Source: Macrostomum hystrix (lineage: Eukaryota; Animalia; Platyhelminthes). From it: a stretch of 64,000 nt of DNA. The position numbers and the translations under genes were made by a program. The notes beneath the pieces were generated by a model, which made no database searches, was not told where the DNA came from, and saw nothing but the letters and a program-made list of their open reading frames with translations. Where the stretch lies: contig CATNEN010000041.1 in the NCBI GenBank assembly GCA_950097015.1, forward strand, positions 1,488,001-1,552,000, given 5' to 3'. Shown piece after piece: positions 1 through 64,000 of this stretch. The stretch's first letter is position 1, and each line of letters starts with the position of its first letter.

Positions 1-174
1 TTTAACTCACTTGTGGACTCAAATATTTGACTAAAACTCCTTCGCTGGAGCTCTACCGGATCATGTCTATGGGTCGAAGCCCTGCCAAAGACTTGGCAAG
101 CTTTGTGAAGGAGCCGCAGCGCTGATTTAAGCAAGAAGAGCTACTTTAGTAAATTTGCTCAGACTCAGCGAAAG

Positions 175-819
175 ATGAGCAAGCTGAAGGATCTCGAGAA
201 TCAAAGCTATGCGCGCCGGTCGAAAGTCAAGAGCGACCAGGAGCCGCCCCAGTACCACACCGCCTACGGCTTCGACGAGAGCTGCGACGATGATGGAGCC
301 GAGCAAGATGGGGTCGATGACGGCGCGAGCTATGACGAAATCGAATACGCGAGCGATGTCGAGGGGCCGGAGGAGGGCAGCGGCAGCAGGGGCAGCAGTC
401 AGGACCGCCAAGTCGAGCTCCGAGGTGGCGACGGGGACGGTGATCTGCAGTTCGATGACCTGGCGCAGCTCTTGGACCTGCAGCCCATCATTGACCAGCA
501 CGAGATCGCCGACCTGGAGAAACTGCTCGACCTTCCCACCGAGGATCTGGAGCTCCCGCCAGAGAGGGACGACAGTGAGGACGACGGAGGCACAAGGTCC
601 ACTGCGGCGGAAAAGCCGGCTCCGCTGTTGCCGCACCGAAAGTCGCAACAGTGGAAGAAGAAGTCGGCAACAGTCGCCATTCGGAAATTGCGGCGCAGGA
701 ACGAGGATGGCGGCGAGGTCTCGGCGGAGGCGGACGCAGCGGACAGCGAATCGAGCGAGTCGCTGTACCACTGCGAACCTGACAAGGGCGTCGAGTTCTA
801 CCGGCTGCCGGACATTTGA
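175..819 (+). CDS. Acidic, low-complexity protein of unknown function (214 aa ORF; possibly a terminal exon or an ORF that extends upstream)
   Basis: GC-rich ORF with coding-like codon use. D/E-rich N-terminal half, basic patch WKKKS..RKLRRR, ends in FYRLPDI*. A possible in-frame acceptor (tttgctcag) ends at 162. No family recognised. Confidence 0.45.
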   Translation: MSKLKDLENQSYARRSKVKSDQEPPQYHTAYGFDESCDDDGAEQDGVDDGASYDEIEYASDVEGPEEGSGSRGSSQDRQVELRGGDGDGDLQFDDLAQLLDLQPIIDQHEIADLEKLLDLPTEDLELPPERDDSEDDGGTRSTAAEKPAPLLPHRKSQQWKKKSATVAIRKLRRRNEDGGEVSAEADAADSESSESLYHCEPDKGVEFYRLPDI

Positions 820-1177
820 CCCTGATCCCTGGGCTGCCGTCAAAACACGGAGACGTCTTGACCGTGTCCGCTTTGCCTTAATGTCGGGAGGGAGGCTGGC
901 TTCTTATTGATGATCTGATATACTGATCCCCATCTGCTAGTTTGTTTCCTTCTACTAGGATATTAATCCCACGATATTGCATTCTGTAAGGATCTTCTTT
1001 CGCATGAATATCGCACTTCTTAAGTATAAAATTATATTATAATGGAACTTACCAACCAAGCCACTTATGCCGCATTAGATTTTTTCCTTTTTTAGGTGCG
1101 GGACCGAATACGAAAAACAGGGAAAAATTCGTTTACTTGTACTTTTTCCACGCTTGAGCCCGCTTTTAAGGAGCACT

Positions 1178-1997
1178 GAGTCCGCCTTGTACAGGAAGGA
1201 GCATCGAGTCCGCCTTGTACAGGAAGGAGCATCGAGTCCGCCTTGTACAGGAAGGAGCATCGAGTCCGCCTTGTACAGGAAGGAGCATCGAGTCCGCCTT
1301 GTACAGGAAGGAGCATCGAGTCCGCCTTGTACAGGAAGGAGCATCGAGTCCGCCTTGTACAGGAAGGAGCATCGAGTCCGCCTTGTACAGGAAGGAGCAT
1401 CGAGTCCGCCTTGTACAGGAAGGAGCATCGAGTCCGCCTTGTACAGGAAGGAGCATCGAGTCCGCCTTGTACAGGAAGGAGCATCGAGTCCGCCTTGTAC
1501 AGGAAGGAGCATCGAGTCCGCCTTGTACAGGAAGGAGCATCGAGTCCGCCTTGTACAGGAAGGAGCATCGAGTCCGCCTTGTACAGGAAGGAGCATCGAG
1601 TCCGCCTTGTACAGGAAGGAGCATCGAGTCCGCCTTGTACAGGAAGGAGCATCGAGTCCGCCTTGTACAGGAAGGAGTATCGAGTCCGCCTTGTACAGGA
1701 AGGAGCATCGAGTCCGCCTTGTTCAGGAAGGAGCATCGAGTCCGCCTTGTTCAGGAAGGAGCATCGAGTCCGCCTTGTACAGGAAGGAGCATCGAGTCCG
1801 CCTTGTACAGGAAGGAGCATCGAGTCCGCCTTGTACAGGAAGGAGCATCGAGTCCGCCTTGTTCAGGAAGGAGCATCGAGTCCGCCTTGTACAGGAAGGA
1901 GCATCGAGTCCGCCTTGTACAGGAAGGAGCATCGAGTCCGCCTTGTACAGGAAGGAGCATCGAGTCCGCCTTGTACAGGAAGGAGCATCGAGTCCGC
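1178..1997. repeat. 28-bp minisatellite, about 29 copies (GAGTCCGCCTTGTACAGGAAGGAGCATC)
   Basis: Direct head-to-tail units that are nearly identical, with occasional tgtTcagg variants. No spacers. Confidence 0.97.
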
Positions 1998-2446
1998 ATA
2001 CTTCTTGCACACTCAGCAAGAAGCATTGTATGCATGTTGCCGGCAAACAGCCGCCTATAGGCATGTTGTATAGCTTTCTATAGGAGAACTTCGATATAGA
2101 CATAGGCATCCGGCCATAGACATCATTTTCCGGCATGCAATGAAATTTCTGCCGCATTTCTACTTCCGCGAGATGCGAAAGAAAGCTATGCATCGCAACT
2201 TTCACGTGGCGCATTGTTGTTTAGTTAAAACTAAAGACAAAAAATAGCAATATCATCCAGTGTGTTGTGAGTAGCTTAGATATTTGTTTACGGCCTAGCC
2301 ATGCCGACATGGTGTTGACTGCGAGCGAGACTTTTATGTACCAAAACAAACTCGGTACGTGTGGCTTGTACCAGACTACGAAGATACACTATTCATGCAC
2401 ACAGACTTTAACACAATGCAGTGTTTTTCTGGTCTCCCGCCTGCAG

Positions 2447-5400
2447 TTCTGCATCTCTCGCAAGAGCACGGAGCAGGTGTGCTCAGTGCTGCAGAAGGAC
2501 CTACAGACGGCCCTGTCCGCTGGCTCCTGTTTGGACCGCGGCGTCCTGCAGTCCTTCGCCGCCCGCCTGACCAACAAGAAGCTGAGGGGTGAGTCGAGCG
2601 CCTGGCTCTGGTCATCGATAGATTGCATCCAGGTTGCATCCAGGCTGTCAGTTTTGCACTGACTGCTACATTTTCTCAATGAGCTCCACCAAACCCATCC
2701 TGCCTTAACAAACATTTCAGAGTCTCTGTGCAGCGGAGTTGCCTTTCACCACGCCGGGCTGTCCATGGACGACAGAAAGTGTCTGGAGGAGGCCTTTCTG
2801 ACTGGCTGCCTGCCTGTGCTGGGTGCGTTTGCTCGCTTCTCTGGGACTTGGGTGAGGGAAGCTGGGATTCGAGGTGTGTTAGGTGGGATTCCAGGTGTGT
2901 TAGGTGGGATTCCAGGTGTGTTAGGTGGGATTACAGGTGTGTTAGGTGTGTTACGTGGAATTCCAGGTGTGTTAGGTGGGATTCGAGGTGTGTTAGGTGG
3001 GATTCGAGGTGTGTTAGGTGGAATTCCAGGTGTGTTAGGTGGACTTCCAGGTGTGTTAGGTGGGATTACAGGTGTGTTAGGTGGGATTCGAGGTGTCTTA
3101 GGTGGGATTCCAGGTGTGTTAGGTGGAATTCCAGGTGTCTTAGGTGGGATTCCAGGTGTGTTAAGAGGGATTCCAGGTGGGTTAATTGGGATTCCAGGTG
3201 GGTTAAGTTGGATTTTAGGTGTGAATTCTATTATATTTCTAACTGAAACATATTTATAAAGAATTTCAGTCAGGTTTCCGACCATTTATCTCGCCGTTCC
3301 CACAGCCTGCACCAGCACTCTGGCCATGGGCGTAAACCTGCCGGCTCACCTGGTCATCATCAAGGGCACTCAGCTGATTGCTGGCTCGGAGACGCATGAC
3401 TATGACAGCATCAAAGTGCACCAGATGATCGGCCGGGCAGGACGGCCTCAGGTGCGCATTGGTATTAACTCCTGCCCTCACTAAGCCCTGCCTTGCTCTC
3501 CCTGAACCCTGCCTTGCTCTCACTGAACCCTGCCTTGCTGTCCCTGAACCCTGCCTTGCTCTCCCTGAACCCTGCCTTGCTCTCACTGAACCCTGCCTTG
3601 CTCTCCCTGAACCCTGCCTTGCTCTCCCTGAACCCTGCCTTGCTCTCCCTGAACCCTGCCTTGCTCTCCCTGAACCCTGCCTTGCTCTCACTGAACCCTG
3701 CCTTGCTCTCCCTGAACCCTGCCTTGCTGTCCCTGAACCCTGCCTTGCTGTCCCTGAAACCTTCCTTGCTGTCCCTGAACCCTGCCTTGCTGTCCCTGAA
3801 CCCTGCCTTGCTCTCCCTGAACCCTTGCTCTCACTGAACCCTGCCTTGCTCTCCCTGAACCCTGCCTTGCTGTCCCTGAACCCTGCCATGCTCTCCCTGA
3901 ACCCTGCCTTGCTGTCCCTGAACCCTGCCTTGCTCTCCCTGAACCCTGCCATGCTCTCCCTGAACCCTGCCTTGCTCTCACTGAACCCTGCCTTGCTGTC
4001 CCTGAACCCTGCCTTGCTCTCCCTGAACCCTGCCTTGCTCTCACTGAACCCTGCCTTGCTCTCCCTGAACCCTGCCTTGCTGTCCCTGAACCCTGCCTTG
4101 CTGTCCCTGAACCCTGCCTTGCTCTCACTGAACCCTGCCTTGCTCTCCCTGAACCCTGCCTTGCTGTCCCTGAACCCTGCCTTGCTCTCCCTGAACCCTG
4201 CCTTGCTCTCACTGAACCCTGCCTTGCTCTCACTGAACCCTGCCTTGCTCTCCCTGAACCCTGCCTTGCTGTCCCTGAACCCTGCCTTGCTGTCCCTGAA
4301 CCCTGCCTTGCTCTCACTGAACCCTGCCTTGCTCTCCCTGAACCCTGCCTTGCTGTCCCTGAACCCTGCCTTGCTGTCCCTGAAACCTTCCTTGCTGTCC
4401 CTGAACCCTGCCTTGCTGTCCCTGAACCCTGCCTTGCTCTCCCTGAACCCTTGCTCTCACTGAACCCTGCCTTGCTCTCCCTGAACCCTGCCTTGCTGTC
4501 CCTGAACCCTGCCATGCTCTCCCTGAACCCTGCCTTGCTGTCCCTGAACCCTGCCTTGCTCTCCCTGAACCCTGCCATGCTCTCCCTGAACCCTGCCTTG
4601 CTCTCACTGAACCCTGCCTTGCTGTCCCTGAACCCTGCCTTGCTCTCCCTGAACCCTGCCTTGCTCTCACTGAACCCTGCCTTGCTCTCCCTGAACCCTG
4701 CCTTGCTGTCCCTGAACCCTGCCTTGCTGTCCCTGAACCCTGCCTTGCTCTCACTGAACCCTGCCTTGCTCTCCCTGAACCCTGCCTTGCTGTCCCTGAA
4801 CCCTGCCTTGCTCTCCCTGAACCCTGCCTTGCTCTCACTGAACCCTGCCTTGCTCTCACTGAACCCTGCCTTGCTCTCCCTGAACCCTGCCTTGCTGTCC
4901 CTGAACCCTGCCTTGCTGTCCCTGAACCCTGCCTTGCTCTCACTGAACCCTGCCTTGCTCTCCCTGAACCCTGCCTTGCTGTCCCTGAACCCTGCCTTGC
5001 TGTCCCTGAAACCTTCCTTGCTGTCCCTGAACCCTGCCTTGCTGTCCCTGAACCCTGCCTTGCTCTCCCTGAACCCTTGCTCTCACTGAACCCTGCCTTG
5101 CTCTCCCTGAACCCTGCCTTGCTGTCCCTGAACCCTGCCATGCTCTCCCTGAACCCTGCCTTGCTGTCCCTGAACCCTGCCTTGCTCTCCCTGAACCCTG
5201 CCATGCTCTCCCTGAACCCTGCCTTGCTCTCACTGAACCCTGCCTTGCTGTCCCTGAACCCTGCCTTGCTCTCCCTGAACCCTGCCTTGCTCTCCCTGAA
5301 CCCTGCCTTGCTCTCCCTGAACCCTGCCTTGCTCTCACTGAACCCTGCCTTGCTGTCCCTGAACCCTGCCTTGCTCTCCCTGAACCCTGCCTTGCTCTCA

Positions 5401-8400
5401 CTGAACCCTGCCTTGCTCTCCCTGAACCCTGCCTTGCTCTCCCTGAACCCTGCCTTGCTCTCCCTGAACCCTGCCTTGCTCTCACTGAACCCTGCCTTTT
5501 TACTTTTCAGTTTGACACGTCCGCAACGGCTCTCATCATGACATCGCAGGATAAGCAGGTTAATATAACTCCTATTAGCGTTTGTTGCACCTCGATTTGA
5601 TCTTGTAAAGCTATGCATCGCAACTTTCACGTGGCGCATTGTGATTCACAACTTCTTGTATCTCTCACCTGCAGCTCAAAATGATCACAAAACTCTGTTT
5701 CAGTCATTTTACGAAGAAGTTGTGAACGGAACACAACTGATTGAGAGCAGGTATGCTTACCTTAATAATGTGCTAGTGAAGTATCAACGGTTAGAGATTG
5801 TCAGCTTTGGCTAAATAATCTACAATTCCAGCCTTCATCATCACCTGATTGAATACCTAAATGCGGAGATTGTGCTGCAGACCATCACCTGCGTGTCCAC
5901 CGCGGTTGGCTGGCTGCATAACACCTTCCTGGGTGTGCGGCTGCCCAAGAATCCTGCGTACTACCGTCAGTCCAGTAAACTGGCTTCACACTAAACTGAA
6001 CCCTTACTGAACTGGAGCATTCCCGACTTAAACCCTTGCCGACTTGAACCCTCCTGAACCCTTAACGACCTGAACCCTTCCCGACCTGAACCCTTAACGA
6101 CCTGAACCCTTAACGACCTGAACCCTTAACGACCTGAACCCTTAACGACATGAACCCTTAACGACCTGAACCCTTAACGACATGAACCCTTAACGACCTG
6201 AACCCTTAACGACCTGAAACCTTCCTGATCTGAACCCTTCCTGATCTGAACCCTTCCTGATCTGAACCCTTAACGACCTGAAACCTTCCTGATCTGAACC
6301 CTTCCTGATCTGAACCATTCCCGACCTGAACCCTTCCCGACCTGAACCCTTAGCGGCCTGAAACCTTCCCGACCTGAACCCTTCCCGACCTGAACCCTTA
6401 ACGACCTGAAACCTTCCTGATCTGAAACCTTCCCGTCCTGAACCCTTCCCGACCTGAACCCTTAACGACCTGAAACCTTCCTGATCTGAAACCTTCGCGT
6501 CGTGAACCCTTCCCGACCTGGAGCATTCCCTACCTGGAGAATTCCCGTCCTGAACCCTTATCCAAAACGCTATTTTCTCTAAAGGCTCTGACAGCTCTGG
6601 AGACTCGGGTTGGGCGGAGCGCCTGACGCTGGACCATCTGCAGCAGCTGGGGCAGCTGCAGCTTATCTCCGTCAGCGGGTTCGACTCTGGCTGCGATGTC
6701 GGCGCTGTCCGAGTGTCGCCCAGCCCGGCCGGCCGGCTGATGGCCCGGCACTGCGTGAAGTTCGCCAGCATGCGGCGTATCTGCGAGCTGCCGCCGGACG
6801 CCTCGCTGGAGGCGCTGACTCGCGTTGTTGCCGACTGCCTGCAGTTGGAGGCGGCGGAGGGCGGCGCAGGCAGCGCTGGCGGCGATGCTGCTCTTCGGGC
6901 GTCGGACAGGCGGCCGCTCAACCAGCTGGCCAAGCGCATCCGCTTCCGCCCGGCCGGGCCTGGTGGGGTGAAGACCGCGGCCGACAAGGCGCTGGTGCTG
7001 CTGCAGGCCGAGTTCGCCGGCGAGGCCATAGCCGACTTCTCGCTGGCGCAGGACGCGCAGCGCCTAATGGCCCTGGGTGGCCGGCTGACCCGCTGCCTGG
7101 TGGACGTCTGGTGGGACAGAGGCGCCTTCGGCACCCTCATGGCGTGCGTCGTGCTCAACAAGTGCTTCAAGGTGCGGTCTCGCTATGAAGTCTCGCTTTG
7201 CCGTTCCGAAATTTGTGATGGTAGATGTACTTATAGTAGGTGTGATAGTAGATGTACTTATAGTAGGTGTGATGTTAGATGTACTTATAGTAGGTGTGAT
7301 AGTAGATGTACTTATAGTAGGTGTGATGTTAGATGTACTTATAGTAGGTGTGATAGTAGATGTACTTATAGTAGGTGTGATGTTAGATGTACTTATAGTA
7401 GGTGTGATAGTAGATGTACTTATAGTAGGTGTGATGTTAGATGTACTTATAGTAGGTGTGATGGTTGATGTACTTATAGTAGGTGTGATAGTAGATGTAC
7501 TTATAGTAGGTGTGATGTTAGATGTACTTATAGTAGGTGTGATGTTAGATGTACTTATAGTAGGTGTGATGGTTGATGTACTTATAGTAGGTGTGATGGT
7601 AGATGTACTTATAGTAGGTGTGATGGTTGATGTACTTATAGTAGGTGTGATGGTATATGTACTTATAGTAGGTGTGATAGTAGATGTACTTATAGTAGGT
7701 GTGATGGTATATGTACTTATAGTAGGTGTGATGGTAGATGTACTTATAGTAGGTGTGATGTTAGATGTACTTATAGTAGGTGTGATGGTTGATGTACTTA
7801 TAGTAGGTGTGATGGTAGATGTACTTATAGTAGGTGTGATGGTATATGTACTTATAGTAGGTGTGATGGTAGATGTACTTATAGTAGGTGTGATAGTAGA
7901 TGTACTTATAGTAGGTGTGATGGTATATGTACTTATAGTTGGTGTGATGGTAGCAGGTGTGATTGTTGCAGGTGTGATTGTTGTAGGTGTGATTGTTGTA
8001 GGTGTGATTGTTGTAGGTGTGATTGTTGTAGGTGTGATTGTTGTAGGTGTGATTGTTGTAGGTGTGATTGTTGTAGGTGTGATTGTTGTAGGTGTGATTG
8101 TTGTAGGTGTGATTGTTGTAGGTTTAAGCACTATGCAGTTCTGGTCCATAATTTAACTGCTCCTTCACACCGACTCTCTTAGGCACGCCTGTGGGAGAAC
8201 TCGGACCAGGTGAGCCGCCAGCTGCCGGGCATCGGGCCGGTGCTGGCCGCCGCCCTGACCGCAGCCGGCTACGCCAGCTTCGCCAGGCTGGCCACCGCTA
8301 CGCCGCACGAGCTCGAGACCGCGGCCGGTCGTCGGCCTCCCTTCGGCGCCTCTGTGCTGACTGCTGTGAACGGCCTCCCCCGCTACGTGCTGGCTGTGGA

Positions 8401-9064
8401 GGAGACCCCTGCCGCTGGCGGCACCTCGGAGCTGCACCTGGCCGTCAGCCTGGCGAACCGGGCGGACCTGTTGGCTCGAACCTCAGCCTCCGGGGCCGGC
8501 CGGCGAGCCCTGACTGCCGGGCCGGGCCACACCTGCGTGCTGCTCGTAGGCGATGGTCGCAACAGACTGCTCCTACGGGCGCGCCTTCGGGACGATCGCC
8601 TCATCTGGGGCGGCGCCGCCACACCTGCCTCCGCACCGCTGGAGGCGGAATACCGCTTGCGCCTGCCGCAGCCGGCAGGGCCAGCAGATCCTGCAGGCCA
8701 GCTGAGCATCGCGCTGGTCAGCGAGGCCTGGGCTGGCTTCGACCTGTTCGTCGGCTACGAGGCGGGCGGCGGCAACGGTGGCAGCGGCAGCGCGGTTCCC
8801 AGTCCATACTTTCAGGCTCGTGAGTTTCGAAAAATGTGTCTTCATAAACTCGCTACTTGAGTTTTTTATGCGTCCATTTCGAAATCAAGCCTTCTTCTGC
8901 CTCCTCATCCAGCAGCCCAAGCCGCCGACCAATCAGGGAAGTCGCAACAGAACAGCAGCAGCGGCGGTAACAAGCGGCAGCGCAACAGCAAGCAGGCTGT
9001 ACTGAATGACTTCGGATTCGCGCCCGTGCTCGCGAAGAAGCTGGCCACCGGTCAGACCGCCGCT

Positions 9065-9098
<34 letters not shown>

Positions 9099-10537
9099 TG
9101 CAGCCACCTCAGAGCCGACTGTTGGAGTTCAAGCCGCGAGCCAAACCGTTACTTCCGGCAGCTCCAGGTCAGGCCGGGCTGTCCGCACAGTCGCGTGGCT
9201 TTGAACTTCAAGCTGGAGGTTCGGGGGTGTCTCAGAGCTGGACCAGCTTGAGTTTATCTGGACAGTCTCAGGCCTTCAACGGTCAAGCTGGTCTCTCTGG
9301 ACAGTCTCAGGCCTTCAACGGTCAAGCTGGTCTCTCTGGACAGTCTCAGGCCTTCAACGGTCAAGCTGGTCTCTCTGGACAGTTTCAGGCCTTCAACGGT
9401 CAAGCTGGTCTCTCTGGACAGTCTCAGGACTACAACGGTCAAGCTGGTCTCTCTGGACAGTCTCAGGACTACAACGGTCAAGCTGGTCTCTCTAGACAGT
9501 TTCAGGCCTTCAACGGTCAAGCTGGTCTCTCTGGACAGTCTCAGGACTACAACGGTCAAGCTGGTCTCTCTGGACAGTCTCAGGCCTTCAGCAATCAGTC
9601 TGGAGTGTCAGCACAGCCGCAGGCCTTCAGCCAGACTTGTTTCTCAGGACGGTCGCAACGAAAAGACTTGGCTAGCTTCAGCGGATTGGATGTTCAACCA
9701 CATGCGCAGTCAGTTGACAGCCAGGATAGTTTTCAAGGACACTCGCGAGTCCTCACCAGTCAAGCCAGTTTGACTGCACCATTGCAAGCTACCAGAGGCC
9801 GGACTGGACACTCATGGCTGTCACAGAGCTTCCATAATCCAAACAATGGAAAATGGCAGCCGCCGGACACCACGACGCCACAATCCCAGCTGCCAGGCTT
9901 CTGTTCAGCCAGCCAGACCAAGACGTGGAGGTTCAAAAGCCAGACTAGCTTAAGCGGCCCGGCAGGATGTCCAGATAGCCAGGCAGTCGGGCAGTCGCAG
10001 GGCTTCAGCCAGGCGAGCCAGGGCTCCTTCAGCTTCAAGAGATTCTCTCTGAGTAGCAGCAATCAGGTTGCACCGGAAACTCAGCAGCAGCAGCAGCACA
10101 ATCAGGGCTTAGAAGGCCAGCCAAGCGACTGCCAGAGACAGCAGGCTCGGGTTACTTATTGGCACGGCTCTCAGCCGAGTGAACAAAACAAGCCGCGCCT
10201 TGGACTGGTGCGCACGCAGCTTGACTCGTCAGGAAGAATCGAACAGAGTGCAACTCGCAGTCACCAAGAGCTACCTCTGCACCTCAGTTTCTCGCCAAGC
10301 TTCGACCGCGGCAATGAAGAGCGCTTTAGCGACACCGAGACGGAGCTGCAGGACTGTCCGAATTCGAGCACTCACAGCCACTTGCGGACACCGCCGGCCG
10401 CCTCAGCCAGCATATCCAGCGCGCAGCTGCGCTCGTTTCAGTTCAAGAGTCTCTTAAGTCATCAGCAACCGGCGGCAAGCCAGCCTGTGCCGCTGCCTCC
10501 GACACCACGGCGCCACCTATCTCCGCTACTACCGACT

Positions 10538-10578
<41 letters not shown>

Positions 10579-10864
10579 GCCACCTTGTTCACCGTCGCCT
10601 CCGACCCTGCCTCGCCCGCTGCCTCCGCCGCCGCCGGCCCTCTCCAGCATTGACGAATGGTCTCAACAGGTTGAGCAGGCTCTTCTAATGTCCGGCGTGT
10701 TTCCCGTGGCTGCAAACTCTATTGAGACCGCATCTGATGTGCCCAGATCCGGCATCGAAGGCGGGAGCTGCCCGGATGACCCGAGTGGCCTGCCCTGCGA
10801 CTTTGCGGGCCTCTGGGACATGGCCGCCGTCGAGGATGAGGAAGAACCGCTCTTGGAAGAATAA
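2447..10864 (+). CDS. HFM1: HFM1/MER3 ATP-dependent DNA helicase (helicase C-terminal domain, winged-helix/Sec63 region, long low-complexity tail); 5' part not found in the window
   Basis: Exons with consistent GT-AG phases: 2447-2588, 2721-2822, 3306-3451, 5511-5558, 5704-5750, 5832-5965, 6585-7171, 8183-8819, 8913-10864. They give [43 protein letters not shown]|[21 protein letters not shown] and KCFK|[15 protein letters not shown], all matching the HFM1/Mer3 family. A probable further exon lies at about 2261-2354. Confidence 0.9.
2863..3223. repeat. 21-bp intronic minisatellite, about 17 copies (GGTGTGTTAGGTGGGATTCCA)
   Basis: Tandem units inside HFM1 intron 2823-3305. Confidence 0.95.
3480..5497. 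repeat. 21-bp intronic minisatellite, about 96 copies (CTGAACCCTGCCTTGCTCTCC), with a 626-bp higher-order period
   Basis: Fills HFM1 intron 3452-5510. Diagnostic variants recur at 3754/4380/5006 and 3817/4443/5069. Confidence 0.97.
6040..6560. repeat. About 16-20-bp degenerate intronic minisatellite (ACCTGAACCCTTAACG and variants)
   Basis: Tandem units inside HFM1 intron 5966-6584. Confidence 0.9.
7215..8122. repeat. Compound intronic minisatellite: 27-bp unit (GATGTACTTATAGTAGGTGTGATAGTA) grading into a 15-bp unit (GGTGTGATTGTTGTA)
   Basis: Tandem units inside HFM1 intron 7172-8182; the unit switches near 7940. Confidence 0.95.
9258..9592 (+). repeat. Coding 39-bp repeat (13 aa, [13 protein letters not shown]), about 8.5 copies, in the HFM1 terminal exon
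   Basis: In-frame tandem repeat within ORF 9026-10864. Confidence 0.9.
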
Positions 10865-13518
10865 ACTGCATTAACTCCAGCTCCATGCAGCTGCCCGCGT
10901 GGAATACTTTGCTTGTCATTGTCAGTTTTTTATTTTATTACGTCCGTTCCGTCAGATGTAAACAATTCACAAATGTAACAATTCTGTTCATCGTTGCAAC
11001 TGTAATTTGCAGGTACATTACGCGTATTTGCTTCTGTGTGCGATTTTTTTCAGTCGCTTCTTTTGTTAAGCACGCTACTCAAGTCTGCCTGCAGTTGGCA
11101 GGCCTCACTTCTTTGTTACCTCTGGCAACTTTTGCCTTAAATAAAGTTTTTTGCAGCTTTGTCACAATCGTTATATCGCTTTTCTGTGTTGATGGTTTTA
11201 GTTTTAGATTGGATATTCATTCACGCATAGATTTCTTGATTTGTTTCACCTTAGCTTCGAAGCAGAAGAAGTTTGGCAGCGATTTTGCATTTTGTTCATT
11301 GCGCATGCTTATCAGTCGGTCAATAATCACCTGGTCTAGAATTTGTTTTGCTCTAACTTTTTGGTGTAAGCCTTACCTTTCTGCAAAAGCATTTGCTATA
11401 GTTTTTAATAAACGCATTTCGTGGTAATGCAGTTTTTGTTCCTTTCTTTAACATAAAAACTCCACAATTTTTTTGTTACCGGTGTGGTTTAATTTTACCT
11501 TGTTTGTTTTGGCGCTTTATGCGATCTTCTCTTTTCAACTCATCGGTCCAGAGAGCTTTAAACTACCAGAAACAGCTTAAGGGCCTTCAAAACAAAAAAT
11601 TGAGCATAAAACATAATTTTTGAAACGACAGGTTGAAGCAAAAATGCAACAAGTATGTTGCGAATTTTTACTAAGATTCTTTTGGTGGTTCATTTTAAAG
11701 CGATAAATATCGAAGTTCCAAACTCTACATATTACTAGAAGTTGATATGGCGGTTGAGAGTGGAGAAACAGACATCTATTAGTCAAAGTAATTAGTCTAT
11801 TTAATAAGTAAGAGTCCGTATCTTCTATCGGAGACTAACTTATGGATGTTAAATCAACCGAAACGAACTCTTTAGTAGATGACATTAAATTTGCGTTTAT
11901 CTCAGCAAATTTGCTTTCGATGTCGTAAAATAAAAATGCTTCTGTTATACTATTTGAAGTATTTCTATGAACGCACTATACAAAATCGAGTTGATGGCTG
12001 ATTCATTATTCATAGTCTCTAGATAAGGTAGGCCATATCGCCTTTATATCGCACCGCAAAAATACTAATAAATAAGTAAAAAGTGTACGGATAGTAAGGA
12101 ATCAACTTTTAGCTAAACACAAGGTCTATGGTTTTATGTGAATATTCGTTTAATGGAATCGCAGTTACAATTGAATAATTAAGGTCTACTTATTTTTAAT
12201 TACAATAGCTAGAACTGCCTATAAGTACTATAATTCTATGGACAGCTTGTTTTCTTTTCTAACCAAAAGCTTCTGTGTCGCTCTAGTCTGTAGAAATAGC
12301 TAGGCCTACTGTAAACAATACAATTGTGTGCCTACGACAAAAATCAATACTTCCAATAATCGGAATAGAAAGAGAATCTAAATAAAAAAGTAAATATATA
12401 AAACAATAATCTAATTAGAAGAGATGCCGATGGTATTTTTGTAACTAATCAACATTTTTACTTGCCAGGGTATTAATTATTATCTATTAGTATTACTTTC
12501 TTAATGTTTCATAGACACAAGCACACAAGCACACACATTAGATAGATAGTTTATTATATATTTGAATTCTTTGCAAGTATAAACATTTCTATTTACAAAT
12601 ATTTACTTACATCATTAAAAAATTTAATAATATTATTGTCTATATTAGGCCTATAGAACTATATTAAAACAACATTTTTTATAACTCAAATGAGAAACCA
12701 GTGTCTTTTAGGCCCTATCCTGAATTCAAAAGTATTTTTTGTAAAAGTAAAACATATACATATAAAACTTCTATATAATTCAGAAAAACATTTTACTAAT
12801 TAATCATTAAATTGTAATAAGATCCAGACTTTTATAAAGGAAAATTATATCAGTTCCATTCTAATAAAAGTTATATATATTCATGACGCATGAACATTTT
12901 TTGATTGTTGATTTGTTGCTTATCATACCTCCAAATGAGGCTAAAAGATAGTAGGCCCTACTTAAAAAAATAAAACAAATTGAGTGTAGCTAGGCAACAT
13001 GCACAAGCATGTCATCAATGCTACCAACAAATCACTGTCAGCTGGATGCAACCAGCTGGTTTCATGAATACCATTGAATGCTTGTTTAGTGTCATTGATT
13101 AAATATTAGGATTCAACTCATCTAAAGCTAGGTAGCACTATGGAAAACATAACCACCAATTATAACTAGTGACAATTGGAATTTCATAGTTTTTGAATTG
13201 ACATTATATTGTTAAATTATTATTTAGCTCAATTTCAGTTTTCTAACAAACTAAAATTTACATTTTGATGTAAATATATTGTTAAAATAAATGAATTGAA
13301 GGCATAATACAGAAAAGTTAGTGATAATACATTCTTGCAAGTGATAATATACCAACTTTTGACAACATAATATATATATTACTGAGTCATCAGTGGAAAG
13401 AAGCCAGAAGCATAACATGTGAAAAACACAACAGCAACCTACTGCCCTTTAAGGGACATTAATGATTGTAACTGCAACTGTAACTCTGGTTGCAGGAGAG
13501 AAAGTGGTATGGCATACA

Positions 13519-13705
13519 GGGGGTCTGTGGCAGAGCGGTTAATGAGTTTGCCTCTTTTGCCAAAGTCCCTAAGTTTGATTCTGTGGTGAGGCCACATTTA
13601 TTTGCGGCACAGCCACAGAGAGAAGGCATGATTGGCAGGCTTGTCATGCAATTTATGCCCTTGAGGGCCAACCTCCAAGGCACAGTTAAGTGTGCATTGC
13701 CTGCC
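13519..13705 (+). mobile_element. tRNA-derived SINE, family B (partial copy)
   Basis: Head GGGGG..TGGCAGAGCGG (A box) and GTTTGATTC (B box). The body (GCAATTTATGCCCTT..GGCCAACCTCCAAGGCACAGT) is shared with the copy at about 41340-41664. Confidence 0.65.
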
Positions 13706-13796
13706 AATGAAATTAAAACCCCCCTGACATTCGAAATTTATAGAGGTAAATATACAGGGGAATTTCCTGGCTGAAAATGTATTGGTTCAGCTAATG

Positions 13797-13876
<80 letters not shown>
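13797..13876. repeat. (TA)n(TG)n microsatellite; likely the 3' tail of the adjacent non-LTR fragment
   Basis: Directly visible; abuts the 3' end of the minus-strand LINE fragment. Confidence 0.95.
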
Positions 13877-14760
13877 TAACCTTGGCTTGGCGGGCCAGGG
13901 CCAGTACCTGCTCCTGGGAAAAGCTCGGTGAAGAGGGCCCAGATGGTCTTGGGCTGGGACCAGAGATCCCGCGGGACGAGTTGGGCAGGTGAACAGATGC
14001 GTGACCAACTCTTCCTCGCCGTGGCATTGCGGGCAGGTGGCAGGCGACTCCTGGTCGAGGCGGTGCTTGCAAAGAGGGCGTTGGAAAGTTAGCGGGTGGT
14101 GAGCAGACCGGAGGAAGGACGGAGAAGTGGCTGATGCACGTTGATGAAGTTGGTGGCGAGCGACGAGTGGAGTTGCCGCCGCGGGGCCTGGACGAGCGAC
14201 AGGTGATGACATGGGTGGCACGAATGAAGCGCTTGCACCCAGAACTGCGCTGCCAGAAGTTCAGAGTGCAGGGACACCGGCAGGATCATACATTCGTCAT
14301 GATGATCGATGCCCGAGCAGCTGTGGCACCCGGTGATGATTTTTAAGCACTGCGTTCTGCGCAGTTTGGATCAGCGACCAGCTGGAGGGGCTGAGGTAGG
14401 GCGCCCAGACAGGAGCGCAGTAGTTGACGTGGGCCCTGGAGATAGCTTTTTAGGTGACAAGCAAAGTCTCTTTATCTTGTCCCCAGGTGCTTCCGGACAG
14501 CGCTTTCAGGATGTTTCAGGTCTTGGCGTGCAGGTGGAATTTAAGGAGCGGGTCGAAAAGGACTCCAAGCAGCTTAGGGTTGCAAACCGTAGGGACAGGA
14601 GTTCCACAGAGAAAGACCTTCGGAGCTGCATTGAACTCATGGTTGGAGCTCGTGAAGAGAGTAGCGGAGGACTTGGCCCTTGAAGGAGGATCTGCAGCTC
14701 TTGGCCACCTTGGTGGGTGGAACCGCGACGGAGACGGGGCTGCAGAATGGTTCGAATGCT
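13877..14760 (-). mobile_element. Decayed, 5'-truncated non-LTR retrotransposon (I-group-like), RT thumb plus C-terminal CCHC
   Basis: Minus-strand translation with stops and frameshifts: KSSATLFT..PKLLGVLFDPLLKFHLH..ILKALSGSTWGQDKETLL..NYCAPVW..QTAQN..ITGC, then HRLD..CPQCHGEEELVTHLFTCP. Ends in a dinucleotide tail. Confidence 0.8.
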
Positions 14761-14968
14761 ATATTTAGAAATAGTTAATGGAAAATTCCATTATAAGCAA
14801 CATTAAAAATCGAAGCCTGTGATCAAGTACAACCAATGGAAATTAATATGCTTTGGCAGCATCAGCGCAGCTTCATGCAATACAAATCTGAAGGCACTAC
14901 TGGTAGTAGCAAAGTCTGTCTAAAATAAGCGATCAGCTTTAAATCAGATTATTTGCCAATTACAACAG

Positions 14969-15150
14969 CGAACTCATGAACTCACACTCACAATTACAAA
15001 TAGCCTTAGAAACTGACAGTGAACTCGTGAACTCACAATTTCAAATAGCCTTAGAAACTGACAGTGAACTCATGAACTCACACTCACAATTTCAAATAGC
15101 CTTAGAAACTGACAGTGAACTCGTGAACTCACAATTTCAAATAGCCTGAG
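14969..15150. repeat. About 45-51-bp tandem repeat, about 4 copies (CAGTGAACTCRTGAACTCAC..AATTTCAAATAGCCTTAGAAACTGA)
   Basis: Directly visible tandem units. Confidence 0.85.
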
Positions 15151-15988
15151 AAAATGGTCTCTGGACAGCTTGGCTGATTGGTTTAAAATTGCTCTTCAGG
15201 TCATAAACCATATAAGAGGGTAAATACGTTTTGCAATACTCCCTGGCCACTGCATGAGAAATAAAATGAACGAAAAAATCTGTAAAACTGAAATTCATTT
15301 CGTTTTATATTTGACGCTTTTTCTGACGAGCTCTATGGAGTATCTTATCCTCACATATATTATTTGCCTACATGTTCTTCAGGCTGCAGAATTTCAGCAA
15401 ATTCTTTTCAGCCCATCAGCATTGTGTCCTTTAAATATGAATGCCCGAGCGGGGCAGCAAAACGATGCATTCTTTACCCTCTCTGTACTTATTTATGGAC
15501 ACAATTTTATTAATGACTATACCCTGCCTCCCCAGTCGAGTGTAAACAGAACTGTGCCAGGCGAGCTACCCGTTCACACAGTGTATCCGAGTCATTAGCA
15601 TAATGGCATTCGCTTGTTTCACGCTCGCCCCGCTTCAGTGCAGCTAGAAAAATTGCACTGTCTCTGTCTCAACAGCCCCGTTGCTCTGGAACTGTACTGC
15701 AGTGTACACTGCCGCTGCTCCCTCCCTGCTGCCCGCCCTATCTGTCCTTCTAGTACTGCCAGTGTACTGTGTGCAACTCGTATAGCGCCAATGCCTGTAT
15801 CAGGTCCTGAAATTTTTCTTAAATTTAATAACATCCAGCTCGACACTGTCTAAATTTTCAGCGACTGCAGCCAGCGCCGCAGCAGCAGCAGCTGTGGCCC
15901 GTCAGTCCTTCTACACTTGCGCACATGTCTATAGGTGATTTGCCTTTAAGCCTTTGAATCCGTGCCCGTGTGCATTTGTCCCTGTTCC

Positions 15989-15996
15989 ACTTCCGG
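15989..15996. promoter_or_regulatory. ETS-type motif (ACTTCCGG) about 100 bp upstream of the DOCK ATG
   Basis: Sequence match and position only; no functional evidence. Confidence 0.25.
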
Positions 15997-16094
15997 TCCG
16001 CCAAGAAGGCAGTGACTGAGGCGTCGGCCATCTATAGCGGCGCGGGCTAATATTGGCCTAGTCAGGCATATATAATTTATACTCCACTGGCACC

Positions 16095-19000
16095 ATGTCT
16101 ATGCCGTGGATCAGCTTAGACGAATCAGACTCGGGCAAGTCTGTGGCCGTCGCTCTCTACAACTACTGCCCCCAGGAGCTGCAGCAGAAACACCTGCGCC
16201 TGGTTGTTGGCGACAAGCTAGCGCTGCTCAGCCAGTACACCAATTGGTACTACGGCCACCTGTGGAGCGACCCCTCCAAGAAGGGAGTTTTTCCGAAGAG
16301 CCACGTGCGCCTGCTGGAGCCGGCCGAGCTTCAGCACCAGCAGCTTCCGCAGCACCGTCGGGCGCCCAGCTCGGCCGCAGCTGGCGTCACCGCCGAGATC
16401 CAGCGCACCTTGCCTAACTGGCTGGACGGCATCCGGCACCAATTCGAGGAGCTCCGCCGACCCCTGCCAGATCTCAGCCAGGCCGCCGACCTGTTCAAAG
16501 AGCTGCGCGAGATGGCGCAACACCTTGAGTCCGTGCGGCTTACATCAGCCGAGGCGACCCAGCAGGCCGAGCTGGCGGCCAAAAAGCTGGACTCCGGCAA
16601 CCAGGCCTACGGCTTCGACACCGTGCTCCGCAACTCCCGCTTCGAGGAGGTGCCCAATCCCCTGGAGCTGCCGTTCGTCATTGCCTACAAGCAGCTGGAC
16701 GAGGCCGCCAAGACCGTCAACATGCCGACTCCCTCTGATGCCCGCATGACCAGCGGCGACCTCGGATACCAGGTGGAGAACTCATCACCTCTTTGAATTG
16801 GTGTAGTTAGTATATTACGTACAATGAGTCGTAACGCAGGCGCGCGCACATATACACACATACATCTGCCCTGACTCAGTGGACACCCACTGTGCCTTCA
16901 TGGTCGTAAATCGATGACAAGCCCCTAAGCCTTGTCTCCGCGACTGCTCCTGAAAAGAATTTGGCCTTGCCACAAATTCGAGCTCAGGCCCTAGGATAAA
17001 AAAGAGTCCGACTCAGCCTCCTGTTTGGCCATAATCCCATATCCCATTTGGTTATCCATCGTCCCACACTGAGCCAGTCTTACAGTCTTCTCGGCTCCCC
17101 GAATCCGCAGGTCACCCCGGTTCGTTTTGAGACGTCCGTGCAGGAAACAATGGAGGTCACGCTTAGCCTGCGCGCCTCCTACGAGCGGAAGCTCAAAGCC
17201 TCCGCCTGGGAGCCCGTGACATTCGTCTCCGAGGCCGGCTCCCGCAGCCCCGGCTCGTTCCGCAGCTCCGCTTCGACGCTGTTCGGCGAAGTGCTGCGCA
17301 TGGACGGCACCGAGTTCACGATTGTTGCGCAGGTGAGAGTTCAAATAATGTCCGATAGCAGAAGAATAACCAGGGATTAACATTTTATGTCGTCCATTTT
17401 TATAGCCGATAAATGATATTAAAGAAACATTTCTCAGTGGTGAGATTTTGAATACATTTCTCAGTGGTGAGATTTTGAATACATTTCTCAGTGGTGAGAT
17501 TTTGAATACATTTCTCAGTGGTGAGATTTTGAATACATTTCTCAGTGGTGAGATTTTGAATACATTTCTCAGTGGTAAGATTTTGAATACATTTCTCAGT
17601 GGTGAGATTTTGAATACATTTCTCAGGGACGGGATTTTGAATACATTTCTCAGTGGTAAGATTTTGAATACATTTCTCAGGGGTGAGATTTTGAATACAT
17701 TTCTCAGTGGTGAGATTTTGAATACATTTCTCAGTGGTGAGATTTTGAATACATTTCTCAGGGACGGGATTTTGAATACATTTCTCAGTGGTAAGATTTT
17801 GAATACATTTCTCAGTGGTGAGATTTTGAATACATTTCTCAGTGGTGAGATTTTGAACACCTTTCTCAGGGTGTGGATTTTGAATACATTTCTCAGTGGT
17901 GAGATTTTGAATACATTTCTCAGGGTCGGGATTTTGAATACATTTCTCAGTGGTGAGATTTTGAATACATTTCTCAGTGGTGAGATTTTGAACACCTTTC
18001 TCAGGGTGTGGATTTTGAATACATTTCTCAGTGGTGAGATTTTGAATACATTTCTCAGGGTCGGGATTTTGAATACATTTCTCAGTGGTGAGATTTTGAA
18101 TACATTTCTCAGTGGTGAGATTTTGAACACCTTTCTCAGGGTGTGGATTTTGAACACCTTTCTCAGGGGTAGTTCATGATTTTTAATGATTTCTCATTAG
18201 TGAGAGATATAAAATATCTATGCCGTGTGATTTCAAATAATTTCTCAGTATTTATATTGTGAGTAAATTCACATGGGTGAGAGTCAGAAATTTCTGGTTC
18301 AATTTTGAATTTACAGATTTTTTCGCTCTGATCTCAGTCAAATTCGCTTAAAACACTTAAAGTCTAAGTTCAGAATCGGTGAAGCATTTTTCGCAGCCAA
18401 TCAAAACAATCCTTAACGCCATCAGATCTGCCGGCAAGGCAAGCTGGACCTAAAGAACAGGCGCAGTCCGTTCGACAGCCTCATCGGCGCCAGCGGCAGC
18501 TCCAACAGCAGCTCTGCCCACAGCGCCGTCGGTCCGCCAGGCGGCGTTCGACGGCCATACGCCGTGGCCTTCTTCGAGCTGAAGGACCTGGCCGAAGGCG
18601 CCGACAAATCAGTCACCATGACGGCGCAGCTGGTGCCCATCAGCGGCACTAATGACGAGAAGCTCAGCCTTGATGAGCTGGCCGCCAAGAAGGGCGACGA
18701 GCGGACCGGCTGCCTGGCGCTGCGCATCGATCGGGTGGCGTTCCGCGCCGCCGCCGCCGCCGCCGCAGCCGCCGCCGCCGCAGCCGCCGCAGCCGCCTCG
18801 GGCACTGCAAACTCCCCGGCTAGTTATGCTGAGCCGTCGGCGGCTTCGACAATCGTGATGGCGCGCCGGCTGGAGCTGGGCTCCGGGCCGCGGGTGGCCG
18901 AGCAGCCGCGGAACCTGGCCTACCTGCGGCTGAGCACTGCGGAGCTGGAGAGGGCGGGCAATAAGCACTCCGAGCCGAACGTTGAGGTGATCGGCAGTTT

Positions 19001-22000
19001 CTTTTGAATGCCGCTTAGCTATTTTGAAGCGTGCGTTGGAGCCTTGAATCACAACTGAATCCCCTGTGGCCCTCAAATCCCTCCAGATCTCCATCCAGGT
19101 GTGCGACAGGACTGGCAAGCCCGTCAGTGGTGTCCTTGCAAACCACCGGCTGTCAATGCACGTCGAGCCCGGCCAGCGCCCGGTGTTCCGCTGGCAGCAG
19201 AGCAGCGAGGAGCACCGAAGCGTTGTCTATTATCATAATGGCCACCCGCGCTGGGATGAGCTCATCCGCCTGCAGCTGGACCCGATCAAACACGACCTGG
19301 CCCGCTACCACATCCGCTTCGAGATCCGGCACCGCTCCACCAAGGCCCGCGGCGACGAGAAGCCCTTGGGCTACTCGGTGCTGTTCCTGCACAACACCTC
19401 CCCCAAATCCCGCCATGAGATGCATAACGCCACGCCCTGCTTGCAAAAGGAGGGCGAGTACAAGCTGGTTGTAAGCGACCGGCAATTTAACATGAATGAC
19501 AAAGATGTCGAACAGCGGTGAGCGCCCCGTAGTCTTTTGTGCTATTTTATGTGCTTAGTGGGATTCTGTCTCACTCTGCTCAGTGTCTAATGTGCTCACT
19601 GTCTAATGTGCTCACTGTCTAATGTGCTCACTGTCTCATGTGCTCACTGTCTAATGTGCTCACTGTCTAATGTGCTCACTGTCTCATGTGCTCACTGTCT
19701 AATGTGCTCACTGTCTAATGTGCTCACTGTCTCATGTGCTCAGTGTCTCATGTGCTCAGCCCTATCCATCCCTCTGCAGCAGCGTGCTGCATAGCGCCCC
19801 CGAAGATCCGAAGTCGCGGCGGAACAGCCTGACGGTGAGCCTCAGCCAGTGCAGCACGGAGCTCAGCACCAACTGGCTTGTCAGCTCTCTCCTGCACCTG
19901 CCTTCCGGCTCCGTGCAGCCCGATCACCTGCGATTCACCAACGAGGATCAGCGCGACGCTGCGGCCTTTTTTCCTCGCCTGTTGCGCCGAGTCCTCGGCC
20001 TCCTGCCGGATCCCCGCTTGACCCAGTCCGCGTTCGCCACCCTGCTGCGCCTGCTCGCTCCGTATTCAACGAACGCCGCCTGCGAGGAACTTGAATCGGT
20101 GCTGGCCGACCTGAAACCCGAAGACCTGCCGGCGGATGTGCATGAGTATGTGCTGCGACACCTGACAGCCGGCATCGAGGCTGATTTCATCAGCAAGACT
20201 GCCGAACGGGATTCGCAGCAGAACGACGCCGGCTTGGTTCCCTCTGGCGGCGAGGACCCGGCGCTGCGACTGTACCAGGCCGCCAGGTCGCTGCTGCGCA
20301 TCGCTGTGCGCTCGCTGCGCCTGCGGCAGGATCTCCAGCCTGAGTACACGCAGGAGCTATTCAAGCCCCTGTTTACCTTGCTGCAAACACATCCGATTCA
20401 GGTGAGATTCCAGTTGTGGGAAAGACAGGGTGGAGAACGATGCGGAGAACGATTGGATGCGGTATCGGCAGAGCGAATCACAGTCACAGAGCAGAAAGAT
20501 AAGTAGAGGGAGGGGCAGTGAAATGTATTGGAGAGAGAAGAATTTGTGTGGAGAGAGAATTAGATGGGTGAAGAGATAAGTAGATAAGTAAAGAGAGAAG
20601 TATATGGGTGAAGAGATAAGTAGATAAGTGAGGAGAGAAGTAGATGGGTGAAGAGAGAATTAGATGGGTGAAGAGATAAGTAGATAAGTAAAGAGAGAAG
20701 TATATGGGTGAAGAGATAAGTAGATAAGTGAAGAGAGAAGTAGATGGGTGAAGAGAGAAGTAGATGGGTAGAGAGATGGGTAAAGGGAAGTGTCATGTCA
20801 TAAAGAAGTAAAGTGTCATGATGGCAGTTGCTGCAACGCACCCCAGGTGAACAATGCTTCTCACTATCGCCTGGTGAGCTCATTCTATGACGAGTACCTT
20901 GAGTCCTTCCTGGAGGTGCTGGAGCCTCGCTGGCTAGGGGAGCAGCTGCTCCGCCTCATCAGTTGCGTGCTCAACCGGAAAGAGCGCCTGCCGCACAGTC
21001 TATTTAAATTCGACCGCATCGTGGCCAAGGAGGCCTTCTGGAACTCGGAGCTCCGGCCACATCTCATGGCTGGCGTCGTCGACTTTGTCTGCGACTTCAT
21101 TCGCACCGAGGAGCGGAAGCCTTCGGATAGCAAGCTGCGCGGAAACCTCACGATGTACGAGGTAGTGCTGCGGCCCTTTAACGAGCTGCTCGTCATCCTG
21201 TCCCGGCTGCCCGAGTCCGCTGTGGCCGAAGAGGTTCGCCTGGTCTGCTGCGAGCGGCGCTTCCTGCGCACCTTGGTACAGACCTGCGCCTCCATCAGCT
21301 TCGAGCAGCCGCTTATCAACTACCAGGTTTGTGCTAAGAGTGCCATGCTGGTGTAATGCTGCTGTAATGCTGCTGTAATGCTTCTGTAATGCTTCTGTAA
21401 TGCTGCTTCTGTACTGCTTCTGTAATGCTGATGTAATGCTGATGTAATGCTTGTATAATGCTTGTGTAATAATGCTGCTGTTATGCTTGTGTAATGCTAG
21501 GGGGCGAGTGGGTCAGCGGCTAGCGTCGCTGCCTCGCACTCCAATGGACGCTAGTTCGATTCTCCCTCCAAGTCACGATTAATTTCGGGGCTTGTTGGAG
21601 GGTTTGGACAGTAGCGACCGGCGGAGGTGCGCCATATTTCGTGCAATCAAAGCTTGAAATAATAGCTTTCATTGTGTGAGTTCTGCGTTGTGTGAGTTGT
21701 GTTCGTTGGCGCTGGGGCGTGAGGCCTTGCGGGGTGGTGGCTGGGGGGGCGTGTGTACACCGCCGCGCGCTTTCTGAATTTCCGTCAGCGCGATTGGATA
21801 AGTGTACACTCATCACCCGGCCCCTCTCCTGAGGACTTATTTTATACCCCGGCTTGGTCTGCTCTGTGCGTGTGGGGCTGGGGTGGGGGGCACTGCTGCC
21901 TATTCTGGGTGCCTCCTGCCCTCCCCGGCTGGTCTGTGCTGCTGTGTGTGGTGCCTGCTCAGGGGAGGCGGCGCGATGGACGCAAAGCGCCTAGTTCGCC

Positions 22001-25000
22001 GGTCTGGGGGCGTGCCGCTCCGTCGCTTGTGCGACAAGTGCCCCGGGCCCCCATGCAAATAGATAGACAGTTGCGTAATGCTGCTGTAATGCTGCTGTAA
22101 TGTTGCTGTAATGTTGCTGTAATGCTGCTGTAATGCTGCTGTAATGTTGCTGTAATGCTGCTGTTGTTCTTGTGTAATACTGCTGTAATGTTGTGTAATG
22201 CTGCTTTAATGTTGCTGTTTTGCTGCTGTAATGTTGTGTAATGTTGGCGTAATGCTGCTTGATTTCTGGTGTAAGGGACCTTAGTGCGAGACGCTCTTGC
22301 CCCCACCCCTCCCTATTGCTGATGCTATTAAGTTGCAATGCTATGTGTAATCTTGTTAGTTTAATGCTGATGACATGCGGGGGTGCATTGCGGGTTTAAC
22401 AGTGGAACTGCCAAGCCATTCTGCCGCCAGTTTCTATACTAAGAGGGAGGATTCCCCCTGAAATGTTTTTTGGAAGCGCCTGAATGCTAACATCGTTGGC
22501 TGGTGACTGATTGGTTGACAGACTAGGCGATGGTGTACTCTGGTTGAGCTGCGCCTAGTATTTAGGTTTGATTAGTAAAATTTAAGAAATTCGCGTCAGG
22601 GCGGTCCATAGTGGCCTAGTTCCACCTGTTGTAGCTCCCCGCCTGGACTTTGGTCCGGTTCTTTCGTCCGCTCACTTATCCGATAGTTCGTCTGGTTGAT
22701 AATGTATTTTTTCCATAAGGAAAAATCGGACGAAGCGGACGAAAAGTTACGAAAGCGGACGAAAACTTCACCTCACGTGACGTTCGTCCGCTCGTTAGTC
22801 CGGTGTTTGATCCGTTTATCTGCCGATGCTTCGTCCGTTTCACTTTAGCACTGACTAAACAAATCGGACGAGCAGGCGGATTAAAAGCGGGTGAAATGCG
22901 GACCAAATCGCTTCATTTGGCGATTCGGACGAGCAGGCGGATTAAAAGCGGGTGAAATGCGGACCAAATCGCTTCATTTGGCGATTCGGACGAGCAGGCG
23001 GATTAAAAGCGGGTGAAATGCGGACCAAATCGCTTCATTTGGCGATTCGGACGAGCAGGCGGATTAAAAGCGGGTGAAATGCGGACCAAATCGCTTCATT
23101 TTGCGATTCGGACGAGCAGGCGGATTAAAAGCCGGTGAAACGCGGACCAAATCGCTTCATTTTGCGATTCGGACGAGTAGGTGGATTAAAAGCGGGTGAA
23201 ATGCGGACCAAATCGCTTCATTTGGCGATTCGGACGAGCAGGCGGATTAAAAGCGGGTGAAATGCGGACCAAATCGCTTCATTTGGCGATTCGGACGAGC
23301 AGGCGGATTAAAAGCGGGTGAAATGCGGACCAAATCGCTTCATTTGGCGATTCGGACGAGCAGGCGGATTAAAAGCGGGTGAAATGCGGACCAAATCGCT
23401 TCATTTTGCGATTCGGACGAGCAGGCGGATTAAAAGCCGGTGAAACGCGGACCAAATCGCTTCATTTTGCGATTCGGACGAGCAGGTGGATTAAAAGCGG
23501 GTGAAATGCGGACCAAATCGCTTCATTTTGCGATTCGGACGAGCAGGCGGATTAAAAGCGGGTGAAATGCGGACCAAATCGCTTCATTTGGCGATTCGGA
23601 CGAGCAGGCGGATTAAAAGCGGGTGAAATGCGGACCAAATCGCTTCATTTGGCGATTCGGACGAGCAGGTGGATTAAAAGCGGGTGAAATGCGGACCAAA
23701 TCGCTTCATTTGGCGATTCGGACGAGCAGGCGGATTAAAAGCCGGTGAAACGCGGACCAAATCGCTTCATTTTGCGATTCGGACGAGCAGGTGGATTAAA
23801 AGCGGGTGAAATGCGGACCAAATCGCTTCATTTGGCGATTCGGTCGAGCAGGCGGATTAAAAGCCGGTGAAACGCGGACAGAAAAGTAAGTAAAGGCCTC
23901 AAATATAATAGCGTAGCCACAATGGTGTCAATTAATTTGTGAAAAAAGCAAAAATTGACGTACTATGTATATTCTTGGCATCCAGACTGGCACTGTAAAT
24001 TGTATTTTAGTTTATTCACCGAGTATATAAGAAATGTTGTATTAAATTGAAGCCAAGCGGCAAAAATGCGTATATTGAGGGACAGAATAGAGACGTATTG
24101 AGTGACAAATGCAGTAAATTGTCAAATTGCGAAATGGCCAAAAAAGCACAAAAACGTTGTTTTAGGAAGTGTACTAGAGAAGTGTTACTAGTGTAGTTTT
24201 GGAAGGCGGCCTCGAAATGGTTGACTTTTAAGTTTGCAAAACGTTGTTTTAAAATTGAAATTTAAAGTGAACACATCACTTTAAAAAGATGTATATGTAA
24301 ATTTAGCCAATACTTATATATGGGTTTGATCGACATAACAGGGAATCAAGTTGGAAAGATCGAACCCGGAGGAAAAAGGGTACTACACATAGCTTCCCAT
24401 GATGTTGCTAATATTGCTAATACAGTCCATTACATGTTTAGTGGAACTGTAAAAGTTGCTCATTGTATATCAGAGGCCATACCTCTTCGATCAAATCAGA
24501 TTATATCACTCATTCGAGTGTGATCATATCATAATTACGTTCGAATTTTGTCTCCGAAATTGCCGTGCGTAGTACCAAAAAAACCTCCGAATCAGTAAAC
24601 TGCAAATTGCGGTTTTTAACAGAAAAATGATAGACGAGAAAAAAAGATAAATGAAAAATTATAGGATAAGGATAAATGATAAGCTGGATAAAGGATAATA
24701 AAAAGGATAAAATAGAACAACACGAAATTCTAGCTGCTAACCACATAATCCCAGAAACAAAATGTAGTATATGAAAGATCCCAAAACCAGTAATCCGTAG
24801 ATCAATTCGCAAACTAAAAATTATAAAGAAAAATCCTACATCCTGGAAATAATTATCAAAGATCCCGAATTCGAACGTCAAAGATCCTGTGGCGAGCCAG
24901 CCCAGCTATACCTATGGCCCAAATAAACAAGTGCCCAGCCTCGCGAGCTCGAGCTGAGCCAAGAGGTCCCCGGCCCGAAAGGAGAGCCGCTTCAATCCTG

Positions 25001-28000
25001 ACTTTAATCATAAAATCTTCCTTTTTCCTAAGAACCGATTAAAGAACCCGAAATCCTAGAATCCTACAACCAAAATGTTACGATCCTTGAACCACACTAA
25101 CTGCAGTTCACGAAACGAGCAAGACGTTCAGCATGTCCTGTTCAGCACGTTCAGCATGCTCGTCGCCCATGAGCTGACTGACATCTGAAACGATTTGATT
25201 GGCAGATGTCGTCATCGAGGAAATAGGCAAGGCGTGCGACTCCGCCTCATCCGCCTCGCCTTCAGTGATAACATGGAGTACCACTGAAGCTGAGGAGCTT
25301 GCTGCCGATGTTGATGTCGTCTTCGCAGCTACCTTCGCGCTGCGCTTGCGTATCGGCTTTTTATTGCCCACAGCTGCCGCAGCACGCCGTCCACTGCTTG
25401 CTACTGTCGTACTGACCGATTGTCCGGCGCGCTTCCGAGCCGTCTCAGTGCACCTGGAATGAATAGTTAAAACCTAGCTGCACCTTAGCGCTAAGGTAAG
25501 GTGCTAAGCGCTGCTTCTATAGCTTTATACGAGTATTAAAGAGCGGAGCGGAGCGCCTTTAATATAAAGCTATAGAAGCAGCATTTATATATTTATCTTC
25601 GCACCTGTTGAACGACTCGCGCGGACGGTAGTCAACGCCTTCAGCTGACAGCCACAGTTCCGCGGTGGCAATCTTCGCCGGATTGGCTGCCAGGCAGACA
25701 TGGCCCCGTGACTTGCGACCGGAGATGGAGCTGTTAGTAAACTCCGCGTCGCTAAACAGGCATCGAAGAAGGCTGCGTATCACTGTCAGACGTGCAGTGC
25801 TGCGCATCTCCATGTGCTCCTCCGTTTGGACCAACTCGGCACTCGTCTTGGCGACAACATCCTTCCAATTCTGCAAGGTCGTCTGCAGCTCCATTTTTCT
25901 TTTTGGTTTGACAAGGACGTACGGCTGCTTTTCCGACAGAGGCACTTTCAAAGAGGAGTCGGAAGACGACGCTTCACCCGCTGCGGAGCTTTTCGCACAC
26001 ACATTGAGCAATGCACGTGTCTGTGCAGCTGACAAGCACGTGTCGACTTGTACTGCAAAGTCTGCCTCGCTCTCCTGACGCTGCTCGGCGTGGACGGCTT
26101 CTTCCTCTGAATGTTCGTCGGACAGGACGACTGTCGCTGCCGACACGTTGCCACAGAGCATGGTCGAGGCTTGCGTAATTAAGGCGTTGCACTGCGTCGC
26201 TCTGTGCTCCAGTGCGGCAGCGCGCCGCTGCTCTGCTTGGAGTTCGCGGAGAAGTGACGATTCCATCTTCGTCAGTACTTTATTTCACTCCTTTAGGGCG
26301 TCCAGTTGGCTGTTGAAAGTCTGCTCCAATGACGCCTTCTTGCGGAGTTCAGTACCTGTGCAATACAATTGTGAAAAAGCGCATTCGCATTATTACCGAG
26401 GCAATATGTAACATCTTTGCGATAACGATTTATGCGAGTATACTGGTACGATTCTCACGCAGTGTTTCTACTAGGCTCGAGCTCCGCTGAAGCTCTATGA
26501 GAAGGCTGTGGCATGAGGCGCACGCTCTAGGCAGGTCAACTGGTGTGGCATGAACGTTTGTCATGGCCGCCTCGCCGGTAGCCTCGGCCATTCCTCTGGA
26601 ATGGCCCCTTGATTAAGGTGCCAAACCAGCGCTTAGCCTTCTGGCGATTTGTTTTTGCGGTTACGATCAGGACCTCTTCGCCAATCGCGATTTGCCCAAT
26701 CACTCCACGTCGACGAGACACAATGAGCGGCGCAGTACTACTTGATCTGAAGACAACCTCTGTACGCATGTAAAAGTGTTTGTATTGAAACACAAAAGAC
26801 GCTCTTTGTCCTCCATTTTGTAGCCCTGCATTTCACCAATTTCCTGATCGTCACCAGCGTTTTCAGCCTCGAGCGACACTGCAATTTCAGTCGGGGCTGC
26901 AGCAGTTGAAGGCGCCGAGACAGCCGTTGGAAGCGCCCATATAGCAGCTAGCGGCGCCAAGACAGCAGCAGGAGGCGCCGAGACAACAGTTGGAGGCACC
27001 GAGACAACAGTTGGAGGCGCCGAGACAGCAGTTGGAGGCACCGAGACAGCAGTTGGAGGCGCCGAGACAGCAGCAGGAGGCGCCGAGACAACAGTTGGAG
27101 GCGCCGAGACAACAGTTGGAGGCGCCGAGACAGCAGTTGGAGGCGCCGAGACAGCAGTTGGAGGCGCCGAGACAACAGTTGGTGGCGCCGAGACAGCAGT
27201 TGGAGGCGCCGAGACAGCAGTTGGATTCAAACTGTTTCGAACCTCGAGGCGCTGCAACCGAGTCGCAGGAATGCGACTTACTTTTCTTGGATGGCTTCTT
27301 GCTGTGTGGTTTAGCAGGCTGCTGACAATGGTTGGAAGCCTTGCGCTTTCTTTTTTCTGTAGACGATTCCGACGTAGTTGTCTTCACGGATGCCTTGCCA
27401 GAAGCTTTGGATGTCATTGCGCTGCACGGGCTGCAAATGAAGGTGTTTCGAGGAATCCTATATGTGATTAGCAAAATACTTTCTAAGTAGCTCATACTAT
27501 TCATCATTTAGCCACTAAGAAATGAAGCAAATAAAAAGAGGAACGGAAAGTGCAGAAAGTGGAAGCTTGAGGAATTATATTTTATTATTCGCCGATCAAT
27601 GACATTGTTCATTGGTTATACCGCCAGTACCTGGACAAATATATAGAAGCTGTGGAAATGTGTTAGCCGTAATATTATGCGTATGTTTTTCATAATACAA
27701 TTTATTTACTTAATTGAAAGTATACACATCATTCCTACTTCGCAATTCTCCAGCTCCTAACTTCTATTTAAAGTACCGTTTAATGTACTGTACTCTAAGC
27801 TCGAAAATATTTATTTACTCTGGCAACTGGGGCTGGCTCGATATTTTTCTGCTTTAACCGATTTCAATGCTGATCCGCGATCGATGGGGACGGGGGGGAA
27901 ATTAGTTATCACTAATTTTCAGGATTTGCAGAATCCCATTTTCAGGTACATATATTCTGGATATAATTGTGAGGAGAAACAGGCTTCATCGAATATATTG

Positions 28001-31000
28001 TTCCCTCAGTTTCCTCCGCGGCTGCGGCAAGAAGACCATTCATTCCATCTTCCGACCAGTGCCGGCCCTCTACGTAAGCGCGGTACGAGCAGACATTCAC
28101 AGTCTTGTTGAAGACAGGTGATGGCGAGCGGCTATTGGAGTCAGCGTCGGGGTCGAAGTTAGCAAACAGAGAACTGCCTGCACAGCACACAGAGACTGAC
28201 TCGCCTTGACTGCGAAGATCGAAAGTCTTGAGCTCATCCATTGCTTCGCGGTATTCCTACAGATGGTATAAATAAAGACATGCTGAAGTTAACAGTCCCG
28301 ATTTTCTCTACTAAGTAACCCTCCCACCAATGCGTGCATAAATTCTTACCTGCACGGCAACTTCTGCGCGCTGTAGCGCCCGAACACATTTCTCGTGCAG
28401 TCGAGCATAAGCATGACCATGTGACAATAGCAAGTATGTTTGGAAGCATATGCTGCAAGACGTAGGAGCATAAATAATGCATGCAGACAGGTGCCTAAGC
28501 AAAACAAGTCTGCGGATGCGGCATCAAGGCAATATGCGTGTCCGTCAAAACACATGCGCCGAGAATGTCGGTCACAGGGACCTGAAATTCGTCACCTAGG
28601 TTTTCAAATGGATCGGCTGCCGGATGTGAGCGAAGGAGCAACCGCGATTCGGCGAAGTCGCGGGAACAGCAGCCAGCGCTTCCAACGGATTCCAGTCCGA
28701 ATGAAGGACAGGCAAACTAGCAAGTCCGACGATGACCTCCTGGCCGACGAGTTGCAGATTTTGAACGCGGGCAAACCTGAACACTGTAGGTTGACAGCCC
28801 ACAACAGCAACAAACGCAGATGGAATTCGGCGCTGATCCACGTGCCCTGCCTGATCTGCACCCGTCAGTTTAAAGACTTCAAAAGTCCAACCAGATGGCA
28901 AGGTGACACTGCGCCAGCCGTTCACCATACTAGCGGGACGCAGGAGCAGAATGCCATTTATGACAGTGGATTCTGTACGGCGCATGGCAACCGGCTGTGG
29001 GGCCTCGTTGACCCGAAGTCGCGCTCCCGATTGAATTGTAGCGAAGCACCGCTCCACTGTACCGACCAGTTCCACATCCGTTCGGCGTGAGCCGTGAAGA
29101 AGTCTCCGAAGCTTGGTATGCATGGACTAAAAAAGGCATGCATACCATACATGGAGCTAGCTAGCGTTTGGATCTGTCGTCGGATGTTGAATGTCCAAAA
29201 GTTATTCACCTTATTTGAATTACAGTGTTCACAAAGCGAATCATTTGGATCGCACCGACCACGGCTGCTACGGTAACAGTTATTGCATACCGTGTGACTC
29301 GAGGCAGTGCCCAAAATCGACTGTGACGATCTGGATGCATTCAGAAGCGCTTTCTCAGTCCGTGGGAGAATATTGTTCGGCACAAGACGGCGCAGCATTG
29401 CCAAAATTCGGGTAGTGCCGCCCCGTGGAAGGCGCAGATCCCTGGCACAGAGATGGATTTCGACCATTGCTTCGCCGAACGAGACAGGCAACGCTTCATG
29501 CCATCTCTGCTGCAGTACTTCGTCTTGCAGTACGATCGTCGTCACCCTCATTATCGTCATCATTGTCGGCGGCGTCCTCACCGGACGACTGCAAACTGGT
29601 GGCGCCCTCGTCAGATGACTGAGCAGCGGCATCCTCGTCAGATAATTGATTGGCTGCATCCTCGTCAGATGATTGAGCAGCGGCATCCTCGTCAGATGAT
29701 TGACTGGCCGCATCCTCGTCAGATGATTGACTTGCGGTGCCCTCGTCAGCTGACTGAGCAGCGGCGTCCTCGCCAAATTGACTGGATGAAGCGCTGCCAG
29801 TGGGACCTAATGTGACACAGTTGGGGGCAACAATGCATCATAAAGAGTCGTCTTGTGGTGGAAGCAAAATAGACCGGCTAACGCGATAATGTTATATAAC
29901 GAAGATTGCGAAATCTGGCTTGCAAGTCTCGTAATACCCGACACGCTTAGCAAATAAAAGAAAGCCACAAAACGTTAAAAGTCCCACCTGGACATGACGT
30001 TCCGGCAGAACCATGTTTGCCATTAGCAGCCGCATTACTGTTGGCGTCATTGCCCTCAACCGGTGGTACGCAAGCAACAGAAAAACCCGATTGTTCGCCT
30101 GATGGCCCAACTCGGAGCGGAGAACGTGAGTGGGATCGTCGCCGAGCGCGGTCTTGAATCTTCCGGCGTACGCGATAGCGCTTCATGAACAGTGCACGAC
30201 GAAACTTAGCGTCATCTTCGTCATTCTCCATTGTTTATGCTGTAAGATTGAGTGACACACGAAGCTGAATTCACCTAGCTTACTGATACTAAGCTACACT
30301 ATACTAATACTATACTATGCTAGGCTCAGCTATACTATAATACTATTCTAAGCTATACTATACTATAATTAATACTACCAATAATAACTACCCATTAATA
30401 ATTATTACTTACTAATATTAAATGCCGGCACCTATGTAAATACTGATTTTAAGATTAGTAAAGGCTGTTGAAATAAGGATCGGAAGGTCAAGGCTGCAAC
30501 TTGCATAGCAGAATTGGTTCAGTTATTATTTAACAATAGTGTCAAAAGTGAGCACAAAATGGTACAGTTGAAGTAATTGCAATAACGAAGCGTTTTAAAA
30601 AACGTGGCTTAAGCCAACGCTGAATGCAGTACCGAACGCAAACAAGAGCGAAAGAATTTATACAGTTCACAAAGTATCGGCCTGCACGCATTTTTCTGAA
30701 ATTGGAGCGGACAAACAGTCGGATAAAAAACCGGACGACAGATCGGACAAATTTTTCCCTCATCCGAAATTCATCCGCTTTCTCGTCAACTTTCTCGTCC
30801 GCTTTTGGCCTGGAATGGAAGCGGACGAGAAATCAAATGAAATTCGGACGAAACATCAAAAAGAAGCGGATGATTCGCCCGATATTTGGTCCGCAGCTTC
30901 GCACGACGTCGAAATCGGACGAAAACCGGGTGAATTTCGTCCGCTTCTGAATTTCGTACGGAAATCGGTCAAAAATCGGATGGGAATCGGACAAATAAGT

Positions 31001-34000
31001 GGACCAAAGTCCAGGTGGGCCTTGAAGGTCCAGCAGTCCGTCTAGAAAAAGCTAGGTGACCACCGAAGACGCGGATGATGCAGGCACGCTCGGGTGACAT
31101 GCTGATAAATTTTGAAGGCCTAGCAAGGCCGCACTGAGGCACAGTGCTAATCTGTGTATAAGGGGAAGCGAAATACACTAGCTCTTACGGGAAAAGTCTG
31201 ACTTCGGCCAGAACCTGTTGAATATCTCGACGGTCTGTAGGGCTGGCGACTTGGTTCTTGTTTCAGAAGATGCGCAACAAAAAGTTGGCGCGTGTTCTTG
31301 AGTTTCGTGCGCTTGCATTGCTCCGTTCGGGTGCAGCAAAAATGATTGTCTGGGGGGAACTCCGTCTTCTGTTGTCCTGATAGTTCTACTGCTAATGCTG
31401 CTTGTGGTGCTGGGTGTAGTGCAGCAAATGGGTAATTCCAGTAAGGTGTTAACTCTGTTGGTTTCTCCCACTCCCTAATCGCACAGGTGAAGGCTACCAC
31501 GGAGCCAAAGTTCATCCGCCTGTTCCTAGTGTCCATTGTGTCCTGCCTGGAGCTGATGAATCGCTCGCCGGACCTGTGGTGCGAGTGGATCGACAAGGCG
31601 CTGTTCGCAGACTCGTTCTACCCGCTGCCTAACGACACTGTGGAGGCCTGCGACATGGTGGCCAAGTGCGAGCTAGCCGACCAAGTCAATGAGCTGCTGC
31701 AGCTGCTTTTCGGCGTGTTCAGCAACATCCAGGACCGCTGGATGAAGTGGCACGACCTCAAGCTGATGGAGTCCAAGGTCATCCTGCAGAGCCTGACGGT
31801 GCTGGAGCAGCACATGCTGGCGATGTTCAGCCAACCGCTGCAGCTCAGCGTTGTTGAAGGCTTTCTGAACTGTTTGTTCGCCTTCCTGCGCCAGCCGCAC
31901 CTCATCTATGAGTCCTTCCCCTCTGACAAGCGCGACCGGCACGTCAGCCTGATGGGCGAGGACCCCCGCCTCGCCGCATTCGAGCTTGTCAAGCGGGCCT
32001 GGGCCCGGCTGTCTCCCGAAGACCAGCTGAAGCTGGTGCCGCCTCTGGTCCATCTGCTGGTGGAGGTGAGGCCTTTGCTACGGCTTTTTCTATACATATC
32101 GGCTAGTTGCTAATCTGCACCAAACCCCACCTGACCCAGCTCAGTATTTGATTCTGTATTACGATATCATTTGCTCTGGTAAGTTCTGGATTAGCAACCG
32201 CGCATCAACCCCCCTCCACCGCCCGCAGGTGTCGCTGCAGCCGGAGCAGCGTCTCCGCGAGGAGTGCACCCGCATGCTGGTGGAGCTGCTGCGCTGCGAG
32301 TTCTCCCAGCAGAAGAGCTTTCGCTGCGTGAGCAAGGAGATCACCTTCATCATGGACAAGCTGGTGGAGAAGCACGGCAACAAGGAGTACGTGGAGCAGT
32401 TCTGCGACTACTTCCAAAAAGCCCTGTCCAGCCTGGTCAAGAGCAAGGAGAGCTACAAAATTGACAAGGCCTTCGTCTTTCTGAGCGAAATGAAGCGCCA
32501 GATGAACTTGCTGCTGGAGTACCAGACCCTCATCGCCGACGAGCTGCCCGAGAACCGCATGTTCGCCATCTACAACCTGTACAAGTTCTACAAGGACATC
32601 GACAAGGAGGAGATGTGCAACCGCTACCTGTACAAGCTTTGCCAGCTGCATGAGACGGCGGGCAACTGGGCTGAAGCCGGCTGTGTGCTGCTGCTGCAGG
32701 CCAAGTACCTGGAGTGGGGTGCCGACGCTCAGCTCAGCATCAGCAAAGACGCGCTGCAGAAGAAGTACCAGAACTGCCGCAGCCAAGGCGAGCTCAAGGT
32801 GTGGCTGCTTTTGGTGCTGTCAATCTCAATCCTTTCGAACTCTAGAATCCCCATCTCAAACCTTTCGAACTCTAGAATCCCCATCTCAATCCTTCCCAAC
32901 TCTAGAATCCCCAATTCAATCCTTCCCAACTCTAGAATCCTCAAAATAAATCATTCCTAACTCTAGAATCCCCAAACTAAATCATTCCCAACTCTAGAAT
33001 CCCCATCTCAATCCTTCCCAACTCTAGAATCCCCATCTCAATCCTTCCCAACTCTAGAATCCCCATCTCAATCCTTCCCAACTCTAGAATCCCCATCTCA
33101 ATCCTTCCCAACTCTAGAATCCCCATCTCAATCCTTCCCAACTCTAGAATCCTCAAAATAAATCATTCCCAACTCTAGAATCCCCAAACTAAATCATTCC
33201 CAACTCTAGAATCCCCATCTCAATCCTTCCCAACTCTAGAATCCTCAAAATAAATCATTCCCAACTCTAGAATCCCCAAACTAAATCATTCCCAACTCTA
33301 GAATCCCCATCTCAATCCTTCCCAACTCTAGAATCCCCATCTCAATCCTTTCCAACTCTAGAATCCCCATCTCAATCCTTCCCAACTCTAGAATCCCCAT
33401 CTCAATCCTTCCCAACTCTAGAATCCCCAAACTAAATCCTTCCCAACTCTAGAATCCCCATCTCAATCCTTCCCAACTCTAGAATCCCCATCTCAATCCT
33501 TTCCAACTCTAGAATCCCCATCTCAATCCTTCCCAACTCTAGAATCCCCAAACTAAATCCTTCCCAACTCTAGAATCCTCATCTCAATCCTTCCCAACTC
33601 TAGAATCCCCATCTCAATCCTTTCCAACTCTAGAATCCCCATCTCAATCCTTCCCAACTCTAGAATCCCCATCTCAATCCTTCCCAACTCTAGAATCCTC
33701 ATCTCAATCCTTCCCAGCTCTAGACTCCTCATCTCAATCCTTCCCAACTCTAGACTCCCCATCTCAATCCTTCCCAACTCTAGAATCCCCATCTCAATCC
33801 TTCCCAACTCTAGAATCCTCATCTCAATCCTTCCCAGCTCTAGACTCCTCATCTCAATCCTTCCCAACTCTAGACTCCCCATCTCAATCCTTCCCAACTC
33901 TAGAATCCCCATCTCAATCCTTCCCAACTCTAGAATCCTCAAAATAAATCATTCCCAACTCTAGAATCCCCAAACTAAATCATTCCCAACTCTAGAATCC

Positions 34001-37000
34001 CCATCTCAATCCTTCCCAACTCTAGAATCCTCAAAATAAATCATTCCAAACTCTAGAATCCCCAAAATAAATCATTCCAAACTCTAGAATCCCCAAACTA
34101 AATCATTCCCAACTCTAGAATCCCCATCTCAATCCTTTCCAACTCTAGAATCCCCATCTCAATCCTTCCCAACTCTAGAATCCTCATCTCAATCCTTCCC
34201 AGCTCTAGACTCCTCATCTCAATCCTTCCCAACTCTAGACTCCCCATCTCAATCCTTCCCAACTCTAGAATCCCCATCTCAATCCTTCCCAACTCTAGAA
34301 TCCTCATCTCAATCCTTCCCAGCTCTAGACTCCTCATCTCAATCCTTCCCAACTCTAGACTCCCCATCTCAATCCTTCCCAACTCTAGAATCCCCATCTC
34401 AATCCTTCCCAACTCTAGAATCCTCATCTCAATCCTTCCCAGCTCTAGACTCCCCATCTCAATCCTTCCCAACTCTAGAATCCCCATCTCAATCCTTCCC
34501 AACTCTAGAATCCTCATCTCAATCCTTCCCAACTCTAGACTCCCCATCTCAATCCTTCCCAACTCTAGAATCCCCATCTCAATCCTTCCCAACTCTAGAA
34601 TCCTCATCTCAATCCTTCCCAACTCTAGAATCCCCATCTCAATCCTTCCCAACTCTAGAATCCTCAAAATAAATCATTCCCAACTCTAGAATCCCCAAAC
34701 TAAATCATTCCCAACTCTAGAATCCCCATCTCAATCCTTCCCAACTCTAGAATCCTCAAAATAAATCATTCCAAACTCTAGAATCCCCAAACTAAATCAT
34801 TCCCAACTCTAGAATCCCCATCTCAATCCTTTCCAACTCTAGAATCCCCATCTCAATCCTTCCCAACTCTAGAATCCCCATCTCAATCCTTCCCAACTCT
34901 AGAATCCTCATCTCAATCCTTCCCAGCTCTAGACTCCTCATCTCAATCCTTCCCAACTCTAGACTCCCCATCTCAATCCTTCCCAACTCTAGAATCCCCA
35001 TCTCAATCCTTCCCAACTCTAGACTCCTCATCTCAATCCTTCCCAACTCTAGACTCCCCATCTCAATCCTTCCCAACTCTAGAATCCCCATCTCAATCCT
35101 TCCCAACTCTAGAATCCTCATCTCAATCCTTCCCAGCTCTAGACTCCTCATCTCAATCCTTCCCAACTCTAGACTCCCCATCTCAATCCTTCCCAACTCT
35201 AGAATCCCCATCTCAATCCTTCCCAACTCTAGAATCCCCATCTCAATCCTTTCCAACTCTAGAATCCCCATCTCAATCCTTCCCAACTCTAGAATCCTCA
35301 TCTCAATCCTTCCCAACTCTAGAATCCTCATCTCAATCCTTCCCAACTCTAGAATCCCCATCTCAATCCTTCCCAACTCTAGAATCCTCATCTCAATCCT
35401 TCCCAACTCTAGACTCCTCATCTCAATCCTTCCCAACTCTAGAATCCCTATCTCAATCCTTCCCAACTCTAGAATCCCCATCTCAATCCTTCCCAACTCT
35501 AGAATCCTCATCTCAATCCTTCCCAACTCTAGACTCCTCATCTCAATCCTTCCCAACTCTAGAATCCCTATCTCAATCCTTCCCAACTCTAGAATCCCCA
35601 TCTCAATCCTTCCCAACTCTAGAATCCTCATCTCAATCCTTTCCAACTCTAGAATCCTCATCTCAATCCTTCCCAACTCTAGAATCCCCATCTCAATCCT
35701 TCCCAACTCTAGAATCCCCATCTCAATCCTTCCCAACTCTAGAATCCTCATCTCAATCCTTCCCAGCTCTAGACTCCTCATCTCAATCCTTCCCAACTCT
35801 AGACTCCCCATCTCAATCCTTCCCAACTCTAGAATCCCCATCTCAATCCTTCCCAACTCTAGAATCCCCATCTCAATCCTTTCCAACTCTAGAATCCCTA
35901 TCTCAATCCTTCCCAACTCTAGAATCCTCATCTCAATCCTTCCCAACTCTAGACTCCTCATCTCAATCCTTCCCAACTCTAGAATCCTCATCTCAATCCT
36001 TCCCAACTCTAGACTCCTCATCTCAATCCTTCCCAACTCTAGAATCCCCATCTCAATCCTTCCCAACTCTAGAATCCCTATCTCAATCCTTCCCAACTCT
36101 AGAATCCCCATCTCAATCCTTCCCAACTCTAGAATCCCCATCTCAATCCTTCCCAACTCTAGAATCCTCATCTCAATCCTTCCCAACTCTAGACTCCTCA
36201 TCTCAATCCTTCCCAACTCTAGAATCCCCATCTCAATCCTTCCCAACTCTAGAATCCCTATCTCAATCCTTCCCAACTCTAGAATCCCCATCTCAATCCT
36301 TCCCAACTCTAGAATCCTCATCTCAATCCTTCCCAACTCTAGACTCCTCATCTCAATCCTTCCCAACTCTAGAATCCCTATCTCAATCCTTCCCAACTCT
36401 AGAATCCCCATCTCAATCCTTCCCAACTCTAGAATCCTCATCTCAATCCTTTCCAACTCTAGAATCCCCATCTCAATCCTTCCCAACTCTAGAATCCTCA
36501 TCTCAATCCTTCCCAACTCTAGAATCCTCATCTCAATCCTTTCCAACTCTAGAATCCCCATCTCAATCCTTCCCAACTCTAGAATCCTCATCTCAATCCT
36601 TCCCAACTCTAGAATCCCATCTCAATCCTTTCCAACTCTAGACTCCCCATCTCAATCCTTCCCAACTCTAGAATCCCATCTCAATCCTTTCCAACTCTAG
36701 AATCCTCATCTCAATCCTTCCCAACTCTAGAATCCCCATCTCAATCCTTCCCAACTCTAGAATCCTCATCTCAATCCTTCCCAACTCTAGAATCCCCATC
36801 TCAATCCTTTCCAACTCTAGAATCCTCATCTCAATCCTTCCCAACTCTAGAATCCCAATCGTAAGCCTTCCCAATTTTAAATCACAAAAATTTCTTCGAC
36901 TTTATTACTTAGTGTTAAAGTCTCCTAACCAGGAATTCCAGTTAATTTCGTGCCCTGAATTTATAATGCCAACAGCTGAATTCCCTTCTCACACGGCTTC

Positions 37001-38727
37001 ACTAAATCGCACAGGGCACCCTAATCTGGGACGCGATCGCCTACTTTGAGAAGGGCAAGCTGTTTCACAAGGCCAAGCAGCAGGCGGAGGTGCTGTGGCA
37101 GTACTATAAGGACACCCTCGTGGACTTCGCCAAGGAGCGCGAGACCCTGGAGCGGCTGGCCGGCCTGTGCCAGGCCATCACCAACGTCGAGGAGGTGCAC
37201 ACCTTCAACTCCTACTACCTGGTGGAGTTCAACGGGGAGGCCTTCCCGAACTTCCTCCGCCAGCTCAAGTTCATCTACTGCGGCATCAACAGCAAGAAGC
37301 TGGCCGATGTCATCCAGGACTTCGAGACCCTGTTTCCCTACGCCAAGATACCGCAGAACAGTCAGGACCGGGCGCAGTACCAGAACCTCATCGAGATCAG
37401 CGCCGTGACCCCGTTGCCGCGGCCGCCGGCTAACGTGCGCGACACCCAGTTCGACGCGCTGCAGTACTACGAGAACAACGAGGTGCAGCAGTTCATCCTG
37501 CGCAAGATGCTCGTCCGCTCCGAGAAGGTCACCGAGAAGACCTGCACCATTGACATCTACGAGTCCAAGGAGCCCTTCCCCAGCGTGCTCCGCCTGCTGC
37601 CCGCCGAGCACTCGCAGTCCTCCACCGAGACCCCGCTGCAGAGCGCCATCCGAGACAACGAGGCCATGAACCAGAAGCTGAAGTACTCCATCTACCAGCT
37701 CACCAGCGGCCGCATCAAGAGCAGCCAGGGCCTGGTCGGCCACGTCAGTGGCATCGTCTGCGCCACCGTAGGCGGTGGCATTGATAATTTCATGGAGTTC
37801 TTCAAGGTGCTGGACGATATTCAGGTTGGTGTATTTTTGATATGTATTAGCCGATATGTATCGAATTACTTTTTTTCTTTATCAATTCTCAAACAGATAG
37901 TAGCCGGTATCGAAATTCATGGGTATCTAGCTCGTATATACATATGTTATTGCAAACGTATATACATATGTTATTGCAAACGGCCGATATGTATCGAAAT
38001 TCCTAGTTTTTCTTGCATATTCTCTAACAGTATACACCGGATATATATCGAAACTACGAGTCTAATCCTCGTACTAATACATTTACTTTACTACTTGAAG
38101 ACTGGAATGGACACCACGGATGCGGGGGCGCCTGCCGAAGACGAAACGCTCCGCCTGGCCCATTCCCTGTCTGTCCAGCTGCAGCTGTGCGCCCGCGCGC
38201 TGGACCTCTGCAAGCAGCACGGCACGGATGTGCAGGCCTACGCCGGCCTGCTGCTAGAGAAGCTGGAGATGGTGCAGGGCCACACCGGCATCGCGCTGCC
38301 GCCGGAGATTCGGCAGACAGCAGAGAAGCTCGCTATGCCGAAGGGAGCCACCTCCGCCGGCGTCGCTGGCAGCGGCGGCGGCTCGACTGGCAACCTTCAG
38401 CAGCGGCTGCAGCGACTAGATCCTGGCATCGGCGGCACGATGCCGCGAAAGCCGCGCTCAACCGCGAACGCCGTCCAGCGTCGGCCGTCGGATCCGCGTT
38501 TCTCCAACGTACCGAGCAGCGTCGCCAACTCGCCAAGCGGCGGGCGCAGCGGCGCTCCGTCGATTCTGGATGAGCCGCTTCCGCCGCCTTTGCCCTCAAA
38601 GCGCCGATCCGAAGCTCCCTCAGCGCTGGTGAGCTCGTCACCACCTCCGCCACCGTTGCTAGCCCAGCTGCCTACCGTGCCGCCTGTTGTGCCGCCTCGT
38701 AGCAGCCGACAGCATCAGGAGGAGTGA
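16095..38727 (+). CDS. Dedicator of cytokinesis (DOCK-A/B type, DOCK1/CED-5/Mbc-like) Rac GEF: SH3, DHR-1 (C2), DHR-2, Pro-rich tail; about 1859 aa
   Basis: Phase-consistent exons: 16095-16772, 17111-17332, 18426-18986, 19087-19517, 19780-20401, 20847-21326, 31487-32065, 32229-32798, 37015-37824, 38101-38727. SH3 (VALYNY..GDKL..WYYG..KGVFPKSHV); C2 (RSVVYYHNGHPRWDE..RFEIRHRS); CSTELSTN; RYLYKLCQLH..NWAEAG; YFEKGK; GIVCATVGGG with the sensor Val retained; PPPLPSK tail. The exact orthologue is unresolved, so no symbol is given. Confidence 0.92.
16835..16992 (-). mobile_element. SINE family B fragment in DOCK intron 1
   Basis: Shares TACATCTGCCCTGACT..CACTGTGCCTT..GACAAGCC with the copy at 41477-41580. 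Confidence 0.55.
17427..18169. repeat. 27-bp intronic minisatellite, about 27 copies (GATTTTGAATACATTTCTCAGTGGTGA)
   Basis: Tandem units in DOCK intron 17333-18425. Confidence 0.96.
19565..19760. repeat. 16-bp intronic minisatellite (TGCTCACTGTCTAATG)
   Basis: Tandem units in DOCK intron 19518-19779. Confidence 0.9.
20540..20780. repeat. GA-rich degenerate intronic minisatellite (GATGGGTGAAGAGAGAAGTA / GATAAGTA)
   Basis: Tandem purine-rich units in DOCK intron 20402-20846. Confidence 0.85.
21350..22260. repeat. About 11-bp GTAATGCTGCT repeat tract, interrupted by a SINE at 21500-22070
   Basis: The same motif lies on both sides of the SINE. Confidence 0.8.
21500..22070 (+). mobile_element. 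tRNA-derived SINE, family A (about 570 bp)
   Basis: Collinear and highly similar to 55340-55927. Head GGGGGCGAGTGG..GTTCGATTC; ends in ..GCAAATAGATAG. Confidence 0.8.
22394..22637. repeat. Left part of an unclassified dispersed repeat split by the TIR element; it continues at 31020-31345, with a second copy at about 61617-62000
   Basis: TTTAACAGT..CCAAGCCATT..GCCGCC and CCACCTGTTG match 61617-61680. Confidence 0.6.
22865..23880. repeat. 61-bp tandem array, about 16.5 copies, in the subterminal region of the CMC element
   Basis: Unit CGGACGAGCAGGCGGATTAAAAGCGGGTGAAATGCGGACCAAATCGCTTCATTTGGCGATT; period read from 22865/22926/22987. Confidence 0.96.
25108..27457 (-). pseudogene. Transposon-borne accessory gene with coiled coil and C-terminal BEN domain (disrupted)
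   Basis: Exons 27457-26459, 26355-25605 and 25453-25108; the latter two introns are GT-AG and phase-consistent. IRSLLRCLFSDAEFTNSSISGRKSRGHVCLAANPAKIATAELW..FNR|CTETARKR fits the BEN pattern (L..lFt.e.l...s..G......Ldp.kl..i). One in-frame TGA near 26285 and frameshifts in the first exon. Includes a 21-bp PTAVSAP coding repeat at about 26945-27225. Confidence 0.65.
28596..30231 (-). pseudogene. EnSpm-type transposase remnant lacking the catalytic core
   Basis: Exon 30231-29988 (basic N-terminus), intron, exon from 29806 (acidic SSDEDAA repeats), frameshift, then SFGEAMVEIHL..LRRLVPNNILPRTEKALL..CNNC..CEHC..FNIRRQIQTL, typical of the EnSpm transposase N-terminal region. It then jumps to C-terminal-like sequence; no DDE-core motifs were seen. 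Confidence 0.6.
31020..31345. repeat. Right part of the dispersed repeat interrupted by the CMC element
   Basis: Roughly 80% identical by eye to 61677-62000 (TTGAAGGTCCAGCAG..GAAGATGCGCAACAAAAAGTTGG..GCAGCAAA). Confidence 0.8.
32821..36857. repeat. 30-bp intronic minisatellite, about 134 copies (CAACTCTAGAATCCCCATCTCAATCCTTCC)
   Basis: Fills DOCK intron 32799-37014; variant units recur in blocks. Confidence 0.98.
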
Positions 38728-39470
38728 CCCTGATGGGATTAGACTGACCCTGATGGGATTAGACTGACCCTGATGGGATTAGACTGACCCTGATGGGATT
38801 AGACTGACCCTGATGGGATTGGACTGACCCTGGTGGGATTGGAGTGACCCTGATGGGATTAGACTGACCCTGACGGGATTAGACTGACCCTGATGGGATT
38901 AGACTGACCCTGATGGGATTAGACTGACCCTGATGTGATAAGAGTGACCCTGATGGGATTGGACTGACCCTGATGGGATTAGACTGACCCTGATGGGATT
39001 AGACTGACCCTGATGGGATTAGACTGACCCTGATGGGATTAGACTGACCCTGATGGGATTGGACTGACCCTGATGGGATTGGACTGACCCTGGTGGGATT
39101 GGAGTGACCCTGATGGGATTAGACTGACCCTGATGGGATTGGAGTGACCCTGATGGGATTGGACTGAACCTGGTGGGATTGGAGTGACCCTGGTGGGATT
39201 AGACTGACCCTGATGGGATTAGACTGACCCTGGTGGGATTGGAGTGACCCTGATGGGATTGGAGTGACCCTGATGGGATTAGAGTGACCCTTGTGGGATT
39301 AGAGTGACCCTGATGGGGTTAGAGTGACCCTGATAGGGTTAGAGTGACCCTGGTGGGGTTAGACTGACCCTGATGGGGTTAGAGTGACCCTGATAGGGTT
39401 AGAGTGACCCTGGTGGGGTTAGAGTGACCCTGATGGGGTTAGAGTGACCCTGATTGGGTTAGAATGACCC
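38722..39470. repeat. 20-bp minisatellite, about 37 copies (GACCCTGATGGGATTAGACT), starting at the DOCK stop codon
   Basis: Tandem units; an AATAAA follows at 39587-39592. Confidence 0.95.
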
Positions 39471-40004
39471 TTGTTTATACATGCTCAGACTAATCAGTAT
39501 GTGCCATAGCTTCACAGAAACCTGATTTTGAGTTTATTTTTGTAGCTTTTAACCACTTCTTGATTAAAAAGATTCACTTTTCGAGTAATAAATCGTGTTA
39601 ACTCTACGTGTATGCACGAACTCGCTGTCGTTCTCTCTGCTCTACTCTGCGTCCATTACTTTAAAAAACTCTATAACCACCGCCTTTATCTGAACTAACA
39701 GTTCTGTACGTACGGGTTCCGTTCGCATTCTATTTTTACTTAGACTTTTTTCATTCGTGAGCAGTCCAGATCGTGCTCAGTTTCTTGTGTACAATTTCCT
39801 GTTCCCTCGCTATCGTTGCCTGTGCCGCATCTCTGCTCATCTGACTGCTCAGTCCTACTCAATAGTTGCCCGAATTCATACTGCAACTTCTGCTTTTGCT
39901 AATTCTGTTGTTGGACATTCATAACTGGTTCTACAACGTTTTGCACTTCGACATTTTCGCTTTACTCGGTATTGATATGAGAGAGTTACATTTTTAGATA
40001 GCAA

Positions 40005-40533
40005 AGCCTGTTCTAATGTGAGTTCTATAGCCTGTTCTAATGTGAGTTCTATAGCCTGTTCTAATGTGAGTTCTATAGCCTGTTCTACTGTGAGTTCTAT
40101 AGCCTGTTCTACTGTGAGTTCTATAGCCTGTTCTAATGTGAGTTCTATAGCCTGTTCTAATGTGAGTTCTATAGCCTGTTCTAATGTGAGTTCTATAGCC
40201 TGTTCTACTGTGAGTTCTATAGCCTGTTCTAATGTGAGTTCTATAGCCTGTTCTACTGTGAGTTCTATAGCCTGTTCTACTGTGAGTTCTATAGCCTGTT
40301 CTACTGTGAGTTCTATAGCCTGTTCTAATGTGAGTTCTATAGCCTGTTCTACTGTGAGTTCTATAGCCTGTTCTAATGTGAGTTCTATAGCCTGTTCTAC
40401 TGTGAGTTCTATAGCCTGTTCTACTGTGAGTTCTATAGCCTGTTCTAATGTGAGTTCTATAGCCTGTTCTAATGTGAGTTCTATAGCCTGTTCTAATGTG
40501 AGTTCTATAGCCTGTTCTAATGTGAGTTCTATA
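40005..40533. repeat. 24-bp minisatellite, 22 copies (ATAGCCTGTTCTAATGTGAGTTCT)
   Basis: Tandem units with an A/C dimorphism (ctaatg versus ctactg). Confidence 0.96.
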
Positions 40534-41339
40534 CCCCCGGCTAGTTCAGGATTCAGATGCGCTCACGCGCGCCCTCTGGCAGAGACAATCCACTGCTCAC
40601 ATTTTTATTGTTGAGTTTTATTGTTTAACTAGTTTTCCATTTACTGAAGAATCGCGAAGAACTGTTAGGCCTATTCCAGTCTTCCCATTATGGGTGTTAA
40701 GCTAATCTGATTAATCATTCTTAGCTATCCAGCCAGATTTCTATACACATTTTTGCCAATGAAGCTGCACTGTGAGCATTGTTTGTTAGATTCCAATATT
40801 TTCTATTACTGTTATTGACCGCTGTTATTCAATAGCTTTGTATTCTCTGACTCGTTTTATTCACGCAAATTCCTGCTAATAGCTAACTTTCTGTGCCTGC
40901 TTACGTGCTGTTTTGTGTGTTGCTTTTTTAGCCCTGTGCTACCATTTTTACTTCTGATTACACTTTTATATTATTAGTACTATTGTGCTATATGGTTAGA
41001 TTGCTATTAACACGGCCTGTCTCATTTTTAGGCAACAGAAATATTGCCTTGCTGTTTATGCCTACATTTAGTAGAATTCAATAAACCAATGATTAAATAC
41101 GTAAGACAGCAGTTGGCCGTGGCTTGTCATTTCTATTGGCGTAAATGTTCTACCGCTGAATTGACTGAATTAACTGTGATATTATTAGACTGCACTTCTC
41201 GTGCCGCACTACTCACGCGGCAAAGTGCTAGTGAGTAGTAACACTAGATGATTGTAATTATTCTAGATTTAGGTTTATTGTTAATAATAATATTATTATA
41301 TTCGTTAGGATGGCTTCAGAAGGACCATAAGGATAAAGT

Positions 41340-41664
41340 AATAATAACAATTGCAGGAGGGCTATGACACATCATTTGGTGACACGCAGCCAGCGAGGAG
41401 GCAATTCTGCCCATTTCGCTGACTCCTGAGCACACACGCACAAACTCCGTACGCAGGCACACACACACATGGTGTGTACATCTGCCCTGACTTTCTCATC
41501 ATCAGGCAGTCTATGCTTTCACTGTGCCTTGGAGGTTGGCCTTTAAGGGCGTAAATTGCACGACAAGCCACTGAGCCTTCTCTTCGCGGCTGCGGGATCT
41601 TGGGATCAGCTCAGGGATCTTGGCGCGAGAGGCAAACGCGTTAGCTTCTCTGCCACTCGCCCCC
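41340..41664 (-). mobile_element. tRNA-derived SINE, family B (most complete copy)
   Basis: Reverse complement begins GGGGGCGAGTGGCAGAGAAGCTAACGCG and shares its body with 13519-13705. It ends in CCCTCCTGCAA plus a TTA-rich tail, resembling the family A 3' end. Confidence 0.65.
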
Positions 41665-41936
41665 TTAGGTTTATTGTTACAAATCTTTGTGATTTGCAAC
41701 ATTTATGTTCTAAAGCAGTTTCCGAATCCCATGCTCAAGAAGCTGTTCTAAATAAAATTCTAATGCAGCTATTGCGATGAGTCTGACAGTCCGCAAAGAA
41801 TGGATCTAAAGACAGTAGACTGCAGCAGACTGTACAAGCAGTCGAGTTGGCTCGAGTTTAGCAGTGTTCTCGGGAAGCGGACAAGGCGGCCTGTTTCTCC
41901 GTTGCAGCCCCAGCTGGCTCCACCGGGCCGCAGCGA

Positions 41937-43934
41937 ATGTCTCGACGAGCGCTTCGAAAACTGCAGGAGGCTGAGGCGGCCGCGGCCGCTAGCAGAGCCG
42001 CAGACCAGGCTGAAGCGGGCGAAGAGCGGACGGAGGCTCGCAAGGAGGTGGAAGCCGTCGAGCCCGACGATCCGGCGGTGGAGGCAGCTCGTCGAGCGGG
42101 CGGCCGAGGCAACCAGTTCGCGCTGCTGATGTCGCAGGACTCAGAAGAAGATGAGGAAGAGGCGGAAGATGCCGAGGCGCAGGCGAAGGGAAATGAGGCC
42201 AAGAGGCCAGCGGACGAGGCCGTCAAGCCACAGCAGCAGCAGAAAAAGAAGAAGGGCAAGAAGCGCAAGCCGGACAAGCGGAAGGGCGAAGCTGCTGACG
42301 AAAATGAGGAGGACGAGTTCGCGGCGGCTCTGGCGGAATGCGCGATTTCCAGCCGGGGACCGGCTTCCGATGCGGCGCCGTCTGCAAGCAGCAGCAGCAA
42401 GCCGCTGCTCAGCGTAGACCTTCGCCTGCTGGACGGCGGACAGGAGCTGCGGCGGCTGTTTGGACAGGCAGCCGGCGAGTCGGCTGCGCGCCAGCCGTCC
42501 GCCAGGCGGCTTCAGCAACAGCAGCAGCAGCAGCATCCGGGTGGCTGGCGACGCGGACTGCTAGCCCAACCGAAGCCCACCTGGCCGCCGGTGGTCCGCC
42601 TCGGCCTGTCGATGTCGCCGGACAGCGAGACCTTCGCCTCGGACAGCTTCCCGTCTAGCAGCAGCGTGTACCGCTTCGAGCACAGCCGCGAGTACCAGCG
42701 CACCCAACTGGCCTTCGCCGACGCCGTAGACTCCGGCCTGCCGGACCGCCTGGCCGAAATCCTGCACCGTCAGCCCTACCACGTGGACAGCCTGCTGCAG
42801 CTAGCCGAGGTCTTCCGCCTCCAAGAGGACGCCGCCACCGCCGCCGACCTGGTCGAGCGCGCTCTCTACGCCATGGAGTGCGCCGCCGCGCCCGGCTTCA
42901 GCTTCTCCAGCGACCGCTGCCGGCTGAGCTTCGCCCGACGTGAGAACCGCGCCCTGTTCGCGGCCCTGCTGCGTCACGCCCTGTCACTGGCCGGCCGCTG
43001 CTGCCACCGAGCTTGCCTGGAGACCTGCAAACTGCTGCTCAGCCTCAGTCCCGCTGCCGATCCCATGGGCTCCCTGCTGCTCATGGACGCAGCCTGTCTC
43101 ATGTCCGGCCAGGAGGAGTTCCTGCTTCGCCTGCTGCAGGCTTGGGATCCGTCCAGGCACCTCAGCCAGCTGCCCAACTGGGCCTACTCCGGCGCCCTGG
43201 CCCGCTTCCGCCTGGCCCGCCCCGACGCCGACTCGGCGCTGGACGCGGCGCTCATCCAGTTCCCCGCCGTGCTCGGCCCGCTGCTGGCCCGGCTCAGCGT
43301 CGAGGCCGCACCAGCCGTGTCCACCTGCCGCCTTTTCTCCGCTGACGCCGCCGCCGGCGACTCCTCCGGCCTCCGCCAGCTCTGCAGCCTCTACGTGCAG
43401 CGCTGTGGCCACTGCTGGAAGGAGGCCGCCGCCGTTACCTTTCTGGTGTCCAGCGCCGCCCGCGTTGCTGCCGCCTTCACGGCCGTCAACCCGCCGGATC
43501 CGCGCTTCGCCGAGGCCGCCGAGCGGCGACTTCGACGATACAGGCGAACTCCGCTGAACGTCCTCCGGCACCTGATCGTGTCCGACGTGCGCGACGCCCT
43601 GTCCGACCTGCCCCCGGACATCGACCCGGCCGGATTAAACTCCTTCGACCCGCTGCCCCCGCCCAACTCAGTCTGCAGCTACGACCTCGACAAACTGCGT
43701 AGGCTGCGGGCCGGCGCCTCTGGCGGCGCTTCCAGCTCCGACGACGGCCTTCTGTCGGCCTTCCTGCGCTCCCTGATGCCCAACTTTGATCCCAATGCGC
43801 CACCACCGCAGCTGCAGGGAGCCGAGGGCGGTGGCGGCCTAGCCGGCCTGCTGGAGTCAGTGCGGCAGCTGCTGAACGGCCTTGGGCCGCCGCCGCCGCC
43901 ATTCGATGAAGGAGCCGACGGCGGCGTTGACTGA
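41937..43934 (+). CDS. TCF25: Transcription factor 25 / ribosome quality control subunit Rqc1 homologue (665 aa, single exon)
   Basis: MSRRALRKLQ start; FEHSREYQ; QPYHVDSLLQLAEV; AADLVERALY; RENRALF; ETCKLLLSLSP..DPMG; LSQLPNWAYS. These are the TCF25 family motifs. AATAAA at 44066-44071. Confidence 0.95.
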   Translation: MSRRALRKLQEAEAAAAASRAADQAEAGEERTEARKEVEAVEPDDPAVEAARRAGGRGNQFALLMSQDSEEDEEEAEDAEAQAKGNEAKRPADEAVKPQQQQKKKKGKKRKPDKRKGEAADENEEDEFAAALAECAISSRGPASDAAPSASSSSKPLLSVDLRLLDGGQELRRLFGQAAGESAARQPSARRLQQQQQQQHPGGWRRGLLAQPKPTWPPVVRLGLSMSPDSETFASDSFPSSSSVYRFEHSREYQRTQLAFADAVDSGLPDRLAEILHRQPYHVDSLLQLAEVFRLQEDAATAADLVERALYAMECAAAPGFSFSSDRCRLSFARRENRALFAALLRHALSLAGRCCHRACLETCKLLLSLSPAADPMGSLLLMDAACLMSGQEEFLLRLLQAWDPSRHLSQLPNWAYSGALARFRLARPDADSALDAALIQFPAVLGPLLARLSVEAAPAVSTCRLFSADAAAGDSSGLRQLCSLYVQRCGHCWKEAAAVTFLVSSAARVAAAFTAVNPPDPRFAEAAERRLRRYRRTPLNVLRHLIVSDVRDALSDLPPDIDPAGLNSFDPLPPPNSVCSYDLDKLRRLRAGASGGASSSDDGLLSAFLRSLMPNFDPNAPPPQLQGAEGGGGLAGLLESVRQLLNGLGPPPPPFDEGADGGVD

Positions 43935-44433
43935 CCGTTGCTCCATCGCTTGGGGCTTTCGTGTTTCCCAAGAACTAGATGTACCCCTCTCCGCCAATTG
44001 TGCTCCGCGACGCAGCGGAAGTTTTCTGTGTGGCTCTTTCAGGACAGCAGCTTTGTTGCCGATAAAATAAACAACACAGTTCACCTGCTTTTGCTGTTTG
44101 ACCACAAGCAAATTTATTTCTTCATTATTGACGGTGTCTGCATTGGATATCTACATGACATTGGCTTTGATTTTTCAGACTTTTTATTTTCAATGAACCT
44201 CTTAAACAGACTCACTAACTGTGCAAGTCACTGTCGGCAGTATGGCAAAGTTCTAAATTTGCGGTCCTTGTAAAAATGTACTAGCGGTACAGATTGGTCG
44301 GCTGTGCATTCTCAAAGCGCATGCTAAATTGATGTTATCATTTTCCATCAATCGATAAGTAATGATATTAATGCTGTCAGTACTTGGATAGGACTTGAGC
44401 TGCGCTCTGAGTAAGCTTCTCCGAGAGGTGTCC

Positions 44434-44815
44434 GCTTCGCAGGTGTGATAAATCATAGTGGCTTCGCAGGTGTGATAAATTATAGTGGCTTCGCAGGTGT
44501 GATAAATCTCAGTGGCTTCGCAGGTGTGATAAATCTCAGTGGCTTCGCAGGTGTGATAAATCTCAGTGGCTTCGCAGGTGTGATAAATCTCAGTGGCTTC
44601 GCAGGTGTGATAAATCTAAGTGGCTTCAAATGTGTGATAAATCATAGTGGCTTCGCAGGTGTGATAAATCTCAGTGGCTTCGCAGGTGTGATAAATCTAA
44701 GTGGCTTCAAATGTGTGATAAATCTCAGTGGCTTCGCAGGTGTGATAAATCTCAGTAGCTTCAAAGGTTGTGATAAATCTAAGTGGCTTCACAGGTGTGA
44801 TAAATCTCAGTGGCT
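44434..44815. repeat. 27-bp minisatellite, about 14 copies (CTTCGCAGGTGTGATAAATCTCAGTGG)
   Basis: Tandem units between the 3' ends of TCF25 and the kinase gene. Confidence 0.95.
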
Positions 44816-45240
44816 CATTTCTCAACGTGACCAATACCATGGCACCTAGCACACGCATTGCACTGGTATTAGTCACTTGTGCCACTAGCATCTCAAACAG
44901 GGTGCAGCCATATGCGACACTGCGACTTGGTTTAGAAATTTTCAGGGGCCATGAAGCGAAATGGTTCAGAATCTTCCCTTGGTTGCCACAATTTTGTCTT
45001 AATGATTGAAACCAAAATGTTCTCGTGAGCTCCTCTGTAGAACAATCAGCTTGATTTGTCCCAGATAGGTAAGCATCACAGAGATCAACAATCAGCAGTT
45101 ACCGTGTTTTGGGCTGCAAATCTATGAAATCTGCCTCATGGAGTTATCATTCTAGTCTGAGTGTATTTTGATCTCATCAGGAAAACTCTGCAGCAAGCGA
45201 AAGGGAGTCCTTCTAGTTCTCGATGGCTGAGCAGATCAGA

Positions 45241-48200
45241 TCATTTACGGAGAAACCGATGCCTCAGAAGCTGCCTCGCGTCCGCTCGCTTCTTCGTCTC
45301 CGTCGCGACGCATCGACTGTAGAAGTCGCTCAGACTGTCGGAGAAGTCCGTGGGCAGACGGGGCATGCCGCGGTCTCGAATCTGTTCAGCGAGCTCTCGA
45401 GTGCTCAACTCGAAATTCGGAGGCTTCAAGGACAGCATCTCGAACACGGTGCAGCCGAACGCCCAGACGTCGGTCTGTGGTCTGTACTCCGCGCTGATGT
45501 CATCGGCAGTCAGCAGCTCAGGAGCCAGAAAGTGAGGACAACCGCAAGAAGGTCCGACTGCAGAGCCTAATTCGTTGCACTCTACCGCATGTGAGAAGTT
45601 AATCAGCTTGATGTCGCCCAGATGAGTGAGCAGGAGGCTGGAGCACCGGATGCTCCTGTGCAGAATGGCTGGCTTCTGGCAGTGCAGATATTCCATGGCT
45701 GAACAGATCTGAAATATTCGATTCAAGGCCCTCCTACTGACACTCGAAAGCGACTTCATGGTGAGATGTCTCCTTAATCTCTCCAACGCACCGCTTCCTA
45801 TGTGCTGATTCGCTAAACGCAGGCTACCAATAACAGCCTAACACGTACCACGCTATATATACAACAAGCGAAAGTGCGAAGCAGTCAACCGTTTCCCACT
45901 ACCTTAACTTCTTCCAACTCCTAGCCTCGCTAACAAACCAATCTAAAGTTTTAACAGTCAACAAGACTACAGACTCAATTATTAGACAACAGGCCTTAGC
46001 CTTGAACTGCTGAATATTCGACGAATCTGATAAGTACCACGATCCTGACTGCTTCTTACTTGCTCACTATCATTGTGCATTGCTTCAACAACACCAGTAA
46101 TTCGACTGTAAATATTATATAACACCTAAAAGAAGGTTTAACACCGCCGGAAACCTTGAGTCTAACTTACCGCTCATTGACCTAAACTAGGATGTACTTC
46201 ATTAGAAGCGAGAACTAGGAACCATAAACAATACAAGTATACACCATAAAGTATATCAATGGCTTCGTTTCAATGGGGGCGTGGCACTGCCTCCCCATTT
46301 CAGCAATGGGCCTCTACTTTGTGGTTGTTGCTAAGCAAGACTTTGGAGAGTGGGTGAGTTGGTTTCAAGAAACATAGATCTAATCTGGGAACGGGAACTC
46401 ACCTGAAGTGAAAACTTCATCACGGCTGCCTCGTCGAACGGCTTCTGCTGACATCGCATGAAGTCCCAGAGGGATTGGCCAGCAACGAGTTCAGTGAAGA
46501 TTCGGAGTTCGATTTCTGAGGGGCTCTCGAGCTTGAGAAACAGTAGGATGTTCGAGTGCCTGATACTGCTCAGGAGGCTGTACCCCAGCTTCGCATTCTC
46601 AATGAATTCTTTGAGTTTCTGCTGGCTCTCCATCGCTCTGTAGGTTTTGCCGTCAATCACCTTGACAGCCACAGTCTGCTGGCTGTCAGTGAATGCCTTG
46701 TAAACCTTGCTGGATCTACCTGCTGCAATGAGCTGAGCAGTCCCTCTATCTAGAAAGAAGTCCCAGCTGATGAACTCATTGTCGAGGGCGCCGGCAGTGG
46801 CGTTGTGAGCGTCCGGCTTCAGGAAGCGGTGCCGCAGCAGCTCCGCGGTGTCCGCTCGCCTCCTCGGCTCCTTCTCCACACACCGGCTGTAGAAATTCCT
46901 CAGGGGCTTGGAGACCCTGGCTGGCAGCTGGGGCATGTCTTGCCCGGTGACTTTCAGCGCAATGAGCTCCTTCCTGACCTTCCCATTGGGAGGCTGCATG
47001 GATAGCATCTCAAACACAGCGCAGCCGAGACCCCAGATGTCAGTCTTTGGAGAGTTTACCTGCCTAGATAGCGAGATGATCTGCTCGGGAGCCAAATAGC
47101 GCGCCCTGTAAATATCAGTTGAGTCAGTCTCATCCTGACTGAGGAGTGTCCTGATGGGGGCATCGATATCAGAGCCAACCAGTTTGATGACGCCCGCATA
47201 GGTGAGCATGATGCTGCGGCAGTTGATACCGTTGTGGGTGAGGCTGGGTTCGCAACTGTGCAGGAAGTCAAGCGCTGAGCAGATCTGCAATGCAGCTTAT
47301 TAGATTAATTCAGGTAATGAGCCAACAAAATTTGTGTTTCAATTAATCAAGCAGCTGAAACTCACCTGCTTGGAGAATTTCTTCACGGCGGGCTCTTCAA
47401 ACGGTCTCCGCAGGCGCTGCATCAGTTCGTGGAGACTGTGGCCTGCGATGAGCTCAGCAAAGATGCAGACCCGCTCGCGAGTGTGCTCGAATTTGAGAAA
47501 TCTTGCTATGCTCTGATGCCTGATGCTCTTCCACACCTTCAGGTCAGACTTGAATGTTTGCATCGCGTGCTGGCAGTCGGATGAGCCAGCCTCGTCCTCT
47601 GGAAGATAGATCACCTTCACGGCTGCTGTCTGGTGCCTGTCTGTGAATGCTATGTGGGTCCTGCTGAATCGACCTTCACAGATGACAGTTTTGAAGCCTG
47701 AATAGTCCAGGAGAAAATCCCAGCGGGTGAACTGACTGTCTATGACGTTGCAGTCATCAGTTCTGACGGCAGCGTCTGTGAGGAACCGGTGACCCAGCAG
47801 CTCCGTAATGTCCGCTCGCTTGTCCGATTGTCTATTCACGCAGCGTCGATAGAAGTTGCTCAGGCTGCACGAGGCACCGACTGGCAGCTGCGGCATGTGC
47901 TGCGCGGTCAACCGCAGCGCCAGCAGCTCCCTCCTGACTCTACTGTTTGGAGGCCGCATCGACAGCATCTCGAACAAGGAGCAACCGAGCGCCCAGACGT
48001 CAGTCTTGGCGGTGTGCAAAGGACGGCCTTCATTTGTAAACTGCTCAGGCGCCAGAAAAAGCCAAGCCCGCGCATCAGCCTCCTGGGGTTGCTGGGCCTG
48101 CGCCTTTTCAATAGCCGCCCTGGCAACACCGAAGCCAATCAATTTGATGACGCCCAGGCGAGTGAGCACAATGTTGGAGCAGTTGATATCCCTGTGCAGC

Positions 48201-48991
48201 ACAGCTGGGCTGCTGCTGTGAAGAAAACTGAGCGCAGTGCAAATCTGAGGAGGGAAAACAATAGAAAGAGCACGGGCTATTTCTAGATATTCAACGCTTC
48301 TCGTCGGGGTTTTAGGTGTCAAAAACCCTAATGTAAACATCCATTTTCTATTATCGGCTATTATTATTGATTAGATTGCATTGATAATATTGCTAATTGT
48401 TCTTCGGCAACAAATCGCAGATTATGTCGAGAATGTTAACTCGGACGGCTTAAAAAATGAGTTCATCGTAAATGACGGAAAATCCAACTGGTGGACTTTC
48501 ACGAGAGTCGGTCGTTCGGTCTGAAACATTCTCCGTGGTCTTTTCCCAGGGGAAAAGTAGCGAAGTATTTCTACTGTTAATTAGCAAGATTTAGATTTCT
48601 TACTTACCTGCAGTACAAATTCTTTTACTTGTGACTCCTCAAATGGCTTCTGCTGCTCATTCATCAGCTCCAGGAGGCTGTCTCCAGAGATGAGCTCAGT
48701 GAAGATATAGAACTCCAGGCCATCGGCTGAGCACTCGAACTTCAGAAACTGGATCACATTCGGGTGCCTGATCCTGCCCAGGATTTCGCATTCCGCAGTT
48801 CCCAGGCCGATCGCCTTGCGAAGGCTTCTCTGGCTCGGCGCACCGACCACTGGGACAACTTCAACTGCCACGGTCTGCTTGCGGTCGGTCCTGGCCTTGA
48901 ACATCCTGCCGAATCCGCCAGCCCAGACCCGCTGCTTCCTTCCCTTGACGATCGCGAATTTCCAAGCTCTGAAGTCGGGGTCCGCTTCCAT
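45241..48991 (-). CDS. Protein with three tandem STE11/MAP3K-like kinase domains, all predicted pseudokinases (about 870 aa)
   Basis: Exons 48991-48608, 48244-47366, 47284-46403 and 45708-45241; all introns are GT-AG, phase 0, at ..Q|IC. No internal stops. Each domain retains APE, TD(V/I)W..GC and HRFL. Possible extra upstream exons (49606-49523, about 49900-49660) joined through the acceptor at 49003-49004. Confidence 0.88.
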
Positions 48992-49234
48992 CCAGGTGGA
49001 TTCTGCATGTGTTGGGGTCAGCAGCCATCCAGGTGGATTCTGCATGTGTTGGGGTCAGCAGCCATCCAGGTGGATTCTGCATGTGTTGGGGTCAGCAGCC
49101 ATCCAGGTGGATTCTGCATGTGTTGGGGTCAGCAGCCATCCAGGTGGATTCTGCATGTGTTGGGGTCAGCAGCCATCCAGGTGGATTCTGCATGTGTTGG
49201 GGTCAGCAGCCATCCAGGTGGATTCTGCATGTGT
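48989..49234. repeat. 37-bp minisatellite, about 6.6 copies, built from the kinase acceptor/start-codon region
   Basis: CATCCAGG recurs at 48989, 49026, 49063, 49100, 49137, 49174 and 49211. Confidence 0.95.
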
Positions 49235-50353
49235 GTCTGCATTCTGCACTAGTTTGTTCATAATAGGCCCTCATAAACCCATCGTAAAATAACCGGACTC
49301 GAAGCATGAGTATAGGAGCATACGGTGGGAACCAAGGCAGATGGGTCACCTAACCAAACAATGGGTCACCCAATTGATGGGATAAAAGCTAACGATGGGA
49401 TAAAAGCTAACGATAAGCAGAATTTCGGCCAAAAGAATAAAACAAAAAGTGTAACATTCGAATTCTGCGGTACTATTTTCCAGTTATTAAGAGCCAGACT
49501 GAAAATTGTTCACTCCACTTACCAAGCCTTGCCCCCGGTATCTGAGGCTTCGATGCGAGAGAATCAGCACAATGCGCTTGCCACGATGCGGTATGAGAGG
49601 CCAGTTCTGTTATTTTGAATATATGCAGCCTATGACAAAAAAAGATTTGGACTTTAACTGTACATCTCTTTGCGGCCAGGGGACGGGTGGTCGTCAGTGT
49701 TGTCGAGCGCTCACTCGGTGAGCAGGTGGGCCGGGCCTGTTCCATTGTACTCTGACCGCAGTCTGTGCCGTGCTCTGTAACCTGTTTGTCTGCAAATGCC
49801 TTGGGCTGTTTCTGCTTCAGGGCGGCACTCAGAAAGTCTGCTTTGGAAAATAGAGACCGCTCATTGTGTCCCGGTGGCACCGCTCCGCACTTTGTTCTCA
49901 AAGCATTGCTCGCTGGTTTGTCTGGCTAAATCGAATACTACTTAATAGTAGTGAGCTTCCCTTTTTGGAAGAGTGAATTAAAAAACTTTTTTCATTCGAT
50001 TTTTGTCAGTGACCAGCTGCAAATTAAAAAAAATCTAAAACCAAAAACTGAAACCAAAACTTAGCCACAAGCGCCCATGCAAACCCAAGAATGGTGGGTT
50101 TAAACTGAAGACTGGGAAAATCGAAAATCAATTGGATGAAAAAATGGCAGTGTTTTTCCAGCTTTTATTTTCTAGCTTTACATTTTCCGCTTTCAAAGTT
50201 CTATATATTGACTTTTCTGCATCTTTTAGACATAAAACTAAAAAAACAGGACCATGTACGCCCATAAGTACAAAACACTCAGGGGGAGTGACAACTACTA
50301 TAAATAGAGCGTTTTAGCGCGAAACAGCTGCGCCTTGAGGAAGTTGTGAAGAC

Positions 50354-50624
50354 GGACAAGCTGTTAAAATAGGAGACAAGCTGTTGGAGTAGGGGACAAG
50401 CTGTTGGAGTAGGGGACAAGCTGTTGGAGTAGGGGACAAGCTGTTGGAGTAGGGGAAAAGCTGTTGGAGTGGGGGACAAGCTGTCGGAGTGGGGGACAAG
50501 CTGTCGGAGTGCGGGACAAGCTGTTAGAGTGGGGGACAAGCTGTCGGAGTGGGGGACAAGCTGTTAGAGTGGGGGACAAGCTGTCGGAGTGCGGGACAAG
50601 CTGTTAGAGTGGGGGACAAGCTGT
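50354..50624. repeat. 20-bp minisatellite (GGGGACAAGCTGTTGGAGTA)
   Basis: Tandem units. Confidence 0.93.
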
Positions 50625-51244
50625 CTCGTCAGCTAGCTTGCTCGAGCCATTCAATGCAATGGGCTGCCACGATATTTTGGACCACAGACAGTCGCCGAGC
50701 TGCCAGCCAGGTACCAGCCGCAGAAGCTGGAGCAGCAGGCAAAATGACTTGGGCACGGCAGCCAATGCTCCAAGCACTTCGAATCGTTAGCTGACACTGC
50801 AACAGAACGGTGAGATGCCAAGCCAAATCTGTATGTAGAGCAGGTTTCCAATTATAAGGGAGCCTTACCTGCCAGTGTTAAAGCGGCAGCGGCAGCAATA
50901 ATGGTGTACCAGTGCCGCAGCAGCATAATTCTATGTTATTTATTGATCACCAATTCGTGTTTTTTACAAAAAGAGACGGAAAATGAGGTCTTCATGAGTT
51001 TTACCCGGCTAGTATAAATATCATGCCGTTGCTCATGTCTTTGTCTATGGTAATTTCCTCAAGAATAGAAGCAAATCAACCCCAGCAGTTCCTTGAAAAT
51101 GATTCCACTATAAACAATTCGGGGGGGTAGACAATGTTTGTCTATGGCATTCAACAGCCAATAGAATGAAACAGGGGGAACCGGATTCTAAAATATATGA
51201 AAGCGAGAAAAATAAAATTAAACGATTCAAGGACTAAATTATAA

Positions 51245-51327
51245 ATCCCAAAGTAATGTAGCCTCGTGGCGGAATCGAGCTCAGGGACCTTCGCGCTAGA
51301 GGCAAGCATGTTAGACCACTCCTGCCC
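51245..51327 (-). mobile_element. SINE family B head fragment
   Basis: Reverse complement GGGCAGGAGTGGTCTAAC..TTGCCTCT..CCCTGAGCTCGATTCC..GAGGCTACATT resembles the head of 13519-13600. Confidence 0.5.
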
Positions 51328-51756
51328 ATATTTTCGGCGGTAGTGGAACAGGACACTGGTCATTTAATAAGTAGTCGGAATGAATAATACGAGCTACACA
51401 TAGTTAAATAAGTCTTCTGAATCATATTTAAAATCAACTGCGTTTTAAACGCTCGAATATAAGGAAGAGAAAGCCTTAAGATTTTTTAGATTTGGATTAA
51501 AAAATTGCGAAATGCGAAAATTCCTAGAATGAAAAATGTTTTCATCCATAGAATTTTAAATCACAATAGGAGTAAGCATGAATAGATTTGATGAATTTAG
51601 CTAAAACAGCCCCATCACACCGTTGAGCTATCGAGACGACTCAACCTATTTATGCTAATTAAGCGAAATTGCTCTATTGTTCTAGCAGCTCGAGTTTTAA
51701 CATTGTCACAATTCAGCAGAAAAGCGAAAAACATAATTGTACAGAAGCGCTGGAAA

Positions 51757-54700
51757 TGCACCAGTGACTCAGATCAGTCCTCCAAATGAGATGTTCCTTC
51801 CTACCTACAAGGGGTGTACTGAAAGTTTTGAGATGCACCAGTGACTCAGATCAGTCCTCCAAATGAGATGTTCCTTCCTACCTACAAGGGGTGTACTGAA
51901 AGTTTTGAGGTGCACCAGTGACTCAGATCAGTCCTCCAAATGAGATGTTCCTTCCTACCTACAAGGGGTGTACTGAAAGTTTTGAGATGCACCAGTGACT
52001 CAGATCAGTCCTCCAAATGAGATGTTCCTTCCTACCTACAAGGGGTGTACTGAAAGTTTTGAGATGCACCAGTGACTCAGATCAGTCCTCCAAATGAGAT
52101 GTTCCTTCCTACCTACAAGGGGTGTACTGAAAGTTTTGAGATGCACCAGTGACTCAGATCAGTCCTCCAAATGAGATGTTCCTTCCTACCTACAAGGGGT
52201 GTACTGAAAGTTTTGAGATGCACCAGTGACTCAGATCAGTCCTCCAAATGAGATGTTCCTTCCTACCTACAAGGGGTGTACTGAAAGTTTTGAGATGCAC
52301 CAGTGACTCAGATCAGTCCTCCAAATGAGATGTTCCTTCCTACCTACAAGGGGTGTACTGAAAGTTTTGAGGTGCACCAGTGACTCAGATCAGTCCTCCA
52401 AATGAGATGTTCCTTCCTACCTACAAGGGGTGTACTGAAAGTTTTGAGATGCACCAGTGACTCAGATCAGTCCTCCAAATGAGATGTTCCTTCCTACCTA
52501 CAAGGGGTGTACTGAAAGTTTTGAGATGCACCAGTGACTCAGATCAGTCCTCCAAATGAGATGTTCCTTCCTACCTACAAGGGGTGTACTGAAAGTTTTG
52601 AGATGCACCAGTGACTCAGATCAGTCCTCCAAATGAGATGTTCCTTCCTACCTACAAGGGGTGTACTGAAAGTTTTGAGATGCACCAGTGACTCAGATCA
52701 GTCCTCCAAATGAGATGTTCCTTCCTACCTACAAGGGGTGTACTGAAAGTTTTGAGGTGCACCAGTGACTCAGATCAGTCCTCCAAATGAGATGTTCCTT
52801 CCTACCTACAAGGGGTGTACTGAAAGTTTTGAGATGCACCAGTGACTCAGATCAGTCCTCCAAATGAGATGTTCCTTCCTACCTACAAGGGGTGTACTGA
52901 AAGTTTTGAGATGCACCAGTGACTCAGATCAGTCCTCCAAATGAGATGTTCCTTCCTACCTACAAGGGGTGTACTGAAAGTTTTGAGATGCACCAGTGAC
53001 TCAGATCAGTCCTCCAAATGAGATGTTCCTTCCTACCTACAAGGGGTGTACTGAAAGTTTTGAGATGCACCAGTGACTCAGATCAGTCCTCCAAAGGAGA
53101 TGTTCCTTCCTACCTACAAGGGGTGTACTGAAAGTTTTGAGATGCACCAGTGACTCAGATCAGTCCTCCAAATGAGATGTTCCTTCCTACCTACAAGGGG
53201 TGTACTGAAAGTTTTGAGGTGCACCAGTGACTCAGATCAGTCCTCCAAATGAGATGTTCCTTCCTACCTACAAGGGGTGTACTGAAAGTTTTGAGATGCA
53301 CCAGTGACTCAGATCAGTCCTCCAAATGAGATGTTCCTTCCTACCTACAAGGGGTGTACTGAAAGTTTTGAGATGCACCAGTGACTCAGATCAGTCCTCC
53401 AAATGAGATGTTCCTTCCTACCTACAAGGGGTGTACTGAAAGTTTTGAGATGCACCAGTGACTCAGATCAGTCCTCCAAATGAGATGTTCCTTCCTACCT
53501 ACAAGGGGTGTACTGAAAGTTTTGAGATGCACCAGTGACTCAGATCAGTCCTCCAAATGAGATGTTCCTTCCTTCCTACAAGGGGTGTACTGAAAGTTTT
53601 GAGGTGCACCAGTGACTCAGATCAGTCCTCCAAATGAGATGTTCCTTCCTTCCTACAAGGGGTGTACTGAAAGTTTTGAGGTGCACCAGTGACTCAGATC
53701 AGTCCTCCAAATGAGATGTTCCTTCCTACCTACAAGGGGTGTACTGAAAGTTTTGAGATGCACCAGTGACTCAGATCAGTCCTCCAAATGAGATGTTCCT
53801 TCCTACCTACAAGGGGTGTACTGAAAGTTTTGAGATGCACCAGTGACTCAGATCAGTCCTCCAAATGAGATGTTCCTTCCTACCTACAAGGGGTGTACTG
53901 AAAGTTTTGAGATGCACCAGTGACTCAGATCAGTCCTCCAAATGAGATGTTCCTTCCTTCCTACAAGGGGTGTACTGAAAGTTTTGAGGTGCACCAGTGA
54001 CTCAGATCAGTCCTCCAAATGAGATGTTCCTTCCTACCTACAAGGGGTGTACTGAAAGTTTTGAGATGCACCAGTGACTCAGATCAGTCCTCCAAATGAG
54101 ATGTTCCTTCCTTCCTACAAGGGGTGTACTGAAAGTTTTGAGGTGCACCAGTGACTCAGATCAGTCCTCCAAATGAGATGTTCCTTCCTACCTACAAGGG
54201 GTGTACTGAAAGTTTTGAGGTGCACCAGTGACTCAGATCAGTCCTCCAAATGAGATGTTCCTTCCTACCTACAAGGGGTGTACTGAAAGTTTTGAGATGC
54301 ACCAGTGACTCAGATCAGTCCTCCAAATGAGATGTTCCTTCCTACCTACAAGGGGTGTACTGAAAGTTTTGAGGTGCACCAGTGACTCAGATCAGTCCTC
54401 CAAATGAGATGTTCCTTCCTTCCTACAAGGGGTGTACTGAAAGTTTTGAGGTGCACCAGTGACTCAGATCAGTCCTCCAAATGAGATGTTCCTTCCTACC
54501 TACAAGGGGTGTACTGAAAGTTTTGAGGTGCACCAGTGACTCAGATCAGTCCTCCAAATGAGATGTTCCTTCCTACCTACAAGGGGTGTACTGAAAGTTT
54601 TGAGATGCACCAGTGACTCAGATCAGTCCTCCAAATGAGATGTTCCTTCCTACCTACAAGGGGTGTACTGAAAGTTTTGAGATGCACCAGTGACTCAGAT

Positions 54701-55151
54701 CAGTCCTCCAAATGAGATGTTCCTTCCTACCTACAAGGGGTGTACTGAAAGTTTTGAGGTGCACCAGTGACTCAGATCAGTCCTCCAAATGAGATGTTCC
54801 TTCCTACCTACAAGGGGTGTACTGAAAGTTTTGAGGTGCACCAGTGACTCAGATCAGTCCTCCAAATGAGATGTTCCTTCCTACCTACAAGGGGTGTACT
54901 GAAAGTTTTGAGATGCACCAGTGACTCAGATCAGTCCTCCAAATGAGATGTTCCTTCCTACCTACAAGGGGTGTACTGAAAGTTTTGAGATGCACCAGTG
55001 ACTCAGATCAGTCCTCCAAATGAGATGTTCCTTCCTTCCTACAAGGGGTGTACTGAAAGTTTTGAGATGCACCAGTGACTCAGATCAGTCCTCCAAATGA
55101 GATGTTCCTTCCTACCTACAAGGGGTGTACTGAAAGTTTTGAGGTGCACCA
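51757..55151. repeat. 77-bp satellite, exactly 44 units, each containing a mariner TIR
   Basis: TGCACCA at 51757 and 55145 (3388 = 44 x 77). Each unit contains TA+CAAGGGGTGTACTGAAAGTTTTGAG. Confidence 0.98.
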
Positions 55152-56442
55152 AAACCAAAAGTGTTTGAGGCAAATTTTCTGTCACTAGTTTTCAAAGTAG
55201 TTGCCACCAGCTTGTACGTATTTCCTCATTCGGTGAAACCACTGCGTCCAGGCTCCAGCCCACTGTTCTTCAGGCACTGCTGAAACCACCCGCTCGAACT
55301 CGATTCTTGCTGCTTCAGGGCTCGTGTAGGATGGTCGTAGGGGGCGAGTGGGGTCAGTGGCTAACGTCGCTGCCTCGCACTCCAAAGGACGCTAGTTTGA
55401 TTCACCCTTCAAGTCACGATTAATTTCGTTACTTGTTCGGGGGGTTTGGACAGTAGCGACCGGCGGAGGTGCACCATATTTCGTGCAATCAAAGCTTGAA
55501 AAATAGCTTCGCTCCTACCTTTCTGTGTGCCTGTTCTGCGTTGTATGAGTTATGTGCGTTGGCGCTGGGGCGTTAGACCTTGCGGGGGGTGGCTGGGGGG
55601 CGGGTGTACACCGCCGCGCGCTCATCTAGATTTCCGTCAGCGCGATTGGATAAAGTGTACACTCGCCACCCGGCCCCCCCCTGAGGACTGATTTCTATCA
55701 GCCTTCCGCCCCGGCTTGGTCTGCTCTGTGCGTGTGCGGGCCTGGGGTGAGAGGCACTCCGGCTGCCGCCCCCTTCCCCGCTTGGCTTGCTGCTGTGTGT
55801 GTGTGAGGTGCCTGCTCAGGGGAGGCGGCGCGATGGGCGGCTTTCGCCTAGTTCGCCGGCCTGGGGGCATGCCGTTCCTGAGTTTGTGCGTCAGGTGCCC
55901 CAGGCCCCCCTGCAAAGTAAGTAAGTAAGGATGGTCGTAACCGCTGCCGATCCAATGCCAAGAGCCTCTCTGATCTCGGCACAGGTCAGTCGCCGGTCTT
56001 CGTCGATCATCCTCCGGACGGCAGCGATGTTTTCGTCCGTGACAGCAGAAGCTGGACGTCCCGACCGAGGCTCGTCATCAAGGCTGCTCCGGCCCCACTT
56101 GCATTCGCTGTACCACCGAAAAACGGTGGCACGTGAAGGGGCTTGGTCTCCAAAGGCAGCACGGAAACTTTCAACGCATTGCTCTTGCGTGAGACCTTTA
56201 CGCTGGTCGTAAACTATCATGGCACGAAAGTCGCGGTTTGTCAACTCCATTGGAGCTGAAGAGTGACTGTGAAAAATTGACAAGAGCGCAAAGGCTGAAA
56301 ATGTATACTCAATCATTTTGGTAGAGTATGTACATTAAGGTGGTATAGTATGTACATTAAGGTGGTAGAGTATGTACATTAAAAGGCGTGCAGCTGCGAC
56401 TTATAAGTCAGACGTATCTCAAAACTTTCAGTACGCCCCTCA
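55119..56442 (-). mobile_element. Internally deleted mariner transposon interrupted by a SINE
   Basis: 25-bp TIRs (3 mismatches) flanked by TA at 55117-55118 and 56443-56444. ATG at 56250: MELTNRDFRAMI..TVFRWY..LDDEPRSGRP (HTH region). C-terminus ..WFHRMRKYVQAGGNYFEN* at 55337-55185. The DD34D core is absent. Confidence 0.9.
55340..55927 (+). mobile_element. tRNA-derived SINE, family A (588 bp), with a 12-bp TSD
   Basis: TSD AGGATGGTCGTA at 55328-55339 and 55928-55939; (GTAA)n tail; homologous to 21500-22070. Confidence 0.9.
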
Positions 56443-56844
56443 TACAAATGCTCCAGCTTGTCAGTGGGTAGGCAAACTCCGGGCCCCATTCCAACATCTA
56501 CTCTGACAACCGTTCTAATCTCACGGGTCTCATCTCTACAGTGTCTAGCCTCTCCCCGTATCGCATTTTTCTACGGAATTAAATCCTCTCATTCCAAGCA
56601 GCCCCGAGGTTGCCGACTCTAGCCGTAATCTCAGCACGAACCCTAAAATGATCGATATTGATATGTTGAAAGAGTAATGCTTTTTGTCGAGCTATGTTAT
56701 TATTGGACATTTTCAATAAGTATTTTTCAATAGTATTTTCAATACCCACTGCCTACTTCACGACTGCTCCCAAACCGAATGACCGATTTTCGTCAAAGTC
56801 CACCATGTGAATCAACATTTTCCGCCCTTTACGATCAACTAACT

Positions 56845-59800
56845 TGTCAAGCCGTGCTCAGGAGTATAAGGCAAGACTGCCCGTAGGCTTGGTTTGGGTT
56901 AGTAGCGAATTTAGTTTATTAGTCACGATGTTTCACGATACACTTGCATATATATATAAGTAGACGAGTCAACAAGGCTTAAAAGTCAACAGGTGTTGAG
57001 TACATCAATAATCAATATTCAGGCTGCGTACATTGGGTCAGAGTGCGGTTGGCGCGCAGGCCTGCAGATCTACCACAGTTCACTTGCTTAACACAGTTCA
57101 CGGTTCATTCACGGCTCAAACCCCGGCACGTCATCTCCCCCCTTCGAACCGCTCGGGCGGCACGCCCCGATTCGCACGGAGGTTGTAGCTCGGTCTCTGG
57201 GGAGTCGCGGCCGGTGACGGCACTCTGCCACTGGCCGCTGGCGGCGGATCTGCGGTCTCCCCTGGCGCGCTTGCCTGGGTCAAGGACGCAGGCATGTTTT
57301 CATGTCGCGCTTCAGGCAAGTCGGCGGGTCTCGGAGCAACTTCGTGGCTGACTGCGGCTGTCGCAACGTCTCCATTGCCGCCGGCTTCGTGCCGACGCAG
57401 TTGGTCTAGGTGGGCGAGCGTGACCCGGTCACCCTGTCGCATGATCAGCGCCGTGTTGGACCCTTTTTGCGCCAGGAACTCCGCCTTCTCCGGTGTGGCA
57501 CTCGGCGTTGGAGCGTACCAGACCTCAGAGCGGATCGCTGTCTTCATGGTGATGGGGTTTCGCAGCTGCCTTCCCATTAGTTGCGCCGGGCTGAACTCCC
57601 TTCCGGCGTGCGGTACACATCGGTAGTTCAGTAGGATCCGTGCCAGGAACGCGTCGTACGGCTCCTGCTGATCCCAGCCCGCCGAGGCCACCTTGATTGT
57701 CTGCACCATTCGCTCGGCCAGGCCGTTGGACTGGGGATGATATGGTGGGGTTTTCACAGCGCGGCAGCCGATTCTGTGCAGCCAGCTCATCAACCCCTCA
57801 TCATGGAACTCTGCAGCATTGTCACTCACCAGGGTTCTCGGCACTCCGTTGCGGGCGAAGACCTCCTGGAGGACCCGCCTGACGGTGGCGGCGCTCTTGT
57901 CGGGCACTCGGATAGCCTCCGGCCAGGCAGACATGGCGTCGACCAGGATCAGCAGGAGCCCGACCTTCGGAACGTGAGCGTGGTCCATGTGCACGCGCCC
58001 CCAAGGCTCAGACTCGGCGGGCCATTGGTGGACACTGCTGTGACTACTTTGACGTTGCTTGGCGCAGGTGTGGCAGGCACGGACGAATCCTTCGACGTCA
58101 CCGCAGTAACCTGGCCACCAGACGGAGTTGCGGACCAGCGCTCGAGTGCTCGTGGCGCCCGGATGCGCCCCGCTGTGCACCAATTCCAGGACGCGACTGC
58201 GTAGTGAAGCAGGAATGACCGGGCGATCGCCGTAGCACACCACCGAGCCGTCTAGAGTGAGCGCATGTCGAATTGCTTTGAATTGCCGTTCCGCAGGCGA
58301 GCAACCCGACCAACGGTTTCCAGCTATCCTTCGAGTGATGTCCGCTAGCAGTCTATCGCGCTTTGTCTCCTCTGCCAGCTCAGTCCAGCCGATGACGCTT
58401 TCACCGGCCCAATGCACCAGGTGTTGTTGGGGTGCCGCCTCATATGGATCGTCCGGGACGTCAGCGAAGTCAAGACGAGACAACGCATCGGCGTGCGGGA
58501 TGTCGACTCCGCGGGCGTACTCAATAGCGAAGTCAAATCCCATGAGGCGGATCGCCCAGCGCAGGATGCGGGCATTGGCGACTTTAGGGAGCTGCTGCCG
58601 TGCCCCGAACAGAAACTCGAGAGGGCGGTGGTCGGTTCGCAGAGTGAAGCGCTTGCCCAGTAGGAACTGACGGGACCTCTCCATTGACCACACAATCGCC
58701 AGCGCCTCCCGTTCGATGTTGGAGTAGCGTGTCTCTGCCTCCGTCAACCGCCTGCTGAAGTAGATGACGGGATGACCTTCTTGCGTGAGCACGGCGGCCA
58801 CCGCCTTCTCACTGGCGTCGGTCGTGAGCGTTGTTTCCTTTGTCCGGTCGTATGGCTGGATGATCGGGCTGGAGCTCAGGAGCTTCTTTAGCTGGTGGAA
58901 GGCCGCTTCCTGTGCAGTTGTCCAAGTGAACTCCACTCCCTTCTTGCGCAGCTGGTTCAGGGGCTCGACGATGTGCGCATAATTGTTGACGAACCTTCCG
59001 AAGAAATTGCAGAGGCCGAGGAAGGACTCCAACTGGCGACGGTCGCGTGGTGCAGAGATTTCTTTGATCTTGCTGACCAGTCCAGGGTCCGGAGAGATTC
59101 CTTCTGCACCGATTCTGTAGCCGAGGAACTTGACGCTCTTGGCGCCCAAGTTGGACTTGGCGAGATTTATGTTCATTCCGGCTGCCTGGAGGATCTTAAT
59201 TACTTCATCGACTTTGACTTTGAGATCTTCGCTGGAGCGACCTCCGAGCAGAATATCGTCTTGATAGATGACCTTGCCGTTCACCTCCTCAAGGGTAGTC
59301 TCCATGGCCTTTTGAAAGATGGCGGATGCTGACTTGAGGCCCGGCACGAGTCGGGTGTAGCGAAACAGACCGAGTGGGGTCGCAATCGTAGTGACTTCCC
59401 TGCTCTTCTCCTCGAGTTCAATCTGTAGATACGCGTCAGATAGGTCGAGGGTCGCGAAGTCAGTCATTCCGGCGACATCCGAGAAGATGGTCTCGACGGT
59501 TGGCATTGGATAGGTGTCTCCGCACACTTGATGATTGACCCCCGCCTTGTAATCGGCACAAATTCTGATGTTGCCGTTGGGTTTGAGGACGCAGACGATT
59601 GGTGACGCCCACTCGCTACCGCCTTCGGTCACTGGTTCAATTATTCCTTCAGCCTGGAGGCGCTTCAGCTCTTGGTTGACGCGGTCGCGCAGGTGCAGCG
59701 GCACCGCTCTGGCTGCGCAGTAGAATGGCTTGGCACCTTCGATCAGCTTGATTCTGGCTTGGAAACCCTTCAGGCAATTGAGGTGCTGTACTGCAGTGCC

Positions 59801-61271
59801 TTGGCCACCGACTGTCTGCCTCTCAGAGTTCCAATCCAGGTTGTCGAGGCCCAACAGCCCGTGTGACTTGTGTGCTGCAGTGACAACCAAGTCGACAGTG
59901 CGGAACTTGTCTTTATCATTCCACGTTGCTGTGAACTCGCCCAGGGTCTTGATTATTGATCCATCAAATTGCCTCAGGATTCGCTTGGACTTCCTCAGCG
60001 CTGGACGCCCGAGCATCTCCCAGTGGCCCCTGGGAATGAGGCTTACGTCGGCGCCTGTGTCCACTTGCATCTGCAGCTCTTTGCCGTTGATCTTGACGCG
60101 CCGGAAGATGCCTTTTCGCTCCTTGTTCTCCGGTCTGATGACGAAGACGTTGGCGGCATCTGGCTTCGGGGCGGCATCATCGTCCTCCTCCCAGGTCTCC
60201 AAGTGCACAGTGCGGGACCTGCAAACGGCTGCGTAGTGGTTTTTCTTGTTGCAGGTGGTGCACCTTTTGCCGAAGGCGGGGCATGAGCCCTGCTGGTGCG
60301 AACCGCCACAGTATTGGCACTTCGTCCTGGTTGTGTGCCTCGGCGATCTGGTGTCCGGAGGAAGCTGTGGAGGTGCGGCGCGCCGACCTGCATAGGCGAT
60401 GCTTGACTCGGTGGTGACGGTGGGCCCGGTGCCGGCGTTGTAGTAGCGAATCTGCTCCAACTGCTCAAGCTCTTGCAGCACATCGGTCAGCAGCATGTCG
60501 ATGCCCTGCATCCTCTCCAGCAGTCTGCGCTTGTGGTCCACGGAGGCAAGACCGTCCACGAGCCTCATGGTGATGAGTTCGTCCTCACAGGTCTGTTTCG
60601 AGCCTAGCTTCTCAAAACTGCACGAGGCAGCAGCTGCTCGGAGCCGGCGGTAGTACGATGCGACGCCTTCGCTCGGATCCTGCCTGAGGGAGAGGAATTT
60701 CACCCTCTCGGCAATGGTGAGGCGCCGCTTGGGCCGAATGGTTGCATCGATGATGTCGCGGATCTGTGCGAATGTTTTGGTCTCCAGGCTGTCTGGGGCA
60801 GCCATGAGGGTCAGGGTTCTCAGTGCCTTGAGGCCTGCCCTCGAGAGGAATAGATCAGTGATCTGGTGTTCCTCTTCCGAATCCTTCAGTTTCTTGGTCC
60901 GTGCAGCGGCCGCGAAACTGAGCAGCCAGGCTTCGGCTGTGTCTGGATCTTCCAGGTTTAGTTCAGATGCTTGCGACGCCATTGTCAAGCCGTGCTCAGG
61001 AGTATAAGGCAAGACTGCCCGTAGGCTTGGTTTGGGTTAGTAGCGAATTTAGTTTATTAGTCACGATGTTTCACGATACACTTGCATATATATATAAGTA
61101 GACGAGTCAACAAGGCTTAAAAGTCAACAGGTGTTGAGTACATCAATAATCAATATTCAGGCTGCGTACATTGGGTCAGAGTGCGGTTGGCGCGCAGGCC
61201 TGCAGATCTACCACAGTTCACTTGCTTAACACAGTTCACGGTTCATTCACGGCTCAAACCCCGGCACGTCA
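56845..61271 (-). mobile_element. Full-length Ty3/gypsy LTR retrotransposon (Mag-clade-like), 4427 bp
   Basis: 289-bp LTRs at 56845-57133 and 60983-61271 with no difference found by eye, TG..CA ends, 5-bp TSD TAACT (56840-56844, 61272-61276), PBS TGGCG.. next to the 5' LTR and PPT GAAGGGGGGAGA next to the 3' LTR. Confidence 0.97.
57131..60982 (-). CDS. Gag-Pol polyprotein (1283 aa): Gag with double CCHC, protease, RT, RNase H, integrase
   Basis: CQYCGGSH..CPAFGKRCTTCNKKNH; VDTGAD; ICADYK; DLSDAY; IYQDDILL; TTDAS; H..HPG..CHTC; MDH..SDNAAEF..NGLAERMV. Domain order PR-RT-RH-IN; no stops. Confidence 0.97.
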   Translation of the reverse strand: MASQASELNLEDPDTAEAWLLSFAAAARTKKLKDSEEEHQITDLFLSRAGLKALRTLTLMAAPDSLETKTFAQIRDIIDATIRPKRRLTIAERVKFLSLRQDPSEGVASYYRRLRAAAASCSFEKLGSKQTCEDELITMRLVDGLASVDHKRRLLERMQGIDMLLTDVLQELEQLEQIRYYNAGTGPTVTTESSIAYAGRRAAPPQLPPDTRSPRHTTRTKCQYCGGSHQQGSCPAFGKRCTTCNKKNHYAAVCRSRTVHLETWEEDDDAAPKPDAANVFVIRPENKERKGIFRRVKINGKELQMQVDTGADVSLIPRGHWEMLGRPALRKSKRILRQFDGSIIKTLGEFTATWNDKDKFRTVDLVVTAAHKSHGLLGLDNLDWNSERQTVGGQGTAVQHLNCLKGFQARIKLIEGAKPFYCAARAVPLHLRDRVNQELKRLQAEGIIEPVTEGGSEWASPIVCVLKPNGNIRICADYKAGVNHQVCGDTYPMPTVETIFSDVAGMTDFATLDLSDAYLQIELEEKSREVTTIATPLGLFRYTRLVPGLKSASAIFQKAMETTLEEVNGKVIYQDDILLGGRSSEDLKVKVDEVIKILQAAGMNINLAKSNLGAKSVKFLGYRIGAEGISPDPGLVSKIKEISAPRDRRQLESFLGLCNFFGRFVNNYAHIVEPLNQLRKKGVEFTWTTAQEAAFHQLKKLLSSSPIIQPYDRTKETTLTTDASEKAVAAVLTQEGHPVIYFSRRLTEAETRYSNIEREALAIVWSMERSRQFLLGKRFTLRTDHRPLEFLFGARQQLPKVANARILRWAIRLMGFDFAIEYARGVDIPHADALSRLDFADVPDDPYEAAPQQHLVHWAGESVIGWTELAEETKRDRLLADITRRIAGNRWSGCSPAERQFKAIRHALTLDGSVVCYGDRPVIPASLRSRVLELVHSGAHPGATSTRALVRNSVWWPGYCGDVEGFVRACHTCAKQRQSSHSSVHQWPAESEPWGRVHMDHAHVPKVGLLLILVDAMSAWPEAIRVPDKSAATVRRVLQEVFARNGVPRTLVSDNAAEFHDEGLMSWLHRIGCRAVKTPPYHPQSNGLAERMVQTIKVASAGWDQQEPYDAFLARILLNYRCVPHAGREFSPAQLMGRQLRNPITMKTAIRSEVWYAPTPSATPEKAEFLAQKGSNTALIMRQGDRVTLAHLDQLRRHEAGGNGDVATAAVSHEVAPRPADLPEARHENMPASLTQASAPGETADPPPAASGRVPSPAATPQRPSYNLRANRGVPPERFEGGR

Positions 61272-61616
61272 TAACTTTCAAGGCCGTTCGACGTCAGCAT
61301 CGTCGGGATATTCAGTGATTCTTATCGAAGACCCTGGTGACAAGGATAACTAACATTTCTCTGTATAAACCTATATTGCGAATCCATATCGGTTCAATAA
61401 GATAATAGTTAACAGTATAATCAAATACAATAACAGCCGACACGTCTACATCATGAGATTCTGCGAGAATCCTTGAATATCTCGACGATGCTGATGTTGT
61501 GTGATTCTGGAAGTTGTTTCATCGGATTGAGTGGAAAATTTTAGCCCGTTCTCAGGATCTTCATGGCGATTGGTTGTGTATTTTAGGAGATTCAGAAAAA
61601 AAGAAAAGAGGTTGAT

Positions 61617-62000
61617 TTTTAACAGTAGGACTACCAAGCCATTTTGCCGCCTGTCGATAGTCGGCTGGTGCCACCTGTTGAAGGTCCAGCAGCTCCGTCT
61701 GGATAAATGGCGGTGACCACTGAAGTCGGAGATGATGCAGGCACATTCTGGTGACGTGCTTATAAAGTTTGAAGGCCTGGCAAGGCCGCACTGAGGCGCA
61801 GTGCTAATTCGTGTATAGGGGTGTATGAAATATACTGGCGCTTATTGGAAAAATCTGACCTTCGGTCAGAACCGTTGAATATCTCAAAGGTCTAAAGGGC
61901 TAGCGACTTGGTTCTTGTTTCAGAAGATGCGCAACAAAAAGTTGGTCCTTGTTCTTGAGTTTCGTGTGCTTGCGTTGCTCCGTTCGGGCGCAGCAAACAA
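61617..62000. repeat. Second copy of the unclassified dispersed repeat (uninterrupted at the CMC insertion point)
   Basis: Reads CCACCTG-TTGAAGGTCCAGCAG continuously where the intronic copy carries the 8.4-kb element. Confidence 0.7.
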
Positions 62001-62125
62001 TGGTTCTACTGTTAATACCCCCGTGTCTTTATACCGTTAAGGGAGGCTTCGCTATACCTAGCGACAGCAGAAGAGATAAATATGAGCGCATCCGCTTGGA
62101 TACCAGAAGTGAAATCGGCTCAGCC

Positions 62126-62804
62126 ATGTCGGCCCTCCAGTTTCTTCTGCGCGTCTTCGCCATCCGCTGCAGCTGAGTTCGGGCCACTCGGCTGCTTCCT
62201 TGGCAACGAGGGTGGCTTGAGGAACCTCAACGGTCTGGTAGGCTGGACGAAGATCGGCCCGTACACGGTGGATACGCGTCCCACGGCTAGCTGTGTTCTG
62301 CTGAGAAACATGACAGCAGGACTGTGCGGCACCATCTGCTCTATTGGCAACTTTGCTTACTTTGGAGTGCAGTACTCACATGAGTGCTACTGCGGCAACA
62401 CCTGCTGCAGACAGGGAGCTGGCGATCCCAGGACCTGCAACATCGGCTGCAAAGGCAAATCTGCAGAGATCTGCGGAGGAGCCAACCGGAACTCCGTGTA
62501 CCGCCTTCTCTACCTGCGTCCAAGTGCTAAAAATACCATTTGAGACTGACTTACATTTTTAGTTGGCAATGAGTTCACCATCTCTGACCTTCTCTACTTG
62601 AACGTGACGTCATCGGCCGGGCCACTCTACCGCAGCCAGCTAGCCCTGTACGCCATTGATTGCATCAGCCGCTGCGACGCCGAATGCCAAGCCGTCCTGC
62701 TCAGCCGAGTTGTGTGCTACCTGCTGAAGTTCCCGGCTCTGCCGAACCAGCTTGCCAACATTGGCGGAGAATTTTTCGTCCGTCGCTTAGGGACTCGAGG
62801 ATAA
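62126..62804 (+). CDS. WSC-domain protein with a C-terminal PAN/apple-like module; probably secreted; apparent frameshift in the signal peptide
   Basis: LGCF..MTAGLCGTIC..YFGVQYSHECYCGN..CNIGCKG..EICGG..RNSVYR is a WSC domain. A short phase-1 intron ends at 62562 (CTGAC branch point). Exon 2 has DCISRCDAECQAVLL..CYLLK. The hydrophobic MSALQFLLRVFAI from ATG 62126 is out of frame with the WSC domain. Confidence 0.75.
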
Positions 62805-63202
62805 GACGCAAACTCTGGCCTACAAGGCCTAATATCGCTTTTTTGAACTTTTTAGAGTTTCCGGCGCTTAGCCCGGATGAAATCCTGAGTTGATGAGACA
62901 GTTCAGATGTGCTCGAATTCAGAATAAACTTTATATTATAGCAATTTCACCTGCAAGCTCGCAGCTTTTTTGACGACGCCCTAACGCACTACTTGTACAA
63001 CACTCCATTGTACCCTTTTGTCTATGGTTTCCGGCATTCATACTTGCGGTAACAATTTAATTGTTTGCCGGCTTTTTTCGATTGTTGCCCGATTTCAGAC
63101 GAATGTATTTGGCTATCAAAACAAGGAACAACAATAGCAACACGGCGAAAGTGTTTCATAGTCACAAAAGTTCGTAAGAACAAACCGATCAAATCACTTG
63201 TT

Positions 63203-64000
63203 TTACGTTCCGTAAAAGTTGAACGTGCAGTTGTGGAACTGACCATCACAGAGGCTTCTCGGCAGGTCCACTTGGCCGCCCTCGGGTGCTTTCATCAGCT
63301 CGCCTCTATCAGACCCAGTCGTCACACTTTCGATGGTGGACTCCGCATCGTCGTCAATCTTGGTGACTTTGGACCCATAGGCAGCCAGACAAGCGCTCAT
63401 TCGGGCCACACAGTCTATGTCTCGCCGCTTGTATGTACATCCACTGAGCTCGAATTCTTGTGTCCCGTCATTTGTGTAATCGCTTGATTATCGAAACCGG
63501 CCTTGGCCAAACAGTTCACCTAAGTTTCAGCAGTTGGATAAGACAGTATTCTTACAGTTTTACTGAAGTGAGTAGGCCATGCAATCTTTACTCACCGTGG
63601 TTACTCGTACACAATGGTTGATGTACTTCCGCTGCAGAGCCAGACACGCACTCAGATTCTTCATGAAATCTTTTCCGAGTCGTTGGCAGGCTGAGAAGCC
63701 AGACTTATTGAGCCTTGGGAACAACACTTCACATCCATTCGGTAGTTCAGAGACGTACATTTTAAAGGCTTCGACGGGACAAACAGCTTTGTCTTGCACG
63801 CTGAACATCCGAGCTAACTTGAGATCCTTGAATGCCTTCTCGTTCAACGACGCTTTAACATTTTTAGACAGCATGGCGACAGCGACGCGTACAAACTCCT
63901 TACCTCCTTCTGACACTATCTCAAAACATCCAGATTTTCTCGGCCTCGCAGTGCGAAATGGAGCAGGACGTTGAAAATGTTTTCGTCCTGCAGTTTACAA
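63203..64000 (-). pseudogene. Crypton-type tyrosine recombinase (decayed; runs off the window edge)
   Basis: LQDENIFNVLLHFALRGRENL (R); LSKN (K); CPVEAFKMY; YINHCVRVTT (HxxR); GT-AG intron 63595-63520; MTGHKNSSSVD (H); Y in the next frame; terminal FHNCTFNF. Two frameshifts. Confidence 0.8.

What the first reader, a model, noticed from the sequence alone, without database searches (positions are those of the whole stretch)
45241..48991. Triple tandem pseudokinase: an intact 870-aa ORF whose three kinase domains have each lost catalysis differently
Seen: D1 has VAVE in place of the beta3 Lys, keeps HRD (HRDINCSN) and has DFG changed to GFG. D2 has AAVK, HRD changed to HNG and DFG to GSD. D3 has VAVK, HRD changed to HRS and DFG to NFS. 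All Gly-loops are degenerate, yet APE, TD(V/I)W..GC and the terminal HRFL are kept and there are no stops over four exons. Established: loss of the beta3 Lys, HRD Asp or DFG Asp defines pseudokinases; multi-kinase chains are rare in animals, while tandem kinase-pseudokinase proteins act as immune sensors in plants and pseudokinase arrays act as effectors in parasites. Inference: a selected multivalent scaffold or decoy/sensor from a MAP3K-like ancestor, possibly a lineage-specific family.
Basis: partly seen in the sequence, partly recalled or inferred. Interest (0 to 1): 0.78.

Follow-up and report, generated by a model that had tools for sequence, protein, structure and literature searches.

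The report
Flatworm gene with three dead kinases
A free-living flatworm (very probably Macrostomum hystrix) carries an intact four-exon gene that strings together three kinase-like domains, all missing the residues needed for catalysis but keeping the residues that hold the fold, so it looks like a selected non-catalytic offshoot of a large, undescribed, genus-specific kinase family; what it does is untested.

Summary
On the minus strand, 45241-48991, four phase-0 GT..AG exons (128+293+294+155 codons) encode 870 aa with three Pfam Pkinase domains.

The genome is very probably Macrostomum hystrix. The gene belongs to a Macrostomum-restricted STE-like kinase family with about 50 further C-lobe exons here. 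Almost all members share one intron between the lobes, and most have canonical motifs.

Relatives include a conserved ankyrin + kinase + kinase gene and a single-domain pseudokinase (L009), which groups with domains 1 and 2 and shares their DFG and catalytic-loop changes. No orthologue above 50% identity was found in 1.8 billion representatives.

- **Selection:** family-invariant catalytic/ATP-site cells are lost 30/48, other invariant cells 21/204.
- **Rates:** between-domain dN/dS is 0.2-0.5, with dS near saturation.
- **Open frame:** simulated neutral change leaves it stop-free in only 1% of runs at 0.05 substitutions per site.
- **Control:** a frame-broken fourth C-lobe relic lies just after the stop codon.

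Expression, ATP binding and function are untested; scaffold or decoy is inference.

I never built the spliced protein; all searches went exon by exon. The scan has noted other pseudokinase genes in this genome, but in the look-ups I made it had no other note on this gene.

The parts
48608..48991 (-). Exon 1: N-lobe of domain 1 (128 codons). The beta3 Lys is replaced (VAVE) and the first Gly of the Gly-loop is lost.
   Evidence: Pfam Pkinase positions 6-106, E 7.6e-10.
48245..48607 (-). Intron 1 (363 nt, GT..AG, phase 0), at the N-lobe/C-lobe boundary.
   Evidence: The paralogues have an intron at the same position. The same exon junction is continuous in annotated M. lignano proteins.
47774..48244 (-). 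Exon 2, first part: C-lobe of domain 1 (HRDINCSN, GFG, APE kept).
47366..47773 (-). Exon 2, second part: linker and N-lobe of domain 2 (AAVK), in one open frame with the preceding C-lobe.
   Evidence: AlphaFold2 of the exon-2 product gives pLDDT 89.5, low only in linker residues 161-165.
47285..47365 (-). Intron 2 (81 nt, GT..AG, phase 0).
46814..47284 (-). Exon 3, first part: C-lobe of domain 2 (HNGINCRS, GSD). This is the most degenerate domain: all 9 family-invariant catalytic C-lobe positions are changed.
46403..46813 (-). Exon 3, second part: linker and N-lobe of domain 3 (VAVK).
45709..46402 (-). Intron 3 (694 nt, GT..AG, phase 0).
45241..45708 (-). Exon 4: C-lobe of domain 3 (HRSIRCSS, NFS, APE kept) and the stop codon TGA at 45243-45241.
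44790..45118 (-). Decayed relic of a fourth C-lobe just after the stop codon. Its pieces lie in the right order but in three different frames, with stops and deletions. They are the catalytic-loop/beta7-8 region, FMAPE, and AYGCTLFEML. The relic runs into the 27-bp minisatellite.
   Evidence: tblastn on the window gives E 7e-4, 0.007 and 0.019 for collinear pieces. Three-frame translation.
48977..49234 (.). 37-bp x 7 minisatellite abutting and overlapping the proposed start codon.
44434..44815 (.). 27-bp x 14 minisatellite at the 3' side, continuous with the tail of the relic.

Best explanation
This is a real protein-coding gene of a Macrostomum flatworm, very probably M. hystrix. It encodes three tandem STE-like pseudokinase domains.

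Origin (inferred). It arose inside a genus-restricted kinase family whose members share a phase-0 intron between the N-lobe and the C-lobe. Once a C-lobe exon had been fused in frame to the next N-lobe, recombination within the homologous introns could add or swap whole units without breaking the frame.

Timing of the catalytic losses. The DFG Asp and the catalytic-loop Lys were probably lost before domains 1 and 2 were duplicated. The same changes are present in L009, the single-domain relative that groups with them.

Selection (shown). Since then the domains have diverged fast, but under purifying selection that keeps the fold and the C-lobe surfaces while the ATP and catalytic site decays.

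Mechanism (inferred, not shown). The protein is probably cytosolic and non-catalytic. It would act through protein-protein contacts as a multivalent scaffold, an allosteric partner, or a competitive decoy for the active paralogues, their regulators or their substrates.
For: - Gene anatomy and motifs.
- Species: G000 has 220,453,370 bases in 42 contigs, matching the published M. hystrix assembly. All close protein hits are M. lignano proteins at 50% identity or less.
- Family: about 50 further C-lobe exons at E <= 1e-10 in this genome. They have the same intron and mostly canonical GEGGFGKVY / VAVK / HRDIKCSN / DFG motifs.
- Phylogeny: (L009,(C1,C2)) has support 95/95 and C1+C2 has 97/87. Most paralogues pair with an M. 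lignano orthologue; this clade does not, and its terminal branches are long, 0.6-1.2 against a median of 0.16.
- Shared codon changes in DFG and the catalytic loop.
- Selective loss: 30 of 48 catalytic/ATP-site family-invariant cells are lost against 21 of 204 other invariant cells, Fisher p = 2e-13.
- Rates: dN/dS is 0.2-0.5 between domains with dS at 1.1 or more; active paralogue pairs give 0.18-0.30.
- Open frame: neutral simulation leaves it stop-free in 18% of runs at K = 0.02, 1% at 0.05 and 0.1% at 0.10.
- Local controls for real decay: the frame-broken relic at 44790-45118, and L024, a frameshifted copy of a paralogue that keeps a long N-lobe stretch identical to it.
- Fold: both lobes of the exon-2 product are predicted confidently, and the best structural matches are kinases.
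Against: - There is no evidence of transcription or of the splice joins.
- The start codon lies in a minisatellite and no promoter is identified.
- The neighbourhood is rich in satellites and transposons.
- No orthologue was found in M. lignano or anywhere else, so selection on the present-day gene cannot be measured.
- The dN/dS values average over the whole time since duplication and rest on near-saturated dS.
- The placement of long branches is uncertain: C3 and the N-lobes are unresolved.
- The catalytic column set was chosen from general kinase knowledge after I had seen the alignment, and its cells are not independent.
- Nothing bears directly on scaffold versus decoy versus some other role.
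Confidence: 0.6

Rival explanations
1. It is a recently dead gene: an unexpressed, decaying duplicate whose frame has not yet been hit by a stop.
For: - It sits in a satellite- and transposon-rich stretch with a decayed kinase relic next to it.
- The 5' end abuts a minisatellite.
- No orthologue was found.
- Its branches are the longest in the family.
- Other family members are demonstrably dead, for example L024.
Against: - 870 codons with no stop or frameshift, and three intact GT..AG phase-0 introns.
- In the simulation a stop-free frame survives in only 1% of runs at 0.05 neutral substitutions per site, so any neutral phase must be very short.
- The domains differ at dS of 1.1 or more with dN/dS 0.2-0.5.
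- Fold-defining invariant residues are 90% retained.
- The DFG and catalytic-loop losses look older than the duplication of domains 1 and 2.
Confidence: 0.12
2. One or more domains are atypical but active kinases or nucleotide-binding switches. For example, domain 1 keeps the HRD Asp and the catalytic Asn, with GFG as in Mg-independent CASK. The protein would then signal catalytically.
For: - Domain 1 keeps HRD and the catalytic-loop Asn.
- Domains 2 and 3 keep the beta3 Lys.
- From my own knowledge, some sequence-defined pseudokinases, such as CASK and WNK, are active. A recent review notes such exceptions (PMC13519141 abstract).
Against: - No domain has the full set of catalytic residues.
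- Domain 1 lacks the beta3 Lys, the family-invariant Glu in the alphaC region and the DFG Asp.
- Domains 2 and 3 lack the catalytic Asp, the Asn and the DFG Asp.
- All three lack the first Gly of the Gly-loop and the activation-loop Thr.
- No WNK-like compensating Lys appears in the Gly-loops.
Confidence: 0.07
3. The three-domain chain is not one protein. The locus is transcribed as separate or alternative shorter products, and the triple reading is only a gene-model artefact.
For: - There are no transcript data.
- Internal ATG codons exist.
- M. lignano model P0021, with three near-identical domains, may itself be a merged model of tandem genes.
Against: - Exons 2 and 3 each hold a C-lobe and the next N-lobe in one uninterrupted frame. 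Single-domain paralogues stop right after the final H.FL motif.
- A half-domain product would not fold as a kinase.
- The same fused exon exists in the conserved tandem paralogue, and it is continuous in annotated M. lignano proteins from several loci.
Confidence: 0.08

Closest known systems
Macrostomum ankyrin + kinase + kinase gene (M. lignano Mlig002250, PAA71750.1 = P0020; orthologue in this genome at G000:C41:3428326-3438171)
   Same: - Same family signature (FTD..Q.VAVK, HRDIKCSN context, RAD..LL.H.FL).
- Same intron between the lobes.
- Same kind of fused C-lobe + N-lobe exon.
- 41% identity over the whole of exon 2.
   Different: - It has about 590 residues of ankyrin-repeat region at the N-terminus.
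- It has two domains rather than three, and both are canonical.
- It is conserved between the two species on short branches.
- The tree does not place it next to the triple gene, although AU tests do not exclude that (p 0.10 and 0.29).
L009, single-domain pseudokinase of the same genome (G000:C34:4088981-4089448 plus its N-lobe exon)
   Same: - It groups with domains 1 and 2 in the C-lobe tree (95/95).
- It shares Lys->Asn in the catalytic loop, Asp->Gly in DFG (GFG), and Glu->Ala two residues after the family's FGLA motif (that Ala with domain 1 only).
- It has long branches and no M. lignano partner.
   Different: - It has one domain.
- Its N-lobe still has the beta3 Lys and the family's alphaC-region Glu.
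- Its HRD is changed to HRH.
Plant tandem kinase proteins (WTK1/Yr15, RPG1; WTK3/Rwt4 with three kinase-derived domains)
   Same: - Chains of kinase-like domains with no other domain.
- They arise by duplication or fusion.
- They contain pseudokinase domains thought to act as baits or regulators.
   Different: - They have an independent origin from plant kinase lineages.
- The family as first defined pairs a putative active kinase with a pseudokinase, whereas here all three domains are degenerate.
- Their immune role is genetically proven; here there are no functional data.
JAK and GCN2 (pseudokinase next to an active kinase in one chain)
   Same: Intramolecular tandem of kinase-fold domains derived by duplication. 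The TYK2 pseudokinase-kinase chain is the top Foldseek hit for the exon-2 product, because it spans a C-lobe followed by an N-lobe. Background from the review read.
   Different: JAK and GCN2 keep one active domain that the dead one regulates, and they carry other domains. Here there is no active domain and no accessory domain.
STRADalpha-type STE20-like pseudokinases (from my own knowledge)
   Same: A STE-group fold without catalysis that acts by binding and allosterically activating an active kinase.
   Different: STRAD has a single domain, is ancient and conserved, and binds ATP. There is no evidence that the flatworm protein binds a kinase or a nucleotide.

Membership tests
Protein kinase-like superfamily (Pfam PF00069) | Significant, in-register match of each domain to the Pkinase profile and a bilobal kinase fold. 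| tested here: met
   Exon 1 matches profile positions 6-106. Exons 2, 3 and 4 start at profile position 107 and run to 263. E-values range from 7.6e-10 to 1.5e-30. The AF2 model of the exon-2 product has pLDDT 89.5, and its Foldseek hits are kinases. No whole domain was folded, because that would need joined exons.
Pseudokinase (sequence definition) | Absence of at least one of the beta3 Lys, the HRD Asp and the DFG Asp (definition as in the abstract of PMC13519141). | tested here: met
   D1 lacks the Lys (Glu) and the DFG Asp (Gly). D2 lacks the HRD Asp (Gly) and the DFG Asp (Gly). D3 lacks the HRD Asp (Ser) and the DFG Asp (Asn)..
Pseudokinase (biochemical) | No phosphotransfer activity. 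| not testable with these tools
   This needs purified protein and kinase or nucleotide-binding assays.
Macrostomum-restricted STE-like kinase family (undescribed; annotated only as 'protein kinase domain-containing protein') | Family signature motifs, a shared phase-0 intron between Pkinase positions 106 and 107, and placement inside the family tree. | tested here: met
   The only hits below 1e-30 that I identified are M. lignano proteins.
STE group / MAP3K (STE11-MEKK-like) | Closer to STE-group kinases than to other groups in a kinome-wide classification. | tested here: inconclusive
   The best PDB sequence matches are SLK, MST3/4, PAK, ASK1 (MAP3K5) and MAP2K6, at E 1e-18 to 1e-20. The nearest non-Macrostomum representatives have MEKK-like catalytic loops. 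I made no kinome-wide tree or classifier run.
Plant tandem kinase proteins (TKP) | Descent from plant kinase lineages and a kinase + pseudokinase pair acting in immunity. | tested here: not met
   The architecture is similar, but the origin lies within a flatworm family and no domain is canonical. An immune role was not tested.
JAK-type pseudokinase-kinase | An active C-terminal kinase domain regulated by the adjacent pseudokinase, with FERM/SH2 domains. | tested here: not met
   There is no canonical domain and no other Pfam domain in any exon.

The most novel reading that the evidence does not exclude
The triple dead-kinase chain is an animal counterpart of plant tandem-kinase baits. It would be a multivalent decoy or sensor built from copies of an expanded ankyrin-kinase family. 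It either reports or absorbs attack on those kinases, or titrates their activators. It would be assembled and reshuffled through the family's phase-0 inter-lobe intron.
Probability: 0.1. Interest if true: 0.75.

Novelty: new variant of a known kind. Interest (0 to 1): 0.45.

Why it matters
Pseudokinases and two-domain kinase chains are well known. A three-domain chain in an animal with no active domain at all is unusual, and the family it comes from has not been described in any paper I could search.

The locus gives a compact natural series in one genus:
- active single-domain kinases;
- a conserved ankyrin + kinase + kinase gene;
- a single-domain pseudokinase;
- a triple pseudokinase;
- frame-broken relics.

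This series could show how catalytic sites decay while the fold is kept. It could also show how an intron placed between the two lobes lets kinase modules be duplicated in frame. Macrostomum species are tractable (RNAi, in situ hybridisation, RNA-seq), so the question of what an all-dead kinase chain does can be tested directly. Without expression or partner data, though, the biological importance remains open.

Tried and rejected
- **Orthologue search.** The word-based search with exon 2 and the full HMMER scan of 1.84 billion representatives found nothing above 50% identity. Per-domain dN/dS on orthologues was therefore not possible.
- **Expression evidence.** No M. hystrix-derived protein for this locus appears in the collections. 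I do not read that as non-expression, because I could not show that this species' transcripts are in those collections at all.
- **N-lobe phylogeny**. It is too poorly resolved to date the duplications. N1 groups with a different subclade (98/92), but the AU test does not reject one clade for the three N-lobes (p 0.235).
- **Single origin of the fused exon with the ankyrin tandem gene.** Neither shown nor rejected.
- **Upstream ankyrin or other exons.** None were seen within 8 kb upstream; that stretch holds only satellites, a mariner piece and a gypsy-like element.
- **WNK-like compensating Lys.** Not present.
- **Literature.** No paper describes this family or a Macrostomum kinome. A reported M. 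lignano caspase with a kinase-like pro-domain is a different gene, and I did not test whether it is related.
- I did not build, fold or search the joined 870-aa protein or any whole domain. The AF2 model covers the exon-2 product only.
Full report
**What is there**

The region 45241-48991 holds four open stretches on the minus strand. Reading the minus strand gives four exons:
- 48991-48608
- 48244-47366
- 47284-46403
- 45708-45244, followed by TGA at 45243-45241

They are joined by introns of 363, 81 and 694 nt, all GT..AG and all in phase 0. The exons translate without stops to 128, 293, 294 and 155 residues, 870 in all. The other two sense frames of the same exons carry 34 and 37 stops.

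Pfam Pkinase matches exon 1 at profile positions 6-106. Exons 2, 3 and 4 each match from position 107 to 263. Exons 2 and 3 have a second matched stretch for the following N-lobe. Each intron therefore cuts a kinase domain at the same point between the lobes. Exons 2 and 3 each carry the C-lobe of one domain and the N-lobe of the next in one frame.

- D1: VAVE, HRDINCSN, GFG
- D2: AAVK, HNGINCRS, GSD
- D3: VAVK, HRSIRCSS, NFS
- APE, TD(V/I)W..GC and HRFL are kept in all three.

The three domains are 38-48% identical to one another, so the duplications are old or the domains evolve fast.

Every search, alignment, tree and fold used single exons or half-domains by reference. No whole domain and no 870-aa chain was built, searched or folded.

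**Whose genome**

The window is G000:C41:1488001-1552000 of a 220,453,370-base, 42-contig assembly. Every close protein hit is from Macrostomum lignano, at 50% identity or less. The published M. hystrix assembly is described as about 220 Mb in 42 contigs (PMC10468722). The genome is therefore very probably M. hystrix, a free-living flatworm. It is not human, and not a parasite.

**The family**

A six-frame search of the genome with exon 2 gave 128 matches at E <= 0.001. About 50 of them are further C-lobe exons at E <= 1e-10 (these are lower bounds).

In the 45 or so loci I fetched, most members are two-exon, single-domain genes. They have an intron at the same position and, in the subfamily closest to this gene, canonical motifs:
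- GEGGFGKVYKAFTD..QTVAVK
- HRDIKCSN
- DFG
- GT..FMAPE
- KTDVWAFGC
- RAD..LL.H.FL

Some carry ankyrin repeats or long low-complexity N-termini within the first exon. M. lignano relatives also carry Pfam ankyrin domains.

A second subfamily, clustered on contig C1 at 22-26 Mb, has HRDINCSN together with an intact DFG.

Degenerate members recur:
- L009: HRH, GFG
- L034: HRS, GFG
- L036: HRN with NFG in one copy; HRN with DFG kept in the other
- L044: HRN, GFS and GFT

One other locus, C41:3428326-3438171, has the same fused C-lobe + N-lobe exon. Both of its domains are canonical.

**Relatives elsewhere**

I scanned 1.84 billion cluster representatives with exon 2. The best hit is P0020 at 41% identity, with the whole exon matched in one stretch. 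P0020 is M. lignano Mlig002250, 1180 aa. It has about 590 residues of ankyrin-repeat region followed by two canonical kinase domains. It is the orthologue of the tandem paralogue above.

Two further M. lignano models are tandem:
- P0021 has three nearly identical HRDINCSN domains. It is a fragment and possibly a merged model.
- P0028 is a kinase plus an HRN/GFG pseudokinase.

Nothing exceeds 50% identity, so no orthologue of the triple gene is on record.

Beyond Macrostomum, the nearest representatives have MEKK-like catalytic loops. The nearest solved structures by sequence are STE-group kinases: SLK, MST3/4, PAK, ASK1 and MAP2K6, at E 1e-18 to 1e-20.

No paper I could find describes this family or a Macrostomum kinome.

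**Where the gene sits in the family**

In the C-lobe tree, nearly every paralogue of this genome pairs with an M. lignano orthologue on short branches. C1 and C2 are sisters (97/87). L009 joins them (95/95). C3 falls in the same subclade but is unresolved.

A tree that holds C1, C2, C3 and L009 together is only 0.01 log-likelihood units worse (AU p 0.39). These rows have the longest terminal branches in the tree, 0.6-1.2 against a median of 0.16, and no M. lignano partner.

The N-lobe tree is poorly resolved. N1 groups with another subclade (98/92), which hints at exon exchange between paralogues. One clade for the three N-lobes is not rejected (p 0.235).

Descent of the fused exon from the ankyrin tandem gene is neither shown nor rejected (p 0.10 and 0.29).

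Codons fit shared ancestry of two key losses:
- The DFG Asp is GAC in active members. It is GGC in D1 and D2, GGT in L009 and AAC in D3.
- The catalytic-loop Lys is AAG in active members. It is AAC in D1 and D2, AAT in L009 and CGG in D3.

By parsimony, then, the ancestor of L009, D1 and D2 already lacked the DFG Asp. The D1/D2 divergence took place in the pseudokinase state. The statement that each domain lost catalysis differently is only partly right.

**Is it selected?** Four lines of evidence bear on this.

1. Site pattern. I took columns at least 90% conserved among 26 (C-lobe) and 32 (N-lobe) active relatives.
   - The three domains have lost 30 of 48 cells at positions known to bind ATP or catalyse. 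These are the three Gly-loop glycines, the beta2 Val, the Ala and Lys of VAVK, the alphaC-region Glu, the HRD Arg and Asp, the catalytic-loop Lys and Asn, DFG, and the activation-loop GT.
   - They have lost only 21 of 204 other invariant cells. Fisher p = 2e-13.
   - Active members lose a median of 0-1 such cells.
   - Caveats: I fixed the catalytic set from general knowledge after seeing the alignment, and the cells share ancestry.
2. Rates. Nei-Gojobori estimates between domains give dS 1.1 to above 3 (near saturation), dN 0.46-0.68 and dN/dS 0.2-0.5. Pairs of active paralogues give 0.18-0.30. These are averages over the whole time since duplication.
3. Open frame. Random substitution, applied exon by exon, leaves the frame stop-free in 18% of runs at 0.02 substitutions per site. 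The figure is 1% at 0.05, 0.1% at 0.10, and none at 0.2 or more. Indels were ignored, which is conservative.
4. Local controls.
   - Directly after the stop codon, at 45118-44790, lies a relic of a fourth C-lobe. Its pieces follow in the right order but in three frames, with stops and deletions. It runs into a 27-bp minisatellite.
   - L024 is a frameshifted copy of the L005 kinase that keeps a long N-lobe stretch identical to it.
   - Dead copies in this genome therefore break quickly, and the triple gene has not.

AlphaFold2 on the exon-2 product gives pLDDT 89.5. Confidence is low only in the linker (residues 161-165) and is reduced in the activation loop. Foldseek returns kinases, with STE20-group members and the TYK2 pseudokinase-kinase chain at the top.

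**What argues for caution**

- I could reach no transcript evidence.
- The proposed ATG lies in the last unit of a 37-bp x 7 minisatellite. An in-frame ATG 18 codons upstream is also possible.
- The 8 kb upstream holds satellites, a mariner piece and a gypsy-like element, and no further coding exon that I could see.
- The gene has no known orthologue, so present-day constraint is unmeasured.

**How it most likely works**

Shown:
- An intact gene model whose exon junctions match those that are continuous in annotated M. lignano proteins.
- Three kinase-fold modules that lack the catalytic apparatus.
- Conservation of fold residues.

Inferred:
- The protein does not transfer phosphate. It acts through retained C-lobe and N-lobe surfaces as a multivalent scaffold, allosteric partner or competitor of the active paralogues, or of their regulators or substrates. 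JAK JH2, GCN2, STRAD and plant tandem-kinase proteins are precedents.
- The architecture most plausibly grew by recombination within the shared phase-0 intron, after one C-lobe exon had been fused in frame to the next N-lobe.

I give 0.6 to this reading as a whole. That breaks down to roughly 0.75 for 'real, selected pseudokinase gene' and about 0.35 for the specific scaffold/regulator mechanism.

Rivals:
- A very recently dead gene: 0.12.
- Residual atypical activity or nucleotide switching: 0.07.
- Separate shorter products: 0.08.

**Comparison and novelty**

It is a member of the protein kinase superfamily and, by sequence, a pseudokinase. It is also a member of an undescribed Macrostomum-restricted STE-like family. 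It is not a plant TKP or a JAK-type protein by descent or composition, though it resembles them in architecture.

In the papers I searched I found no animal chain of three kinase-fold domains with no active one. I rate it a new variant of a known kind, with interest 0.45.

This scan has flagged several other pseudokinase genes in the same genome, including a tandem pseudokinase-caspase fusion. Those are different loci, and I did not test whether they are related to this family.

Noticed in passing
window 44790-45118 (-): Frame-broken relic of a fourth kinase C-lobe immediately after the gene's stop codon. Its tail is continuous with the 27-bp x 14 minisatellite at 44434-44815, which seems to have grown out of it.
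   Followed up: partly
window 48977-49234: A 37-bp x 7 minisatellite whose last unit supplies the proposed start codon. Each unit carries ATG triplets, so the true 5' end of the gene is uncertain.
   Followed up: partly
G000:C41:3428326-3438171 (L003, L021, L026): A paralogue with two canonical kinase domains and the same fused C-lobe + N-lobe exon. The last C-lobe exon lies about 7.9 kb downstream. It is the orthologue of M. lignano Mlig002250 (P0020), which has a long ankyrin-repeat N-terminus.
   Followed up: partly
G000:C34:4088981-4089448 and its N-lobe exon (L009:430-807, 1501-1950): An intact single-domain pseudokinase (HRHINSNN, GFG, Gly-loop GDDGIG) that groups with domains 1 and 2 of the triple gene. 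It has no M. lignano partner.
   Followed up: partly
G000:C41:409089-409859 (L024): A frameshifted copy of the kinase at G000:C10:267648-268565 (L005) that keeps a long N-lobe stretch identical to it. This is a clear recent pseudogene of the same family.
   Followed up: no
G000:C1, about 22.1-26.3 Mb (L017, L019, L020, L029, L030, L033-L035, L039, L043): A large cluster of closely similar kinases with Asn in place of the catalytic-loop Lys (HRDINCSN) but an intact DFG and an AAK beta3 motif. One neighbour (L034:1536) has HRS and GFG.
   Followed up: no
window 41937-43934 (+): A GC-rich (0.69) single open frame of 665 aa with a full-length TCF25 domain (E 7e-94). It is the nearest conserved gene to the pseudokinase.
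   Followed up: no
window 57131-61012 (-) and 55891-56316 (-): An intact-looking gypsy-type polyprotein frame of 1293 aa (protease, RT, RNase H, integrase), and a mariner HTH fragment, both upstream of the gene.
   Followed up: no
L012 (G000:C7:3617361-3618314): The inter-lobe intron of this paralogue is open in frame, so N-lobe, intron and C-lobe read as one 340-aa frame. An ORF caller would report a false intronless kinase here.
   Followed up: no

Follow-up and report, generated by a model that had tools for sequence, protein, structure and literature searches.

The window analysed here, a 64-kb stretch of Macrostomum hystrix DNA (contig 41, bases 1488001-1552000), contains a long tandem array that runs directly into a defective mariner transposon, which itself carries a SINE-like retroposon (Table 1). 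Tandem Repeats Finder reported the array with a period of 77 bp, 44.1 copies, 99% matches, 0% indels and a score of 6638. The array is 3396 bp long, or 44 x 77 + 8, the extra 8 bp being A/G-TGCACCA, and a cut in a fixed 77-bp register gave 44 head-to-tail units, each with no more than two differences from the consensus. Thus, both procedures bore out the original prediction of 44 copies of a 77-bp unit, with the start placed at 51756, and the absence of indels across 3.4 kb, which had also been predicted, agrees with the Tandem Repeats Finder result. Three sites vary across the whole array (unit positions 1, 32 and 48). At position 1, 30 units have A and 14 have G, and the terminal partial unit also has G; position 32 carries a T>G change confined to unit 18; and position 48 carries an A>T change in six units. 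Along the array, units are of the consensus type, have G at position 1 or T at position 48 or both, or have G at position 32.

Table 1. Positions of the array, the adjacent transposon and the features within them (numbered from the first base of the window)
Feature	Position	Strand	Remarks
Minisatellite array	51756..55151	+	44 x 77-bp units and a terminal 8 bp, GTGCACCA; Tandem Repeats Finder and fixed-register cut
Left 8-bp direct repeat, ATGCACCA	51756..51763	+	presumed original flank
Left TA target-site duplication	55117..55118	.	repeated within every unit
Defective mariner copy	55119..56442	- (transposase strand)	from alignments with nine full-length copies of ~1.31 kb
Left terminal inverted repeat, 27 bp	55119..55145	+	doubles as the inverted repeat of the last unit
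Right direct repeat, mariner-native	55144..55151	+	GTGCACCA here, ATGCACCA in the family; GAGATGCACCAAAACC in 9/9 other copies (alignment)
SINE-like retroposon inside mariner, ~588 bp	55340..55927	+	(GTAA)n tail; 96-98% identical to many dispersed copies
Remnant ORF, open, 119 codons	55894..56250	-	N-terminal helix-turn-helix region of the transposase in residues 1-107
22-bp unit x 2.9 in mariner 5' UTR	56319..56382	+	a single unit in other copies
Right terminal inverted repeat, 27 bp	56416..56442	-	followed by TA at 56443-56444

The assembly was made from PacBio reads and polished with Illumina reads (PMC10468722), and short-read polishing of tandem arrays is difficult; moreover, the worms were pooled and residual heterozygosity is present (PMC10468722). 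The copy number and uniformity of the array could in principle be products of assembly or polishing. We consider this extremely improbable, as a 3.4-kb array lies comfortably within long-read length, assemblers are more prone to collapse such arrays than to inflate them, three variants in a non-periodic pattern and a perfect 77-bp register look real, and comparable arrays occur throughout the assembly.

Each unit is a chimera of transposon and non-transposon sequence. It is composed of ATGCACCA, 44 bp of flank terminating in TA, and CAAGGGGTGTACTGAAAGTTTTGAG, which is bases 1-25 of the mariner inverted repeat. Counted otherwise, the same 77 bp comprise 44 bp of locus-specific flank through the TA and mariner bases 1-33, with every ATGCACCA that follows an inverted repeat serving both as the start of the next unit and as mariner positions 26-33. 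We established the limits of the transposon by alignment with nine full-length copies, each about 1.31 kb long and located on another contig. At the left end, similarity to these copies begins directly after the TA and the upstream sequence is unrelated in all of them; the boundary at the right end is equally sharp. The anatomy of the unit, which had been proposed from the window sequence, is thereby supported directly. Counting the element's own left inverted repeat, the array holds 44 copies of this transposon terminus.

The inverted repeat of the family, CGAGGGG(T/C)GTACTGAAAGTTTTGAGAT, was assigned a length of 27 bp on the basis of the ...GAGAT that is common to both family ends. The left end was predicted to match the right end, and it does, but over 27 bp (56416-56442) and not the 25 bp originally given. 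The two repeats differ at one position in the family and at three in the window copy, namely the T/C at position 8 that is shared with the family and two mutated bases in the terminal CpGs (left, CG>CA; right, CG>TG, read inwards). With a TA duplication and inverted repeats within the ~27-30 bp expected of mariners, the element has the structure of this group. Its relatives are better preserved. Four of the nine full-length copies have an intact reading frame of 353 residues, and the predicted protein contains the Pfam domains HTH_48 and Transposase_1 and aligns over its full length with the Mos1 transposase 3HOS (E = 3e-39). The catalytic residues (GDE, HDNA and D-34-D) identify a DD34D mariner of the Tc1/mariner superfamily. 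An exact-protein look-up of this transposase in public assemblies gave no match. Based on the intact frames in four of nine copies, the family may still be active.

The copy beside the array is far from intact. About 600 bp are missing from its interior, as indicated by a gap between the two parts matched in full-length copies, and a further 29 bp are deleted in the 5' UTR; no catalytic core is left. Apart from these rearrangements, it differs from the family majority at ~21 of 676 sites (~3%). The SINE-like insert is bounded by a 12-bp target duplication, AGGATGGTCGTA, at 55328-55339 and 55928-55939, and the other dispersed copies of this SINE each have a target duplication of their own, variable in sequence. 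Neither ARAGORN nor Rfam called a tRNA origin for the head of the insert, so we refer to it only as SINE-like. The last 12 residues of the remnant ORF are encoded by the tail of this insert, after which a stop follows.

To determine the distribution of the unit, we searched the genome (220,453,370 bases in 42 contigs) with a 42-mer derived from the flank. At up to three mismatches, 44 matches were found in the array and none elsewhere; the reversed control of the pattern gave none at all. A query of two units had matches beyond the array in its mariner-end portion only, and these lay within other mariner copies. Thus, genome-wide occurrence of the unit independently of mariner ends, named in the original prediction as grounds against it, was not found. 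Mobilised mariner copies carrying flank-derived units were likewise absent from the whole genome at this stringency, and none of the 20 other ends of the family is duplicated, not even as two copies. The sequences directly adjoining the locus (51327-51755 and 56445-56733) occur once in the genome, and no paralogous empty site is present. Because the unit joins a mariner end to a flank that is found nowhere else, these results directly support formation of the array in place, later than insertion of the mariner. They also bear on its classification. The array was first described as a satellite; satellites in the strict sense form long arrays and/or occupy many loci, whereas this one is a single 3.4-kb locus with no match elsewhere, and we therefore call it a minisatellite.

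The order of events can be resolved further. In the inverted repeat, position 2 carries a CG>CA change that is specific to this copy and present in 44/44 units, indicating that some time elapsed between insertion and expansion. The array has three variant sites in 3388 bp, compared with ~3% divergence in the neighbouring element; had the units decayed independently from the time of the insertion, about a hundred scattered changes would be expected in the array. It follows that the array is tens of times younger than the insertion or else is being homogenised continuously. The prediction of a very young array is in keeping with the scarcity of variants relative to the element, but homogenisation is the alternative.

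A chimera of flank and transposon end bounded by a short direct repeat was the basis on which a microhomology origin had been proposed, and this configuration was supported. The heptamer TGCACCA, to which the proposal was tied, was located where predicted, both in the flank (51757) and in the element (55145). Nevertheless, comparison with other copies indicates that the array was probably founded on a direct repeat of 8 bp, ATGCACCA, rather than on TGCACCA. Outside this locus the ends of the family read GAGAT in 20/20 cases, left and right alike, and the element side reads TTTTGAG-ATGCACCA-AAACC in 9/9 other copies. Since this A belongs to the inverted repeat and is present at all 20 other ends, the ancestral base of the element is A, as in the flank, and the G form is derived. 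If the GA two bases upstream is included, the direct-repeat match extends to 10 of 11 bases.

This result is at odds with the earlier view that the A and G forms of the unit correspond to two parents, the flank and the element. The junctions in the array have A in 29/44 cases and G in 15/44. An exchange within TGCACCA would yield G junctions exclusively, whereas A is in the majority. Units with G number four in the left half of the array and ten in the right, element-proximal half, but the gradient toward the element that two parents would predict is not significant (Mann-Whitney p = 0.10). Thus, G is best read as a transition that first occurred either inside the array or in the copy belonging to the element, and then spread. 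On the flank side, we infer that the leftmost ATGCACCA represents ancestral sequence; the genome holds no progenitor with which to compare it. Counting against this reading, random truncation of the leftmost unit would leave a remainder of 8 bp or less ~10% of the time.

The arrangement of variants is informative about how the array grew. Positions 1 (A/G) and 48 (A/T) are found in every one of their four combinations (AA, GA, AT and GT), and in the left half of the array G units recur every five to six units. The mixing of variants among units is shown directly, and it is as expected from repeated out-of-register exchange and conversion. A single rolling-circle burst would not leave this mixed pattern. 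We rejected slippage driven by hairpins: the unit folds worse than shuffled sequences on both strands (z = +1.7 and +1.5), and in a unit without hairpin potential structure-driven slippage is not indicated.

These observations suggest a four-step history. A DD34D mariner would first have inserted at a TA. The copy would then have decayed, with mutation of terminal CpG, loss of the middle and landing of the SINE inside it. In the third step, a 77-bp stretch across the left boundary of flank and transposon would have been duplicated between two copies of ATGCACCA, one in the flank and the other at element positions 26-33, presumably by replication slippage or unequal sister-chromatid exchange of the kind described by Haber and Louis. 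Finally, out-of-register exchange and conversion among units could have brought the array to 44 units, kept it uniform, and spread two new variants, G at position 1 and T at position 48. We regard it as very likely that the array is a private, single-locus minisatellite that originated at this site and is most probably neutral, neutrality being our working assumption.

Birth of minisatellites between short flanking direct repeats is a known process (Haber & Louis 1998; Taylor & Breden 2000; the Alu-derived cases of Jurka & Gentles, summarised in PMC3389668), and in humans ~300 transposon-derived tandem repeats have flanking direct repeats, whose commonest length is 7 bp (PMC3389668). Three of the features by which such minisatellites are recognised are seen here. 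Units in the range of 10-100 bp lie head to tail at one locus (77 bp x 44), the array consists of whole units plus one extra direct repeat in the range of 5-10 bp, and variant units are interspersed and recombined. Consistent with this, the array shares with Haber-Louis minisatellites a unit of tens of base pairs, a direct repeat of 5-10 bp, a structure of N units plus one repeat, and growth attributed to slippage or unequal exchange. It is unlike them in having a chimeric unit of unique flank and DNA-transposon end, in a transposon boundary by which the array can be dated and which is proof that its unit formerly existed as a single copy, and in a host genome with an unusually high minisatellite load. 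In the other arrays of the window, the remainders of array length modulo period, worked out by hand, gave no consistent signal of short direct repeats; thus, the founding mechanism cannot be generalised from one array.

Tandem arrays built from transposon ends are also known, and they differ from the present case in scale and spread. The satellites Tetris/TIR-220 of Drosophila virilis and Xstir and miDNA4 of Xenopus derive from terminal inverted repeats, for which a route of microhomology-mediated repair and unequal recombination has been proposed (PMC9659126, PMC12628747). As in these satellites, the tandem units described here include a transposon terminal inverted repeat. However, Tetris/TIR-220, Xstir and miDNA4 are multi-locus, often element-borne and spread, and of satellite scale, whereas the array of M. 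hystrix is one unspread 3.4-kb locus outside the element. Moreover, over half of its unit is non-transposon sequence, with 33 of 77 bp from mariner and 44 bp from unique flank. Tc1/mariner elements are likewise tied to tandem arrays in the Bari1 cluster of Drosophila melanogaster and in the Mboumar mariner of a Messor satellite. The repeat unit of Bari1 is the entire element, in contrast to the 33 bp of mariner end used here; Mboumar inserted into a pre-existing satellite of the ant, whereas here the array is later than the insertion.

The position of the boundary within the unit raises the question of whether the transposase took part. By this account, transposase cut or nicked the junction of TA and inverted repeat, repair of the break produced the first 77-bp duplication, either by fill-in and end joining or by microhomology-mediated end joining via ATGCACCA, and expansion came later. 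The cleavage site does lie inside the unit, 44 bp from one edge and 33 bp from the other, the family copies with an intact 353-residue DD34D frame are a possible source of enzyme, and small tandem duplications are a documented outcome of breaks with 3' overhangs (PMC8355091). That study makes no mention of transposons, and the polymerase-theta route yields larger tandem duplications with junction microhomology (PMC8355091). Against transposase seeding, 0/20 other ends of the family are duplicated, both terminal dinucleotides of the window copy are mutated, and minisatellites unrelated to transposons are ubiquitous, which makes a special trigger unnecessary. We also scored ~66 independent SINE 5' ends for short-period arrays. 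Arrays were present at 1/~20 mariner ends and 0/~66 SINE ends, a difference that is not significant (Fisher p ~0.23). Transposase seeding is thus unlikely, and slippage or unequal exchange between the ATGCACCA copies remains our preferred origin.

We also considered whether the array has a function. It contains 44 of the 65 recognisable inverted repeats of the family in the genome (68%), and these differ from the left end of the family only by G>A at position 2 and, in 15/44, by G for A at position 26. In a functional reading, the 44 TA-flanked repeats could act as a sink or decoy for transposase, perhaps with the participation of the remnant ORF that encodes DNA binding only, or as a breakage or small-RNA locus that modulates the activity of the family. 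The presence of intact transposase genes in the family and the fact that the local 119-codon ORF over the helix-turn-helix region has stayed open are compatible with such a role. However, excision scars and indels are absent from the array, no mariner copy elsewhere has flank-derived units, and the locus resembles dozens of nearby arrays without binding sites; we therefore judge a functional array to be very improbable. The suggestion that the array is a mobilisation hotspot finds no support for similar reasons: no copy elsewhere has extra units, and the array is without indel scars. A function in titration, as a hotspot or as a seed for small RNA, each raised by the original prediction, is accordingly unsupported. 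The two ideas can be combined, such that cleavage by a cut-and-paste transposase seeds minisatellites here and the block of 44 sites, together with the DNA-binding-only ORF, forms a local sink that damps a mariner family in which intact genes persist; we consider this combination decidedly unlikely.

The minisatellite reading fits every testable feature, and the locus is a clean new example of a known process that is rampant in this genome. It reveals neither a new mechanism nor a function. Its value lies in the fact that a unit spanning a transposon boundary makes the birth of a minisatellite unusually legible: the boundary proves a single-copy past, places insertion, CpG decay, duplication and expansion in sequence, and reveals the 8-bp direct repeat that was used. 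The locus is thus a useful marker for asking why Macrostomum genomes gather many private minisatellites. In addition, the concentration of two-thirds of the predicted binding sites of a possibly active mariner family at one locus would provide a cheap natural experiment for transposition studies in this species.

To place the array in its genomic context, we surveyed tandem repeats with periods of at least 7 bp. The window has 29 such arrays covering 28.6% of its 64 kb; 14 of them are at least 300 bp long, including one with a 30-bp unit x 135. The background sample, 89.6 kb in 26 independent loci on other contigs, contains 32 arrays that make up 12.9% of the sequence. With arrays so dense both in the window and in the genome sample, the involvement of a mariner end needs no special explanation; the array is probably a routine minisatellite birth of the Haber-Louis kind to which the mariner end is incidental. 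Tandem repeats and transposons also meet elsewhere. A higher-order repeat on contig 5, with a period of 1.2-1.47 kb, consists of nine complete copies of the SINE found in the window mariner, interleaved with stretches of a 20-bp minisatellite that are 600-880 bp long, and at another locus a SINE lies within a 21-bp minisatellite.

Within the defective mariner adjoining the 77-bp array, the reading frame that stays open (see table) encodes, in residues 1-107, the N-terminal helix-turn-helix DNA-binding region of the transposase; its last 12 residues come from the tail of the SINE-like retroposon inserted in the mariner and are followed by a stop. Judged from sequence, the predicted product would be a DNA-binding-only protein, encoded beside 44 putative binding sites, the inverted-repeat copies of the array. 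Two other changes were found in this mariner copy. A 22-bp piece of the 5' UTR is present 2.9 times at 56319-56382, in this copy only, and is a very small case of the same local tandem-duplication tendency. Both terminal CpG dinucleotides (55119-55120 and 56441-56442) have changed from CG to CA, read on the + strand, a signature usually left when methylated CpG is deaminated. The mutated bases adjoin the cleavage sites.

Copies of the SINE also meet minisatellites elsewhere in the genome. On contig 5, nine complete copies (loci L015-L023, G000:C5:2651406-2662920), all with 97.6% identity to the copy in the window, alternate with stretches of a 20-bp minisatellite of 600-880 bp each. Together, SINE and minisatellite form a higher-order tandem repeat with a period of 1.2-1.47 kb; therefore, the retroposon was swept into an array via exchange in the surrounding minisatellite. 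At a locus on contig 11 (L012:1434-2921; G000:C11:5405800-5409388), a SINE copy sits within a 21-bp minisatellite, which flanks it on either side, the reverse of the relation seen in the 77-bp mariner-end array.

The window (1-64000) is itself rich in tandem repeats, with 29 unrelated arrays of period at least 7 bp covering 28.6% of it; two of these are listed below with the neighboring genes and elements. The pol frame of the nearby LTR retrotransposon encodes protease, reverse transcriptase, RNase H, and integrase domains. Starting approximately 400 bp to the right of the mariner are repeats of about 100 bp with 100% identical matches at other genomic positions, among them pairs spaced 4.1 kb apart.

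Features in the window, in window coordinates
Feature	Position	Strand	Details
21 bp x 96 array	3486-5498		
30 bp x 135 array	32823-36874		GC skew down to -0.84
Adjacent ORFs, one protein kinase domain each	46331-48340	-	Pfam Pkinase, E = 4e-32 and 7e-26; parts of a tandem-kinase gene
Open ORF kept in defective mariner	55894-56250	-	119 codons
Ty3/Gypsy-type LTR retrotransposon	57131-61012	-	open pol frame, 1293 residues
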